A stretch of 64,000 bases of DNA from NCBI GenBank assembly GCA_965214935.1, contig CBDCCS010000022.1:739104-803103 (forward strand), in the 5' to 3' direction. Numbering within the stretch: the first letter of the stretch is position 1; each line of letters opens with the position of its first letter. The translations under genes and the position numbers were made by a program. Below the pieces are notes generated by a model. The model was not told where the DNA came from. It did not search any database and was given only the letters and a program-made list of their open reading frames with translations. Positions 1-64,000 of the stretch are shown here, piece after piece. The DNA comes from Candidatus Velthaea sp. Its GTDB lineage: Bacteria; Vulcanimicrobiota; Vulcanimicrobiia; Vulcanimicrobiales; Vulcanimicrobiaceae.

Positions 1-3000
1 CGGCATAATAGTAGCCGATCGCGCGAATGCGCTCGGCACGTTCGGCGACCGCTTCATCGGTTTCCGCCGCGCCTACCGCTGCGGCGGCCTGGCGAATCAA
101 CGGGACGTACGTCGTACGATCGCCGAGCGTTATCTGCGTTCCGTAGGACGTCGTACGCTGCGCGATCGTCCCTTCGGGCGAACCTTGCGGCACTTCGGAA
201 TACCCGCCGAAAAATTGCAAGCCGGACGTGCCGCGCGCGATGCCGAGCGTTGCGCGCGCGTTGTCAAGCGTCGCGCGCGCGATGCGAACGTCGGGCGATG
301 CGACGATCGCTAAGTTTTGCGCCGCGCCGACATCGATCCGATCGAAGGCGAACGCGCTCGCCGTGTCTTGCGCCAGCACCTCGTGCGGCAGCAACAGGAG
401 CAATGCAAATAATGGAAAGGCAGCCACGTGCATGGCACGCGAACGGCGCGGCGTCCCGAGAAACGTTGCGTACAAGATCGGGATTACGACGAGCGTAAAC
501 AGCGTCGCGGTCGACAGCCCGCCGATGACGGCGATCGCGAGCGGCCGTTCCATCTCCGCGCCCGATCCTAAACCCAACGCCAGCGGAAAGAGACCGCCGA
601 TGGCCGCTAACGTCGTCATGACGATCGGCCGCAAACGCGTCGAGCCCGCTGTTAGTAACGCCGTCGTGACATCGTCACCTTGGGCACGCCGTTTATTCGC
701 AACATCGATAAGCAAGATACCGTTCTTTACGACGATACCGACGAGCAACAATAATCCCATGAACGAAGACACGTTGATCGGTGTACGAGTGATGAAGAGC
801 GCGAGCGCGACACCGATGAGCGCCAGCGGAATCGCACATAAGATGACGAGCGGCAAGCGGAACGAACCGAACGTTCCGAGCATGACGCTAAAGACGAGCA
901 CGATCGCGATGGCAATCACGCTGAGAAACTCGTGAAATGATGCTTGCTGCGTTTCGTACGCGCCGCCGATCGTGGCCGTGTACCCCGGCGGCAGCCCAAG
1001 CCGGCTCAACGCGTCTTTGAGCCCGGCGACGACCGCCGACAACGAGGCGCCCTCAATATTTGCCGTGACCCGGTCAATCCGGCGGCCGTTCTCTTCGTTA
1101 ACGTCGCTGGCTCGCGCCGGAATGTCGACGCGTGCCAGTGCGCCAAGCGTTGTCGCTCCGTTTTTGGTTAACACCGACGTTGCATCGATCGCACCGGCAT
1201 CGGGCGTGCTTCCGGCGACCCGTACGTTGACCGGAATCGTCGCGCTTTCACCCGGAATCTGCGTTGCAACCGCTCCTTGCGCGTGCGCCGATAAGGCATC
1301 GCCGAGATCCGTGCCGTTGATGCCGAGCGCACCGAGGCGCGCGGTTTGCGGCGCGATGCGCAGCGACGGATCGTCGAATACGACACCGTCGAACGAGTCG
1401 ACGACACCGTGCACTTTAGCGATCGCATCGGTCGTTCTGTCGGCGTAGTCGATGAGGCGGTTTTGATCGGGGCCGACGATGGCAATCTCGACCGGTTGCG
1501 GCGCGCCCGACAGATCGTTGATTTGATCTTCGAGCAGTTGATGGAAATCGAGACTTGCCGCCGGAACCGCATCACTAAGCGCGTTGCGTAAGCGTTCGGC
1601 AATCGCGTCGTACGTCGCGCGCTTTCCGCTCGTCAAAGCAACGCGTAGCGTCCCGACGTTGGCTTGCGTCGGTGAAAAGCCGTTCGTGTCGATCCCCGTC
1701 AGCCGGCCGACGCTAACGACATCCGGATCGCGCAGCACAACCTGCTCCATTCTGCCGGCGGCCTCGTCGCTGCCGTTTAACGTTGCCCCGGCCGGCAACG
1801 TATACTTCACCTCGAATTCGCCTTCGTCGAGTTTCGGCAAAAAATCGCTGGGCAGTTGAGCGAGTAATACGACGGTCGTTACAAGAACCGCCGCCGCGCC
1901 GGCGTAAACGGCACCACGGTGACCGAGCGCCCAGCGTAAGACCGGTTCGTAACGCTCGTGCAAACGGTCGCGCCGTTCTTCGTGCGGCATCGAACTACCG
2001 AGTAGCGCCCGAGCGATCACCGGCGCAACGCCGATTGCCAACAACAGCGAAACGATAAGCGACGCGGACAGCGTAAAAGCCAGCGCGCGAAAGAAGAAAC
2101 CGGTGACGCCCGATAACAATCCGAGCGGAACAAAGACGACGACGGTGGTCAGCGTCGAAGCCGCCATCGCACCGGCAATCTTACCGACGGCATCGGCGAT
2201 CGTTCGTGCACGCGGTGCTTGCGGGTCGTCGGCGATGCCGCGCGCGATGGCTTCGATCACGACGATCGTATCGTCGATGATGAGCCCGACGGCAATTGCT
2301 AAGCCGCCCACACTCATGAGATTGAGCGACTGGCCCGCGCGTTCGAGCACGAGCAGCGCGATCGCTAACGCAAGCGGGATAATCGCAGCAGCGACCAGCG
2401 TCATACGGACGCTGCGCAAGAAGAGATAAATGACGATAACGGCCAGCAATGCACCCAGCAGAATCGCATCGCGCAGCGATGTTTGCGAGTCGACGATGAG
2501 CCGCGTCTGGTCCCAGTATTTAACGACGCGCACGTCGGCAGGCAACGCGGATCGGACGGCGCTTAGCCGCGTTTCGACGGCATGCGCCAGGCTGACGGCA
2601 TCGGCACCCGCGAGCGGAAAGGCGTTGAGGACAACGCCGTGTTTGCCGTCGACGGCAGCTTGATCGACGATGGGACCGACACCCAAACGTACGGTTCCGA
2701 GTGAACTCAACAACACCGTACCGCCCGCTTTGAGCGGTATTCCGATCGTCCCAAGCGACCGCGCGTCGTGAATCGACGCATCGATCAAAATTACGAAACG
2801 CTGATGGTACCGTTCGGCCGTACCAACGGACACCACCGTACTCGCGTCGCCGATGGCCGTCGCGACGTCGGCAGCCGCAAGGCCGACCGCCGCGAGCGAG
2901 CCCGGATCCAGTTCGACTCGATATTCTATCGGCGGACCGCCGACAACCGACATTCGGCCCAAACCGGGCGTACCGGCAAACGCCGGGACAACACGCGTCG

Positions 3001-3469
3001 TCACGAACGCATTGAGCGCCGCTTGCGACAGCGCGCGCGACGTCATGCCGTACGAAACGACCGGCTCGGCATTCGGATTAACGATGACCGCCTCGATCTT
3101 ACGCGCGGCCGGTAGCGTCGGTTGCAGCGATGCAATTGCGGATTGCACGTATTGCAAATCGATGCGCGGATCGGTACTCGTATCGAAATCGACGACGATT
3201 TCAGCCGAACCCTGCGTCGAGTTCGCCCGCACGCGAGTCGCCGACGGTAACGTTCCGAACGCCGTCTCCAGCGGCCGGGTGACCGCCACCCGAACTTGTT
3301 CGGGTGTCAGATCGCCGGCGTCGGCAACAACATCGATCCGGGCGAACGACATCGCCGGAAAAATACTTTGCGGCGCAATCAGGTACGATCGAATTCCAAA
3401 AGCGGCTAGAACGAGCGCGACGAAGACGATGACCTTGGCGCGGCCAAGGACGACTTGAGCTACTTTCAC
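1..3469 (-). CDS. RND efflux permease (AcrB/CusA family) fused in frame to a TolC-like outer-membrane efflux domain; 3' end outside window
   Basis: Manual translation from GTG 3469: MKVAQVVLGRAKVIVFVALVLAAFGIRSYLIAPQSIFPAMSFARIDVVADAGDLTPEQVRVAVTRPLE...; RND C-terminus LAIAVIGGLSTATLFTLVVIPILY near 540-470 continues without a stop into MHVAAFPLFALLLLLPHEVLAQD...SPDVRIARATLDNARA. Positions 3469 and 433 are in the same frame, and the ORF track lists no terminated ORF in this frame. Confidence 0.85.
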   Translation of the reverse strand, partial: MKVAQVVLGRAKVIVFVALVLAAFGIRSYLIAPQSIFPAMSFARIDVVADAGDLTPEQVRVAVTRPLETAFGTLPSATRVRANSTQGSAEIVVDFDTSTDPRIDLQYVQSAIASLQPTLPAARKIEAVIVNPNAEPVVSYGMTSRALSQAALNAFVTTRVVPAFAGTPGLGRMSVVGGPPIEYRVELDPGSLAAVGLAAADVATAIGDASTVVSVGTAERYHQRFVILIDASIHDARSLGTIGIPLKAGGTVLLSSLGTVRLGVGPIVDQAAVDGKHGVVLNAFPLAGADAVSLAHAVETRLSAVRSALPADVRVVKYWDQTRLIVDSQTSLRDAILLGALLAVIVIYLFLRSVRMTLVAAAIIPLALAIALLVLERAGQSLNLMSVGGLAIAVGLIIDDTIVVIEAIARGIADDPQAPRARTIADAVGKIAGAMAASTLTTVVVFVPLGLLSGVTGFFFRALAFTLSASLIVSLLLAIGVAPVIARALLGSSMPHEERRDRLHERYEPVLRWALGHRGAVYAGAAAVLVTTVVLLAQLPSDFLPKLDEGEFEVKYTLPAGATLNGSDEAAGRMEQVVLRDPDVVSVGRLTGIDTNGFSPTQANVGTLRVALTSGKRATYDAIAERLRNALSDAVPAASLDFHQLLEDQINDLSGAPQPVEIAIVGPDQNRLIDYADRTTDAIAKVHGVVDSFDGVVFDDPSLRIAPQTARLGALGINGTDLGDALSAHAQGAVATQIPGESATIPVNVRVAGSTPDAGAIDATSVLTKNGATTLGALARVDIPARASDVNEENGRRIDRVTANIEGASLSAVVAGLKDALSRLGLPPGYTATIGGAYETQQASFHEFLSVIAIAIVLVFSVMLGTFGSFRLPLVILCAIPLALIGVALALFITRTPINVSSFMGLLLLVGIVVKNGILLIDVANKRRAQGDDVTTALLTAGSTRLRPIVMTTLAAIGGLFPLALGLGSGAEMERPLAIAVIGGLSTATLFTLVVIPILYATFLGTPRRSRAMHVAAFPLFALLLLLPHEVLAQDTASAFAFDRIDVGAAQNLAIVASPDVRIARATLDNARATLGIARGTSGLQFFGGYSEVPQGSPEGTIAQRTTSYGTQITLGDRTTYVPLIRQAAAAVGAAETDEAVAERAERIRAIGYYYA

Positions 3470-3513
3470 GAACCGTCCGAGCGTGCCATATCAAAATGAC
3501 GACAGCATGAACC

Positions 3514-4191
3514 GTGCGCATTCTCTTTGTTGATGACGACGAACGTTTAACCAACGTCGTTCGGCGCGGACTGGCCGAATCCGGACACGTCGTCGATTGC
3601 GCGCACACCGGCAGTTCCGGTTTACAGTACGCGATGGATCGCGCCTACGATGCAATCGTCCTCGACATCATGTTACCGGAGCTCGACGGCTTTACGATCG
3701 TGCGGCGATTGCGCGCCGGCGGCGCGACCACACCGGTGCTATTTTTAACCGCGCGCGATGCGCCCGAAGACACGATTGCGGGACTCGATGCGGGCGCCGA
3801 CGATTACCTTCGCAAGCCGTTCGTCTTCGGCGAACTCGAGGCGCGGCTGCGTTCGATATCGCGGCGCAGTGCACCGATTGCCAAGTCCGTACTAGTCGTG
3901 GGCGACCTGACATTCGACGTCGGTACGCGCCGCGCGCAACGCGGGACACGCGCGATTGATTTAACCGCCCGCGAAGCGGCGTTCTTGGAATACTTCATGC
4001 GCCATCCGGGACGGGTTCTGACTCGAACGCTCATCGAGGACGCGTTGTGGAGCGTCGATAAAGCCAATGCGTCGAACGTTGTCGATGTGTACGTCCGGCG
4101 TTTGCGTACGAAGCTCGAAGCAAACGGCGAAGTTCGCTTGCTTCACACGCTGCGCGGTGCCGGCTATCGCATCGAGCCGCCGCGTTCGTGA
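3514..4191 (+). CDS. OmpR-family response regulator (CusR/CzcR-like)
   Basis: Receiver motifs ILFVDDD, LDIMLP, GADDYLRKPF; winged-helix end SNVVDVYVRRLR...TLRGAGY. Confidence 0.95.
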   Translation: MRILFVDDDERLTNVVRRGLAESGHVVDCAHTGSSGLQYAMDRAYDAIVLDIMLPELDGFTIVRRLRAGGATTPVLFLTARDAPEDTIAGLDAGADDYLRKPFVFGELEARLRSISRRSAPIAKSVLVVGDLTFDVGTRRAQRGTRAIDLTAREAAFLEYFMRHPGRVLTRTLIEDALWSVDKANASNVVDVYVRRLRTKLEANGEVRLLHTLRGAGYRIEPPRS

Positions 4192-5615
4192 TACATGCGC
4201 TCGCGCTCCGTGACCGACTCGCGCTTGCGTTTGCGCTTGCGCTCGTCGTCGCGTACGGGGTAATTGCGCTGTGCGCCGTTGTCATCGTCGACCGGGCCGT
4301 AACACGTGCCATCGACGGCCGGCTTGCGACCGTGGCACAGGCGATCTACACGATCGCCGGCGACGAACCGGACGAAATCGATAAAAAAGATCGTCAGCAA
4401 TTTGCTTCGGTCGCGAGCGATGCGAGCGGCGCGCTTGTCGTCGCGCATGACGGCCGGCTTGTTTTGGGCACGTCCGACGCCGTACCGGCGTGGTCGGTTA
4501 CGGCGATGCGCGATGATCGCAACGGACGAATCTACTCCGCGCAGTTCGACCGGCAGCCGGTCCGTGCAATCGTGCAACGCCGGCGGACGCATCACGAGCG
4601 CAACACGATCGTCGTTTGGCAGTCTATGCAAATCGTGCGCGACCTCGAACGTACCGTCACGTCGGTGCTCGGCGCTTTCGGCCTTGTCGTCGCCGCCGGC
4701 GGTTATTTTGCCGGCCGTCAGATTGCCCGGCGCGGGCTCCTGCCGCTTACGCGAATTACCGCGATCGTCGCCGATATCGCCGCCCACGATTTAGCGCGCC
4801 GCGTCGGTCCGCAGCCGCAAGCCGACGAACTCGGACAACTTGCCGCGACCTTCGATCAGATGCTCGACCGGTTACAATCTGCCTTTGAGCGCCAGCGTCG
4901 ATTCACCGCGAACGCATCGCACGATCTGCGCGCTCCGCTCGCGACGTTGCGGGCTGAAGTCGATCTCGCCTTACGGCGCGAGCGCACCAGCGCCGAATAT
5001 CGGGCCGCTCTGCACGAGATTGCGATCGATGCCGATCACTTGGATTACTTGATCGATGCGCTGCTTGCAGCCGCCCGCGTCGACGACGGCAACCTTTCAC
5101 TGCAGCCCGTCGACATGGGTCAAATCGCCCGGCGGTCGGCGCTACAGATCGCTCCGCTTGCGCAAGCGAAGAACGTTCGCATCGATAGCGACATTGCGTC
5201 GGGCTGCACGATCTTGGGCGAAGCCGATCTGCTCGAACGCGCCGTGCTCGCGATCGTCCATAATGCCGTCAAATTTAGTCCCGCCGGCGGATCGATCGAC
5301 GTCCAGCTTCAAACCGACGGGAAGCTCGTTCGATTGTCTGTCTGCGACGCCGGGCCGGGATTTACGGACGTCGCGCTCGCGCATGCCTTCGACCGGTTCT
5401 GGCGTGACGACAACGCACGCGGCAGGAGCGGCAGCGGCCTCGGCCTCGCGATTGCACAAGGCGCCGTGCAACGTTGCGGCGGTACGATCGTTATCGATAA
5501 CGCGCGAGAGCAAAACCGCGGCGCTCGTGTCGTCATATGCTTCGCGCGTCACGGCAACGACGGCGCACAGCGCATCGATCGCGAGTCGGTAAGCGCTCGA
5601 ACGACACCGCCTTAG
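4188..5615 (+). CDS. HAMP-domain sensor histidine kinase
   Basis: Two TM segments, HAMP (DELGQLAATFDQML), H-box ASHDLRAPL, N-box NAVKFS, G-boxes DAGPG and GSGLGLAI; overlaps regulator stop by GTGA. Confidence 0.95.
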   Translation: MIHALALRDRLALAFALALVVAYGVIALCAVVIVDRAVTRAIDGRLATVAQAIYTIAGDEPDEIDKKDRQQFASVASDASGALVVAHDGRLVLGTSDAVPAWSVTAMRDDRNGRIYSAQFDRQPVRAIVQRRRTHHERNTIVVWQSMQIVRDLERTVTSVLGAFGLVVAAGGYFAGRQIARRGLLPLTRITAIVADIAAHDLARRVGPQPQADELGQLAATFDQMLDRLQSAFERQRRFTANASHDLRAPLATLRAEVDLALRRERTSAEYRAALHEIAIDADHLDYLIDALLAAARVDDGNLSLQPVDMGQIARRSALQIAPLAQAKNVRIDSDIASGCTILGEADLLERAVLAIVHNAVKFSPAGGSIDVQLQTDGKLVRLSVCDAGPGFTDVALAHAFDRFWRDDNARGRSGSGLGLAIAQGAVQRCGGTIVIDNAREQNRGARVVICFARHGNDGAQRIDRESVSARTTPP

Positions 5616-5862
5616 CTGCGCGCGATCTTTTCCCCAGCTAGAGACGTCGCCGTGCTAAAAGAGCGAATCGTTTCAAACAGCGAAGCGTTTCAAACGATGT
5701 TCGAGATAGCATAGCGTCGACGCGCTCTGTATTGATCTCCTGCACAACGGCAAAAAACTGTCGAGACAGCTTACTTACAAAGCTTTGGCAACGATATTGC
5801 TTAGGCGCTGCGATCCACAACGCATTTTCATAAGGCTCGCGCGAGTTCGCTTAAACGTTGCT

Positions 5863-5876
5863 TGACGTTAACGTCA
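5863..5876. promoter_or_regulatory. Perfect 14-bp palindrome TGACGTTAACGTCA, candidate operator
   Basis: Self-complementary sequence in the AT-rich intergenic region upstream of the LuxR gene; function inferred. Confidence 0.3.
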
Positions 5877-6134
5877 TTTCACCAAAAGGCGGCTTACTTA
5901 ATTGTACAAGCGCTCGTATTGTGTGAACTGCATGTAACACCGCTTATACAATTGTCGAAATTGATGCGTCCGAATAGCAAGCCGTTCATGCGAACCGGTG
6001 GAGGCCCTTTGTAAGCATTTCGTATACAAAAGATACGTGCGGTCGTGCTTTACGAAACGCATCGTTCGTGCATCCGCGCTTGCTTCGCTTGGAGTCGCAA
6101 TTCTGGAAAAATCCGCATTCGGATGTTCGGCGCG

Positions 6135-7610
6135 ATGAACGTCGCCGAAGAACCGGCCGCTCACTCGCCGCAAACGGCTTTTCAGGAAATATACTTTTTT
6201 ATCGCGACCGCGAATGTCGCGCAGATTCATGACAAGATCGCCGAGCTAAAGCGCGATTCTAGCGCTGCTCTACTCTTGCATGCGGTGCTTGCGCAATACG
6301 ATGGTCGCGTCGACCGTGCGCTGCAACTATTTGAGAAAGCCCTTAGCGGCTGCGACGGCGGCGGTCGCGCGTACGTCATCGATCTCATCGCGCCGATTCT
6401 CGTTATGCGCAACGCGTGGGAGCGCTATGATGAGCTGCGCCGTTCGGTTGGATCGACGACCGAACTCGAAGGCTGCTTTCTGGCATTTGACGCCGTTTCG
6501 CTTGCGCGCAGCGGTTCAAAAGCAGCATCGATTTGGGCTGCTGCGCAGGCTGAAGCCGGCGTACACCCGGCAGCCAACGAGTTTTTGCGCGCTCGCATTC
6601 TGCAGCGCGTCGCGCATGCTGCGTACGAACGAGCCGACTTTGAAACGGCAATGGAACAAGCGCTCGAAAGCGCCGGCGGCTTCGAGGCCATATCCGCCGG
6701 TCGCTCGGCAGCCGCATCGTATTCGATCGTCTATAACGTGTTCCATGCCGTGAGCGGCGATCTTGAAAGTGCCGATGCTTATGCGCGGAAAATCGTTGAC
6801 ACCGCGCAGCTGTCCGGCGATCGGTCGTTTATGATGAGCGGCCTCGTCGCGCAGTATGAGATCGCCTCGGAACTCGGCGATCGGGCACGGGCCGAAGCGC
6901 TGCGCAAAGAGATCACTGCTTTCGCGTTACCCAAACAGTATCAAGAACGGTTTGCGCGCGGCATCGCCGATCTGCTCGTGCTCGCTGCCGCCGGCGACTT
7001 CTTCGCCTTTCGCGCAAATGTCGTATTGCTGCGTGACAGCGTTATCTGCGATCGGTCGATGATAGCGCTGACGTCGGCACTCCGATCCTTGGCCGAAGCA
7101 GCTCTCGACGAAGTTGAGGACGCCCGGCGTTCATCGCGGAATGCGCTGGGCCTTTGCACGATACGTGACGCCAACGAACCGGCGTATGCAAAGCGCTACC
7201 GCCGGCTAGCGCGCGCCATAGCCGCATGTACGTGTGCGATCATCGGCGATAACATTCGGGCGCGACGCGCGGTAACCAACGATGCAGATTGTCTGGCACT
7301 CTTGGCGGTGGCCGAAGGCGGCGACTTTCGCTCGGTGCTGCCGCGCATGCGCGGGTATGCATGCGCCGTCGCTGCGGCAGTTCGCGCGGTCGCCCAAACG
7401 CACGGCGGTTCTCCGCTGAGCGCCGCTGAGTTCGAGGTGCTGCGCCTCCTCGCCGCCGGATACTCGGCACCGCAAATCGCTGCAGGCTCGAAGCGCAGCG
7501 TTCACACCGTTCGCGCGCAAACACGCTCGATCATCGAGAAGTTCGGTGTGAGCGGTCGCGCCGCAGCCGTCGCTTTTGCACAACGCAGCGGGCTTTTAAG
7601 CCATATTTGA
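6135..7610 (+). CDS. Large LuxR-family regulator with helical (TPR-like) N-terminal region and C-terminal HTH
   Basis: C-terminal LSAAEFEVLRLLAAGYSAPQIA...SVHTVRAQTRSIIEKFGV is a LuxR HTH; N-terminal region has TPR-like helices (ARILQRVAHAAYERADFETAMEQALE); no Walker A seen. Start uncertain (6045/6123/6135). Confidence 0.85.
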   Translation: MNVAEEPAAHSPQTAFQEIYFFIATANVAQIHDKIAELKRDSSAALLLHAVLAQYDGRVDRALQLFEKALSGCDGGGRAYVIDLIAPILVMRNAWERYDELRRSVGSTTELEGCFLAFDAVSLARSGSKAASIWAAAQAEAGVHPAANEFLRARILQRVAHAAYERADFETAMEQALESAGGFEAISAGRSAAASYSIVYNVFHAVSGDLESADAYARKIVDTAQLSGDRSFMMSGLVAQYEIASELGDRARAEALRKEITAFALPKQYQERFARGIADLLVLAAAGDFFAFRANVVLLRDSVICDRSMIALTSALRSLAEAALDEVEDARRSSRNALGLCTIRDANEPAYAKRYRRLARAIAACTCAIIGDNIRARRAVTNDADCLALLAVAEGGDFRSVLPRMRGYACAVAAAVRAVAQTHGGSPLSAAEFEVLRLLAAGYSAPQIAAGSKRSVHTVRAQTRSIIEKFGVSGRAAAVAFAQRSGLLSHI

Positions 7611-7709
7611 TCGGCCTTTGCGGCGCTCGTAGTCAGATGTGACGCTCGCAGTTTTCTCCGGCGGACCTAAAGTAGGGGCACACCACACCGCCTGACGCCG
7701 GAGAGCACA

Positions 7710-7775
7710 ATGATCGACGCGATCCTCCAGTTGATCCACACGATAATACAAACCGTCCCGATCATTTCCGGCTGA
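7710..7775 (+). CDS. 21-aa hydrophobic peptide MIDAILQLIHTIIQTVPIISG, candidate signalling peptide
   Basis: GGAGAG RBS-like motif just upstream of ATG 7710; TGA 7773-7775 is 1 nt before the next ATG; below ORF-track size cutoff. Confidence 0.55.
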   Translation: MIDAILQLIHTIIQTVPIISG

Positions 7776-7776
7776 C

Positions 7777-7995
7777 ATGAGCGGGGACGACGTCGAACTC
7801 GACGTCGAGGCGCTCAGCGAATTCATCGCCGGCTGCTCGATCGCCGAAATTGCATCGATCTATCGCTGGTCCTTCGCGACAGCTGAAAACCAGCTGCGTC
7901 GAGCAATGATTCGCTACGGCTTTCGCCGCCAAGTGGTCTCACCGTCGCAACGCGATCGCTTCGTGCGAGTCGTGCGACGGATCCGGCGCACCTAA
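7777..7995 (+). CDS. Small 72-aa protein with HTH-like (sigma70 region 4-like) segment
   Basis: GCSIAEIASIYRWSFATAENQLRRAM resembles an HTH; basic C-terminus. Confidence 0.55.
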   Translation: MSGDDVELDVEALSEFIAGCSIAEIASIYRWSFATAENQLRRAMIRYGFRRQVVSPSQRDRFVRVVRRIRRT

Positions 7996-8119
7996 CGCAT
8001 CGTTTGGGTGCACCGCGGCTCCGCTGCTTATGGAGCCGCCGATCAAATGTCCCATCCGCCGACTTTGCGCGGGTGGGCAATACCACCACTCACTCAAGTA
8101 AAGAAAGTACGAGAGCATC

Positions 8120-8260
8120 ATGGATATCGAAGCAATCGCCGCCAACGAAGCCGCCACGACCGAGAATCCCGCCCACAACATCAGCACCAGCGAAGCGCGT
8201 CCCGACGGCATGGTCTTCGCTTGGAGCCACTACTGCATCGCCGTCGACTCGGTCAAATAA
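8120..8260 (+). CDS. Putative RiPP precursor peptide A1 (46 aa) MDIEAIAANEAATTENPAHNISTSEARPDGMVFAWSHYCIAVDSVK
   Basis: Manual translation; 33 of 44 residues identical to the paralog at 8396-8530, with synonymous codon changes in the conserved part; shared upstream TAAAGAAAGTACGAG. Confidence 0.88.
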   Translation: MDIEAIAANEAATTENPAHNISTSEARPDGMVFAWSHYCIAVDSVK

Positions 8261-8289
8261 CGCTCAGGCCGACGAACGGACGACACGAG

Positions 8290-8315
8290 TCGGCATGTCT
8301 TCATCCGCATGCCGA
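8290..8315 (+). promoter_or_regulatory. Stem-loop after precursor A1
   Basis: TCGGCATG-N10-CATGCCGA perfect 8-bp inverted repeat; no U-tract. Confidence 0.55.
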
Positions 8316-8350
8316 TCGAGCCTTAGAACCACCAACAACTGTCACACAAA

Positions 8351-8375
8351 CACACTTCACACTTCACACTTCACT
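8351..8375 (+). repeat. Tandem repeat (CACACTT)x3 in G-poor leader of precursor A2
   Basis: cacacttcacacttcacacttcact read directly. Confidence 0.8.
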
Positions 8376-8395
8376 AAAGAAAGTACGAGTTCAAC

Positions 8396-8530
8396 ATGGA
8401 TATCGATATGATTGCCGCTAACGAAGCCGTCGACAGCGAACACGCCGCCCACAACATCAGCAGCGGTGAAGCCCGCCCCGACGGCATGGTTTTCGCTTGG
8501 AGCCACTACGTTATCGCCGTCGACAAGTAA
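8396..8530 (+). CDS. Putative RiPP precursor peptide A2 (44 aa) MDIDMIAANEAVDSEHAAHNISSGEARPDGMVFAWSHYVIAVDK
   Basis: Manual translation; paralog of 8120-8260; lies directly upstream of the enzyme/exporter operon. Confidence 0.88.
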   Translation: MDIDMIAANEAVDSEHAAHNISSGEARPDGMVFAWSHYVIAVDK

Positions 8531-8548
8531 GACCGGCGCTTAGGGCTA

Positions 8549-8573
8549 CGGGCCGGGTTAACTCCCCGGCCCG
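8549..8573 (+). terminator. GC-rich stem-loop between precursors and enzyme genes (leaky terminator or mRNA stabiliser)
   Basis: CGGGCCGGG-TTAACTC-CCCGGCCCG perfect 9-bp stem, followed by an imperfect T-rich stretch (ctacgtttctgcttatttt). Confidence 0.65.
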
Positions 8574-8609
8574 CTACGTTTCTGCTTATTTTCTGGGAGC
8601 CTACTACCA

Positions 8610-9545
8610 ATGAGTGACATCTCGGTTCGTGCCGCGACGCTCCATTGCGAATCACTCGCTTGGGTCGTCGCCAAGCGCGAATACTTTCGGATCGATCGTT
8701 GCTTTGCCGGTGACGACGATATGGCATTTGCGCTTAAATGCTTTACCGAACTCGTTCTTTATGTCGACCGCTTGGGCGCTGCGGGCATCTCAACGTCTGA
8801 GCTACGTGTATTGCTCGACTTCATCGAAGCGCAATTGCCGGCTTTCGATTGGATCGGCGCGGTGCTTCATTCACCGGTTTCGGGCGCGTCGCTCGGCTAC
8901 GTTCTCTCCGTCTGTACGCGTTTCAATTTACGCCTGCCGTTCGATCGGGAAAAAGCCTGCCGGCTCTACGATTGCGGCTACATCGACAGCCTGGAGCGCG
9001 TGCCGTTTCGGGCCATCGAGATCGCGTTTGCGATGCTTCCCGCCGGACCGCCGCTGGCCGACATAAGTTCCGAATTGACGCCGCTTACGACGGCCGGCAC
9101 GAGCCGCCTCAATCCGCAAACGACGCGGATGGGCATGTATAGCGTAACGCACACGATTTTTTTTGCCGCCGAATTCGGCGCGCGGCCGCTGGAACCGCTG
9201 CTGGGCCGGCAGCTCGTCGAACGTCTCGAACGTTTTACGAAGCTCGGCGCAGCGCATGCCATGCGCGGCGACGATCTCGACTTGCTCGGCGAATGGCTTA
9301 TTTCGTGGAACATCCTCAAGCTGCCGGCGACGCGGCTTGCAACGGCGGCAATCGACGCACTAGTCGCCGGCCGGCGTGCCGACGGCTCGCGTTCCGCCTT
9401 TACCTTCGATGAAGAACGGCATGCCGCATTGCCGCCGGATGCCGCCCTTGCCTACGCCTTTAAACACTCGTATCACACCACACTCGTCAGCGGCATGTGC
9501 GGTGTTCTCTGGCAGGCTTCAGCAATGTTAGCGGTGGCGGTATGA
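8610..9545 (+). CDS. Uncharacterised helical protein, DUF6895-like; putative peptide-modifying enzyme
   Basis: Motifs YSVTHTIFF, DLDLLGEWL, RRADGS and YHTTLV recall DUF6895 / alpha-alpha toroid proteins (recalled from memory, needs HMM confirmation); GGGAG upstream. Confidence 0.6.
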   Translation: MSDISVRAATLHCESLAWVVAKREYFRIDRCFAGDDDMAFALKCFTELVLYVDRLGAAGISTSELRVLLDFIEAQLPAFDWIGAVLHSPVSGASLGYVLSVCTRFNLRLPFDREKACRLYDCGYIDSLERVPFRAIEIAFAMLPAGPPLADISSELTPLTTAGTSRLNPQTTRMGMYSVTHTIFFAAEFGARPLEPLLGRQLVERLERFTKLGAAHAMRGDDLDLLGEWLISWNILKLPATRLATAAIDALVAGRRADGSRSAFTFDEERHAALPPDAALAYAFKHSYHTTLVSGMCGVLWQASAMLAVAV

Positions 9546-10276
9546 ACGCAACGACGCTTCCGTCGTCAAGCCGCTGGCGCGAAATTAGCGACCTCATCAG
9601 TGCGGCCAACGCCTTGCCTCACGATACAAACGTCGACGCGACCGTTGCAACGTTGCACGCCGGCCTGCACGCGTTTGCCCCAACGCGTGATGAGTTGAGC
9701 GCGCTAACGTTCTGCAATGCTGAACTGCTTTACGATGTGCTCGCCGCCACCTATTTTCTCCGTCGCTTCACGCCGGCGTCGCCGCTCTGTCCGCGCTTTC
9801 ACTCGATCGTCGCCGCCGCAGCCGCGTCGCATTTGCAATCGGGTATCGAAGTTGCCGCTCACTATGCCGCGGCCTGCGAGACGTACTTTCGTGCACTGGC
9901 CTATCCGCACGGCACTTCGCCGTACAGCGCGATGCCGGTCGCGGCATTCAAACTTCCATTCTATTTAGTCCGGCCGCGCACGCTTAGCGACCGGGCCGAC
10001 TTTCGCCGCGCAATCTATGCCGAGCGCTTACGAGACCCGGCGGCCGGTCCGCTCGCCGATCTGCTCGCTTACGAGCTGATCGACACGATTCGCGCCGGCG
10101 ACGCGACGCAAACCGCGTGGCTGTTGATCGCTTGGACCGGCAACACCGCGCTCGAACGCAGCTTGCTTTCAGCCGGTCTCCGTTTGCTCGAACGCGATCC
10201 GCCCGATCGACATATCGTAACTCTCGTCCACGCGAATCTTCGCGCCCGCGCAAACGCTCGAAAGGAGCCGCAATGA
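9542..10276 (+). CDS. Uncharacterised 244-aa protein in the putative RiPP operon
   Basis: ATGA overlaps with both neighbours; Ala/Leu-rich helical composition; no recognisable motif. Confidence 0.7.
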   Translation: MNATTLPSSSRWREISDLISAANALPHDTNVDATVATLHAGLHAFAPTRDELSALTFCNAELLYDVLAATYFLRRFTPASPLCPRFHSIVAAAAASHLQSGIEVAAHYAAACETYFRALAYPHGTSPYSAMPVAAFKLPFYLVRPRTLSDRADFRRAIYAERLRDPAAGPLADLLAYELIDTIRAGDATQTAWLLIAWTGNTALERSLLSAGLRLLERDPPDRHIVTLVHANLRARANARKEPQ

Positions 10277-11157
10277 CTTCCCTCACTTCACTCCGCCTAA
10301 GTCCGAATTGGGCCAGCGCTGCCGCTTGGCTCGCAACGGTACCGGCCGCCACCACGGTCGACGCATCGGTGCGACGGCTTGTCGGGCTTGCTACGTGTGC
10401 CATTGCTTCCGACGATCCGGCAATCACGTCCGCTTGGCAGACGGCACATGCCGCTGCCGAAGAGCGCGCCGCCCGATCGCTCAACGATCGCTTCCCGGCG
10501 TGCGATCCCTATCTCGTCGTTTTCGCCGCAGCGGCGGCACTGGGAGCGCGCTTGCCCATCGACGGGTTTCGCAGCGACCTGGGTGCGTTAGCCGCACAGT
10601 TGCAAACGCGTTCGGCATCGGCACGCAGCCATCCGCGCGTCTTTGCCGCTGCAATGCTGCTGCGAGCGATGGGTTACGAGGTTTCCGCCGATCGGGCCGA
10701 ACTCAATGCCTGGGTACCGCCCAGTCTTGAGAAACTCTTCGATGCCGATGATGCGATGCTCGCCAACCTCGCTCATTGGCTCACGCTGCAACGGTGTTAC
10801 GACGATGCAGGCACCGCGATCGCGCGTATCGGCGATCCGGCAGACGTCGCCGACGCACTCGTGGCCATCGCCGTAGCTGAATGCCGAGCGTATCGCCTGA
10901 CGACGGCTGCCGATGTCGTACGTGCCGTGCAAGCCGCCGAACTGCCGTCCGAAGAACTTGCCGAGATACGGAATTTTCTCGTACTTCAACAGCGCGATGA
11001 CGGAGCATTCGGTTACCGTAATCCGTTCGTGAGCGCGACAACGCCCGACGATGCGACTCGCTTCCATTTGCCGATTTCACTGGCGACCTTGATTGCCTTC
11101 GCGGAATACCGCCGCCGGCGCCCGCTCGTTGCAAGCATCGTCGAGCGTTTGCAATGA
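10273..11157 (+). CDS. Uncharacterised 294-aa protein with a prenyltransferase/squalene-cyclase (QW-like) repeat
   Basis: AAGGAG RBS, ATGA overlaps at both ends; NFLVLQQRDDGAFG matches the LxxxQxxDGxF/W repeat of alpha-alpha toroid proteins. Confidence 0.65.
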   Translation: MTSLTSLRLSPNWASAAAWLATVPAATTVDASVRRLVGLATCAIASDDPAITSAWQTAHAAAEERAARSLNDRFPACDPYLVVFAAAAALGARLPIDGFRSDLGALAAQLQTRSASARSHPRVFAAAMLLRAMGYEVSADRAELNAWVPPSLEKLFDADDAMLANLAHWLTLQRCYDDAGTAIARIGDPADVADALVAIAVAECRAYRLTTAADVVRAVQAAELPSEELAEIRNFLVLQQRDDGAFGYRNPFVSATTPDDATRFHLPISLATLIAFAEYRRRRPLVASIVERLQ

Positions 11158-12932
11158 GCCGGCAATTAGCGACTCGCTTTCTGCGTCTGATTCGGCCGTG
11201 GTTGGCGCGGATCGCCGGCGGCGCGCTTGCATCGGCACTTTGCGGCGCGGTCTATATTTTAGTGCCGATCGCGCTACGCAACGTTATCGACGCACTCGCG
11301 CACGGTGACGGCGCGGCAAAGACGCGGGCGGTCGAAGCCGGCGTCGCCGTCATCGTCGCAATCGCGCTGGGTCAAGCCATCTGTTCCTACTTTCAATCGA
11401 TGCTACTGGCCAGCGTCAATGCGGGAATGACGCGCGAGTTGCGGCGCCGGCTCGTCGAGCATGTTCTGCGTCTGCCCTTACGGGTGAGCGGCGCGGAACG
11501 TGTCGGCGTCTTTCTCGGACGCTATAGCGCGGATATTCCGGTCATTCAAGCCTTGGCTACGACGACGATTCCATCGCTGCTGCGCAATGCAGCAATCGTC
11601 ATCGGGCTGATCGCCGTGCTCTTCGTCATGTCGTGGAAACTCACGATCGTAACGGCCGTCGTCATTACCGTCGTCGGCTTTGCGTCGCAGCATTTCGTGC
11701 GCCGCACCGCCGGTCTATCGCGGCCGCTGCAGACCGTGCGCAGCGAAGCCCTCGCGTTGCTGGGTGAAATGATCGCAAACGTCGCGCTGATCCGCGCGTT
11801 CGGACGCCAAGCAACGATCGTCGCACGCATGAACGAGCGGCTCGATCTCGCCTACGATCTTTCGTTGCGTGCAGCTCGCGTATCGGCGCTTTCGCGGTCC
11901 GTCGTGAACATCGTGGGCGGCTTGCTCATTTGCACGATCCTTTGGCTTGGTGCAAGCAACGCGCTCACAAGTCACGTTGAACTCGCGACGATGATGGGTT
12001 ATCTCACGGCGTCGGGAATGCTCGCGGCGGCGCTCGGTACCGTCGCCGGAAGCGCCGGTTCGGTCGCTACATCGGTCGCGTCACTCGAACGATATCTCGA
12101 TCTGCTCGACGTGGAAACCGATGTCGACGAACAGCTTGGACGAACGCCTCCGGTGCTCGGCGCGCTCAGCTTTCAGAACGTATCATTTCGCTACCGCGGC
12201 GATACCGCGGTATTGCACGATGTAACGCTCGACATCCCGGCCGGAACATCGCTTGCCATCGTCGGTCCAAGCGGCTCGGGTAAAAGTACGATCTTACAAC
12301 TCGTGCTTGCCGCGTTCACGGCGCAAAGCGGCCGGATCTTCCTCGACGGGCATCCGCTCGACACGATTGCGACGTCGTGGCTGCGCGAACGCATCGGCTA
12401 CGTTCCGCAAGAACCGTATGTTTTTCATGGAACTATCGCCGAAAATCTCCGCTTCGGTAAGCCGGACGCGTCGGTCGCCGAGCTGCACGAAGCCTGCCGC
12501 GTTGCACGCTTCGATCGGGTTGTCGCCCGCTGTGCGACCGGATTCGATGAAGTCGTCGGCGAGCGTGGCACGACGCTCTCGCGCGGCGAAGCGCAGCGGC
12601 TCGCAATCGCCCGCATGGTGCTGCGCGATCCGGCGATCGTGTTGCTCGACGAAGCAACGGCATCGCTCGATGCCGAGAACGAGCGGCTCGTACTCGAAGC
12701 GCTCGACGAGTCGTTACGCGGCCGAACCACAATTAGCGTTACGCACCGGCTCGAAAATGCAATGCGCTGCGATCTCGTCGCAATCTTGTACGAAGGCCGG
12801 CTCGTCGAACGCGGCAGTCCGGCGGACTTATTACGCCGCGGCGGGATGTTCGCGCGACTTATCGCTGCGACCACCTTTGCAAACGAGACGGCTCTTAGCC
12901 GCATTACGCCGCTCACCGTCAGCCTGCTTTAA
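11154..12932 (+). CDS. ABC exporter, fused permease/ATPase (MsbA/MdlB type), no C39 peptidase domain
   Basis: N-terminal TM domain; Walker A GPSGSGKS, Q-loop YVPQE, LSRGEAQR, Walker B LLDEATASLD. Confidence 0.93.
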   Translation: MSRQLATRFLRLIRPWLARIAGGALASALCGAVYILVPIALRNVIDALAHGDGAAKTRAVEAGVAVIVAIALGQAICSYFQSMLLASVNAGMTRELRRRLVEHVLRLPLRVSGAERVGVFLGRYSADIPVIQALATTTIPSLLRNAAIVIGLIAVLFVMSWKLTIVTAVVITVVGFASQHFVRRTAGLSRPLQTVRSEALALLGEMIANVALIRAFGRQATIVARMNERLDLAYDLSLRAARVSALSRSVVNIVGGLLICTILWLGASNALTSHVELATMMGYLTASGMLAAALGTVAGSAGSVATSVASLERYLDLLDVETDVDEQLGRTPPVLGALSFQNVSFRYRGDTAVLHDVTLDIPAGTSLAIVGPSGSGKSTILQLVLAAFTAQSGRIFLDGHPLDTIATSWLRERIGYVPQEPYVFHGTIAENLRFGKPDASVAELHEACRVARFDRVVARCATGFDEVVGERGTTLSRGEAQRLAIARMVLRDPAIVLLDEATASLDAENERLVLEALDESLRGRTTISVTHRLENAMRCDLVAILYEGRLVERGSPADLLRRGGMFARLIAATTFANETALSRITPLTVSLL

Positions 12933-12970
12933 CACGCTCTTATCTGCTGCAAAATGGCGCAAGGAACATC

Positions 12971-13114
12971 ATGAACGACTTTCTCGAACGTCCGCTCCCA
13001 ACGCATCGGGGCGTAGCGACCCGGCTCCGGCACACCGACTGCCTACCCGATCGGCCACGACGCGGCTGCACGAACGCTGAGCTCGCAGAGACGCCGGCTG
13101 CTCATGCGCACTGA
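12971..13114 (+). CDS. Possible 47-aa small protein MNDFLERPLPTHRGVATRLRHTDCLPDRPRRGCTNAELAETPAAHAH
   Basis: AAGGAA RBS-like motif just before ATG 12971; stop overlaps start of next gene; no homolog recognised. Confidence 0.4.
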   Translation: MNDFLERPLPTHRGVATRLRHTDCLPDRPRRGCTNAELAETPAAHAH

Positions 13115-13817
13115 ACGCGAAACGTCCAATCGCCTCGAGCTGTGTGCGCTGACCAAAACGTATGGTGCGAAATACGCTATACGCGACGTGACGCTGACGC
13201 TCCACCCAGGCGTCACCGCGCTGCTCGGTCATAACGGAGCAGGCAAATCGACGCTCATGCAGATCCTCGCCACGACGGCGCGGCCGACATCGGGCGAACT
13301 GCGTTGGAACGGCGAAGCGATCGGCGCACGCACGATCGATCGGCTGCGCGCGCGACTCGGTTATGTACCGCAGCAATTTGCCGGCTATCCGCAACAGACC
13401 GTCGACGAGTTTCTTACCTATATCGCGCGCTTACGCGGGATTCGCGGCCGAGATGTGCGCAGCCGCGTTGCAAACTCGCTCGAAGCGTTTGCGTTGCTGC
13501 CGTTCGCTCGCACCCGGTTGAGCGCTTGCAGTCCGGGCACCTTGCAACGCGTCGGTATCGCGCAAGCGTTGCTGGCCGACCCGGCACTGCTTTTACTCGA
13601 CGAACCGACGGCCGGAGTCGACCCGGCAAATCGCGATGCGCTGCGCATGATGCTGCGCGAACTCGGACGGCACGCAATCGTGTTGATCTCGACCCATATC
13701 TTGTCCGATTTGACGGACGTTGCGACGCGCGCCGTTACTCTTCACGCAGGCAACGTCGCGTCTGACGAGCGTATCGACGTGCGCGCCGGCCGAAGCTGCG
13801 AAACGGCCGGCCGATGA
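13104..13817 (+). CDS. ABC-2 type transporter ATP-binding subunit
   Basis: Walker A GHNGAGKST, LGYVPQ, Walker B LLLDEPTAGVDP, ISTH switch. Confidence 0.92.
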   Translation: MRTERETSNRLELCALTKTYGAKYAIRDVTLTLHPGVTALLGHNGAGKSTLMQILATTARPTSGELRWNGEAIGARTIDRLRARLGYVPQQFAGYPQQTVDEFLTYIARLRGIRGRDVRSRVANSLEAFALLPFARTRLSACSPGTLQRVGIAQALLADPALLLLDEPTAGVDPANRDALRMMLRELGRHAIVLISTHILSDLTDVATRAVTLHAGNVASDERIDVRAGRSCETAGR

Positions 13818-15337
13818 TCTTCGCCACGCTCGTACGTGCCGAAATCGGAGCGCGCCTGCGGACGCCCGCCTTTCTTGCAGCCGCCGGAATCATGCTCGTC
13901 CTGGCCACGCTGCTGTTGCCGCTGCCGGGCGCACCATACACGACAATTACCTATGCAAATCGTCCGGGATTGCTCCTGGGCGGCTTTGCCGGCACGGCTT
14001 GCGGCACCGTGCTCACGATGCTCTTCGGCTTGCCCGCGCTCTTTGTTACCGGTGACTCGCTGGCACGCGACCGGCGCAACGGCTTCGGGCGGCTACTCGC
14101 AACGCTTCCGCTGTCAAACGTCGGCATCGTCCTAAGCCGGGCCGCTGCGGCGTTCGCTGCATCGGTCGGTGTCGCTGCCGCCGTCGGCATCCTGCTCGCG
14201 CTCGAAGGCAGTCTGCGCAGCGGAACGGCGTTTGACGCAGCGCAATTTTTCACTCACTATTTTCCGATCGTTGTCCCGGGTCTCGCCGTTTTTGCAGCGT
14301 TGGCAACGATCTTTGATGCGCTGTTGCCCGCACGCACCGGCTTGCGCGTCGCTGTTTGCCTCAGCGGCTGGATGGCGGTGCTGCTGCTGTCCGCGGTGCC
14401 GGCGATCGGCGCCTTCGATCCCGATGGCATTCGTCCGCTGCGCGACGAAGCGACGCGTGCATTCGCCGGCCTGAGCGGCGGGTGGTCGATCGGCTTTGTC
14501 AGCGTCGATCCGGCGGCGCAGCCGTTGCAGTGGTCCGGAGTTACGATCGATACGAGTTTTCTTGCGGCCCGCTTGACCTTACTTGCCGTTGCGGCGATCG
14601 CCGTCGCCGTCGCCGCCGCCGGTTTCGACCGCTTTGCGGCGTCCGCGCAGCGAGCCGGTAACAACCTCACCGCGCTCGGCGGCCGGATGTCGCTGCCGCG
14701 GCCGCCGGCGTTGATGCACTCTCTTCGCTACGGTCTCGGCGCGCGCATGATTGCCGACTTGCGCTATTGCGCCGGAGCGCAGCGGCGCCTGGCGTTTGTC
14801 GCTGCAGCGATCGCGGTGCTCGCCGCCGTCGTTTCGCCTGCATCGCTGCCGGCGGCGAAGATTACGATCGTGTTCGATGCCCTGTTCATCGCGCGGTTGT
14901 TCGGTATCGGCGATTTTGGCGAAGCGCGCGACCGGCTGCTACGAACGCTGCCCGGCTGTGCCGCGAACTGGACCCTCTGGAAGGCGCTCGACGTGTTCGC
15001 GACAACGACGCTACTCGCGCTCCCGGTTCTTGCCGTCGACCTTGCCCGTGAAGGTGCCGTCTCAGCCGCCGGTCTGGTTCTCACCGTCGGCTTTGTTGCG
15101 GCGCTGTGCGCGTTTTGTGCCCGACTATCGGGCGGTGCCGTGCTCGGAACGGTCACGACGTTCGGTTGGTGGTACTTGTGCATTCTCAACGCACCGCCGC
15201 CGGCGCTCGATCTCGCGGCGATCCGTGCACACCCGTCGATCGGGACGCTTGCCGCCGTAGCGCTAACGATCGCAATCCTCGCCGGGAGCGAGCGGTTTAT
15301 GCGCTTGAACCAAACTCGAAACCCAACGAGATCTTAG
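13814..15337 (+). CDS. ABC-2 type multi-pass permease (export or immunity)
   Basis: Many hydrophobic segments; RDRRNGFGRLLATLPLS ABC-2 permease-like loop; ATGA-coupled to the ATPase. Confidence 0.8.
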   Translation: MIFATLVRAEIGARLRTPAFLAAAGIMLVLATLLLPLPGAPYTTITYANRPGLLLGGFAGTACGTVLTMLFGLPALFVTGDSLARDRRNGFGRLLATLPLSNVGIVLSRAAAAFAASVGVAAAVGILLALEGSLRSGTAFDAAQFFTHYFPIVVPGLAVFAALATIFDALLPARTGLRVAVCLSGWMAVLLLSAVPAIGAFDPDGIRPLRDEATRAFAGLSGGWSIGFVSVDPAAQPLQWSGVTIDTSFLAARLTLLAVAAIAVAVAAAGFDRFAASAQRAGNNLTALGGRMSLPRPPALMHSLRYGLGARMIADLRYCAGAQRRLAFVAAAIAVLAAVVSPASLPAAKITIVFDALFIARLFGIGDFGEARDRLLRTLPGCAANWTLWKALDVFATTTLLALPVLAVDLAREGAVSAAGLVLTVGFVAALCAFCARLSGGAVLGTVTTFGWWYLCILNAPPPALDLAAIRAHPSIGTLAAVALTIAILAGSERFMRLNQTRNPTRS

Positions 15338-15367
15338 CGCAGGCCGCGCCGCTTCGCGAGGCTCGAG

Positions 15368-16003
15368 CTAGTTACTACCTGCCGCCGCGTTCACGACCGG
15401 CGTTGCGACGAGGTGTTCGGCGATGTACCACACGTGTGTTTCATTCGTCCGGAGCACTTGACTGACGAGCAGATCGTTTGTGCCTTCGTCGTCGCCGTCT
15501 TCGGTGGCTTTGATACCCTCGCGTACGCGCGCAATCGTCAGCTCGTGTGCGTCGAGCAGCCGCTGCAGCATCGCCGGAACGCTTTCAGCACCGTCGGGCG
15601 GCCGGGGAATATCGGTCAATTCGGCCACGTGACGCGGATCGCCGACCGCGATACCGCCGAGTTTCTGAATTCGCTCGGCCAAATCATCGGCAAGTTTGAG
15701 CTGTTCGGCTGCGTGTTTGTCGAGCAACAGATGAAGCTGATAGAACGTCGGCCCGCGCATGAGCCAGTGATGCTTTTTATACAGCGCGTAGAGGATCTGC
15801 GTATCGGCGAGAACGCCGTTCATCTGTTCGCAGCTTTTCGCGCGCTCGTCTTCTTCGAGCTTGATCGGGCGGTCGACTACGTCGCCGAAATGTTGTAGTT
15901 CGACGCCCATGCCGTCTTGCGCCGCTGCCGCTTGGCCGGCCGCAACCGACTTCCCGTTTGGCGTATGGTCGGCGCCTTCGCGGCGCGCCTTTGTCGTTGC
16001 CAT
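15368..16003 (-). CDS. dps: DNA starvation/stationary phase protection protein Dps
   Basis: HHWLMRGPTFYQLHLLLD and DDLAERIQKLGG Dps signatures; AAGGAG RBS before ATG 16003. Confidence 0.93.
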   Translation of the reverse strand: MATTKARREGADHTPNGKSVAAGQAAAAQDGMGVELQHFGDVVDRPIKLEEDERAKSCEQMNGVLADTQILYALYKKHHWLMRGPTFYQLHLLLDKHAAEQLKLADDLAERIQKLGGIAVGDPRHVAELTDIPRPPDGAESVPAMLQRLLDAHELTIARVREGIKATEDGDDEGTNDLLVSQVLRTNETHVWYIAEHLVATPVVNAAAGSN

Positions 16004-16109
16004 TAGCACTCCTTATATGACCTTTGCGTAACGCGTTTCTCCGGACATTGACGTTACCGTTCGCGGGTTGGTTCCGGGCGCGATGCCGGTGCGCCGCTTC
16101 TTCTCGCGT

Positions 16110-16640
16110 TTACGACATAATGAATCCGCCGTCGGACATCGATTGTTTGACCGGTGATCTACGCTGCATCGGTCGAGGCTAAAGAAGCGACGAGACCGGC
16201 GATGTCGTCGGCCGTTCCGGCGCGCCGCAACGGGATGCCGCGCACCCATTGCGCCATCAGCTCGCCCGGTGCATATTCTCAGAGCAACTTGCCCCAGGCT
16301 GCATCGTTGTAGGCTCACAGATCGGTGCCGATATTAGTAAGACAGATCGCATTGACGGTGATGCCTCACCGCGCCGGCTCTTTCGCCAAGCTTTGCGTGA
16401 GGCCCACGACGCCGAATTGCCTGGCTGCATCGTGCGCGTGTAGATGAAGCCTTGCCGCGCTTGTCCCACGCCGTAATGATGAGCCGGCCGCTTCTACGCG
16501 GTAGCAGAGGCCTTGTTGCGGCCTGGCAGCATAGGAAGACGCCCTTGGTAGTAACGGCCGTGACGGCGTCCCATTTATGTTCCGTCAAGTCGGCCAGCGG
16601 CTTGATGGTAACGATCGGTGCGCCGTTCTAGAATTGAGAC
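16110..16640 (-). pseudogene. Degraded SDR oxidoreductase remnant
   Basis: Stitched frames give ..DLTEHKWDAVTAVTTKGVFLCCQAA..GRLIITA/GQARQGFIYT/..FGVVGLTQSLAKE..*GITVNAIC..IPLRRAGTADDIAG..*ITGQTIDV/DGGFIMS*; several stops and frameshifts; no N-terminal GxxxGxG. Confidence 0.85.
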
Positions 16641-16642
16641 AA

Positions 16643-17614
16643 TCAGGCCGGCAGCGGCTCCGTATCGTCGACGAGTTTCGCGGCGGTAAACCGGTCGGTA
16701 ATGAGCACATCGATAAAGGCCCCGCGCAGCGCGCCGCGCAGCGCCGCAACTTTGCGTGCGCCGCCCGCCACCGCGACGACGCGCCGGACGTCACGCAATT
16801 GGTCGAGCGTTATTCCGATAACGCGCTCTTCGAGCGACGAGTGAATCGCGTGACCGTTCGCATTGAAGAAGTGCAGACAGATGTCGCCGACCGCGCCTAA
16901 TTTCGCGAGTTCCGTTAACTCTGCGGCGGTGAACACGTTACCGCTATCGGCTAAGAGTTTGGACGGCCCGACCGCGCCGACGCCGACGAGCGCCATCGTG
17001 GTACGCGCGAACTCATTCATCGTGTCGCGAACGAATGGATCGCTCAGCAGCACGTTCTTCGCTTTCGCCGACGTTGCCACGCCTTGCGTCGAAAGCAACA
17101 ACGGAGTTGCATGCGTCAGTTTCGCCAAGCGCACCGTGAGATTCGTCGCGTGCGCCTGCACGCTGGGATTTCCCATTCCGCCCAATATCTGCACGACTTT
17201 ATCGGCCGCGGGCGGCTTCAACGGATGGATGTTATCGACCATCCGCAGCAGCGATTCGCTCCAAGACGAGATACCGATGATTTCATCGCGCTCGAGCGTC
17301 GTCTCGACGTAATGCGCGGCGGCCTCGCCGATCCGCGCGAGAATCTGCTCTTCACGGTCCTCGCCGCAGTCGGCAACGACGACTTCGGACAGATTGAAGG
17401 TGCGCCGTAAGCGGTCTTCGAGTTCAGGATACGTGCCGCCCGGCACATTGACGGTGATCCGAACGATATCCTCATCGCGCGCTTTGCGAATGAGCCGCGA
17501 AACCGTCGTCTGCGAGATGTGAAGCTGGTCGGCAATGTCGGTCTGTTTCATTGCGTCGATATAATACATCCGCGCGATGCGGGCGCTCAGTCGAAGCTCG
17601 TGAATGCGTGCCAT
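16643..17614 (-). CDS. Sugar-binding transcriptional regulator (SorC/LsrR/DeoR-type)
   Basis: N-terminal HTH ARMYYIDAMKQTDIADQLHISQTTVSRL; sugar-binding domain GAVGDIC, VLITD. Confidence 0.93.
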   Translation of the reverse strand: MARIHELRLSARIARMYYIDAMKQTDIADQLHISQTTVSRLIRKARDEDIVRITVNVPGGTYPELEDRLRRTFNLSEVVVADCGEDREEQILARIGEAAAHYVETTLERDEIIGISSWSESLLRMVDNIHPLKPPAADKVVQILGGMGNPSVQAHATNLTVRLAKLTHATPLLLSTQGVATSAKAKNVLLSDPFVRDTMNEFARTTMALVGVGAVGPSKLLADSGNVFTAAELTELAKLGAVGDICLHFFNANGHAIHSSLEERVIGITLDQLRDVRRVVAVAGGARKVAALRGALRGAFIDVLITDRFTAAKLVDDTEPLPA

Positions 17615-17647
17615 ACCGTCGCTCCGGCATTCGTTAAGCGCCGCCGC

Positions 17648-18418
17648 TTACCAGCAAACGAAACCGCCGTCGACGAGCAGATCGATGCCGGTGCAAAACG
17701 ACGAGGCGTCGCTCAGCAGAAAGATCGCCGGCCCGACGAGCTCGTCGACGCTCGCCATCCGCCCCATCGGCGTATCCGCCTCGAATTGTTTGCGCGCGTC
17801 GGCGACTTCGGGCCGCGTGTTCATCGGCGTCGCGGTATAGCCGGGACTTATCGCGTTCACGCGAACGCCGCGAGCACACCATTCCATGGCGAGGCTCTTA
17901 CTAAGCTGTATGACGCCGGCTTTGGATGCGTTGTAATGACCTTGCAACAGACCGCGGTTGACGATCGATCCGGACATCGATGCAATGTTGACGATTGCAC
18001 CGTTTTTCCGCGGCAGCATGACGCGCGCTTCGGCCTGACAAGAGAGAAAAATACCGGTTAGATTTATATCGATTACTTTTTGCCACTGCTCTTGCGACAT
18101 GTCCTCGGCCGGCGCAGCGTTGGCAATACCCGCGCAGTTGACTGCAATTCCGAGCGGACCGAGCCGGCTTTCAACGGCTTCGACGGCGGCGGCAAGATCG
18201 GCACTTTGCGTGACGTCGCCGCCGAGTGACAGCGCATGCCTGCCGGCGGCTTCAATGCGCGACACCGTTTCAGCAATGCCCGGGCTGCTCGCAAGATCGA
18301 AGCAGCCGACATCGGCGCCGGCTTCGGCTAGACCGACCGCGAGGCGCTGGCCGATCCCGCTGCCGGCGCCGGTTACCAGCGCGATCCGATGCTCCAAATC
18401 GAAGAGCTTGAGCGTCAT
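17648..18418 (-). CDS. SDR oxidoreductase, probable polyol dehydrogenase
   Basis: TGAGSGIG, NCAG, YNASK catalytic motif, DGGFVCW end. Confidence 0.9.
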   Translation of the reverse strand: MTLKLFDLEHRIALVTGAGSGIGQRLAVGLAEAGADVGCFDLASSPGIAETVSRIEAAGRHALSLGGDVTQSADLAAAVEAVESRLGPLGIAVNCAGIANAAPAEDMSQEQWQKVIDINLTGIFLSCQAEARVMLPRKNGAIVNIASMSGSIVNRGLLQGHYNASKAGVIQLSKSLAMEWCARGVRVNAISPGYTATPMNTRPEVADARKQFEADTPMGRMASVDELVGPAIFLLSDASSFCTGIDLLVDGGFVCW

Positions 18419-19965
18419 GCCGTTGCAAGCTCCATCACCGCAACGTTGGTGGCGGCGCCGGCAGCAAGAATCCCCATCTGCCGGCCCCGGCTGAGCACCA
18501 TGACCCGATGCGACAACCCGAGCACCTCTTCGAGATCCGAACTCACGACGATCACCGCCATTCCCGCTTGTGACAAACCGGCGATCACTTCGTAGATCGC
18601 CGCTCGCGCACCGATATCGATACCGCGCGTCGGCTCATCGAGAATAAAAACTTTGGGCGAACGCGAAACCCACCGCGCGATCACGACTTTCTGCTGATTG
18701 CCGCCGGACAAATAGCGCATCAATTGCGGCGCCGAACCTTTGACGCCAAGCCGCGCAATGGCCGCCGTCACGAAGGCGCGGATGCGTTTGGGTACGACCC
18801 AGCCGCTCGGTGCGACACGATCGAAATTACCGAGCACGATATTTGCAGCAACGCTTTGATCGAGTAAAATGCCCTGCGCTTTGCGATCCTCGGGCACCAG
18901 CACCAATCCGGCGGCGATCGCGTCGCTCGGACCGGTTACTTTAATTGCTGCGCCGTTCACCCGAATCGTACCGGCGCTCAAGGCGTCTGCACCCGCGATC
19001 GCGCGTACCAACTCCGTTCGCCCGGCGCCCACGATGCCGGCGATGCCGAATACTTCACCCGCTCGCACAGCGAACGAGATCTCCCGGAAAGCACCGGTGG
19101 CCGATGCAAGTCCGTCGACTTCGAGAACGACCTCGTCACTGCTGCGCTGCAGATGGGGAAAGATGCGGTCGACACTCCGGCCGACCATTGCTTCGACGAT
19201 AATATTGACCGGCATTTGCGCGGTCGCGTGCTGCGCCACTAATTTGCCGTCGCGTAAGACCAGAACGCGATCTGCAATGCGGGCGATCTCATCGAGACGA
19301 TGGCTGATGTAAATAAACGAGACGCCCTCGCGGCGCAATTGATCGACCTGGGCGAAGAGCCGTTCGGTCTCGTCACCGCCCAGTGCGGCGGTTGGTTCAT
19401 CGAGAATGAGCAGTCGTGCGTTGAGCGTCAGCGCCTTGGCAATCTCGACTTGCTGTTGCGCCGCGACGCGTAAGGACCGCACGAGTTGCGTCGGCGGCAC
19501 ATTGAGTCCAAGCCGCTTCAATTGTTCGGCGGCGCGCCGATTCATAGCGGCGCGATCGACGCGGCCGCCGCGCATCGGCAGCCGGCCGACGAACACGTTT
19601 TCGGCTATTGACAGGTCCGGCAGTAGCCGCATCTCTTGATGGATCAATCCGATTCCGGCCGCGATTGCGCCACCCGGCGCGGCCGGCGCATAGGGCCGGC
19701 CGCGCCACGTCATCGTACCTTCCGTCGGTGCGAACAGTCCGGCGATCATCGATGAAACCGTCGATTTGCCGGCGCCGTTTTCGCCGAGCAGCGCTACGAC
19801 CTCACCCGGCGCGACATCAAAGCTGATGTTGTCGACGACGCGAATCGGTCCGAACAGCTTGCCGATGCCGCGCAGCGAGAGTCCCATGGCCGGGGCCTCT
19901 GCGCTCGCGGTCGCGGCATCCATCGATGAAGACACGCGCGCTCCCTCGTTAGGGATGTTTGGCAA
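18415..19965 (-). CDS. Sugar ABC transporter ATP-binding protein (RbsA/MglA-like, two NBDs)
   Basis: GENGAGKST, LDEPTAAL, LSGGNQQKV, DEPTRGIDIGA; start uncertain. Confidence 0.95.
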   Translation of the reverse strand: MPNIPNEGARVSSSMDAATASAEAPAMGLSLRGIGKLFGPIRVVDNISFDVAPGEVVALLGENGAGKSTVSSMIAGLFAPTEGTMTWRGRPYAPAAPGGAIAAGIGLIHQEMRLLPDLSIAENVFVGRLPMRGGRVDRAAMNRRAAEQLKRLGLNVPPTQLVRSLRVAAQQQVEIAKALTLNARLLILDEPTAALGGDETERLFAQVDQLRREGVSFIYISHRLDEIARIADRVLVLRDGKLVAQHATAQMPVNIIVEAMVGRSVDRIFPHLQRSSDEVVLEVDGLASATGAFREISFAVRAGEVFGIAGIVGAGRTELVRAIAGADALSAGTIRVNGAAIKVTGPSDAIAAGLVLVPEDRKAQGILLDQSVAANIVLGNFDRVAPSGWVVPKRIRAFVTAAIARLGVKGSAPQLMRYLSGGNQQKVVIARWVSRSPKVFILDEPTRGIDIGARAAIYEVIAGLSQAGMAVIVVSSDLEEVLGLSHRVMVLSRGRQMGILAAGAATNVAVMELATA

Positions 19966-20887
19966 TGTATTGGTCGACGTTGTCTTTGGTCGTAAGCATC
20001 GCTTTTTGCAATTGCTCTTTGGGCACCATTTGGTGATTCATGAGTTTCATCGCCGAATCGAGCGCAAGCCGGCCCATGAACTGCGTTTGCTGCGTCATCG
20101 TCGCGTCGACCGATCCGGCCTTGACGGCCTTGAGTCCGGCCACATCACCGTCAAAGCCGACGATGAGCACCTTGTGATCTAAGTTGGCAACCTTGACGGC
20201 TTGCGCGGCACCGAGCGCCATTGCATCGGCATGACCGAAAAAAACATTGATCGTGCTGTCGCGCTGCAGCATATCTTGGGCAACGGCGAAACCCTTGTCT
20301 TGGGCCCAATCGGCGGTTTGCGTCGCGACGATTTTGAGCCCGGGATTTTTGTCGAGCGCTTGTTGGAAGCCCTTGGTGCGATCGATCTCGGGCGTGGTAC
20401 CGAGTTGACCTTGCAACGCGCCGATTTTGGCTTTGCCCGCCGTTGTCTTTGCAACGTAATCGCCGAGCGTGCGGGCTGCCGCAACGCTATCGCTGGCGAT
20501 GAAGGTGTCGCCCGGTGCGTCCGGCGCATTGCGATCGACGGCGATCACCGGTATATGCGCCGCACGTGCAGCACGAACCGGCACGCCTGCAGCCGTCGCG
20601 CCGGCCGGAATGTAAATGAGCGCCGTAATACCGCGCGTAATGAGATCCTGAATTTGACTCACCTGCGTCGCGGCATCGCCCTTGGCATCGACGGTGACGA
20701 CGTCAACGCCCTTGGCCTGACCTTCGGCTTCGACAGACTGCTTGATTTCATTGAAGAAGTCGGCTTGTAAATTAGCGACCGCGAGACCGACGACGGGTTT
20801 TTTGGTCTGCGCCCAAGCACTCGACGTTGTACCGGAAAGCATCGTCAAGGCAAGTAGCGTTGCGGCAGCACTCTGAACTCTATGCAT
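19949..20887 (-). CDS. Sugar/polyol ABC transporter substrate-binding protein (RbsB-like)
   Basis: Signal peptide ending AWA; periplasmic binding protein motifs IPVIAVDR, IVGFDG; AAGGAG RBS. Confidence 0.93.
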   Translation of the reverse strand: MHRVQSAAATLLALTMLSGTTSSAWAQTKKPVVGLAVANLQADFFNEIKQSVEAEGQAKGVDVVTVDAKGDAATQVSQIQDLITRGITALIYIPAGATAAGVPVRAARAAHIPVIAVDRNAPDAPGDTFIASDSVAAARTLGDYVAKTTAGKAKIGALQGQLGTTPEIDRTKGFQQALDKNPGLKIVATQTADWAQDKGFAVAQDMLQRDSTINVFFGHADAMALGAAQAVKVANLDHKVLIVGFDGDVAGLKAVKAGSVDATMTQQTQFMGRLALDSAMKLMNHQMVPKEQLQKAMLTTKDNVDQYIAKHP

Positions 20888-20922
20888 GGAATCTCCTTGT
20901 AGTAGCGATGGTGATGCGTTGG

Positions 20923-21936
20923 TTACCGTTCGCGCCGGCGTAAGCTGTCGAATGCGACAGCGATCGCGATGACGAGGCCGACGATAATTTGTTGAATGAA
21001 TGGCGAGACGCCGACAAGATTGAGGCCGTTGTGCAGCACGCCGATAATCAGAACGCCGACGACCGTACCGCCGATTCCGCCGATCCCGCCGCTCAGACTC
21101 GCGCCGCCGATTACGACCGCGGCGATTGCGTCGAGTTCGTAGCCGAGCCCGGCGCTCGGTTGCGATGAGTCGAGGCGCGCGGCAAACACAACGCCGGCGA
21201 TGCCCGATAGTGCACCGGCGACGACGTACACCGCCGTCGTTAGGCTGTTGACGCGGATGCCGGCCAGTCGCGCGACTTCGCGGCTACCGCCGATTGCATA
21301 TAGATTGCGGCCGACGGCGCGATACTGCAAAATAACCCAGCTAATGAGTCCGATTATAATAAATAGCGCGACCGTTACGGACAAAAAGCCGAGATGGCGC
21401 TGCGTCGAGAGCGCCGTGAACCAGTCCGGATAACCGACGATCTGTTCGCCGTTGGTGATGATATTGGCCAAACCGCGCGCAATCGTCATGGTCGCGAGCG
21501 TCGCAATGAACGGCGGTAATTTTGCACGAGTGACGAGCAGCCCGTTCGCTAAACCGCATAAACCGCCGACGATCACGGCGATGCCCATCGAGAGCGGGAA
21601 GGGCAGGCCTTTGTCATTGGCAAGCCAGCCCATGACCATCATCGATAGCGCAAGCGTCGATCCGACCGAAAGATCGATACCGCCGATGATGATGACCGCG
21701 GTCATGCCCACGGCCATTATCCCGAGCACGGTCACCTGATCGATGACGTTAAGCCCGTTACGCAGTGATAAGAAGTACGGACTGAGCGAGGTAAAGACGA
21801 CGCACAGCAGCACGAGGCCGATGAGCGGACCCTGCGTGCCGCTGAGAACGCGCAGCCAGGCGGCACCAGGCCGAGCGGAGGAACCTTCTACCGCCGGGGC
21901 CGTGCTTGTTGCCATCGTTGCCTGCTCCTCTATCAT
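20923..21936 (-). CDS. Sugar ABC transporter permease (RbsC-like)
   Basis: GGIDLSVGS, PPFIATL, YELDAIAAVVIGGASLSGG. Confidence 0.95.
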   Translation of the reverse strand: MIEEQATMATSTAPAVEGSSARPGAAWLRVLSGTQGPLIGLVLLCVVFTSLSPYFLSLRNGLNVIDQVTVLGIMAVGMTAVIIIGGIDLSVGSTLALSMMVMGWLANDKGLPFPLSMGIAVIVGGLCGLANGLLVTRAKLPPFIATLATMTIARGLANIITNGEQIVGYPDWFTALSTQRHLGFLSVTVALFIIIGLISWVILQYRAVGRNLYAIGGSREVARLAGIRVNSLTTAVYVVAGALSGIAGVVFAARLDSSQPSAGLGYELDAIAAVVIGGASLSGGIGGIGGTVVGVLIIGVLHNGLNLVGVSPFIQQIIVGLVIAIAVAFDSLRRRER

Positions 21937-21948
21937 CGGTATGAAACG

Positions 21949-23451
21949 TTAAGCGAACGCGGAAGCAACGGATGCGGCCGCTTGAGGCGGACGGAAACGC
22001 GCCCGTGAGATCGCTGCTTGCCAACCGGCACGCAACTGCCGTCGCGAATGCTCGTCGGCGGTCGGCTCAAAAACATCGCGGCGGCGCGGTAACGCGCGCA
22101 GGTCGGCCCACGACCAGACACCGGCGGCGTAGCCGGCGAGATGCGCGGCGCCCAGCGCCGATAACTCCGTCGCCTCTGCGCGATAGACGGGATGACCCGC
22201 GATGTCGGCTTGCAATTGCATGAGCATGTCGTTGCGCGCCGGGCCGCCGTCGGCAAATAAGCGTCGCGTTGCACTTACTTCGGCATCGAAAGCGTCGGCG
22301 ACATCGGCAACTTGATGCACGACCGATTCAACGGCGGCTCGCGCGAGTTCCGCGCGACCGCTTTTCTGCGTCAAGCCGGTCAAGAGTCCGCCGGCCTCGC
22401 GATCCCAGTACGGCGCACCGAGGCCGCTGAACGCCGGCACGAGCGCAACGCCGTCGCTGTCGGCAGTTGCCGCAAGATCGACGAGTTCGCCCGGTGTGAT
22501 TGCCAATATGTCGGCCAGCCAGCGCAACGCGGCACCGGTCGCGCGGATGTTGCCCTCGGCTGCGTGAAAGATCGCATCCGTCTGCCACGCAACGGTCAAG
22601 CACAATCCAGGACCCACGGGCTTGGGCGCCTCCAGCAAGCCCATCACTGACGAGCCGGTACCATAGGTAACTTTGAGCGAGCCCGCCTCGAATGCGCCGT
22701 GCGCGAAGAGTGCGGCATGCGAATCGGCCATGACGCCGCACAAACGCGCGCTCTTCGGTAAACACGGCAACGCGGTAAGCTGCGGAAAGGGACCGATCGA
22801 CGGTATAATTTCGGGCAGTGTCGCGCGCGGAATCGCAAATAGCGCGAGCAATCCGTCATCCCACTGCAGGCGCGCCGTATCGAGCAGTTGCGTCCGCGAA
22901 GCATTACCGGCTTCGATGAGATGCGCGCCGGTGAGCCGAAACATCAGCCACGAGTCGACCGTGCCGAAGCAGAGGCGTCCCGCGCGTGCGTCATCACGCT
23001 GCGGATCGACGAGGTCGAGCAGCCACGACATCTTTGCAGCCGAAAACATCGGATCGAGCGGCAAGCCGGTCACGGTTCGAACGCGTGTTTCAACGTCGGC
23101 ACTGCGCAGCGCATCGCAAAGCGCTGCCGTACGCTGGTCTTGCCAGCTCACGAGCGGAGCGACCGGCTCACCCGACGCGCGTTCCCAGACGACGACGGAC
23201 TCGCGCTGCGAACTTAAACCGACGGCAGCGATGCGCCCGGCATCGACCTGCGCGACGCACGCATCTACCGCGGCAACGACGCTGCGCCAAAGTTCGCTTG
23301 CCGATTGTTCGACCCAGCCCGCGCGCGGATGTGACTCGCCCAGCGGCACCGCGGCGCGCGCGACGATTGCACCGCCGGCATCGACGAGCAGACACTTCGT
23401 CGCACTCGTACCTTGATCGATGGCAAGCACGAGCGAACGTCCGGCGTTCAA
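21949..23451 (-). CDS. FGGY-family carbohydrate kinase (glycerol/apulose kinase-like)
   Basis: LAIDQGTSATK, QRESVVVW, NASRTQL, TYGTGS, FSGLGAPYW. Confidence 0.92.
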   Translation of the reverse strand: MNAGRSLVLAIDQGTSATKCLLVDAGGAIVARAAVPLGESHPRAGWVEQSASELWRSVVAAVDACVAQVDAGRIAAVGLSSQRESVVVWERASGEPVAPLVSWQDQRTAALCDALRSADVETRVRTVTGLPLDPMFSAAKMSWLLDLVDPQRDDARAGRLCFGTVDSWLMFRLTGAHLIEAGNASRTQLLDTARLQWDDGLLALFAIPRATLPEIIPSIGPFPQLTALPCLPKSARLCGVMADSHAALFAHGAFEAGSLKVTYGTGSSVMGLLEAPKPVGPGLCLTVAWQTDAIFHAAEGNIRATGAALRWLADILAITPGELVDLAATADSDGVALVPAFSGLGAPYWDREAGGLLTGLTQKSGRAELARAAVESVVHQVADVADAFDAEVSATRRLFADGGPARNDMLMQLQADIAGHPVYRAEATELSALGAAHLAGYAAGVWSWADLRALPRRRDVFEPTADEHSRRQLRAGWQAAISRARFRPPQAAASVASAFA

Positions 23452-24395
23452 GCAAAAAGCTCGCGCGCCGCGCGCGCGATTCCGGCTGGATCGAGTCCAA
23501 AATACTCGTAGAGAAACTCCGCGCTGCCGGTCGGTGCGAAGCCCGACACGCCGAGCATTCGCATCGGAACCGGCCGAACGCGTACGACGATCTCGGCGAC
23601 GGCGGCGCCTAATCCGCCCGTCGTGCGGGCTTCTTCAATCGTGACGATGCGCCGCGTTTCGGTCGCCGCCGTAACGATCGCCGCCTCATCGAGCGGAACG
23701 ATCGACGACACGTTGATCACCCGCGCAGATATTTTCCGGGCGGCTAACAGCTCGGCGGCGGCCAGCGCGCGCGAAACCATAACGCCGGTCGCGATAAGCG
23801 TAACGTCGGTTCCGTCGCGCAACACATCGGCGCGCCCGATCTCGAACGGACGATCGGGCGGCGTAACCGCCGGCACTTTCACCCGGCCCACCCGGATATA
23901 TGCCGGAGCGCTTGCCGACGCGGCCCAGCGCAACGCTTCGCGCGTTTGCTGCGGATCCGCCGGCACGACGACGAAGAGATCGGCGATCGCCCGCAGCCAT
24001 GAGAGATCTTCGATCGAGTGATGCGTCGGCCCGAGCTCGCCGTACGCCATTCCCGGACTCATGCCGCACAGTACGACGTGATAGCCGTTATACGCGATGT
24101 CGACTTTGATTTGTTCGAGCGCGCGGCCGGTGAGAAATGGTCCGGCCGCGCAGACAAACGGAATGTAGCCGCCGTTGGCAAGACCGGCGGCGACGCCGAC
24201 CATGTTTTGCTCGGCAATCCCGACGTTGATCGTTCGGCGTGGAAATTCAGCGGCGAACGCCGTTAAATTGCTCGATCCGACCGAGTCGTTGCAGACCGCG
24301 ACGATTCGCGCATCGGCGCGTGCTAATGCGGCGAGTTCCGTTGCGAAGGCTTGACGGCAGTCGAACGTTTCAACCGACTCCAGCGTCGTCTTCAC
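23448..24395 (-). CDS. Transketolase, C-terminal subunit
   Basis: NVGIAEQNMVGVAAGLA, GPTHHSIED; GTGA overlap with upstream gene at 24392-24395. Confidence 0.92.
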   Translation of the reverse strand: MKTTLESVETFDCRQAFATELAALARADARIVAVCNDSVGSSNLTAFAAEFPRRTINVGIAEQNMVGVAAGLANGGYIPFVCAAGPFLTGRALEQIKVDIAYNGYHVVLCGMSPGMAYGELGPTHHSIEDLSWLRAIADLFVVVPADPQQTREALRWAASASAPAYIRVGRVKVPAVTPPDRPFEIGRADVLRDGTDVTLIATGVMVSRALAAAELLAARKISARVINVSSIVPLDEAAIVTAATETRRIVTIEEARTTGGLGAAVAEIVVRVRPVPMRMLGVSGFAPTGSAEFLYEYFGLDPAGIARAARELFA

Positions 24396-25255
24396 GCGAG
24401 CTCCGCCAGCGCCGCTGCAAGTTGCGCCGGCGACGGCACTTTGTGATGCCACTCGACGCCGTCCTCCATGAATGAGACACCGCGACCTTTGTGCGTGTTG
24501 GCGATGATGCAACGCGGGTTCGTGGCTGGCGGCGCGGTGAGCGCGTCGTACAACGCGTCGTAATCGTGTCCGTCAATTTCGCAGACATCCCAGCCGAATG
24601 CGGCCCATTTTGCCGGCAACGGATCGAGCGCGTTCGTATCTTCGGTTTTCGCGCCTTGCTGTAAGCGGTTCCGATCGACGATCGCGGTGAGGTTCGAGAG
24701 CTTGCGATGCGCGGCCGCCATCGCAGCTTCCCAGTTACTGCCTTCCTGTAATTCGCCGTCACCGAGCACGACGAACGTGCGCCATGCTGCATCGTTCAAA
24801 CGCGCGGCGATCGCGCATCCGACGGCAACCGGCAGACCGTGACCCAGCGGTCCGGTATTCGACTCGACGCCCGGTACTTTACGCCGGTTCGGATGACCGT
24901 TGAGCGCCGACCGCGGGGCGGCAAACGTTGCAAGTGTCGATTCGTCGATGAAACCTGCCCGAGCGAGGACGGAATACAACGCTACGGAGCAATGGCCCTT
25001 ACTCAAAATAAATCGATCGCGCTCGGGCCAGGCCGGATCGGCCGCATCGTAGCGCAGCACGCTGAAGAATAACGTGGTGAGGATATCGGTGACCGATAAA
25101 TCGCCGCCGACATGGCCCAGCTTTGCCGCGCCGATCGTCGTGAGGATCGAGCGCCGAATGACGGCCGCCGCCTGCGCGAGGCGCATGCGGCGCTCGGCGG
25201 GCCCGGCATCGGTAGACGGAGTCATCGAGCGCGAACGATCGTTTGAGACAGCCAA
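24392..25255 (-). CDS. Transketolase, N-terminal (ThDP-binding) subunit
   Basis: GHVGGDLS, DRFILSKGH, GPLGHGL, GDGELQEGSNWEA. Confidence 0.93.
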   Translation of the reverse strand: MAVSNDRSRSMTPSTDAGPAERRMRLAQAAAVIRRSILTTIGAAKLGHVGGDLSVTDILTTLFFSVLRYDAADPAWPERDRFILSKGHCSVALYSVLARAGFIDESTLATFAAPRSALNGHPNRRKVPGVESNTGPLGHGLPVAVGCAIAARLNDAAWRTFVVLGDGELQEGSNWEAAMAAAHRKLSNLTAIVDRNRLQQGAKTEDTNALDPLPAKWAAFGWDVCEIDGHDYDALYDALTAPPATNPRCIIANTHKGRGVSFMEDGVEWHHKVPSPAQLAAALAELA

Positions 25256-25490
25256 ATCTCACCCTTGCTTGAATAAATATTCTACCGTGCGATTCTATTC
25301 GTGGCTGCACTGTACCAAGAAGGTCCAGGTCTGTCAATGATTGCTCGGCGATCCGCCTATCGGGCGCAGATTCGTTCTGAGAATGCTGCGCGCACCGTAC
25401 ATCGGACGTACTTGGACGATTGCAGCGCTAGCGTGCGTGCAGGCGAAAGCAGCGTACTCAACTGTCGTGCTTCTACGATTGCGAGCCGCC

Positions 25491-26741
25491 ATGCAGCCTG
25501 ACGACCTTATTGCACTCGAAGAATTAAAGTCGACGTTTCTCGACGGACGCATCGACCGTGAATCGTTCTTACAGCAGTCAGCCGGCTTGAATGCAACGGG
25601 TGCAGCGTATGATTGGCTAAACGAGAGCGATCCGGCGCGAGCGCTCGATACAACGGTGAGCTCGATTGAAAGTGCTCGCTGGAGCAGCCTCGCACGTGAA
25701 GGCGCGACGCTGCAGCCGTACTCGTTCGAACCGAAACCGGAGCAGTTCGCCTGGACGTTCGGCGGCTGTCCCGCGATATCGACGATCGTGCCGGGACAGC
25801 TTGTGAGATTGTGGAGCGAAGATGCGTTCGGCGGAAAAATTCGTTCGATTCACGACCTGCCGTCACGCGTACTGGACGCCCCATTTTTAAATCCGCAGAC
25901 CGGACCGTTCTTCGTTGAGGGCGCACAGCCCGGCGACACGCTGGCGATTCACTTCATCGATGTCGCTCCGGCGCGCGACTGGGCGGCAAGTACGACAATC
26001 CCGCTCTTCGGCGGCTTAACGGCGACCGGCTTCACCCAACTGCTCAACCCGGCGTTGCCGGAGCGCGTGTGGATGTATCATGTTAATCGCGGCAACGCAA
26101 CGGTGATGTTTCGCGCGCTCGACTCGGACTTCGCCGTCGAGATACCGGTCGAACCGATGCTTGGAACCGTCGGCGTTGCGCCCAAAGCGCTCGAGGTGCG
26201 CAGCGCGCTGGTGCCCGATGCGTTCGGCGGTAATATGGATTCGCCCGAGGTGAAAGCCGGTACGACTGTTTTTCTCGGCGTCAATGTCGACGGCGCGCTC
26301 TTTAGCATCGGGGACGGTCACTACGCGCAGTCCGAAGGCGAAACGTGCGGCGTCGCCGTCGAGGGCGCCATGTGGACGACATGCGTGGTCGACGTCATCA
26401 AGGGCAGCTACGTCGAATGGCCGCGGTTCGAGAGCGACGAGTTTCTAATGGTCGCGGGCAGCGTTCGGCCGCTCGAAGATGCGTATCGCATCGCATTCAC
26501 GCAATTAGTCCGCTGGCTCGCAGCGGAGTTCGGTCTATCGACGATGGATGCATATCAACTTGTCTCGCAAGTCGCCAAAACGCAAGTTGCGAACGTCGTC
26601 GATACGAACTATACGATGGTGGCGAAATTTCCCAAGCGATACTTACCGCGTTCCCGTCAAGCGATGGGTGGCGTGCATGCAAAGCTACGGCGCATTGCAG
26701 CGAATTTCGGCTCCTCGGCACGTGCGGCGGGCAACGCTTGA
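25491..26741 (+). CDS. Acetamidase/formamidase family protein
   Basis: NPQTGPFFVEGAQPGDTL, GGNMD, GDGHYAQSEGE; start chosen at ATG 25491. Confidence 0.9.
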   Translation: MQPDDLIALEELKSTFLDGRIDRESFLQQSAGLNATGAAYDWLNESDPARALDTTVSSIESARWSSLAREGATLQPYSFEPKPEQFAWTFGGCPAISTIVPGQLVRLWSEDAFGGKIRSIHDLPSRVLDAPFLNPQTGPFFVEGAQPGDTLAIHFIDVAPARDWAASTTIPLFGGLTATGFTQLLNPALPERVWMYHVNRGNATVMFRALDSDFAVEIPVEPMLGTVGVAPKALEVRSALVPDAFGGNMDSPEVKAGTTVFLGVNVDGALFSIGDGHYAQSEGETCGVAVEGAMWTTCVVDVIKGSYVEWPRFESDEFLMVAGSVRPLEDAYRIAFTQLVRWLAAEFGLSTMDAYQLVSQVAKTQVANVVDTNYTMVAKFPKRYLPRSRQAMGGVHAKLRRIAANFGSSARAAGNA

Positions 26742-26935
26742 CTTCGGCGCACAAACGGTCGTTGCAGCATGAACGCGCACACGCTGCTAGTGAAGCGCGC
26801 GAATGAACGTGTAGGCGGCGATGACGACTGCGATGACGGCATAGCATCGGAACGCGACGAGGAGCAGGAGGACGGGCCGGCTCAACTTCGCCCGGCCGAA
26901 CGAGCCGCGCCGCTCGTTCGATGGCCGCCAAACGC

Positions 26936-28330
26936 TCACGGCGCCGTCAATTGCGGGAACGCCGTTATGAGTCCATACAACGCGCCGAAGGCGGCGACGA
27001 GTACGATCACCGTTACGCCCGCGACGTTCGCGAGCCGGCCGTTGACGAGGTCGCCGGCGACTTCACGATCGTTGATGAGCAAAAGTAGAAACAGCAGCGC
27101 GGGCGGCATCAACAGCGTCGCGATGACATTGACGGTGAGCGTAATGGCCAATAAGGGTGCATTCGGAATCAACACGACGGCGCCGGCAACAATCATCGAG
27201 AGCAAACCGGTGAAGTAAAACAGCCGCGCGTCGGACATTTTTCGATTGAGACTCGCACCGCGCGGCGACAGATCCCCGACGGCATACGCGGAGCTGGTGG
27301 AAATCGTCATCACGGCGATCAAGCCGGCTTCAATGAGACCGAGTGCAAACAGCGATGCCCCGGCATGTCCGAGATACGGTGCAAGAGCGGTGGCAAAATC
27401 CGCGCCGCTGGTAAGCTTCGCCGGATCGACGTGATGGGTGAAAAGCGGCGACGCGGCGACGACCGTCGCAATAGCGACGATTGCTGCAACGATTGCTCCA
27501 AGTGCCGTATCCATGCGCGCTTGCGGCAAATCAGCGCGCGTCAAACCCTTATCGACCACTGCGCTCTGCTGGAAAAAAATCATCCACGGGGTGACCGTCG
27601 CGCCGATATTCGCCATGCACAACGTTAGGAGCATTAGCGGATGACCGTTGATCGGCGGCGCGCCGAGCGCACCGAGCGAACCAATAACGGCACTCGGATC
27701 GGCGTGCGCGAAGAACGCTGCCGGAATGAAGATCCCGTTGCCGAGCGCGAGACCGAGGACGACGCGTTCCCATAAGCGGTAGCGCCCGAGAGTCAGCGCC
27801 GCAACAACGACGGCAAACGTAGCGCCGACCGCCACGATCGGAGCGATGCCGAAGAAGCGCGCGCCGGCGCAAATCGCGATAAACTCCGTTACCAGCGTCA
27901 GGGCGTTGCCGACGATCAAGTCACCGAGCGCGAAGCGGCCCCAGAAAGAACCGTAGCGCTGAAAAATCAGCCGTGCATGACCGTGATTCGTCGCGATGGC
28001 GAGCCTGGCAGTCAGTTCCTGAACGACGAAAGCCATCGCGAACGTGATCAAAATGAACGGAATGAAGAAGCCGATACCGTAACTGGCGCCGGTCGTCGCA
28101 TAACTGAGCATGCTCGGGCCGTCGTTCTCGGCGAGCATAACGATGAGTCCCGGACCGACCAGGCAGAAGAACAGCGAGATCCAGCGCCGTTCCGCCCGAG
28201 CGCGGTTCACGGCGAGCCGGTCGAGGCCGCGTTTGAGATCCTCGGCCGCCGGGACGGAATCGTCCCACTCGGGCGCCGGCCCCAGCGCCGATCGTTGAAT
28301 ACGGCGGACGAGTAACGCTAACGGACTCAC
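26936..28330 (-). CDS. NRAMP-related divalent metal cation transporter
   Basis: GPGLIVMLAENDGPS (variant TM1), VQELTARL, IGATVTPWMIFFQQSAVVDKG; about 11 TMs. Confidence 0.88.
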   Translation of the reverse strand: MSPLALLVRRIQRSALGPAPEWDDSVPAAEDLKRGLDRLAVNRARAERRWISLFFCLVGPGLIVMLAENDGPSMLSYATTGASYGIGFFIPFILITFAMAFVVQELTARLAIATNHGHARLIFQRYGSFWGRFALGDLIVGNALTLVTEFIAICAGARFFGIAPIVAVGATFAVVVAALTLGRYRLWERVVLGLALGNGIFIPAAFFAHADPSAVIGSLGALGAPPINGHPLMLLTLCMANIGATVTPWMIFFQQSAVVDKGLTRADLPQARMDTALGAIVAAIVAIATVVAASPLFTHHVDPAKLTSGADFATALAPYLGHAGASLFALGLIEAGLIAVMTISTSSAYAVGDLSPRGASLNRKMSDARLFYFTGLLSMIVAGAVVLIPNAPLLAITLTVNVIATLLMPPALLFLLLLINDREVAGDLVNGRLANVAGVTVIVLVAAFGALYGLITAFPQLTAP

Positions 28331-28538
28331 CGCGACTCGATCAAGCGGGCAAGGATGACAATAGGACGCTTTCTATACGGTCGCGCAGCAGTTCGGGTCG
28401 CACTTCAGGCCGGGTGCACCGAGTGATCCCGCCGACACATTCGACGCCGGGACGTTTGCAAACGGTTAGAACCGGTATACCCGCGTTCACGCGAAATCAA
28501 GAAAGGTGACTGCTAGTAGCTGAGCCCCGCTAACCCTG

Positions 28539-29633
28539 CTAGCTCGTCGCTGCGCCGGCGGCGTACAAGCCGCGAAGCGAGAGCGGCACCGCCATCGTAT
28601 GCTCCCGGGCGATCCGCTCGACTACCCGATAAGCCGCGTTCGGATCGGCGGTAAAAGCGGCAATCGGACCGAGCGTCCAGCGCAGTCCGACCGCTGCGCC
28701 GACTTCGATTGCGCCGGCTGTACAGACACCGGCATCGAGTAATTCACCGGCCGCAAACCAAACCGCGGCTCGCAACCGTTCGGTCAACGCGGAATCCGGT
28801 GCCCCCGCCGGTTCGGGGACCTGCCATTCCTGACCGGTGGAAACTTGACGCACGAGTCCGGGCGCAGGTTGGTACATCGCGCCCAAGACCGACAATTGCT
28901 GCAGCGCATGCAAGGCAATCTCAGTTTTCGTCAGTGCCATAAGTTTGAATGGACCGAACGGCGCACCGAACGACGCCATGCCGGCGCATTCGATTGCTGC
29001 GCGACTCGCTCCGGCGTCGTCCAGGCGAACCGCTTCGTTTAGCCACGCTGCAAAGAACCGGTTCACGACGAATCCGTTCGAGTCGCGGCATGCCAAGGCG
29101 ACTTTACCGGTCGACTGCGCAAACGCCCGCGCGCGCACGAGCGTGTCGGGCGATGTTTGTCGCCCGCAAACGATCTCGAGCAATCTATTCGATGCGGCGG
29201 GATAAAAATAGTGCATTCCGAGGAATCGCGCCGGATGCGACATCGCGCTAGCGAGCGCATCGAGCCGGATCGCACTCGTATTCGTTGCAATGACGGCATC
29301 GCTGCGGACGCAGGCGTCGATTTCCACCAACACGCGGCGTTTGAGCGCTAAATCTTCGGGAATTGCTTCAATGACGATGTCGGCCGGCGCGGCCGAGCGT
29401 AGATCGGACGATAGCGCCAAGCGCTCGAGTATCGTCTGCGGCGCGTTTAGCTCGAGCGCGCCGCGTTCGACGGCACGCGCAAGCGACGATGCGATCGACG
29501 TTTGCGCCGCTGTAAGCACCGCGCTTTGCCGATCCACAAGTATCGCGCTCCTACCCGAGCCGATAACGCTGCGAGCAATTCCGCGCCCCATCGTTCCCGC
29601 GCCGATAATTGCAACGACCTGCGCATCCGCCAT
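28539..29633 (-). CDS. 3-hydroxyacyl-CoA dehydrogenase
   Basis: IIGAGTMGRGIA, IEAIPEDLALK, ATNTS, GMHYF, GFVVNR. Confidence 0.92.
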   Translation of the reverse strand: MADAQVVAIIGAGTMGRGIARSVIGSGRSAILVDRQSAVLTAAQTSIASSLARAVERGALELNAPQTILERLALSSDLRSAAPADIVIEAIPEDLALKRRVLVEIDACVRSDAVIATNTSAIRLDALASAMSHPARFLGMHYFYPAASNRLLEIVCGRQTSPDTLVRARAFAQSTGKVALACRDSNGFVVNRFFAAWLNEAVRLDDAGASRAAIECAGMASFGAPFGPFKLMALTKTEIALHALQQLSVLGAMYQPAPGLVRQVSTGQEWQVPEPAGAPDSALTERLRAAVWFAAGELLDAGVCTAGAIEVGAAVGLRWTLGPIAAFTADPNAAYRVVERIAREHTMAVPLSLRGLYAAGAATS

Positions 29634-29810
29634 GACATCCCGCCTTCGCTGCGTGCGCGGGCGCTCATGCAATTGTTGGTCGGTGCAACAATTGCGCAAC
29701 TTTCTGGTACCTTTACAAGCGAACGTAGCGCCGGCGTTCGGCTTTGCTGCTTTGCCGCACGATATCGTGCCGGCTCAACGACCGTGCAGACGAGAAAGCG
29801 AGTCTAAGGC

Positions 29811-30800
29811 ATGAAACTAGCAACGATACGCGATGGAACGATCGACGGCGCACTGGTCGTTGTTTCGAGCGATTTACATCGCGCCGCCATCTGCAGCCGT
29901 ATCGCGCCGAATCTGTTGACGGCACTGCAACGGTGGGATACCGTTATGCCGCAATTGCGCGAACTGGCGGGCCGGCTCGATGCCGGAACCATCGCCGCTA
30001 TCCCGTTCAATCCGCGGACTGCGGCGGCACCGCTGCCCCGCGCACCGCAACTGCTCGACGGATCGGCCTTCAAAAGCCACGGAGACCTTATGGGGAAGGC
30101 GTTCGGTACGACACTGCCGGCCGACGTTTACACCGAAGCGCCCCTCATGTATCAGGGAACGTCGGACGATCTGCTCGGAGCAGCCGACGACATCGTGCTG
30201 CCCAGCGAAGCCGACGGCATCGATTTCGAGGCGGAGTTTATTATCGTTACAACGGCCGTTGCAATGGGCGTCTCCGTCGCACAAGCGCAAGCGTGTATCG
30301 TTCTTGTCGGCCTCATGAACGATGTCAGTCTGCGCAATGTCGCGCCCGCCGAGATCGCGACCGGTTTCGGCTTCATCCAAGCCAAGCCGCGTTCGAGTTT
30401 TTCACCCGTTTTCGTTACGTTGGATGAACTCGGCCCGGCCTGGCACCACGGACGCATCGAGCTTCCGGTTCACGTCGCGTGGAACGAGCAACCTTTTGGC
30501 CGGCCCAATGCGGGCGAGATGAGTTTCTCATTCGGACAGCTCGTCGCTCACGCTGCCCGCCGGCGTACGCTGAGCGCCGGAGCGATCGTCGGCTCGGGCA
30601 CTATCTCAAACGACGATTACGCTTCGGTCGGTTCGGCGTGTATCGCTGAACGGCGGATGATCGATAAAGTCGAGTTCGGCGCGGTTCGAACGCCGTTCAT
30701 GCGCTTCGGCGATCGCGTGCGAATGGAAGCTTTCACCGCTGACGGTACGTCGTTGTGCGGCGCAATCGATCAGCGCATCGTCGCGCTCGGCGGACTTTAG
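29811..30800 (+). CDS. Fumarylacetoacetate hydrolase family protein
   Basis: MKLATIRDGTIDG, PLMYQG, IDFEAE, NDVSLRN, GSGTISN. Confidence 0.92.
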   Translation: MKLATIRDGTIDGALVVVSSDLHRAAICSRIAPNLLTALQRWDTVMPQLRELAGRLDAGTIAAIPFNPRTAAAPLPRAPQLLDGSAFKSHGDLMGKAFGTTLPADVYTEAPLMYQGTSDDLLGAADDIVLPSEADGIDFEAEFIIVTTAVAMGVSVAQAQACIVLVGLMNDVSLRNVAPAEIATGFGFIQAKPRSSFSPVFVTLDELGPAWHHGRIELPVHVAWNEQPFGRPNAGEMSFSFGQLVAHAARRRTLSAGAIVGSGTISNDDYASVGSACIAERRMIDKVEFGAVRTPFMRFGDRVRMEAFTADGTSLCGAIDQRIVALGGL

Positions 30801-31329
30801 CGCACGACGTCCAGTGCGCGGCCGGCATGCCGGATTGTTTTATAACGCAACGTTTTGAACGAACGATAATTCCTTTTTCATAAAGCAAAGCACGACGATC
30901 GGCTTGCAATTGACGCAAGCGCAGCGCGCGTTAATTCCTTTTTTTACATCGCTATTGCAGCGCTGCGTTTATCCGGCGGGACGATTGAACAAATGTGGCA
31001 GTTATCAAGCATTTTGTTTGACAACGCTAATTTGTTAGTGGTATTTTTCTTCCACGAGTACATTCTCGCCTGAACGTCGTGACCGCAGTGTCGGGCGGAC
31101 GTTCACAGCGTTGAACTGTTGCTACCGGCACGTCGTTTGAACGTCGTGTGCAACGTTTATTGCAGTTGGTAACTGCGACGCGAGATCTGCAGCGATTTTT
31201 ATCGCACGTGCAGCGGCATGTTACATGCCATGCACCTATTTCGGCAGCCCGCGTTAACAATATTATTGCGACCGGCACATCGAGGCGCATCGGTGCCGAC
31301 GCGTTCTGCCTGCGCCCTGCTTTACTGAG

Positions 31330-32427
31330 GTGAACGTGCATCCTATTCGTTCTGTTTTTGCGTGCATCGCCATGACGATGCTGTTGTGCACGCCGGCGGT
31401 TGCGGCAATCGCCGCGGCCGAAACCGTGGCGCAGCCGACTCCGTCGCCGGCGCCGGCGGCCTCGTCTTCACCGGCGCCGGTGCAGGCGGAACCGCCGAAT
31501 AGCCCGCCCGGCGGACCACCCGGACCGTCCGGGGGAGCACCACCCGCCGGCGGCCCGCCGCACGGACCGCCGCCGCCTCCGCCCTTGACGCACATTCCGT
31601 CGATCAACATCATCCCGACGATTAATTTCTCGACGACCGGCGCCGATGCGCCGGGCAATCCGCTCGTCAACGGCGATCTCGATGTAACGTTCGTCGTGAA
31701 TGAGTCGCTCACGCGGCAACTCACCGCGCATTACGATCACATCTACGGCGGTAATTTTTCCGGTTCGGCAGCGCTGATCGCGCTGGCGCCGGCGTTAGGC
31801 GGCGGACCGTTCAATCCGGGCAGCAATCGCGATCTCATCGAGCAGGTGCGGCTCGAGTACGAACAATCGGGCATCGGTGTGGAACTCAGTGACTGGTACC
31901 GGCGCCGCATTTGCTGCCCGGCTGCCAGCGTCAACGCGCCCAATGCCGTCTACGATCACGATCTCATCTTTACCGTCGGCTATTCCACGGCGCCGATTTC
32001 AGCGCTCGGCGGGTTCGTGCTCAGCTACGGTATCAGCGGTCATCACGCGCCGCATCACCCGGGCACCGCATATCTGGCATCGCTGGCCGGAACCGGCGAT
32101 ACGGATTCGGTCCGCACCGAATCAGGTATCTCGCAGCGCGTCACCGTGGTTGCACCGCAACTCGCGCGTAAAGAAGGACTCGTTGTCTCCGAGACGTTTC
32201 TGTTCGGCAGTCTCGACTATTTCGACAATGCGCCGTATCCGTCGATGTACGATATCTTTATAACCAACGTCTCAAAGCGGCTGAGTAAGAACCTAACGGT
32301 CATCGTTTATGCGTCGAACCTCACGCAGCGAAATCAATCGAACCTCTTCCCGAATCCGCCGTTCGGCAACAGTTCGAAGCTGCACTTATCGGGCGTTAAC
32401 GCCGGCTTGAACATCCGCGTTCCGTAG
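31330..32427 (+). CDS. Secreted hypothetical protein with Pro/Gly-rich linker, possible outer-membrane beta-barrel
   Basis: Signal peptide, PTPSPAP..GPPPPPP linker, alternating beta-strand patterns in the C-terminal region. Confidence 0.6.
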   Translation: MNVHPIRSVFACIAMTMLLCTPAVAAIAAAETVAQPTPSPAPAASSSPAPVQAEPPNSPPGGPPGPSGGAPPAGGPPHGPPPPPPLTHIPSINIIPTINFSTTGADAPGNPLVNGDLDVTFVVNESLTRQLTAHYDHIYGGNFSGSAALIALAPALGGGPFNPGSNRDLIEQVRLEYEQSGIGVELSDWYRRRICCPAASVNAPNAVYDHDLIFTVGYSTAPISALGGFVLSYGISGHHAPHHPGTAYLASLAGTGDTDSVRTESGISQRVTVVAPQLARKEGLVVSETFLFGSLDYFDNAPYPSMYDIFITNVSKRLSKNLTVIVYASNLTQRNQSNLFPNPPFGNSSKLHLSGVNAGLNIRVP

Positions 32428-32465
32428 CGCTCGAGCGAACATCGCCGGTTCGCACACCGGCGATG

Positions 32466-33317
32466 TTAGCTCAAGCCGAGTAAGCGCGCCGCATTGAGTT
32501 TGAGAATGCGCGGCCGAACTTCATCGCGGATCGGCAACGCAGCGAAATCAGCGAGCCAGCGGTCCGGTGTGATCAGCGGATAATCGGATCCGAAGAGTAC
32601 CTTGTCGCGCAGCAAGGTATTGGCATATTGCACGAGCGACGCCGGGAAGTACTTCGGCGACCAGCCGGACAAATCAATGTAGACGTTCGGCTTGTGCAAG
32701 CAAACCGACAGGGCTTCGTCTTGCCACGGAAACGACGGATGCGCCAACACGATCGGCATATCCGGAAAATCGACCGCGACATCGTCAAGCAGCATTGGAT
32801 TGCCGTATTTGAGCCGGACCCCGCCGCCGCCGCGAACACCACTGCCGATACCGCTATGACCGGTATGAAAAATCACCGGCAATCCCGTCGCGGCGAGCGT
32901 CTCGTACAGCGGGTAGACGCTTTGGTCGTTGGCGAAAAATGATTGCAGCGGCGGATGAAACTTAAATCCCCGTACGCCGCCGCCGGCGATGAGCCGCTGC
33001 ACCTCGTCGATCGCCGCTGCGCCGCGGGCCGGATCGACGCTGACGAACGGTACGAGCACATCGCTGTTGCGCAGCGCAGCGCTCAACACGAGATCGTTGG
33101 AGACGACCGGGCGTCCGGAAAGCGGTTCATCGACGGAAAACACGACGCAAGCCATTTTCCGCCGCCGGTAATGGTCGGCCAAACCATCGAGGTCGACCGG
33201 AAGATCGTTCGAGCCGAAATAGCGTGTGGCGGCATCGGCAGTTTCCGCCGCTGCACCGTCCCGACTATGCGCGTGAACGTGAACGTCGATTGCCGTAAGC
33301 TCGGCGAGATTCAACAT
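32466..33317 (-). CDS. couO: Amidohydrolase, 4-hydroxyphenyl-beta-ketoacyl-CoA hydrolase (CouO-like)
   Basis: DVHVH, FKFHP, FHTGHSGIGSG..RLKYGNP, AHPSFPWQDEA, IDLSGWSPKYF, GSDYP; adjacent to fcs, crotonase and MarR. Confidence 0.75.
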   Translation of the reverse strand: MLNLAELTAIDVHVHAHSRDGAAAETADAATRYFGSNDLPVDLDGLADHYRRRKMACVVFSVDEPLSGRPVVSNDLVLSAALRNSDVLVPFVSVDPARGAAAIDEVQRLIAGGGVRGFKFHPPLQSFFANDQSVYPLYETLAATGLPVIFHTGHSGIGSGVRGGGGVRLKYGNPMLLDDVAVDFPDMPIVLAHPSFPWQDEALSVCLHKPNVYIDLSGWSPKYFPASLVQYANTLLRDKVLFGSDYPLITPDRWLADFAALPIRDEVRPRILKLNAARLLGLS

Positions 33318-33458
33318 AGACGTGCCTTTCCGGCGCTGTTTCGCGCGCCCAATGCTGGAATATGTTGCGCGCCCCGGCGGTCGAGCGGTCGTGATTGTTC
33401 GCTGATTTTGTTTTCCATATTAACAATAACTGCGCCGGCGATCGCGCGCGGCGCCGAT

Positions 33459-33923
33459 TCAGCGGTCGATGCCGTTGAACTTCCGCAACAAGCGCAATAG
33501 CGTTCTGCGTTCGGTCAAGGTCAGGGTTGACGCCAACTCTTCGGAACGGCTGACACGTGGCAGCATCCGCTCGATCAGGGTGCGGCCCGCGGCCGTTAAC
33601 TCAAGCGGTGCAACACGCCGATCGGCGTTCGACGAACCGCGGCGCAAAAAACCCGACGCCTCGCAGCGGTCGACGATTCGGACCATCGTCGAACGGTCGA
33701 CGCTTAAAACATCGGCCAGCGTGGTCTGTTTGATGCGCGGCGTCGCCTCGACGAGTAAGAGTACCGCGAGCTGACTCGGCCGTAGCTGCGTGCCTTGCAC
33801 GGCTTGATCGAACATCAGCCGCGTCTTGAGATGACCGCGCGTCAGGTTGTAACCGATGAGTTCGCCCAGCCGGCCGAACCGGACGTAATCGTCGAGATCG
33901 TCGGATTTTGTTGTCTTATGCAA
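33459..33923 (-). CDS. MarR-family regulator (CouR/FerC-like by context)
   Basis: QTTLADVLSVDRSTMVRIVD, DRR..LTAAG; divergent from crotonase-fcs. Confidence 0.9.
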   Translation of the reverse strand: MHKTTKSDDLDDYVRFGRLGELIGYNLTRGHLKTRLMFDQAVQGTQLRPSQLAVLLLVEATPRIKQTTLADVLSVDRSTMVRIVDRCEASGFLRRGSSNADRRVAPLELTAAGRTLIERMLPRVSRSEELASTLTLTERRTLLRLLRKFNGIDR

Positions 33924-33998
33924 CAGTTTGACAGCCGATTTCTTTGGTGTTAGCGTACATCGAACGGTGGCATTCTAAGAAGGGCGCACGGAATACTG

Positions 33999-34766
33999 GT
34001 GGCTGACCAACAGCGTCGTTTGTCGATCTCCGTCGATGGACCCGTCGCGCACGTACGTTTAGAACGGCCCGAAAAGCGCAACGCGATCGATGATAGCGCA
34101 ATCGAAGCGCTGCATGCGTTGTTTTCTTCGCCGCCGGACGTGCGTGTGGCGATTCTCGACGGCGCCGGCAGCCATTTTTGCGCCGGACTCGATCTCGTCG
34201 AGCAAATGGAACGGTCGCCCGACGACTTGATCGCGCATTCTCGCCGCTGGCATGCGGCTTTCGACGCAATTGAATTCGGGCAATTCCCCGTCATTAGCGT
34301 GTTTCGCGGTGCAGTGATCGGCGGCGGACTCGAGCTTGCTGCCGCGACGCACGTCCGGATCGCCGAGCGCAGCGCGTTCTTCTCGCTGCCCGAGGCGCAA
34401 CGCGGCATTTTCGTGGGCGGCGGCGGTTCGGTGCGCATCAGCCGCCTTATCGGCGCAAGCCGGATGGCCGAGATGATGCTAACCGGGCGTGTGTACGACG
34501 CGGCGAGTGCAGAACGGCTGTCACTCGCGCACTATGTCGTTGAAGACGGCGAAGGCCATGCGTTGGCACGTGAACTCGCGCACAACATTGCCTCGAACGC
34601 GCGACTATCGAATTTCGCCATCGTTCAAGCGTTGCCGCGCATCGCCGGCATGGCGCCCGCCGATGGCTTCTTCACCGAATCGCTCGTGGCCGCGCTCATG
34701 CAGAGCGGACCCGAGGCGCGCGAACGGATCGGCGCGTTCTTCAATCGCCGTAAAGGCACCGCATGA
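33999..34766 (+). CDS. Crotonase/enoyl-CoA hydratase family protein
   Basis: RPEKRNA, FCAGLDL, GGGLELA, LPEAQRGIFVGGGGS. Confidence 0.92.
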   Translation: MADQQRRLSISVDGPVAHVRLERPEKRNAIDDSAIEALHALFSSPPDVRVAILDGAGSHFCAGLDLVEQMERSPDDLIAHSRRWHAAFDAIEFGQFPVISVFRGAVIGGGLELAAATHVRIAERSAFFSLPEAQRGIFVGGGGSVRISRLIGASRMAEMMLTGRVYDAASAERLSLAHYVVEDGEGHALARELAHNIASNARLSNFAIVQALPRIAGMAPADGFFTESLVAALMQSGPEARERIGAFFNRRKGTA

Positions 34767-36580
34767 GCGATCGCGTTCTCCGTTCGAGCGTTGCGCTAGC
34801 GCCGTACGCGCGTAGCGTAAACGACGATCTCGTCTACTGGGCACGGGAAACGCCGGAGCGACCCTTCGTTCTCGAACGACGTCACGAAACGTGGGATGCA
34901 TTAACGTTCGGTGCAGCGCTCGCAAGCGTCCGGCGGGCCGGTGCGGCTCTACTCAACCTTGGGTTCTCCGCCCAACGGCCACTCGCGATCCTTGCCGAAA
35001 ATAGCATCGATCACGCGATCGTAGCATTGGCGGCCATGCATGTCGGCGTCCCGGTTTGTCAGCTTTCCGCCGGTTATGCGCGGCCGGACGGCGATCTCGA
35101 TCGCTTGCAATCGTTACTCGCCGTGTTGAACGCGGGCGCAATCTTCGCCCCGGACGAGCGCGTCGCACTGCGCCTTGCACAGTGCTCGCCGGCGTTGACG
35201 ATTCTGCGCAACGTACCCGAACATGCCGGCAGTTTCGTCGCCGCGGATACCGCGTTCGCTGCAGTGTCGTCCGACACGGTCGCAAAAATTTTATTTACGT
35301 CCGGCTCGACGGGAACGCCCAAAGGCGTCATCACGACACAGCGCATGATGTGCGCAAATCAGGCGATGCTTGCTCAAGCTTGGCCGTACGTGCGCAACGA
35401 GCCGGTGGTACTGGACTGGATGCCGTGGAGCCATGTTGCAAGCGGTAGCAAAGTCTTCAACATGGTGCTGCGGCATGGCGGATCGCTCTACATCGATAGC
35501 GGGCGACCGATGGCCGGCGCCTTCGAACGGACGCTAGCCAATTTACGCGAAATTGCTCCGACGCTGTATTTCAACGTTCCGCGCGGCTACGCTTTGCTTG
35601 CCGATGCGCTGGCTGCTGAACCCGATCTTGCGCGGCTGTTTTTTTCTCGGCTCGAGGGTCTCGTTAACGCCGGCGCGAGTTTACCGGCGGACGTGCGTAC
35701 GAAGATGGCGTCGATTGCCGAACGCGCGGGCGGCAGGATCGTTCCCGTGCTTTCACCGTACGGCGCAACGGAGACGGCTCCGATGGCGTGTGCGGTATGG
35801 GGCGATCCGTTGCCCGATATCGAGTCGATCGGATTACCGGTTCCGGGCGTCGAGCTTAAATTAGCTGCCGTCGACGACCGCTTCGAGATACGGGTGAAGG
35901 GACCCAGCGTCACGCCGGGCTACTGGCGTAACGCCGAAGCCAGCGCGGCCGCCTTTGACGACGACGGCTTCTACCGAACCGGCGATGCGGGCGACTTCGT
36001 CGATCCGATCGCGCCGCAGCGCGGCTTAGCGTTTCGCGGCCGAATCGCCGAGAATTTTAAATTGACGTCGAGCACGTGGGTCAACGCGGGCGCGGTACGG
36101 GTCGCCCTTATCGAAGCTGCGGCCGGCGCAATCGATGATGCCGTTATCGCCGGCCAGGACCGGGACGACATCGGCACGCTCATCTTTTTCAACCTCGAGC
36201 GCGCCCGTGAGATAGTCGGCGATCGTGCCGCCGATCGTGCGACGCTACGCGCACATTCCGGTTTACGCGCGCATTTCAGCGACGTCTTAGCCCGGCATAA
36301 CACGAAGCATGCAAGTAGTTCGACACGCGTCGCTGTTGCTTCGCTGCTCGGTGACGAGCCGGACCGCAGTGCGGGAGAACTGACCGATAAGGGCACGGTC
36401 AACCAGCGCATTGCCCTTGTCCGCCGAGCGGCGGCGGTGCTTGCGCTTTATGAAGGCGACGGCACCGATACAATCCGGCCGTGCCGACGTGCCGCTCGGC
36501 TAGGCAGCGACGACGCGCCCGAGTTGGCGTTCGAGCCGATCGAGGGTTTGATACGCAGCGAGCGTTTGGGCAAGACTTGA
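34763..36580 (+). CDS. fcs: Feruloyl-CoA synthase (hydroxycinnamoyl-CoA ligase)
   Basis: AKILFTSGSTGTPKGV, DWMPWSH, YFNVPRGY, YGATETAP, GRIAENFKL, GELTDKGTVNQR. Confidence 0.88.
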   Translation: MSDRVLRSSVALAPYARSVNDDLVYWARETPERPFVLERRHETWDALTFGAALASVRRAGAALLNLGFSAQRPLAILAENSIDHAIVALAAMHVGVPVCQLSAGYARPDGDLDRLQSLLAVLNAGAIFAPDERVALRLAQCSPALTILRNVPEHAGSFVAADTAFAAVSSDTVAKILFTSGSTGTPKGVITTQRMMCANQAMLAQAWPYVRNEPVVLDWMPWSHVASGSKVFNMVLRHGGSLYIDSGRPMAGAFERTLANLREIAPTLYFNVPRGYALLADALAAEPDLARLFFSRLEGLVNAGASLPADVRTKMASIAERAGGRIVPVLSPYGATETAPMACAVWGDPLPDIESIGLPVPGVELKLAAVDDRFEIRVKGPSVTPGYWRNAEASAAAFDDDGFYRTGDAGDFVDPIAPQRGLAFRGRIAENFKLTSSTWVNAGAVRVALIEAAAGAIDDAVIAGQDRDDIGTLIFFNLERAREIVGDRAADRATLRAHSGLRAHFSDVLARHNTKHASSSTRVAVASLLGDEPDRSAGELTDKGTVNQRIALVRRAAAVLALYEGDGTDTIRPCRRAARLGSDDAPELAFEPIEGLIRSERLGKT

Positions 36581-37456
36581 TTTCGGCTCGCGATTGGCCG
36601 CAATTGCCGCAAAGAATTCACGATCTTCAAGTTCGATACCGTTCATCGACCGGTCGACGTGCGACAGATCGATCGTAACGTTTCGTCCGTCGCTGAGGTC
36701 GTCGTAATATGCAAGATAGGTGCCGGTGTCGCCGATGTAGCGAAAAAACGAGCCGAACGGACCGTCGTTGTTGAACGAAAGCGATAGCGTCAAAATGGGA
36801 CCCGACGGTGCTTTGAGCTGAATGCTCATGTCCATCGCGATGCCGAGTTCGGGATGAATCGGGCCTTGAATGGCGTTAGCAATCTCGGGCGTCTCTCCGG
36901 TTTGCCATTGAAACAAGTCGACGGTATGACAGGCGTGATGCCACAGTAGATGATCGGTCCAGCTTCGCGCCTGGCCGAGCGCATTGGTATTGGTGCGCCG
37001 AAGAAAATATGTTTGCACGTCCATTTGCTGCACCGCGAACGCACCGCGTTCGATGAGCGCATGCACGTACTGATGACTTGGGTTAAAGCGCCGTACATGA
37101 CCGGCCATCGCAATGACACCGGTCTCTTGAGCGATGCGCAGCAGCGCTTCGGCGTCTTCACGCGAGTCGGCCACCGGTATCTCGATGAGTACGTGTTTCC
37201 CGGCGCGCATGCACGCTTCGGCTTGGTTGCGATGAACCTGCGTCGGCGACGCAAGGATCACGGCATCGAGGTCCGGTTGCGCGAGCGTTTCGGCGAGGTC
37301 CGTCGTCCAGTGGGGAATGCCGAACTTATCAGCAACGTCTTGCGTGGATTGCGCGCGCCCGCCGGTTAATGAGATGACCTCAACGCCGGCAATTGCACGG
37401 ATCGCTTCGAGATGCTTGATACCGAACGCCCCTTGTCCCGCGAGCGCTACTTTCAT
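36500..37456 (-). CDS. ligC: 4-carboxy-2-hydroxymuconate-6-semialdehyde dehydrogenase (Gfo/Idh/MocA family)
   Basis: GAFGIKHL, RRFNPSHQ, RSWTDHLLWHHACHTVDLF, MNGIELEDREF; downstream of ligAB. Confidence 0.92.
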   Translation of the reverse strand: MKVALAGQGAFGIKHLEAIRAIAGVEVISLTGGRAQSTQDVADKFGIPHWTTDLAETLAQPDLDAVILASPTQVHRNQAEACMRAGKHVLIEIPVADSREDAEALLRIAQETGVIAMAGHVRRFNPSHQYVHALIERGAFAVQQMDVQTYFLRRTNTNALGQARSWTDHLLWHHACHTVDLFQWQTGETPEIANAIQGPIHPELGIAMDMSIQLKAPSGPILTLSLSFNNDGPFGSFFRYIGDTGTYLAYYDDLSDGRNVTIDLSHVDRSMNGIELEDREFFAAIAANREPKSSLAQTLAAYQTLDRLERQLGRVVAA

Positions 37457-37526
37457 CGTACCTCTTTCTTGACGACGCGCATCCGCACCGCGCGTTTGCA
37501 ACCCGAGTCGCTCGAACTTCGCAAAA

Positions 37527-38760
<1,234 letters not shown>

Positions 38761-38769
38761 GCGCCTACC

Positions 38770-39639
38770 TTACGGCCAGTACAATCGCAGCGGATTTTCG
38801 ACGAGCAGACTCTGCTGCAGCGCGGCGGTCGGCGCAATACGCTCGATGAAGTCGACGAGCATTCCATCGTCGGGAACGTGCGTCTCCATGTTCGGATGCG
38901 GCCAATCGGTGCCCCACAGCACGCGCTCGGGAAAACGTTCGACAAGCGCACGACCGAACGGAACGACGTCGTCATACGGCGGCCCGGTTTTCGATAACCG
39001 CTCGGCACCGCTGACCTTCACCCACAAATTGGGATGCTCGTCGAGCAACGTCAGAAAGCGTTGCCACTGCAGATGGGCGGTGCCCAATTCGATGTCCGGC
39101 CGCCCCATGTGATCGATGACGACCGTCGTCGGCAACGCGGTAATGAACGGCGCGAGGTCTTCGAGTTCGGGCGCCTCAAAATAGATGACGATGTGCCAGC
39201 CGAGCGGTACGATCTTTTCGGCGATGCGCTGATACGTTTCGCGCGGAGTCACGTCGACTAAGCGCTTGAGAAAATTAAATCGAACGCCGCGCACGCCGGC
39301 GGCATCCATCGTCCGCAGATCGTCGGGCGACACGCCGGGTGCAACAACGGCGACTCCGCGGGCCGCGCCACCGGCGGCAACGAGCGCATCGATCATCGCG
39401 GCATTGTCGGTTCCGTGGCAACTGGCCTGAACGATGACGTTGCGCGCAAATCCTAGGTGGTCGCGCAGTGCGAACAACGCATCTTTCGGCGCGTCGGCGG
39501 GCGTGTACTTTCGCGTAGCAGCGTACGGGAATACATTGCCCGGACCGAATACATGGCAATGCGCGTCGACTGCGCCGGGCGGCGCGGCGAATACCGGGCG
39601 CGAAGGGTGCGGATGGTAGGCGTTGAGATCGAGCGCCAT
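38770..39639 (-). CDS. ligI: 2-pyrone-4,6-dicarboxylate hydrolase
   Basis: DAHCHVFGP, VQASCHGTDN, GVRFNFLKRLVD, DHMGRP, WGTDWPHPN. Confidence 0.94.
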   Translation of the reverse strand: MALDLNAYHPHPSRPVFAAPPGAVDAHCHVFGPGNVFPYAATRKYTPADAPKDALFALRDHLGFARNVIVQASCHGTDNAAMIDALVAAGGAARGVAVVAPGVSPDDLRTMDAAGVRGVRFNFLKRLVDVTPRETYQRIAEKIVPLGWHIVIYFEAPELEDLAPFITALPTTVVIDHMGRPDIELGTAHLQWQRFLTLLDEHPNLWVKVSGAERLSKTGPPYDDVVPFGRALVERFPERVLWGTDWPHPNMETHVPDDGMLVDFIERIAPTAALQQSLLVENPLRLYWP

Positions 39640-39641
39640 CG

Positions 39642-40673
39642 TTACGGTACCGCAACTGCGGGCGGTGCCAGATGCCGCGCTAAACGCGGATACACATGCA
39701 ATGCGTTCAACTCGAAGATCCGGCGGCGCGTTTGCTCGTCGAGCGGCAGCGCGTCGAGATATTTTTTCGTATCGTCATAGTATTGCCCGGTTCGCGGATC
39801 GATACCGCGAACGGCACCGACCATCTCGGAGCCGAAGAGTATGTTGTCGGCCGGTATGACCTTGAGCAGCAATTCGATACCCGGCAAATGGTAGACACAC
39901 GTATCGAAAAAAACATTGCCGAGCACCGCTTCCTCGAGCGGCGGGCGTTTCAGGTCTTGCGCGAGGCCGCGATACCGTCCCCAATGATAGGGCACCGCGC
40001 CGCCGCCGTGCGGAATGATGAAGCGCAAGGTCGGGAAATCGCGAAAGAGATCCGCTGCAATGAATTGCATGAACGCGGTCGTATCGGCGTTGATATAGTG
40101 CGCGCCCGTCGCGTGAAAGTTCGGGTTGCACGATGAGCTGACGTGCACCATTGCCGGAACGTCGAGTTCCACCATGCGCTCGTACAGCGGATACCAAAAG
40201 CGATCGGTCAGCGGCAGCGACGTCCAATGGCCGCCCGACGGATCCGGATTGAGATTGAGCCCGATAAAGCCGAGTTCGTCGACGCAGCGCTCTAATTCGC
40301 GGATACTGCCGGCTAGATCGGCGTGCGGCGATTGCGGCAATTGGGCGACGCCGACGAAGTTGTGCGGATACAGCGCGCACACGCGCGCGATGAGATCGTT
40401 ACAGGCGCGCGCCCAAGCAAGACTGGTTTGCTCCGTACCGACGTGATGTGCCATCGCCGACGCGCGCGGTGAAAAGATCGTCAGATCGATGCCGCGTTCG
40501 CGAGCGAGTTTGAGCTGCGCACCTTCGAGGCTTGCACGTATCTCATCGTCGCTGATGTGAGGTGCGAGCGGCGCCGGCAACAACGGATCGGCGAGTTGCG
40601 CGATCTGAGCTTGCCGGAACGTCTGCAACTCCGCCGGAGCCGTGGTATAGTGGCCGTGACAGTCGATAATCAT
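39642..40673 (-). CDS. ligJ: 4-oxalomesaconate hydratase
   Basis: MIIDCHGHYTTAP, FSPRAS, NLNPDPSGG, PHGGGAVPYHWGRYRG; ATG 40673 overlaps ligU stop. Confidence 0.95.
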   Translation of the reverse strand: MIIDCHGHYTTAPAELQTFRQAQIAQLADPLLPAPLAPHISDDEIRASLEGAQLKLARERGIDLTIFSPRASAMAHHVGTEQTSLAWARACNDLIARVCALYPHNFVGVAQLPQSPHADLAGSIRELERCVDELGFIGLNLNPDPSGGHWTSLPLTDRFWYPLYERMVELDVPAMVHVSSSCNPNFHATGAHYINADTTAFMQFIAADLFRDFPTLRFIIPHGGGAVPYHWGRYRGLAQDLKRPPLEEAVLGNVFFDTCVYHLPGIELLLKVIPADNILFGSEMVGAVRGIDPRTGQYYDDTKKYLDALPLDEQTRRRIFELNALHVYPRLARHLAPPAVAVP

Positions 40674-41770
40674 ACCGGTTGACGCCACAGGCCGGCCGGA
40701 ACGAAGATGTCTCCGCTCATGAGCGCTCGCGCCGTACGCAGCAACGCCGACCGCCGGACGTGCGGACCATTGCTGCCCGCGGCAATGTCCATCTCGACGG
40801 TGAAGAAGCCGGTCGGATGTTCGATGTCGAAGCTGCGCGTGCCGAACTCGGACCCGCCGCTCATTTCTGCGGCGATCGAACCAGGCAAGGCGCAGGCCGT
40901 CGCAACGCTGACGGCGCCGAAGACGCCGATCGCTTTGTGTACGCTGTGTGGAATGAACGTGCGGGTTGCGATCGCACCGCCGTGTTGCGGCGGCGCGACC
41001 AAGCACATTTTGGGCACCGTTTTGTGCGTTACGTCGCCGAGGTTCATGCGCGGTCCGGCCGCTAGCCGCACGCGTTCGACGCGCGCTTTGAGGGCGATGT
41101 CGGCCTCCATCGCGGCAGGCGTTTCGGCACCGGTCAGATCGAAATCACACGCGCGCAAAATTACGACAGGCATGCCGTTATCGATCAGCGTCGCCTCGAC
41201 GCCGTCGATGACATCGCGCACGCGACCGGTCGGTAATAGCGCCCCGCAACTTCCGCCGGCAATATCGAGAAAATCGATGCGGATCGGCGCTGCGGTTCCC
41301 GGCACGCCGTCGATGCGTGCTTCGCCGTCGTAGCGCACGCGGCCGTCCGGTGTCTGCACGTGCGCGACGGCGAGCGTCCCGGTATTCACCATATGGATTC
41401 TCACCGCCGTAACCGCGCCGGCGGATTCGACGAGGTTGTGCTCCACGGCAAAGGGCCCGATGCCGGCGAGCATATTACCGCAATTTTGCGAGCGATCGAC
41501 CCGCGCTTCAGCAACGACGACTTGCAAAAAGAGGTAGTCGACATCGGCGTCGGGGCGCGAGGCCGGACCGACGATGGCAACCTTACTCGTCAGCGAGTCC
41601 GCGCCGCCGACGCCGTCGATCTGCCGCACGTCGGGCGATCCCATCGCCGCCAGCAGCACGCGGTCGCGCAGCTCGGGGTCGGCCGGCAGATCGGCGGCAA
41701 GAAAAAACGGCCCTTTCGAGGTTCCGCCACGCATGAGCGTGCACGGGATTGCCGTTTGCGCCGGCGCCAT
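40670..41770 (-). CDS. ligU: 4-oxalomesaconate tautomerase (PrpF family)
   Basis: MRGGTSKG, GSPDVRQIDGVGG, NCGNML, IEHPTG. Confidence 0.92.
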   Translation of the reverse strand: MAPAQTAIPCTLMRGGTSKGPFFLAADLPADPELRDRVLLAAMGSPDVRQIDGVGGADSLTSKVAIVGPASRPDADVDYLFLQVVVAEARVDRSQNCGNMLAGIGPFAVEHNLVESAGAVTAVRIHMVNTGTLAVAHVQTPDGRVRYDGEARIDGVPGTAAPIRIDFLDIAGGSCGALLPTGRVRDVIDGVEATLIDNGMPVVILRACDFDLTGAETPAAMEADIALKARVERVRLAAGPRMNLGDVTHKTVPKMCLVAPPQHGGAIATRTFIPHSVHKAIGVFGAVSVATACALPGSIAAEMSGGSEFGTRSFDIEHPTGFFTVEMDIAAGSNGPHVRRSALLRTARALMSGDIFVPAGLWRQPV

Positions 41771-41777
41771 CTTCGGC

Positions 41778-42407
41778 TTACGCCGCTCCGCCCGCAGTGA
41801 CGATCTTCCGCAAGTCGTTGAGATCGTACGACCGTTCGCCGCGCGCATATCGCGCGCGGACGGTGCTTTCGTTCGCCGCCCGTCGACGCGCCGCGAGCAC
41901 GACGTCCTCAATCCGGTGCGCTGCAATAACGCACGCCCCGTCGCTGTCGAGCACAACGCTATCGCCGGGCGCGATCGTCGCGCCGCCGACCGTTACCGGC
42001 ACGTCAAGCTCGCCGACGATTCGCTTGGCGGCACCGCGGACGCAAATCCAGTGCGCCCAAATCGGCAACGCCATCGTCGCTAAATCGTCGGCATCCCGAA
42101 CGGAGGCATCGACGAGTAGTCCGGCAGCGCCCGCGGCGATCATCTGTGTCGCGAGAAGGTCGCCGACGAGCGCAACGGCACGCGGTTCGGGCATCGTCAG
42201 GACGACGATGTCGCCCGGCTCGATGCGCTCGATCGCCGCGTGCACCATCAGGTTGTCATCTTGTCCGCAACGGACCGTGCGCGCCGGACCCGCGACACGA
42301 CTGCGCGAGATGAGCTGGTGAAACGCAACATCGATCAGACCTTCTTTGCCTGACGCTTCATAAATGGTCGCAACGCCCAGCTTGGCCAGTTCCGCATAGT
42401 CGATCAC
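41778..42407 (-). CDS. ligK: 4-carboxy-4-hydroxy-2-oxoadipate (HMG/CHA) aldolase, RraA family
   Basis: LGVATIYEA, DDNLMVH, GDLLAT, VRD, PGDSVVLDSDG; first gene of the lig operon, AAGGAG upstream of GTG 42407. Confidence 0.8.
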   Translation of the reverse strand: MIDYAELAKLGVATIYEASGKEGLIDVAFHQLISRSRVAGPARTVRCGQDDNLMVHAAIERIEPGDIVVLTMPEPRAVALVGDLLATQMIAAGAAGLLVDASVRDADDLATMALPIWAHWICVRGAAKRIVGELDVPVTVGGATIAPGDSVVLDSDGACVIAAHRIEDVVLAARRRAANESTVRARYARGERSYDLNDLRKIVTAGGAA

Positions 42408-42638
42408 GACGCAGGTCCGACTCCTTGTGCAAGTGCTGTGCCGCATGCAGGATGCTGCCAACATTGTTGCCGATCTTGGCGCCAATCTTAAAGCGGCCGG
42501 ATTTCGGCACCTGCGATGCAACCGGCGGCATCGTTGTCCCGGCATTGCCGTAAATGAAGATATTCCCCTTGCGAGGAATTTGACCGGTCGACCGGCGATT
42601 ACCGGCTTGCTTTTGTCGCCGCGATGGAGAAAATACCG

Positions 42639-43787
42639 ATGTTCGAGCCCTTTCCCGGCACCTACGTCTGGAACTTGGCGGTCAATCTGGCGTTGATGTG
42701 CGGCGGCAATTACGGCGAGATCGATGCAGCTTGCCGGCCTTTGCGCGAAGCCGCCGCGCGTGGCGAAGATGCCGGATCGGCATTGTTTTTCGATAGCTGG
42801 ATCGGCGTGGCCGATCGCGTCGCGGCAAATGCGCGCGACGATGACGAGCGCGGCCGTGGGTTGAGTGCGGCTGCGAAATTCGCCCGCGCCGCGGGCTATT
42901 ATCAAGCCGCCGAACGGATGCAATCGCGTGACTACGCGCCGCGCTGGACGGCGTATCGTACTTCGCTGGCATGCTTCCGGCGTTCGGTCGAACTGGGCGA
43001 CCGGCGCTGTGAGTTCGTCGCTATTCCGTACGGTGATACAACTTATCCCGCGCTGTTCGTGCCGGCCGGCGACGGCGAGCGCCTACCGTGCCTGGTCAGC
43101 TGCAACGGTCTCGATAGCATGAAAGAGCAAGTGTATAGTGCCGGCAACGCACGCGAATTCAGCCGCCGCGGCATCTCCGTTCTCATCGTCGACCAGCCCG
43201 GAACGGGCGAAGCACTTCGGATCGGCAAGCTTCCAGGCGTTTACGATTCCGAGCGTTGGGCGGCGGCGGCGGTCGACTACCTCGAGACGCGTACCGACGT
43301 CGACCCGCAGCGCATCGGCATGTTCGGTCTGTCGCTCGGCGGCTATTTCGCGCCGCGCGCAGTTGCGTTCGAGAAGCGCTTCGCGCTCTGTGCCGTGCTC
43401 GGCGGCAACCACGACTGGGGCGAAGTGCAGAAACGTCGCGCCGCGCGCGAAGGCGACCGGCCCGTCCCGCATTATTGGGATCACGTTCTGTGGGTGTTCG
43501 GCAAATCGAGCGTCGATGAATTTCTGCAGTGGGCGCCGCAGATGTGTTTGGACGGGGTCGTCGAGCGCGTAACCGTACCGTTTCTGATCACCCACGGTGA
43601 AGGCGACCGGCAAATTCCCGTTGAGTTTGCGCAACGCAGTTTCGATCAAGCCGTCAATAGCCCTAAGCGTGAACTACGCGTATTCACGAAACAGGATTTT
43701 GAGATCGAGCACTGCGGCGCCGACAACGGCACGGCCGCACGTGACTATATCGCCGACTGGGTTGCCGAGACGTTCGCCGGCGCGTAA
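42639..43787 (+). CDS. Alpha/beta hydrolase (FrsA/2,6-dihydroxypseudooxynicotine hydrolase-like)
   Basis: NGLDSMKE, DQPGTGEA, nucleophile elbow GLSLGG, HGEGDRQ; start 42624 or 42639. Confidence 0.85.
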   Translation: MFEPFPGTYVWNLAVNLALMCGGNYGEIDAACRPLREAAARGEDAGSALFFDSWIGVADRVAANARDDDERGRGLSAAAKFARAAGYYQAAERMQSRDYAPRWTAYRTSLACFRRSVELGDRRCEFVAIPYGDTTYPALFVPAGDGERLPCLVSCNGLDSMKEQVYSAGNAREFSRRGISVLIVDQPGTGEALRIGKLPGVYDSERWAAAAVDYLETRTDVDPQRIGMFGLSLGGYFAPRAVAFEKRFALCAVLGGNHDWGEVQKRRAAREGDRPVPHYWDHVLWVFGKSSVDEFLQWAPQMCLDGVVERVTVPFLITHGEGDRQIPVEFAQRSFDQAVNSPKRELRVFTKQDFEIEHCGADNGTAARDYIADWVAETFAGA

Positions 43788-43792
43788 CTCGA

Positions 43793-44917
43793 TCAGATCG
43801 GCTGTGCCGTCCGCTCGAGCATCGCAGCGACGGCCATGCCGTGATTGAAATCGGCCGGCTGCCGGGTCATCTCGAACGTACCGACCGCAATCGATTCTTC
43901 GACGATATACCGGCAACGCTCGTAACGGCGGTGCATGTATTCGTCGAATGAATCGGCGAGCGGTGCGTCTCGTGCGAGCAATTCGCTTAGGACGACGGAA
44001 TCTTCGATCGCCATCCCGGCACCTTGGCCCAGATGCGGCGTGGTCGTGTGGGCCGCATCGCCGATCAGCACGACGCGGCCTCGATACCATGGCGCGGGCA
44101 TGAGCAGCGCCTCAAACGGACGATACACAACCTCGGCGGGATCGCTGATTCGATCGCGCAGCATACCGATGATCCCGCCGAATGCCTTGAGCCGGTCGCG
44201 CATGAGCGCGGGCAGATCGGCGGCCGCATAATCCGGATTACCCGGTTCTTCCGCCGTCACGTACATATACATGAGATCCGGTGCCAGCGGACACAAACCG
44301 GCATTGCCTTGTGGGCCGATCGAAGCATACAGATGATCGATTTCCGGCAAGCGCTCGAAGTTGTGGCGCCAGCAGCCTTGACCGGTGAACGCCGGCGTAA
44401 AGTCGCGACCGAATGTTAGCGCGCGCACGCGCGAATAAACGCCGTCGGCACCGACAACGACATCGTAAGTGCCGGTGGTCCCGTCGCTGAACGTGACGCT
44501 CGCGTCGCGGTCGCTTTGATCGATACGGGTGACCGACATGCCGAGTCGAACGTGCGTGCCTTTTTGCAGCGCCAGCGTCATGAGCACGTCGTGCAATGCG
44601 CGGCGCGATACACCGATGTTTGCCGGATACTCGGGACCGGCCAGCCGTGCGTTGGGCATCAGGGCAAGTTGCTTGCCGTCGGCATCGTAGATGCCGACTT
44701 CCTCAAACGGAAAGCTGACGGCGAGATAGTGGTCGACGATGCCGAGTTGCGCCATGGCGCGTACCACGTTGCCTTGCTGAATGATGCCGACTCCATACAC
44801 GGTCCATTCCGCTTTCAACTCGACCATGTCGACGGCAATTCCACGATCGCGCAAACCAATTGCAAGGGTGAGCCCGCCGATACCGCCGCCGACGACGAGC
44901 ACCTTACGAACGTTCAT
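43793..44917 (-). CDS. FAD-dependent monooxygenase (group A aromatic hydroxylase-like)
   Basis: VVGGGIGGL, VGADGVYS, IGDAAHTTTPHLGQGAGMAIED. Confidence 0.92.
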   Translation of the reverse strand: MNVRKVLVVGGGIGGLTLAIGLRDRGIAVDMVELKAEWTVYGVGIIQQGNVVRAMAQLGIVDHYLAVSFPFEEVGIYDADGKQLALMPNARLAGPEYPANIGVSRRALHDVLMTLALQKGTHVRLGMSVTRIDQSDRDASVTFSDGTTGTYDVVVGADGVYSRVRALTFGRDFTPAFTGQGCWRHNFERLPEIDHLYASIGPQGNAGLCPLAPDLMYMYVTAEEPGNPDYAAADLPALMRDRLKAFGGIIGMLRDRISDPAEVVYRPFEALLMPAPWYRGRVVLIGDAAHTTTPHLGQGAGMAIEDSVVLSELLARDAPLADSFDEYMHRRYERCRYIVEESIAVGTFEMTRQPADFNHGMAVAAMLERTAQPI

Positions 44918-44918
44918 T

Positions 44919-45674
44919 TTAGCTAAGAACGGCGTCAGCCGCGACGAACGGTTGACCGCGAACGACGTCGAAAATAACAATTTCGCGTGCAAAGACAAAG
45001 AACGAGCCGGACGCATCGATAAGCCCGGTTGCTTCGGCATGGCGTTGATACGGCCGAAAAATTGCTAGATCGGCTTCGTTGGCAAAGCGCAACATGACGA
45101 TTGCATCGAACGCCGGCGCATCAGTTCCGCCGAAATGCTGCGCATTTGTCGCTTGACTGACAGGCACGCTCATAACGCATTCTTCAATTAGCCGTGCGTC
45201 ATGCGCGGTCATCATGAAGCCGGCATGAGCGGACCGGATGCCGGCTGCAACATCCGCGCCGCCGGCACCGGCAGACTTGATATAATAAAAAACTTTGTAA
45301 CTTCCGGCATCACGCAGGCACGCCGTCAATGTTTCTTCGCGCGTGATTGCTCCCGTTGCGGTTGAAAAGTCATTAAATTTCTTACCGTCGCTGCGCAACG
45401 TTGTTTGACTGTACGGATCGGCGAACGTCCGCTGCATGGCAGTAGCGTCGGCAAACCACAATTCGGTAATGAGATCGCGGCTGCTGACGCCGGTATACGC
45501 AGAATCGCTCGCCGTCCCGTATGCACCGTCGAAAACATGATTTTGAACGTAACGGTCGACGCCCAAAGGTTGCGCTGCGGCAAGCTCGCCATGGACGTTG
45601 CGAAGGTAGCTTGCGAATTCAGCGCGCGTTAGTCCGGGTTTGCGCCGGATGGCCGCAATTTGCTTGATGGACAC
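44919..45674 (-). CDS. EthD-domain protein (tandem Dabb)
   Basis: IRRKPGLTRAEFASYLRNVHG, YVQNH, ELWF. Confidence 0.8.
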   Translation of the reverse strand: MSIKQIAAIRRKPGLTRAEFASYLRNVHGELAAAQPLGVDRYVQNHVFDGAYGTASDSAYTGVSSRDLITELWFADATAMQRTFADPYSQTTLRSDGKKFNDFSTATGAITREETLTACLRDAGSYKVFYYIKSAGAGGADVAAGIRSAHAGFMMTAHDARLIEECVMSVPVSQATNAQHFGGTDAPAFDAIVMLRFANEADLAIFRPYQRHAEATGLIDASGSFFVFAREIVIFDVVRGQPFVAADAVLS

Positions 45675-45801
45675 CCATTACTCCTTACTAATTCCTCTAG
45701 CAAAGAATACTCGGCCGCTGCGGTTCGCCCTGCTTGGTGGGCGTTGGCAGGGCGCTTGGAAGAAGTCCGGTCCGGGGCGCTGGGGTTCCGATGATGCCTT
45801 T

Positions 45802-45856
45802 AAAGCACTTCAACAAAGCACTTCAACATCTCGATGTACGAAAGTGCTTCGAGATG
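45802..45856. repeat. 13-bp tandem duplication AAAGCACTTCAAC x2 followed by inverted repeat CATCTCGA..TCGAGATG
   Basis: Read directly at 45802-45814 and 45815-45827; inverted arms at 45827-45834 and 45849-45856. Confidence 0.7.
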
Positions 45857-45975
45857 CTCGTGCAACGTGGGAACGAAAATAGAGCGCATACGGACATCAC
45901 CATCGTATGACGACGGGCGTCCGAGCGTCTGCGCGTGTGAGCGTTTGAGCGCATACCGACAGCACGCCGGTACGG

Positions 45976-46587
45976 TTACATGTCCATGCGCTTTGGGCTG
46001 CGCGCCGTGGCGTCCGCCGGGGCAGCCGATTTCAGCGCTTTCCAAGCAACCTCGACTGGCTTCGGGAGCTCGTCCATGTGCTTGAGAAACATTGCCACTT
46101 GCCACATTTGCGTACGACTCAGGCTAGCGTGAAACGCCGGCATCGCCGTAAAGCGAATCCCATGGTGAATCTTCCAATACGTCGCGCCTTCGGGATCGTC
46201 TTGGACGCCGTCGGACGCGAACTGCGGCGAGGGAATGTAGAAGCCTTGCGCGATACTCGTCGCCTTCCCATCCGCCGCGCCATGGCACATCAGGCAATTA
46301 TGCCCGTATATCCGCAGGCCCGCGTCGAGGTTCGCGACGTTCGTCAGGAGCGGGTTCTTCCGCTCGCCCATCTCGCGTTCGGAGACGGCATGCACTGCTT
46401 TCATGGCAAGATTTGCTTCGAGCGCCGAGGGCGCGTTATCAGCTGCCATCGGCGCGAAACCGAAGTAAATGCATGCGATCGTAACGGTGCCGAGCACGCC
46501 GAGAAACCCGACGACACCGACGGTCGCTGCGCGCAAATACCTCGGCAAAGTCAAACGACTCGTGCTGTGAAACACGGCCTCTTGCAC
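45976..46587 (-). CDS. Membrane-anchored c-type cytochrome
   Basis: N-terminal TM, heme motif CLMCHG, GIRFTAMPAF (Met ligand). Confidence 0.9.
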   Translation of the reverse strand: MQEAVFHSTSRLTLPRYLRAATVGVVGFLGVLGTVTIACIYFGFAPMAADNAPSALEANLAMKAVHAVSEREMGERKNPLLTNVANLDAGLRIYGHNCLMCHGAADGKATSIAQGFYIPSPQFASDGVQDDPEGATYWKIHHGIRFTAMPAFHASLSRTQMWQVAMFLKHMDELPKPVEVAWKALKSAAPADATARSPKRMDM

Positions 46588-46623
46588 GCGGTACGTTTCG
46601 CGGAGAAAAAGCGAAATCGCACG

Positions 46624-48261
46624 TTAGCGTAACGCACTGGGCCGCAAGCGTGCAAAGAGTTGAAAACCCCAAGGCGTCTGACGGCCGTAGTACGAGCGAA
46701 GATCGCCCGGCCGCGTATTCAGCGTGACCTGCGCGCCGAGCCCAGCTACAGTTCCTGAACCACGCAGCAGCGTGTCATGAACGTAGCCGATCGTATACGC
46801 GCCGATCGGGAATAGCGCGTTAGCACGGGCGGGCGCAAGAGCAAGCTGCGTTGGATCGGCATCGAGCACCAGGTCGGAGCCGGACTTTTGCACGTACTCG
46901 GCGCGACCGTAGACACTGTCGGAACGCCGATGGTAATCCGCTTCGAGCAGATAGGCGTTCGATCGCGATCCGCCGCTCTCAAAGTTTTGTCCGAAGACAG
47001 CCGACGTCGTGAAGAATTGCCCAAATGCGAGCGCTTTATTATAGATAACCGATGCGGTGGTCCGATGCTGATCGAGCAGCGGCATTAGGGCTTCCGGACT
47101 TTTGACATAACCAAAAGAAACTTGCGTCGCAATGTCGGCCGTCGCATTCCAAGAAATACGTCCGCTCGCCGAATCCAAGCGAACCGGATCGAAGTTGGTG
47201 CGAATCTCGTTCGGCTCACGCCCGGTAAAGGTGCTTGCCTCAAATTTTATTGCATTCAAGGCAAAGCCCGCAGTTACGACGCCGAAGGTAACGTGCGTCG
47301 AATCTGCCCAGTGATGACCGATCGGTGCATCCGGCATATCGTATGCAATGAGCCGATGCATGTACGTCGGCGGCCCAAGCGCAGGCTCACCCGGATACCC
47401 AACATAGAGGTACGCTGAAGAACCGCGGCTCGGCTGCGTGGAGTAGGTCAATGCGGCTTCGGAAAAGAGATCGTGTGGATGCTGATGATCGTGAAGCGGG
47501 TGACCCGCGAAGCTTTCGCCGGTCTGGAACAATTCAGGATAACCATAGCCGCCGACGAGAGCAAAGTCACTCGTTACCATTAGTCGCGCGCCAAGTTGGG
47601 ACGCCGGACTCAACGGGTGCGAGCCCATCAGCATGTACCAATCCGGCGCGTTCAATGTACGCGTGCCGCGCTGACCGAACGTGTCGCTGTAGCGCACAAA
47701 TCCTGCGCCGTGCGTCATGAGCATGTTATCGCCGCTCACGGTCATATGACCGAACGTCGTCGATGAGTCCGGCAGCCACGACGTTCCCGAACCTTCGCGC
47801 GACATCGGCACGCCGAGATCGCTAATCGCCGGCATCGCGCGCATCGACATCATGTCGGCGGTCATCCGCAGCTTACTCATGCGGTACATGCTCGTAACGC
47901 CGTTCGCGTTGGTCGGCATCGACATAGCGAGGCCGTCCATGTGCATGCCGTTCATACCGCCCGTCGGCAAGCCGGACTCAGCGGGCTTCGGCATCGCGGA
48001 CTTCATCGGCACCGGCACATTGCCGGCGGAACTCGGCGGCGACGGAACCGGGCTCATCGTCATATCGGGCAGTGGGCCGGGTCGCATCGTCATACCCGGC
48101 ATCGGCGCCATTGTCGGCTGCGCTAACGGTTGCGCTGCAAAGACAAGGTTGGGCATGAACAGCATCGTCAAGACGGCTATCCCGGCTGACGGATGGCTCG
48201 CTCGGGCTGCCCGAACATGCGGCAACAGACAGTCAAGTAACCTATGGTTGCGGTCGAACAT
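46624..48261 (-). CDS. Exported protein with Met-rich N-terminus and probable beta-barrel; likely copper related
   Basis: Signal-like segment, MAPMPGMTM..MNGMHMDGLAMSM, GSGTSWLPDS, HDHQHPHDLF. Confidence 0.7.
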   Translation of the reverse strand: MFDRNHRLLDCLLPHVRAARASHPSAGIAVLTMLFMPNLVFAAQPLAQPTMAPMPGMTMRPGPLPDMTMSPVPSPPSSAGNVPVPMKSAMPKPAESGLPTGGMNGMHMDGLAMSMPTNANGVTSMYRMSKLRMTADMMSMRAMPAISDLGVPMSREGSGTSWLPDSSTTFGHMTVSGDNMLMTHGAGFVRYSDTFGQRGTRTLNAPDWYMLMGSHPLSPASQLGARLMVTSDFALVGGYGYPELFQTGESFAGHPLHDHQHPHDLFSEAALTYSTQPSRGSSAYLYVGYPGEPALGPPTYMHRLIAYDMPDAPIGHHWADSTHVTFGVVTAGFALNAIKFEASTFTGREPNEIRTNFDPVRLDSASGRISWNATADIATQVSFGYVKSPEALMPLLDQHRTTASVIYNKALAFGQFFTTSAVFGQNFESGGSRSNAYLLEADYHRRSDSVYGRAEYVQKSGSDLVLDADPTQLALAPARANALFPIGAYTIGYVHDTLLRGSGTVAGLGAQVTLNTRPGDLRSYYGRQTPWGFQLFARLRPSALR

Positions 48262-48265
48262 ATCG

Positions 48266-48281
48266 TACAGCCTGTAGTATA
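48266..48281 (-). promoter_or_regulatory. Candidate BlaI/CopY-type operator (TACA-GCC-TGTA) next to a TATACT -10-like hexamer
   Basis: Inverted repeat similar to TACA-N2-TGTA cop/bla boxes, just upstream of the ORF starting at 48261. Confidence 0.4.
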
Positions 48282-48307
48282 CGACGCGGTGTTATAGTTC
48301 CTCGCCG

Positions 48308-49096
48308 TCAACAGTGATGCGCGAGAAGAAACGGCAAATCGTGCATGAACTCGCGGTGACTAAGCGACAATGCGACTGCAAATAAGACGATGATGATCGG
48401 AGCCGCCCAGCTGAGCCAACGGTCATCGGGACGACGCGCCGCCGCTTCAAGGCCTAAGCCGGCACCGGCACACAATGCCGTCCCGCGAGCTAGGCGGCCA
48501 ATAAGGGCGACATACTGCTCCTCACGTTCGCCGGCAGCGGTGAAATTCGCCCGCTGCTCGCGTGCCGCGTGCAATCGGCGTTCGAGCGGCTCGAACCCAG
48601 GCAGCAATAACGCCGCGAAAGCTAAGTGCCACATGACACCAACGCTAGCGTCATGCCGGCTTGCATGAACGAGTTCGTGGCGGGCGACGAGCAGCAGATC
48701 GTTGTCGTTGAGCGCATCGGTGAATCCACGCGATAAAAGCACAACCGGACCAAATACGGTCGTTGCAATCGGCCGAGCGACGTCAAGGTAAGCGATGCGC
48801 GGCAGACGCGCGCCGAGTTCGGCACCGGCGGCGGCGAACGCCCGATCGACACGTTCGGGCAGTGCTTCGGCCAAATCGAGCAGGCGTGAGAACCGGAAGC
48901 GGGCGACGATGATATTGCCGAGTACGACGATGACGGACACCGATGCCAAAGCTGCGACGAACCAGCCCAGTCTTTCGTGAATCCAAACCGTCGCATGGTA
49001 CAGCGGATCGACACCGGCAAAGCCGCAGCCACGGTCGGCCCACCACGAAAGCGGTATTAAAAAAATAACCGGCCAGAGTACGCGGACGAGCCGCAC
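48308..49096 (-). CDS. M56/M48-like membrane zinc metallopeptidase (BlaR1-like, no penicillin-binding domain)
   Basis: HELVH (HExxH), downstream REQRAN, TM segments; follows a BlaI-type gene. Confidence 0.8.
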   Translation of the reverse strand: MRLVRVLWPVIFLIPLSWWADRGCGFAGVDPLYHATVWIHERLGWFVAALASVSVIVVLGNIIVARFRFSRLLDLAEALPERVDRAFAAAGAELGARLPRIAYLDVARPIATTVFGPVVLLSRGFTDALNDNDLLLVARHELVHASRHDASVGVMWHLAFAALLLPGFEPLERRLHAAREQRANFTAAGEREEQYVALIGRLARGTALCAGAGLGLEAAARRPDDRWLSWAAPIIIVLFAVALSLSHREFMHDLPFLLAHHC

Positions 49097-49100
49097 GTCG

Positions 49101-49535
49101 TCAGCGCTTTTTGCGGGCGCGACTCCCGAGAACCCGGCGCAGTTCCGCTAGTGCCTCCGGATCGTCAGCCACGGCGTCGACAAAGCCGTGGATGGCGGCC
49201 GGTCCGTGCGCAGCAATAAGACCTCCCAACGTCCGCGTAATAACTGCTGAAACAACGGCTTCTCGGCTGACCGCCGCCCGATAGCGCATGTCGAGATGCG
49301 ATCCGCCATCATTACCCTTGGCAACAAGACCTTTCTTGAGCATGCGCGTTAATTCGGTGAAGATCGTTGTGTACGCAACGCCGTCCATATCGCAGAGGCC
49401 TTGATGCAGAGTCGACACCGATTGCGATCCATGGGCCCATAAATACTCCATAATTATAGCTTGCCGGCTTCCGAGTACTTTTCCCAGATCGGCCTTTCGC
49501 TTCGAGATCACGTCGTCACCACGTTGTTTGTGCAA
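49101..49535 (-). CDS. BlaI/MecI/CopY family repressor
   Basis: IMEYLW, VAYTTIFTELTRMLKKGLV, YRAAVSRE. Confidence 0.88.
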   Translation of the reverse strand: MHKQRGDDVISKRKADLGKVLGSRQAIIMEYLWAHGSQSVSTLHQGLCDMDGVAYTTIFTELTRMLKKGLVAKGNDGGSHLDMRYRAAVSREAVVSAVITRTLGGLIAAHGPAAIHGFVDAVADDPEALAELRRVLGSRARKKR

Positions 49536-49567
49536 GACGCTACCGGCGGCTTAAATGATTTCAACGG

Positions 49568-49988
49568 TCATACACGTGCAAACACTTGCGGCTGCACGTC
49601 CAATGTGAACACCGTTGTCGGCTGAGAATCTCCACCCATGCCGGCGATCCCGGTCGGCATGCCCGGAATGGTTATTCCGCGGGTTTTCGGCCGTTCGCGT
49701 AAGAGCCGCGCGACAACTACGAGCGGCACGTGACCCTCGATGAGATAGCCATCGACGAGCGTCGTGTGACAACCGGCTACACGTTCGTTCAAGCGAAAGC
49801 GCCGTAAGCGTTCCGAGCGATCGAGATCGTGCATTTCGACCGAATATCCCGCCTGTCGCGCAAGACTCACCCAGCTCGCGCAACAACCGCAACGAGAGTC
49901 GCGATAGGTCGTCATCGAGCGACCGGCGGGGGAGACACCAACGAGCGGCATGGCGCTCACGACTGCTACGAAACTGACTGCGGTTCAT
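49568..49988 (-). pseudogene. DUF411 (CopG-like) copper protein with apparent frameshift in its signal peptide
   Basis: YRDSRCGCC, GCHTTLVDGYLIEGHVP, PGMP; ATG 49988 (GGAG RBS) joins the main frame only if one T near 49971-49973 is removed, giving MNRSQFVAVVSAMPLV. Confidence 0.6.
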
Positions 49989-50105
49989 TTCAGGAACTCC
50001 GGGCTCTAATAACGCTGCTCAGTTCATCGGCGAATCCGTTCCCCGAGGCGAGAAATCAACATGCGGGCAGCGATGCGATCTCAAAGTATACTACTAACCG
50101 TCAGA

Positions 50106-50165
50106 CGCTTCCCGTCACTCGCGTTTCCGGTCACTCGCCTTGGGAAACTCGCCTTCCGGTCACTC
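50106..50165 (+). repeat. Four imperfect ~15-bp tandem repeats (consensus CGCCTTCCGGTCACT)
   Basis: cgcttcccgtcact / cgcgtttccggtcact / cgccttgggaaact / cgccttccggtcact. Confidence 0.7.
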
Positions 50166-50173
50166 AACGAAAC

Positions 50174-50193
50174 CACTCCCGGGGGGAGGAGTG
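50174..50193. promoter_or_regulatory. Candidate CsoR/RcnR operator: CACTCC-C-G6-A-GGAGTG
   Basis: Inverted repeat flanking a G-tract, like RcnR TACT-G6-N-AGTA sites, directly upstream of the csoR-like gene. Confidence 0.55.
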
Positions 50194-50204
50194 TCTTATG
50201 TAGT

Positions 50205-50496
50205 GTGAAACCGCAAAAGTAGTCTTTCGCCGGAGTTAAAAACCGATCTTCAGAGGCGTCTCAAATCGATCCGTGGCCAGGTCGACGGCGTCATGCGGAT
50301 GGTCGACGACGATCGCTACTGCGTCGACGTCATGCGCCAGATATCTGCAATCGTCGCTGCCCTCGATCGCGTCTCGAAGATCGAGCTTACAAATCATTTC
50401 GCGCATTGCTATGCAGACGCGATTCGCAGCGGCGACGATGCGCGAGCGCACGCAGAAATCGCCGAGCTTCTCGGTCTCACGGACGTGGGCCGGTGA
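50205..50496 (+). pseudogene. csoR: CsoR/RcnR metal-sensing repressor with apparent 5' frameshift
   Basis: Frame reads SLSPELKTDLQRRLKSIRGQVDGVMRMVDDDRYCVDVMRQI..NHFAHC (Cys-His-Cys) but has TGA at 50206 and no start before the conserved RL..I.GQ helix; GTG 50205 joins it if one A of CAAAAG is removed. Confidence 0.65.
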
Positions 50497-51662
50497 GCGC
50501 ATTCCTCGCGCACGTCGGCCAGGCACTGGTCGCGGCCCTTGCCATGGCCTGGCAAGTCGCTTGGAGTCTCGTACTCGGCTTTGTCCTGTCGGGCGTTATC
50601 CAGGCGGTCGTCTCGAAGGACCGTATGCGCGAACAACTCGGACGCAGCGGCATACGCGAAATCGCGCTTGCGACCGGCTACGGTGCGGCAAGTTCCAGCT
50701 GCTCGTACGCCGCGGCGGCGCTAAGCCGGACGCTTTTTAAGAAAGGCGCAGGGTTCGCGCCGTCGCTCGCATTTCTGTTCTCGTCGACGAATCTGGTCGT
50801 CGAGCTGGGCCTTATCTTGTACTTGCTAATGGGTTGGCAGTTCACGGTCGCGGAATGGATCGGCGGCATCGTGCTTGTCGCCATCATGTCGCTCCTCGTA
50901 CGGCTGACGTATCCGAAGAAACTCATCGAAGAAGCGCGCGCACATCGAGAGACTGGCGGCGGTCACGAGCACGCCGGCGACACGGTTGAAGGCGCCACGC
51001 TGTGGCAGAAGCTGAGCAATCCGCGCACCCCGGTGCTCGTCGCGCAAAGCGTCGCGATGGACTGGTCGATGCTCTGGAAAGATGTCATCGGCGGGTTTCT
51101 CATCGCCGGCTTCCTGGCCGTTTTCGTGCCGCCGCACGTCTGGAAAACGCTCTTTCTCGCGGGCGCTCCGGCGGCTATCCAAATTCCCGCAAATGCCGTC
51201 GCAGGTGCGGTCATCGCCATCCTGACGTTCGTGTGCTCGATCGGCAATGTGCCGATGGCCGCAATCTTGTGGGGCACCGGCATTTCATTCGGCGGCGTCC
51301 TGGCGTTCTTGTACGCAGACCTCATCGTCTTACCGCTACTCGATGTGTATCGCAAATATTACGGCTGGAAGATGGCGGCATACATTTTCGCCATCTTCTT
51401 TGCAACGATGGTCGGCGCGGCAATGCTCATGGATGTTGTCTTCTCAGCACTGCATGCAGTGCCGCAACCAAACACGCACATGCTGGCGATGGTGGAGACG
51501 TTCTCCTTCAATTACACGTTCTGGCTTAACGTCATTGCAGTCGGCGCAATCGCATGGTTCGTCTATCTCAACGGCAAGCATCCGATGGACATGATGTGTC
51601 ATCACGACCATGCCGATATGGCCGACCACGACCAAGGCGTCGCCGCCGGCCAGGTTTTATGA
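50493..51662 (+). CDS. DUF318/ArsP-family permease with His/Met-rich tail
   Basis: GAASSSCSYAA, STNLVVELG, FVCSIGNVP, ADLIVLP; GTGA overlap with csoR. Confidence 0.85.
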   Translation: MSAFLAHVGQALVAALAMAWQVAWSLVLGFVLSGVIQAVVSKDRMREQLGRSGIREIALATGYGAASSSCSYAAAALSRTLFKKGAGFAPSLAFLFSSTNLVVELGLILYLLMGWQFTVAEWIGGIVLVAIMSLLVRLTYPKKLIEEARAHRETGGGHEHAGDTVEGATLWQKLSNPRTPVLVAQSVAMDWSMLWKDVIGGFLIAGFLAVFVPPHVWKTLFLAGAPAAIQIPANAVAGAVIAILTFVCSIGNVPMAAILWGTGISFGGVLAFLYADLIVLPLLDVYRKYYGWKMAAYIFAIFFATMVGAAMLMDVVFSALHAVPQPNTHMLAMVETFSFNYTFWLNVIAVGAIAWFVYLNGKHPMDMMCHHDHADMADHDQGVAAGQVL

Positions 51663-51895
51663 ACCGTTTCATGTGCTGCAACTGTCGTTCCAGCGTGACA
51701 CGCAGTGATCATCGTTGCGGACCGGCGACCGGGCGAACGTTGCGCGCAAGTCTCGCTCCGACATGGTGGCGTTACGTTAATTACTCGATCCATTGGCTCA
51801 TTCGCGACTTATGTTACAGTACGGCGCGCGCAGCGGCGCCGTGCTCGTAAGCGTTACTCGATCCGTTGCCGGCAATGAGCACCAACGAGCGTGTT

Positions 51896-52801
51896 TTAGC
51901 GCGATGGCACGCGCAGCAGTTCATTCGCCATGAATTCAGCCTTCGTAGCAACCAAATCGCGTATCTCGCATATGCGCGTCAACGGCTGCCCTTTCGGGTC
52001 GGGCAGTCCCCAATCGTCATCAACACGCGGGACACCCTGCACGTCACAACCCATCGTGATAATCCGATCTGCGCGAGCAGCAAGCGCGGGATTGACGAGC
52101 TTCGGGCGAGCGCTCGCAATGTCGATGCCGACTTGCGCCATTGCATTGACGACGCCCGGATCCGGGCGGTCGGCTGCAATCGTACCGGCTGACGCAACTT
52201 CGATTTTGTCGCCGGCGAAGCGCCTTAAGAACGCTTCAGCCATTTGACTGCGGCCGGTATTGTGACGGCAAACAAAGAGCACGAACGGCTTCAAGATTTT
52301 CTCCATCGCGATGACGTCGACAAAGCGGCCTTCAAGCCGCCCTTGTTCGTGGAACGTTCCAACGGTGCGGAATCCGAATTTTTCGTATAAGTGAATGCCG
52401 GCATCGTTAAACGGCAATGCGAAAAGCACGAGCTTGTGAAAGCCCGCTATTTTAGCGCGGCGTTCGAGCGCCGCGAGGAGGCCCGAACCAACGCCGGCCC
52501 CGCGCGCGATGCGCTCGATGTAGATTGAGATATCGGCAACGCCGCGATACGTGCAACGATGCGAATACGGATTGAGCGAGGCCCAGCCGACGATCCGTCC
52601 GGCGCGCTCCGCGACAAGCACGCCGTAGCGATCGACGTGGGCCGCAAACCACTCGTCAATTGCTTCCTCGCTTTTCGGGTCCTCGTCAAGCGTGGCGATG
52701 CGATCGGCGATACCTTCGTTGTAGATTTCCGCGATCGCGGCGAGATCACCAATGTCGGCATCACGGATGAGCGGCGAGATGCGATCGACGGCTAGCGACA
52801 T
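51896..52801 (-). CDS. arsN: ArsN1-like GNAT N-acetyltransferase fused to LMW-PTP type arsenate reductase (ArsC)
   Basis: IYNEGIADRIAT, YSHRCTYRGVAD, RGAGVG (GNAT), then LFVCRHNTGRSQMAEAF, ITMGC, DWGLPDPKG; GGAGG RBS. Confidence 0.85.
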   Translation of the reverse strand: MSLAVDRISPLIRDADIGDLAAIAEIYNEGIADRIATLDEDPKSEEAIDEWFAAHVDRYGVLVAERAGRIVGWASLNPYSHRCTYRGVADISIYIERIARGAGVGSGLLAALERRAKIAGFHKLVLFALPFNDAGIHLYEKFGFRTVGTFHEQGRLEGRFVDVIAMEKILKPFVLFVCRHNTGRSQMAEAFLRRFAGDKIEVASAGTIAADRPDPGVVNAMAQVGIDIASARPKLVNPALAARADRIITMGCDVQGVPRVDDDWGLPDPKGQPLTRICEIRDLVATKAEFMANELLRVPSR

Positions 52802-52855
52802 CGGTATCCTCCAATGAGTGCGCGCGTGTTTCGGCGCCGGCAACCTTAAGCGGCG

Positions 52856-52978
52856 CTAGCCAGCCGAAGAGGGTTGTCCGCCACTGAGCCGTTCGGCCAT
52901 GATACCGGAGCCGACCACCGCTGCGAGCAAGAGCGCCGTGCCGATGGCTTCAGCGGTTGCACGGCGCACGAGGTTCAC
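52856..52978 (-). pseudogene. MIP-family (AqpS-like) channel remnant with internal deletion
   Basis: MNLVRRATAEAIGTALLLAAVVGSGIMAERLSGG then stop; a shifted frame immediately gives TLFGWLAP, typical of the C-terminus. Confidence 0.75.
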
Positions 52979-52979
52979 T

Positions 52980-53420
52980 TCAGCAGCACGCGGCCGACGC
53001 GGCTGCTTCGGCGGCATCGGTTTGACAGCACGATGTGGCGTCGTTGTCTCGTTCTTCGCTTTCGGCGACGACGAAATACGTCTCCCAACGCCGGCCATCG
53101 GGATCGGTTGCCCAGACTTTGTTCTGTACGGCGTAACAGCATGTCTCGTCTATCTCGATGTCGACCGGGTAGCCGGCTTGCTGAAAACGGACAACTGCGA
53201 CATCGACGTCTTCCGGTTTTTCCACGACGACGCCGTAGTGTGCACCTTCGCGAACGTTCGTCGCTGTATCAAGGTCGAGCGCCAGTTCGAGACCGGGCTG
53301 CTCGGTCAAAAATAATGCGTAATCGGAGTAGTGCTTGGCCGGGGCAGACAACAGCAGCGTACGATAAAACGCCACGCTCGCGTCGAGGTCGCGTGTTGCG
53401 AGATTGAGATGCATTTTCAT
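52980..53420 (-). CDS. arsI: ArsI/CadI family VOC metalloenzyme (C-As lyase-like)
   Basis: MHLNL, ETCCYAVQNKVWATDPDGRRWE, extra C-terminal CC pairs; ars operon context. Confidence 0.85.
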   Translation of the reverse strand: MKMHLNLATRDLDASVAFYRTLLLSAPAKHYSDYALFLTEQPGLELALDLDTATNVREGAHYGVVVEKPEDVDVAVVRFQQAGYPVDIEIDETCCYAVQNKVWATDPDGRRWETYFVVAESEERDNDATSCCQTDAAEAAASAACC

Positions 53421-53749
53421 GCAAGAACCTTTGTCGGAAGTACGGATGAAAGGGCCGACTCTAAGCGGCCGCGCGCATCGGGTGCAAGTGAATAGTAGCC
53501 CCAGGTCCCGCGACGTACGGAATTTACGAGACCGGCGTCTTTGAGCAATTTGAGGTGGTGCGATATCGTCGATTGGTTGAGATCGAGTCCGGCGCTAAAA
53601 TCGCAAACGCAGACTTCGTGATCGGCTCGAGCCAGCGTTGCAAGAATCGTGACGCGTGCGGGATCAGCCAGCGCCTTGAACAGCGTCGCTTCGTCCGCCA
53701 CATCCCGATCGTAAACCGGCATCTCTGGACAGCAACGTTGGATCGACAT
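53417..53749 (-). CDS. arsR: ArsR/SmtB family repressor
   Basis: FKALADPARV, EVCVCD, QSTISHHLKLLKDAGLV; N-terminal CC. Confidence 0.93.
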   Translation of the reverse strand: MSIQRCCPEMPVYDRDVADEATLFKALADPARVTILATLARADHEVCVCDFSAGLDLNQSTISHHLKLLKDAGLVNSVRRGTWGYYSLAPDARGRLESALSSVLPTKVLA

Positions 53750-53752
53750 CCA

Positions 53753-53784
53753 TCGATTCTACAGGTTGAATCGACGAATGTCAA
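53753..53784 (-). promoter_or_regulatory. Sigma70 promoter TTGACA-N17-TAGAAT with overlapping inverted repeat (ArsR operator); probably leaderless mRNA
   Basis: -35 at 53784-53779, -10 at 53761-53756, 6 nt before ATG 53749; TCGATTC-N8-GAATCGA at 53753-53774. Confidence 0.8.
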
Positions 53785-54083
53785 TGCAGTCGAGTCGAGA
53801 CTGCAAAATAGTGACGTTTTGCTGGGAGGGGTAAACCTGCGCTAGACTCGCTGTGGATTGACATGTGATCGTAGTCGCGGCACCCGCCGGGTTGACACAT
53901 CTGTGGGTGTAGAGCAGCATATTACAACGCACGATAGCGCAGCGCCGGACGCTCGAATATGCGCAGCGACTGCTCGCGGCTGATGCTTTATGCAATTACT
54001 CCGTCAGACTGCTATGGCACGGCTACACGACACTTTGCGCCGTCGAGTTTCCCCAATACAATTGCGCTTACGCAGCGATTTTT

Positions 54084-55247
54084 CTAAAGTACCGGGAATA
54101 CGAGAAACACTGCGCCGATAGCTGCAATAAATGCGCCGCTGAGTACTTCACCATAGCTCTCAAGCGGGCCGAACGATATGCGTTGCAGCCCGGCAACCGA
54201 CGTCACGCACAATGTTATGTACGTCGCAATGGTTGAAAGTGCGAAGACGATCGCCATTACGGCGATGAGGCCGATGCCGTACTTGCCGGCGGCAAAAAAC
54301 GCCGGAATGCCCTCGACCATCGGCGACGATCCCAGGATCAGGAGCAGCGTTGTGCGCAACGATCGGCGGTGCTTGTGGTCGTGTAGCGGCGGATCGCTGC
54401 TTACAACGAAGCTTTCGTCATGCCACGAATCGGGCCCGTGGTCGTGCAGATGCGTGTGCACGTTCGAGTGGCCGTGCCGATGCATATGGACGTGCGTGGC
54501 GAGCACGTTGGTGCCCTTCGGGCTTGCTACGTATAACGCATTGTCACTTGCCCGTACATTCGCGCCTGGCTCGAGATTATGTTCGTGCTCGTGCTCGCTA
54601 AACGCAGCCTCATACGAATGCACGCGAGCACCCTGAGCGACGAAGACGGTCAGCGAAAATTCGTGCGGTTCCGGTACTTCGTCGCGGGATTCCCAGTAAG
54701 CGCCGCAATTACGAAATTCAAATCGCTGTTCCGATCCTCCGGCGCGCCGTGTTTCGACCCACACGCGATCGCCGCGATGTCCGGAGAGTCGAAAATGCGC
54801 AGGCTGACCGGTCTCAAAAATCGACAGTTCGAGCAAGTCGTGGTCTGCCGCGATTCTTGTCAACTCCGGGCCGTGGATGCCGCTGCTCGACCCATTTCCG
54901 TGTTCATGTCCGTGTCCGTGCCCCGCACCGCTCTGAAGTTCACGCAGCGACGAGATTGCAATCCAACCGCCGAATGCGATCAGCGCGAGACTCGAGACGG
55001 ATGAAACGAGATTGCCGAACCGTGTTGCGAAGGCAACGCCCGCAATCCACACGGCGAATCCAATGATCAGCGTCGACACCGTGTGACCGGTGCCGGCCAC
55101 GAAAGCGGCGCGAGCGACCTCGCGCTTCGTCCAGCCTTGTTGGCGAGCAATGAGCGTAATGGGCACCCAATGATCGGGTACGACGGTGTGCAACACGCCC
55201 ACGGCGGCAACGGCGCTAATGAGAAGCAACTCCGGGCCGACGATCAT
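54084..55247 (-). CDS. Ni/Co transporter-like membrane protein (RcnA/HoxN superfamily) with His-rich soluble insert
   Basis: GVLHTVVPDHW, GHTVST TM motifs; HGHGHEH and HVHMHRHGHSNVHTHLHDH; LGSSPMVEG. Confidence 0.8.
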   Translation of the reverse strand: MIVGPELLLISAVAAVGVLHTVVPDHWVPITLIARQQGWTKREVARAAFVAGTGHTVSTLIIGFAVWIAGVAFATRFGNLVSSVSSLALIAFGGWIAISSLRELQSGAGHGHGHEHGNGSSSGIHGPELTRIAADHDLLELSIFETGQPAHFRLSGHRGDRVWVETRRAGGSEQRFEFRNCGAYWESRDEVPEPHEFSLTVFVAQGARVHSYEAAFSEHEHEHNLEPGANVRASDNALYVASPKGTNVLATHVHMHRHGHSNVHTHLHDHGPDSWHDESFVVSSDPPLHDHKHRRSLRTTLLLILGSSPMVEGIPAFFAAGKYGIGLIAVMAIVFALSTIATYITLCVTSVAGLQRISFGPLESYGEVLSGAFIAAIGAVFLVFPVL

Positions 55248-55848
55248 TGCATCTGCCTCGCGTGCGCCCGCGAGTCTCCGGCGCCGCCACGTTGGTGGCA
55301 ATGGCGAATGTTGCCGGCCGGTCGATCGTCGTCTCGGTCGTCTCGGTCCATCAAAGCTGAAGGCCGGCGTTGAGCGGCGCCCGCGAAGCACGGAACCATC
55401 GCTACGTTCGGCGTTAGCGGACCGCTCGCACGCCGGGACACAAGTGCTTCGGCCATGCCGCTGCGAAAAGCAAGCGGCTTCTTCGTTTTGCAGCCGCTCG
55501 ACATGTAAGCCGTCCGGTCGCGCACGAATTGCTTGGCTAACGCCGCCCTCGCAACCCGGCCCGTTCGCGCGGTACGGCGCATCGCCGAGCGTCGCATTGA
55601 CTGCACGGCGGGATATTAGCAGAAGTACTCGCTAGCGTCAATCGCATTGCACGAGCTTCCGCAAACGACATACGCAATCAAACACGAACACAGACATGTC
55701 CGACGGCATCTATCAAGCTATTTGCTTACTGCGGTAAACTTGGTAAAAAGCTGCACATGCACCACCTCGCACGAGAGCCGATGCCTTCCGTAATCTCACC
55801 CGGGGCGCCGTCAAGTGCAGCGCTGGTCCCGATGCGAAAGTATGAAGC

Positions 55849-56064
55849 ATGAACGATAAGAGCGATTTTGACCGGGATCAGCAGGCCGACGAGTCCCATC
55901 TCCACATGCACGAACACATCGATGGCATTCGCCACGCGCACGAGCATGGCCACCGCGATCACGACCACGACCACGACCACGACCACCATGACCATGACGC
56001 GCACATTCACAGCCACGGAGACGATGCCGTCGAGCACGCTCACGACGGAGGGACCGGGCGTTAA
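55849..56064 (+). CDS. Small His/Asp-rich metal-binding protein (71 aa)
   Basis: HLHMHEHIDGIRHAHEHGHRDHDHDHDHDHHDHD; TAATG overlap with next gene. Confidence 0.75.
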   Translation: MNDKSDFDRDQQADESHLHMHEHIDGIRHAHEHGHRDHDHDHDHDHHDHDAHIHSHGDDAVEHAHDGGTGR

Positions 56065-56441
56065 TGGCACGCGCGCGAGGCTCAGGGTCGATGGGTCCGA
56101 CACGTTCGATGCGATTGCCGCGAGCGCTCGACGAATGGTTCAACGAACGTCTTGACCGGCATCCGGAACGCTCGTCCAGTGAACTCCTCGTTCAATTGCT
56201 GCATGGCGGACTTCGGTTGCGCGAAGGCTATATGGCGATCCATCGGCGCGTCCTCGAGCAGCACATATCTACCGGCGATCGTAAGAGCTATTCGATCTAT
56301 CTCAACTGCTTAACCGATACGTTCGGTCATGAGTACGTTGCGCATCTCGAGAACTGGCTTGCCGGTGAAAACGTCGTCGGCCCGGCGGTATCGAACGATA
56401 CCACTGCACGGAGTGCGTCAACGTCGCTCGACGGAAAATAG
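56064..56441 (+). CDS. Hypothetical 125-aa protein with ribbon-helix-helix-like N-terminus
   Basis: TRSMRLPRALDEWFNERL..SSSELLVQLL pattern; coupled to the His-rich gene. Confidence 0.55.
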   Translation: MARARGSGSMGPTRSMRLPRALDEWFNERLDRHPERSSSELLVQLLHGGLRLREGYMAIHRRVLEQHISTGDRKSYSIYLNCLTDTFGHEYVAHLENWLAGENVVGPAVSNDTTARSASTSLDGK

Positions 56442-56720
56442 CGTTCGGGTTTCACTTACACGTTCATTTTTCGTACGTTTAGCTGTTTACAACGTAGACA
56501 AATTAAACGCTACATCGAATAAACGAGGATCGGTTGTAGACGACGTTCAAGCGTCCTAAGCTAAACCGAGAAACACAGCCAACTCGTAGTCAACGTAGTC
56601 AATTACATTTGTAAACATCCGGCTAACTCCGGCTCGCGTTGATATCGCAGCTAACACAAATATCTGGTTGCACGCTTGCGCGGTACTACGTTGCGTGTAA
56701 CGTGTTGCTGTCATCAGCTT

Positions 56721-56742
56721 CGCAAAGCTGCATAGCTTTGCG
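56721..56742. promoter_or_regulatory. Perfect inverted repeat CGCAAAGCT-GCAT-AGCTTTGCG upstream of TonB receptor
   Basis: Read directly; function inferred. Confidence 0.35.
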
Positions 56743-56856
56743 GCCACTCACTGATCCTTCGCTCAAAAACTATGGCTGAAATTGCCGATGTCTTCGTCAC
56801 CGACGCCTACCAACGCGTTGAGTTTCGACCGTCACTTCGGCCACCGGGAGTTTTGC

Positions 56857-59280
56857 ATGGTCTCAACCTTTGTCTTGGCGCTGGTTTTGGGTCTGCCGTC
56901 AGTACCGGTGGCGCTGCCGTCCGCAAGACCTAACGTCTCGTCAGCTCCGGCCGGTCAGTCAGCACCGTGTCCGTCGAGTTCGCCGGCCGACGTTTCCGCT
57001 GCGCCCCGGCCGACCGCGCTCGGCTCGGCGGCTGCCGCGGCAGCCTTGCCCGAGCCTTGCGTACGCGCGCCGAAGCAAATTGGACGCGTGACGGTCGGCC
57101 GAAAAGCGAACCTTGTCGGTCAAGCGTTGTCGGCGTCGACCGGCACCATCAGCCAAGAGCAGATCGCTACGCGGCCGCTTCTTCGGCCGGGTGAAGTTCT
57201 CGAAGATATCCCCGGTCTTATCATAAGTCAGCATAGCGGCGGCGGCAAAGCCAATCAATATTACTTGCGCGGCTTCCAGCTCGATCACGGTACCAATCTC
57301 GAAGCCAATCTCAACGGTATCCCGGTCAATCTCGGGTCTCACGCGCACGGCCAAGGCTATTCGGATATCAATTATTTGTTGCCCGAACTCGTCGGCTACA
57401 TCGAATTTAAAAAGGGAACGTATTTTGCCGATCAAGGCGATTTTGCGGTTGCCGGCGGTTACAATCTATTTTATCGAAATACGATCGCGCCGACGTCGGA
57501 ATTCACCCTCGGCGATTTTGGTTACGACCGTTTTTTCACCGCAAACACGGTAAAAGTAGGCTCCGGCACTCTGCTTTATGCCGCTGAGATCGCCCACGAT
57601 AACGGTTCGTACGTGCGCGCGGACGAGTATCACCGTTTCAACGGTGCCTTGCGCTACTCGCAAGCACAAGGACCAAACAGTCTCGCCGTTACCGGAATCG
57701 CCTACAACGGCACGTTCAATTCAACCGACCAAATTCCGCAACGTGCCGTCGATCAAGGACTGATCAGTCGCTTCGGGTATATCGATCCGACCGATGGCGG
57801 CAACACCTACCGCTACGCAATCTCTTCGCAATTTAGTCATACCGATCCGAACGGTGCGACGAACTTCAACGCCTACGGCGTGAACTCGCTGCTGAACCTC
57901 TTCTCAAACTTCACCTATAATTATTTCGATGCGAACGACTATTACAACGTGACGCAGAACCCGATCACTTGCAACCCGGCCTATGTGTCTTGCACGCCGA
58001 ACACCGGTACGGCGCAACGCACAAACCGATACCAATCATACTGTCCGGCCAACAACACGGCACCGGCCGGTGCTGCCGTTCGTTCCGTCGCGCTCAGGCC
58101 ATACACGTTCACGTGCGGAGATCAGCGCGAACAAGTTGATAAACGCATGTATTACGGGTTCGACGCGAGCCGCAGCTTTATGACCACGGGAAGCCGGACG
58201 ACGATCGGGGCAGGTATGCGCGACGACAACGCGCCGGTCGTCGGGCTGTACCTAACACATGCTAAGCAGCAATATCCAAACGGAACGCTAAGCGACGATC
58301 ACGTGGTAAACACCTCGGAGTTTGCCTACGTCGAATCGCGTCTGTCGATCGGCTCCAAGCTCAAGCTGACCCCCGGATTACGTTACGACCATTACAATTA
58401 CAGCGTTGCGGCATTCGATCCGGCGAATTCTGGTGCCGCGAACCAAGGGCTGCTCAATCCGAAATTCGCCGTCGCTTATGCCGCTTCACCGCATCAAGAA
58501 TTCTACGCCGACTACGGTGAGAGCTTTCACTCAAACGATGCTCGCGGCGTAATCGGCAATAGCGATCCGCAAACGCACGAAAACTTCGACGCGACCGGCG
58601 CTCCGGTTCAATTCAATTCACCACTTACACGTGCAGTGGGATACGAATTCGGCTACCGCTATTCTTCACCCAAGATCACGTCGACCGTCTCGGTCTTTCG
58701 CTTACTCGTCGCAAACGAACTCATCTTCGACGGCGATCACGGCACAACGTCCGTCGGCGGACCGGACGTACGGCAGGGCATCGAACTATCGAATTTTTAT
58801 ACACCGACCAAGAACTTGACCTTTGATGCGGATCTGGCTACGACGACAGCACGCTTTACGACCGATCCGCTCAATCAAGGTACGGGCGTGCCGGAGTCGC
58901 TAGCGGGTGTGATTTCGGCCGGGGCCACTCTCGATCAGCCGCATTTCGGAGCTAGTTTACGCTTGCGCTACTTTGGGCCGCGCCTGCTCGATACACAAGG
59001 CGACGCCTCATCGCCACCGTCAACGACGTTGAATTCGCAAATAATACTCAAATTGCAGCGACGCAGCAGCGTCTCGCTCGATGTCTTCAACATTTTGAAC
59101 TCGTCGGCTGCGGACGTCACGTATTATTATAATTCATGGCTTAAATCGGATGCGGCAAATGCGACCTTAGCGACCGACTCGGCCGTGAACCCGGCACTGG
59201 GAGGCAGCGGCGTCAACGATTATCATCTTCACCCGTCACAAGCGCGAACCGTGCGGCTCACCTACTCACTTGGGCTGTGA
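56857..59280 (+). CDS. TonB-dependent receptor (probable metal uptake)
   Basis: Signal peptide, plug RPGEVLEDIPGL..QHSGGGKANQYYLRGFQLDHGT, barrel strands, DVFNILN, RTVRLTYSL. Confidence 0.92.
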   Translation: MVSTFVLALVLGLPSVPVALPSARPNVSSAPAGQSAPCPSSSPADVSAAPRPTALGSAAAAAALPEPCVRAPKQIGRVTVGRKANLVGQALSASTGTISQEQIATRPLLRPGEVLEDIPGLIISQHSGGGKANQYYLRGFQLDHGTNLEANLNGIPVNLGSHAHGQGYSDINYLLPELVGYIEFKKGTYFADQGDFAVAGGYNLFYRNTIAPTSEFTLGDFGYDRFFTANTVKVGSGTLLYAAEIAHDNGSYVRADEYHRFNGALRYSQAQGPNSLAVTGIAYNGTFNSTDQIPQRAVDQGLISRFGYIDPTDGGNTYRYAISSQFSHTDPNGATNFNAYGVNSLLNLFSNFTYNYFDANDYYNVTQNPITCNPAYVSCTPNTGTAQRTNRYQSYCPANNTAPAGAAVRSVALRPYTFTCGDQREQVDKRMYYGFDASRSFMTTGSRTTIGAGMRDDNAPVVGLYLTHAKQQYPNGTLSDDHVVNTSEFAYVESRLSIGSKLKLTPGLRYDHYNYSVAAFDPANSGAANQGLLNPKFAVAYAASPHQEFYADYGESFHSNDARGVIGNSDPQTHENFDATGAPVQFNSPLTRAVGYEFGYRYSSPKITSTVSVFRLLVANELIFDGDHGTTSVGGPDVRQGIELSNFYTPTKNLTFDADLATTTARFTTDPLNQGTGVPESLAGVISAGATLDQPHFGASLRLRYFGPRLLDTQGDASSPPSTTLNSQIILKLQRRSSVSLDVFNILNSSAADVTYYYNSWLKSDAANATLATDSAVNPALGGSGVNDYHLHPSQARTVRLTYSLGL

Positions 59281-59389
59281 CGACGGATCGAAAGCGGCAG
59301 CCAGCGTCGACGACGCCGGAATAGCGAACCAGGCGTCCATGTGAATGTTGCCGCAGTGTCACGCACCATCGTGCGCGAAGCGTCGAAAT

Positions 59390-59569
59390 ATGTTTGACAA
59401 AGTGATCGCGTGGTTCCGTCCGAGCAGGGCGGAACGAGACGAAGCGTTGCGGCTTGCCCGACAAGCTCGCCGGGCGGAGCACGGACATACGCACGAGCAC
59501 ATTGACGGAGTCGTCCACAGTCACGATCACGTACACGGCGACCACGAACACGACGGCGCACAAGAATAA
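59390..59569 (+). CDS. Small His-rich protein (59 aa)
   Basis: HGHTHEHIDGVVHSHDHVHGDHEH; shares HEHIDG motif with 55849-56064. Confidence 0.65.
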   Translation: MFDKVIAWFRPSRAERDEALRLARQARRAEHGHTHEHIDGVVHSHDHVHGDHEHDGAQE

Positions 59570-59688
59570 GCGTCGGCCGTTAGGCGCGTCGCTTATTCTT
59601 GCTTGCTCGAAGGTGCCGCGTGCGCTGCTGAGATGACGACCGAAGACGTCACCTCTTCGACGAAAACGAACGAGAAAGATCTGTGCCT

Positions 59689-61977
59689 TTACAGGGCGGT
59701 CGTCAGTCGCACGACGATCCGTCGTCCGGCCGCCCATTGCGTCGTGTTGAACCCGTTGTTTACCTTAATGAGATACTGATGATTCAAGAGATTCTCGGCA
59801 ATGACATTGAGTCCGAGACGGTGCGACTTTGCATCGGAAAAGCGGCCGAATGCCGCATTTACGATAAGATGCTCGGGAAGCCGACCTGCCGATCCGTCCT
59901 CGAACGTCACGGGATAGCCGGTACCGTATTCGGGTTCGAGCGTCACATACAAGCTGTGATCGGCGGCGAAACGATGCGTATATGCGCCGTTGATCGCGAC
60001 GGCCTGATCGTGATCTTCGGGGTTGAGCGTCAAATTCGAAACGGCGTCCGGCGCGAACAGAAACGTGCTGCCCGAGATGCCGCCGGCGAGCGACTCTGAT
60101 AGCGTCGTCGAAAGATAGAAGCTATCGCGAAGCGTGTCGCTTTGAACGCGCAGCTCGAGTCCATTGGCATGTCCGATCGAATTATTGAAGACGGCGAAAA
60201 GCGGCGTGTTGAGTAACTGCGTCGTGTCGAGTACGTTGACGACATTGCGTTGCCAGGCGTTTGCATACAACGACAAGCCGGGGTGATAGGTGTGAGCGAT
60301 ACCGAATTCAACGTAGCTGTCGTGTTCGGGCTTAAGGTCGTACGGCGGATTTGCATCGGCCGTCGTTTGCGTCACAACGGCATCGCGACGTGTATCTTCA
60401 AGTGCCGGCGCGGCGTAAAGCCGGCCGAAATACGCGTGGAAAATCGTCGCGCGGTCGAACGAGTAATTCACTTCGACGCGCGGGCTGAGCTGCGCTGCAC
60501 GAACGAAGCCGGTCGAATAATCGAAGCGTAATCCATAATTGATTGCAATCCGCTGGCCGAGTGCCCAGCGGTCTTGCAGATACGCGCCGAAGAGCGTTCC
60601 CGCTTGAGCCACGTCCGAGGTCTGGCTCCCGGCGCCGTTCGCAAGTTCGATAAAGCCGCTATCGCTATACTGTTCGCGCGAAACGTCGATCCCGGCCTTG
60701 AAGGCATGGATGTCGCTCGAACGGCTGACGGACGCACGCAAACCCAAATTGTTCACGCGCTGATCCTGCTGCAAACCGTTTTGCAGCAGCACACCGCCGT
60801 TGCCGTCCGGCAGCGTCGCGAGCACATCGTTCGGAATGTCACCTTCATACGCAATGCGCGATGACCGCAACCACGGAACGACCAGCAGTGAACCCAAGCC
60901 ATCGTTGGAGACGTGCGTAAACGACGCGCTGAAGAAACGATCGTACTCGCGTTGCACGTCATCAGTCCCCGGCAACGACACAAATGCATTATTCGGATCG
61001 TTCGGATGAGTATTGATTGGAATTTGATAGCCCGCATATTGATTCGAAAGATCGAACGCAAATTGGTTGCCGTGACCCGCGGGCGCGACCACACGCAGAA
61101 ACTGGTCGCTCAAATTTGACTGGTCGTGGGTCAACTCGCTATCAGGAGTCGGCGCATCGAGCCCGCGGTTGGTCCGCACTTCATTCGCTGAGAACGAAAA
61201 GCCGGCCGAACCAATGTGAAAGCTTTCGTTCAAGCGCGCTTCGGCGGTGCCGTAGCTGCCGGCCCCCAGTGTAATTGCGCCGGCGGGCGGGCCCGTTAAC
61301 ACCGGCGGCCGCGAAATAACGTTCACGACGGCGCCCATGCGTTGTCCGCCATATTCTGCCGGAAATGCTCCGGTGAAAACTTCGACGGCTTGAACGTTGC
61401 GCGGATCGATGAGTTCGGAAAAATTCGAGCTGGTGCTCTGCGGCAATGGTGCACCATCAAGTTCGTACGTCAAGCCGTGATAGCCGTGGGCGACCGGTTC
61501 GTCATACGAAAATCGTACGACTCCCGGCACGCTTTCAACCAATGCATTTAGTGAATCACCACGCGGTAAGGTTGCAATCGTGCCCGGTAAGATTGCGTTC
61601 TCGGAAACCGGCGTGCCGCGGACGCCGCGCGTACCACCGCTCACTTGACCGATTGTTTTGACTGCTACGTCCGCGACTAAGTTGACGGTCGTGACCGCAC
61701 CGGTAGCGACGTCGGCATCGGCCACGGCTGATGCGCCGCCGACGTTGGTGTGTAATGAATATCGGCCGAATGGGACGCGCGCAAACGTAAAGTGGCCGTT
61801 GCGGTCGGTCGTGACGGCTTGCGCGAAGCGGTCACCGTACAGGTGCACCACGCTTTGAGCGACGCCGTGTCCGTCGCGCGAAACCGTTCCGGAAATAGAG
61901 CCGACGGAGTCGGCAAACGCCGGCGCCGCCCAAGCAACAACGAGCGCGCATGCCGCCGGCATGACGAATCGAGACAT
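59689..61977 (-). CDS. TonB-dependent receptor with N-terminal carboxypeptidase-regulatory-like domain
   Basis: Signal peptide, GSISGTV..TDRNGHFTF, plug GAFPAEYG..GAVVNV, GLRFD, ENLLNHQY; GAGGGAG RBS. Confidence 0.92.
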   Translation of the reverse strand: MSRFVMPAACALVVAWAAPAFADSVGSISGTVSRDGHGVAQSVVHLYGDRFAQAVTTDRNGHFTFARVPFGRYSLHTNVGGASAVADADVATGAVTTVNLVADVAVKTIGQVSGGTRGVRGTPVSENAILPGTIATLPRGDSLNALVESVPGVVRFSYDEPVAHGYHGLTYELDGAPLPQSTSSNFSELIDPRNVQAVEVFTGAFPAEYGGQRMGAVVNVISRPPVLTGPPAGAITLGAGSYGTAEARLNESFHIGSAGFSFSANEVRTNRGLDAPTPDSELTHDQSNLSDQFLRVVAPAGHGNQFAFDLSNQYAGYQIPINTHPNDPNNAFVSLPGTDDVQREYDRFFSASFTHVSNDGLGSLLVVPWLRSSRIAYEGDIPNDVLATLPDGNGGVLLQNGLQQDQRVNNLGLRASVSRSSDIHAFKAGIDVSREQYSDSGFIELANGAGSQTSDVAQAGTLFGAYLQDRWALGQRIAINYGLRFDYSTGFVRAAQLSPRVEVNYSFDRATIFHAYFGRLYAAPALEDTRRDAVVTQTTADANPPYDLKPEHDSYVEFGIAHTYHPGLSLYANAWQRNVVNVLDTTQLLNTPLFAVFNNSIGHANGLELRVQSDTLRDSFYLSTTLSESLAGGISGSTFLFAPDAVSNLTLNPEDHDQAVAINGAYTHRFAADHSLYVTLEPEYGTGYPVTFEDGSAGRLPEHLIVNAAFGRFSDAKSHRLGLNVIAENLLNHQYLIKVNNGFNTTQWAAGRRIVVRLTTAL

Positions 61978-61987
61978 ACTCCCTCAC

Positions 61988-62025
61988 AAAAAAAGTTAAA
62001 CAGCGAAAACGCGGAAACGCTGTCC
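61988..62025 (-). terminator. Intrinsic terminator-like hairpin between RAPP codons and TonB receptor RBS
   Basis: Minus strand GGACAGCG-N12-CGCTGTTT-AAC-TTTTTTT. Confidence 0.55.
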
Positions 62026-62571
62026 GTTCGGAGGGGCACGTCCGAAGCGCCGTGCGCTGCGTGCAATTTGCGAGTGAAGCGGTCGTACGTCAAACGTAAG
62101 GTAACGAATGCGGGCCGTGCGGCGGCCAAGCCGCGTGAGCCAATCGCGCAGTAACTCCGCTACAACTAGTGCGAGAAGTGCCGTCAAGCGGCGCATTGCA
62201 TACGCTACAATAACGGCGAGCGCGGCAAGCACGACGGTCGGCAAGCCGAGTTCGATGCCGTTGCCCTCGAGTGTTTCAATGCCGTAGTAGAGACCGGCTG
62301 CGACGGCAAAGAGAACGAGTACGCTCGGAACGAGCAATCGCGCGCGTGCCGCTGCGATCGTTCCCGTCACGATCGTGGTACCGCTGAATAGAAACGCTCG
62401 GACGATGTACAGCGTTATTGCAAGCGTTCCGCCGACGGTTGCCGCCACAAGCTGCTCATGTGCTTGACCGGCGAACGAATGTTCGTCACCAAAGCGGACG
62501 AAGTGCGTCGCGATAGCGACGAGGGCGCCGAACGGCACGGCTAAAGCAAACTTGCGAAACGCATCGCGCAT
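61996..62571 (-). CDS. Membrane protein with C-terminal RAPP motif, candidate arrest-peptide uORF
   Basis: About 4 TM segments, HFVRFGDEHSFAGQAHE, C-terminus RRFGRAPPNGQRFRVFAV; stop 18 nt before receptor ATG. Confidence 0.7.
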   Translation of the reverse strand: MRDAFRKFALAVPFGALVAIATHFVRFGDEHSFAGQAHEQLVAATVGGTLAITLYIVRAFLFSGTTIVTGTIAAARARLLVPSVLVLFAVAAGLYYGIETLEGNGIELGLPTVVLAALAVIVAYAMRRLTALLALVVAELLRDWLTRLGRRTARIRYLTFDVRPLHSQIARSARRFGRAPPNGQRFRVFAV

Positions 62572-62664
62572 CGGACCGATCAGGTTCGCGAACGAAGCCG
62601 GCGAGCACTGCCGAACGCGTAAACGAAACGAGAGCGTCACTGCGACTTAACTGAACGCCGATCT

Positions 62665-64000
62665 TTAGCCGTTCAAGTCGGCGCGATCGACCCAGCAGCC
62701 GTGGAAGCCGTATCGTAAACGGAATGGGACTTTGAGCGTCGCAACCGGTCCGGCGCCGAGATCGCGCGTGTCGAGGACGACGATATCGCTGCGATTAAGC
62801 TGATGCCGTCCGACGACTCCGATGAGCCAGCCGTCGGCTTCGCCGGCGTCCGGGCTGCGTGGGACGAACACCGGCTCCTGCGTCGAACTATTGTCGCCGG
62901 CGTAGAAATACTTGAGCGAGCCGTCGGCGGCGTCGTAATGGGCCAGACTGTTGAACGGCGGACCCATCGGCCCGAGTTCGAGCATCGGACCGAGATCGTG
63001 GTTGATCGCACCGAAAAAGAAATGCCGGGTGCGCGACATCAAATAGCGCGCATCGACGACGGGCATCTCGCCCGGATGTTTGACGAGTTGCGTCACATCA
63101 AAGGTGTCGGCATCGCTCGATAAATCGAACGTCCAACGCTGCGCGAAAGGCGGCTCTTCACGCGGATTGAGTTCGCTCACGTGCGGAAACTGCGAGTACC
63201 AGCCGGAGTTCGTGATGAAATGCTCGACGGTGAGTTTGTCGCCTTCATCCCATGCGTTGATCGTGTGCGTTTCGAGCACGAGTTTCGGACTTGAATACCA
63301 GCGGATTCCGCTCACGCCTTGCCGGCGCGGAATGATACCGATTTTCGTTTCATGACTAGGATCCCAATAAAAGAACGAACCGCCATTCTCGATGCGCTCC
63401 TGATTGCTCACCATCGGATAGATGACGAAGATAATGTAATTCTTGGTGACCGAAAAGTCGTGCATCATCGAGGGATACGGCGCATCGAACCGTTCGGTAC
63501 GAGTCAACTCGCCGCCGGCAGAGATCGTGTGAATCTCAACGGTGTTCGAGACGCGGCCTTCGGGAAAATAGGAGAATGCGATCGTCTCGCCGCTAAGCGG
63601 GTCGACCTTTGGATGGGCGGTAAATGTTTGGCTGGTGAGTGCGCCGCCGAAGTCATGCCAGCCCATGGTTTCAAGTGTATGCGGATCGATCTGCATCGGC
63701 CGCGATGCTTCTTTGAGGGCAAACAGCTTGCCGCCGAACCAGCGAAGCGACGTATTGGCAGTGCCGCCGTCGACGCCCGCAACGCTTGCATCGTCGGTGA
63801 ATTTGTTCCGGTAGCGGCCGAAGAGCGAACGCCGGGCAGCGCGTTCGGCTTTGAAGCGGTCGGTCTGCACGTAACGCGTCTTTACATCTGCGTGCCCGTT
63901 CGCAAAGCGCACCATCGTCATCATGCCGTCACCGTTGAGATAAATATCCTGATCGCCCGCCAGCGGCGGATACTGCGAATCAGCGGCAAGCCGGAAGAAC
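62665..64000 (-). CDS. Carotenoid oxygenase / lignostilbene dioxygenase family protein, 5' end outside window
   Basis: NGDGM, FGRYRN, TFTAHPK, SMMHDF, HTINAW, QEPVFVP, GFHGCW (four iron-binding His). Confidence 0.92.
   Translation of the reverse strand, partial: FFRLAADSQYPPLAGDQDIYLNGDGMMTMVRFANGHADVKTRYVQTDRFKAERAARRSLFGRYRNKFTDDASVAGVDGGTANTSLRWFGGKLFALKEASRPMQIDPHTLETMGWHDFGGALTSQTFTAHPKVDPLSGETIAFSYFPEGRVSNTVEIHTISAGGELTRTERFDAPYPSMMHDFSVTKNYIIFVIYPMVSNQERIENGGSFFYWDPSHETKIGIIPRRQGVSGIRWYSSPKLVLETHTINAWDEGDKLTVEHFITNSGWYSQFPHVSELNPREEPPFAQRWTFDLSSDADTFDVTQLVKHPGEMPVVDARYLMSRTRHFFFGAINHDLGPMLELGPMGPPFNSLAHYDAADGSLKYFYAGDNSSTQEPVFVPRSPDAGEADGWLIGVVGRHQLNRSDIVVLDTRDLGAGPVATLKVPFRLRYGFHGCWVDRADLNG

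Follow-up and report, generated by a model that had tools for sequence, protein, structure and literature searches.

Analysis of a peptide locus in a Candidatus Velthaea genome identified two small genes, A1 and A2, upstream of genes for a DUF6895 protein (B), a protein of no known family (C) and a paralog of B (D). On balance, we favor the assignment of A1 and A2 to a stand-alone RiPP: with D as its helper, B would install D-amino acids in a hairpin of the peptide before export. This assignment has two parts: the A peptides are very probably substrates of B and D, and the chemistry, provided that they are, is reasonably likely to be epimerization. The locus would probably represent an undescribed pathway for a secreted modified peptide, found in many kinds of bacteria. 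Its features are collected in Table 1, with coordinates counted from the start of the window (the whole 64,000-nucleotide stretch that was analyzed).

Table 1. Features of the locus, with the basis of each assignment where one was recorded.
Feature	Coordinates	Strand	Description	Basis
LuxR-family regulator	6045..7610	+	upstream; paralogs elsewhere in genome	Pfam/NCBIfam
A1	8120..8260	+	putative precursor, 46 aa; predicted split into leader (~1–29), hairpin core (~G30–D43) and short tail	
A2	8396..8530	+	putative precursor, 44 aa; paralog of A1	
Stem-loop	8549..8573	+	9 pairs, then T-rich run; between A2 and B	
B	8610..9545	+	DUF6895, 311 aa	Pfam PF21836, E 1.3e-38
C	9542..10276	+	244 aa, all-helical, no known family; putative accessory role	
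D	10273..11157	+	294 aa; paralog of B lacking the conserved site	HHalign
ABC exporter	11154..12932	+	MsbA-type (membrane domain and ATPase), no C39 peptidase domain	Pfam/NCBIfam
ABC ATPase	13104..13817	+	of a two-gene ABC-2 system (Pfam/NCBIfam); putative self-protection or export	
ABC-2-type permease	13814..15337	+	partner of the preceding gene	weak Pfam; blastp homologs in related loci L135 and L137

The precursor genes and their operon

A1 and A2 are two real small genes. The first-pass annotation had described them as paralogs with 33 of 44 residues identical and with EARPDGMVFAWSHY and IAVD invariant, and both observations are correct. The differences cluster N-terminally, as had also been claimed (9/11 in residues 2–24, the others being C39/V39 and residue 44; Fisher p = 0.013). 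The synonymous changes are present (A26 GCG/GCC, R27 CGT/CGC, V32 GTC/GTT), and the proposal that they reflect real coding under selection is borne out by the synonymous excess, with pN/pS of 0.04/0.34 in residues 25–43 and 0.22/0.44 in residues 2–24, and with E25–D43 under purifying selection. A purine-rich stretch precedes both ATG codons, where 17/20 bases are alike, dropping to 37/80.

The tandem pair does not reflect mis-assembly, because contigs from two runs span it unbroken; a single contig of run X2 covers the entire interval 7700–11300, and one of run X1 covers 7700–10771. A strain variant in run X8 carries at least three changes within A1, and the three that are listed are all synonymous (the contig has nine differences, of which five are listed, two of these lying upstream of the ATG). 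Among the strain changes listed downstream, 14/20 are synonymous in B, 6/9 in C and 3/3 in D.

Neither peptide has a Pfam or NCBIfam match that would make it a fragment of a longer known protein family, which was one of the two cases against them named in the first-pass annotation. A homolog search of the 24–81-residue proteins among 5.8 billion returned only A1 and A2 themselves, and tblastn found no third copy in the genome. When a 14-row precursor alignment was searched against 401 genomes of the phylum, only A1 and A2 gave strong matches, followed by four weak ones (E 0.002–0.08). Metagenomes were also scanned for degenerate DNA encodings of DGMVFAW, and none of the matches listed, at least 115 in number, encodes a relative.

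ATGA overlaps join B to C, C to D and D to the exporter gene. The stem-loop between A2 and B is a probable stabilizer or attenuator that would favor precursor over enzyme message; folding of the whole 82-nt spacer is not significant (z = -1.48), and a terminator scan did not call a terminator at the stem-loop. Upstream of A1, three successive hairpins (7996–8119) fold better than shuffled sequences (z = -2.7) and could be a regulatory leader, or the terminator of an upstream 72-aa HTH-like ORF (7777–7995). The A/C-rich leader of A2 contains a short ACACTTC tandem repeat (8343–8375), and run X2 has one 7-base unit fewer, which indicates that strains differ in the length of this repeat, close to the upstream side of the ribosome-binding stretch. 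No sigma-70 promoter match was found in the stretch scanned, and no GC anomaly marks an island. On the opposite strand, 15368–23451 (-) holds ordinary, unrelated genes for a Dps ferritin-like protein, a sugar ABC transporter, an SDR, an FGGY kinase and a SorC-type regulator.

The cluster has two features of RiPP clusters, namely a short precursor beside a candidate maturase and an MsbA-type exporter gene coupled to D. A Pfam scan of 22 ORFs around the locus found no lasso, lanthipeptide, radical-SAM or protease genes. Five M16 peptidase matches lie elsewhere in the genome, and the closest of them is 27% identical and about 108 kb away. Genome-wide searches for lanthipeptide enzymes gave no match, and neither did their controls.

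The DUF6895 protein and its partner

B is the sole DUF6895 protein of the genome and matches PF21836 over model positions 4–287 of 289 with 133 bits (cut-off 23.8). A single-protein search of GTDB genomes with B returned nothing. Modeling with a 59-sequence alignment (pLDDT 95.3) predicted an (α/α)6 toroid, a fold that is also used by hydrolases, dehydratases and prenyltransferases. The best structural matches of the model are to oxidosqualene cyclase (Z 17.9) and a squalene-hopene-like cyclase (Z 17.0); sugar epimerases follow within about 1 Z of these top terpene cyclase matches, with cellobiose 2-epimerase 5zig_A at Z 16.7 (rmsd 3.8, 285 aligned) and N-acylglucosamine 2-epimerase at Z 15.3. 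Foldseek returned nothing at E 0.001 or better, and its top rows were all terpene cyclases.

Comparison of 150 representative DUF6895 homologs revealed a strongly conserved set of residues, all of which are present in B. Y177, T180 and H181 occur in 150/150 aligned rows each, H289 in 148/148, Y288 in 147/148, D224 in 150/152, E228 in 148/152, E47 in 131/132 and K43 in 113/129; the consensus around D224 reads R-x-x-x-W-D-L-x-G-E. In the model, these residues lie on alternate helices (37–57, 173–186, 223–235 and 288–310) that would line the barrel cavity. The DUF6895 alignment contains no conserved Cys, no conserved Ser nucleophile and no DxDD motif, with position 287 being Cys in 33/148 rows. 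By analogy with the systems discussed below, we propose that B is the catalytic maturase, acting as an epimerase.

D has no Pfam or NCBIfam match, and its relationship to B was not significant by blastp or by HHalign with only 5 D sequences. With 16 D sequences, HHalign aligned it to the B family over 237 columns (96.6%, E 5.1e-10). The positions of Y177, T180 and H181 are L, L and A in D, and both the Y-x-x-T-H and the Y-H motif are gone; judged by its sequence, D is catalytically incomplete as a DUF6895 member. Its profile matches the C-terminal half of 600–650-residue DUF6895 proteins (best E 8e-18), and a D-like domain occurs in 43/75 representatives of 400 residues or more. Such a domain accompanies B in 34/66 non-training loci (25 fused, 9 separate), and none was detected in the other 32/66. 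Since the site is lost and the domain is fused to B in many genomes, D is best read as a non-catalytic partner domain of B. A complex prediction of B, D and A2 scored 0.01, which is not evidence either way.

C has no Pfam or NCBIfam family, its Atlas matches fall below 0.9, and no significant sequence link to B was found. Its model is poor (pLDDT 52), with a best structural match of Z 8.1 and no clear fold. C shares its operon slot with genes in loci L135, L137, L169, L178 and L234, where the B–C–D order repeats, and its similarity to the C proteins of these clusters is weak (blastp E 0.02 against L135).

Precursors and DUF6895 genes in other genomes

DUF6895 scored above the cut-off in 14/401 sampled genomes of the phylum, in 17/348 genomes of the family (this genome counted in both) and in 0/3 of the same genus, which indicates a patchy distribution. 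A wider GTDB scan with an 8-sequence DUF6895 alignment confirmed 145 relatives, from which 80 loci were kept; these belong to Bacillota, Actinomycetota, Chloroflexota, Acidobacteriota, Proteobacteria and others. Position was the sole criterion for picking candidate precursors: the small ORF had to precede DUF6895 closely and to have a ribosome-binding-like site. With the two Vulcanimicrobiota loci excluded, the remaining 78 loci gave 53 such ORFs; about five of these appear to be wrong picks and were retained. The HMM built from this set ranks A2 first and A1 second among this genome's 44,303 small ORFs, at weak scores (E 0.7 and 0.92; third rank E 1.5).

A 16-column matrix of the core was built from 32 distinct cores in 52 loci (L225 dropped) and ranks the two peptides 8th and 10th. 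These ranks become 8th and 18th without AWE/AWD cores, 45th and 65th without AWS cores, and 121st and 294th without any AW cores. A near-identical AWE core is found in 23/52 loci, so those loci are not independent. Columns 32–33 are hydrophobic (fractions 0.91 and 0.75), columns 36–37 are polar or turn-type with no hydrophobic residue at 36, and columns 38–42 are hydrophobic again, with an aromatic residue at position 38 in 62%. From this pattern, we infer a common hydrophobic strand–turn–strand core, G-x-V-hydrophobic-A-W-S-x-Y-V, that would form a β-hairpin. An aromatic or His residue is present in 32/32 cores, and positions 30–42 are free of Ser, Thr and Cys in 5/32 distinct cores and 25/52 loci.

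These data bear on how the peptides had initially been divided. The view of A1 and A2 as precursor-type peptides agrees with their short length, variable leader and conserved C-terminal hydrophobic block beside a candidate maturase. RPD, near which the leader had been suggested to end, is not conserved as a motif for recognition or cleavage, since PD stands there in 1/32 related cores. The core had been placed from M31 onward, and its hydrophobic block is indeed conserved, with the family block starting slightly earlier, at about G30. Among the suggested targets (F, W, H, Y or the backbone), the backbone is the likeliest. W35 and H37 are not family-wide, W being found in 7/32 cores and His lying outside the four commonest residues at 37; Y38 is the best kept aromatic residue (Y in 16 and W in 4 of 32 cores). 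Cys39 had rightly been discounted as a shared target, as it is Val in A2 and 15/32 distinct cores have no Cys at 30–42.

The cores most similar to those of A1 and A2 belong to Bacillota clusters that also have the B–C–D order, in Caldalkalibacillus (L169), Pseudogracilibacillus (L178) and Streptococcus (L234); the L169 precursor core reads NPDGGVLAWSGYVLVW, compared with RPDGMVFAWSHYVIAV in the window. Two loci from the same family, L135 and L137, contain B, C and D, an exporter, an M16 peptidase gene (assigned by sequence reading in L135 and by Pfam in L137) and the ABC-2 pair (permease blastp E 4e-16 and 6e-17), and have more distant cores. An exporter gene lies downstream of D in L135, L137, L178 and L234. 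Several related loci have no adjacent exporter, and many consist of peptide, B and D only. The peptide–B–D module also occurs in two Dictyobacter genomes (L175 and L181), surrounded by genes that resemble those of gas vesicles.

Other arrangements were observed. Tandem precursors with a GGGYSQY-type core end lie near DUF6895 in the same-family loci L139 (8515–9799), L141 (8559–8735) and L144 (9650–9817), the last of which also carries a radical-SAM gene and a C39 exporter; to judge by these sequences, they are a separate uncharacterized RiPP type. Proteins of ~80 aa with an internal WSIIFSSKHY-type hairpin core and a long tail are encoded upstream of a lone DUF6895 gene in L142, L145, L146 and L166. 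In L138 (1687–8348), B-, C- and D-like genes converge on a gene with a squalene-hopene-cyclase domain, and no precursor was found upstream of DUF6895. In Nocardia, Streptomyces and Amycolatopsis, class I lanthipeptide genes are followed by DUF6895 genes (L183, L186, L189, L198, L206, L216, L217, L219, L224, L231 and L233; confirmed by Pfam for L186, L189 and L233, by sequence likeness for the others), and the lanthipeptides of these clusters are candidates for epimerization. Radical-SAM genes stand beside DUF6895 in L140, L144, L193 and L207.

Proposed maturation, alternatives and known systems

A pathway is proposed where B, probably in complex with D and C, would bind the A1 or A2 precursor. 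H181 and H289, together with Y177, Y288 and the conserved acids, would remove an α-proton and return one on the opposite face, giving D-amino acids at one or more hairpin residues with unchanged mass and no cofactor. As a guess, the most plausible place for this reaction is the W35-S36-H37-Y38 turn or a residue next to it. An unlinked protease, for example one of the five M16 enzymes, would then remove the leader near residue 29–30, the MsbA-type transporter would export a peptide of about 14–17 residues, and the ABC-2 pair may protect the producer. Epimerization is the simplest fit, because the toroid is cofactor-free with two His and two Tyr residues and the cores have no common reactive side chain. 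It is favored further because three other peptide classes use DUF6895 as an add-on and because DUF6895 has one reported activity; its presence in lanthipeptide and radical-SAM clusters fits a tailoring step that does not depend on side chains. Against this reading, the best fold matches to B are terpene cyclases rather than epimerases, and the precursor profile E-values are weak and the ranks fall without AW cores. The aromatic or His residue in every core leaves aromatic chemistry open. In a bolder form of the proposal, which we consider unlikely, B and D would be a double toroid of active enzyme and pseudo-enzyme, working iteratively as a cofactor-free, non-radical, multi-site epimerase to give a D-rich, gramicidin- or polytheonamide-like membrane agent, and the peptide–B–D module would be an undescribed RiPP class across many phyla, with this cluster (gene C, twin precursors) as one branch.

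It is possible, with a probability that we put well below that of epimerization, that B and D act on A1 and A2 by other chemistry, such as backbone macrocyclization or transpeptidation, cleavage of the leader by B/D themselves, or cross-linking or elimination in the turn. The hairpin would bring both core ends together, no protease gene was found in the cluster or in the compact peptide–B–D loci, and the toroid fold includes dehydratases, hydrolases and a lanthipeptide cyclase domain (8car_A), which the B model matches with Z 13.1. Such chemistry is harder to reconcile with the lack of a conserved Cys or Ser nucleophile in B and with the absence of Ser, Thr and Cys from many cores; moreover, epimerization is the sole DUF6895 activity reported, as cited in PMC13352647 and PMC13453073. 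As for self-cleavage, the M16 peptidases of two related clusters suggest that another enzyme cuts the leader.

Prenylation or another alkylation of Trp35 or Tyr38 by B/D, which would give a lipopeptide, is improbable. B resembles type II terpene cyclases and the β subunits of protein prenyltransferases in fold, these being its best matches, and in the QxxDG repeats that B and D both contain; B also has a weak sequence match to squalene-hopene cyclase (E 0.095), every core offers an aromatic or His residue, and a squalene-cyclase-domain gene adjoins DUF6895 genes in L138. The type II terpene cyclase acid motif is DxDD, and the zinc site of protein prenyltransferases is Asp-x-Cys…His. Neither DxDD nor Asp-x-Cys is conserved in DUF6895, in which only D224 is kept, with no Cys two residues past it. 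In addition, none of the 22 ORFs scanned at the locus encodes a prenyl-diphosphate synthase, and the cores are already very hydrophobic.

There is likewise a slim chance that the small proteins are intracellular partners of B–D (a regulator, inhibitor or structural subunit), neither processed nor exported, and that B–D has another substrate. This would account for the many related loci with peptide, B and D and no adjoining exporter or protease, and for the conserved helical-looking N-terminal part and the tails of 13–25 residues in related peptides. It sits poorly with a small gene that is tandemly duplicated with a variable leader and a conserved C-terminal block, with the translational coupling to an exporter in this operon, with the exporter gene that follows D in four related loci, and with the finding that lasso, lanthipeptide and radical-SAM peptide clusters all include DUF6895 genes. 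Finally, A1 and A2 might not be translated at all and be mere repeats, or be what is left of a longer gene. This would agree with the lack of any close homolog found outside this genome and is very improbable given the synonymous excess between the paralogs and in the strain variant, the intact starts and stops, the shared upstream stretch, and a position and pattern that match small ORFs upstream of DUF6895 elsewhere.

In the literature searched, no RiPP class with hairpin precursors and a stand-alone DUF6895 is described, although subscription journals and supplements outside that search may describe one. PF21836 and a Streptomyces core motif had no literature match, DUF6895 appeared in reference lists only, and a plasmid search gave two weak DUF6895 matches. 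On these sources, the family already has a reported activity, and the stand-alone class appears to be undescribed and widespread. D-amino acids give protease-resistant peptides and membrane-active folds, and multi-site peptide epimerases are mostly oxygen-sensitive radical-SAM enzymes. If epimerization is correct, a cofactor-free toroid epimerase that tolerates different hydrophobic cores would be of use in peptide engineering, and its products would escape routine mass-based screening because their mass is unchanged. The window locus offers two natural substrate variants with minimal tails, its own exporter and a compact module.

Outside peptide chemistry, sugar epimerases of the (α/α)6 fold have His acid/base residues inside the barrel (PMC5726027). 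B shares this barrel with the AGE superfamily (cellobiose 2-epimerase, N-acylglucosamine 2-epimerase and YihS; Z 14–17), and both have Tyr next to His close to the C-terminal end, as CYH in L249 and SYH in B, which may be equivalent. AGE enzymes act on sugars, and identity to B is 7–10%. B was rejected as an AGE member by sequence, as PF07221 matched neither B nor anything else in the genome, and when the B profile was compared with one AGE-family protein by HHalign, the probability was 1%.

RiPP epimerases described previously include radical-SAM PoyD/OspD and YydG (EpeE), the α/β-hydrolase BotH, the metallophosphatase-like MslH and linaridin SinL (PMC9811515). The proposed outcome is the same, namely D-residues in a ribosomal peptide, but their folds differ from that of B, and the window cluster has no radical-SAM, hydrolase or phosphatase gene. 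The precursors have hydrophobic cores, as polytheonamides and epipeptides do. A radical-SAM epimerase RiPP (proteusin or epipeptide) was rejected because none of the 22 ORFs scanned has a radical-SAM match, and a lanthipeptide because the cluster encodes no dehydratase, kinase/lyase or LanC-type cyclase and A2 has no Cys.

In lasso precursors, position -2 of the leader is Thr, and an Asp or Glu occupies position 7–9 of the core. A lasso peptide was rejected here: A2 has no Thr, neither Asp nor Glu lies 7–9 residues after G30, no Asn-synthetase-like cyclase or transglutaminase-like peptidase is encoded among the 22 ORFs, and PF13471 was not found in the genome (88.7% complete). The closest known system is linked to this class: one protein of the same Pfam family, DUF6895, is called a lasso peptide epimerase in a paper title (Shi et al., ACS Catal. 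2026, 16:1757, doi 10.1021/acscatal.5c08590, as cited in PMC13352647 and PMC13453073). A lasso-type cluster in Streptomyces shaanxiensis (L240, 3418–7414), comprising a precursor, an Asn_synthase-domain protein, DUF6895 and an FAD monooxygenase, is possibly like the system cited there, and its DUF6895 protein shares E47, Y177, T180, H181, D224, E228 and H289 with B. In contrast to the lasso system, the window cluster has no lasso cyclase, leader peptidase or recognition element, its precursor is a hydrophobic strand–turn–strand, and its DUF6895 protein is the sole recognizable maturase, paired with the inactive-looking D and with C.
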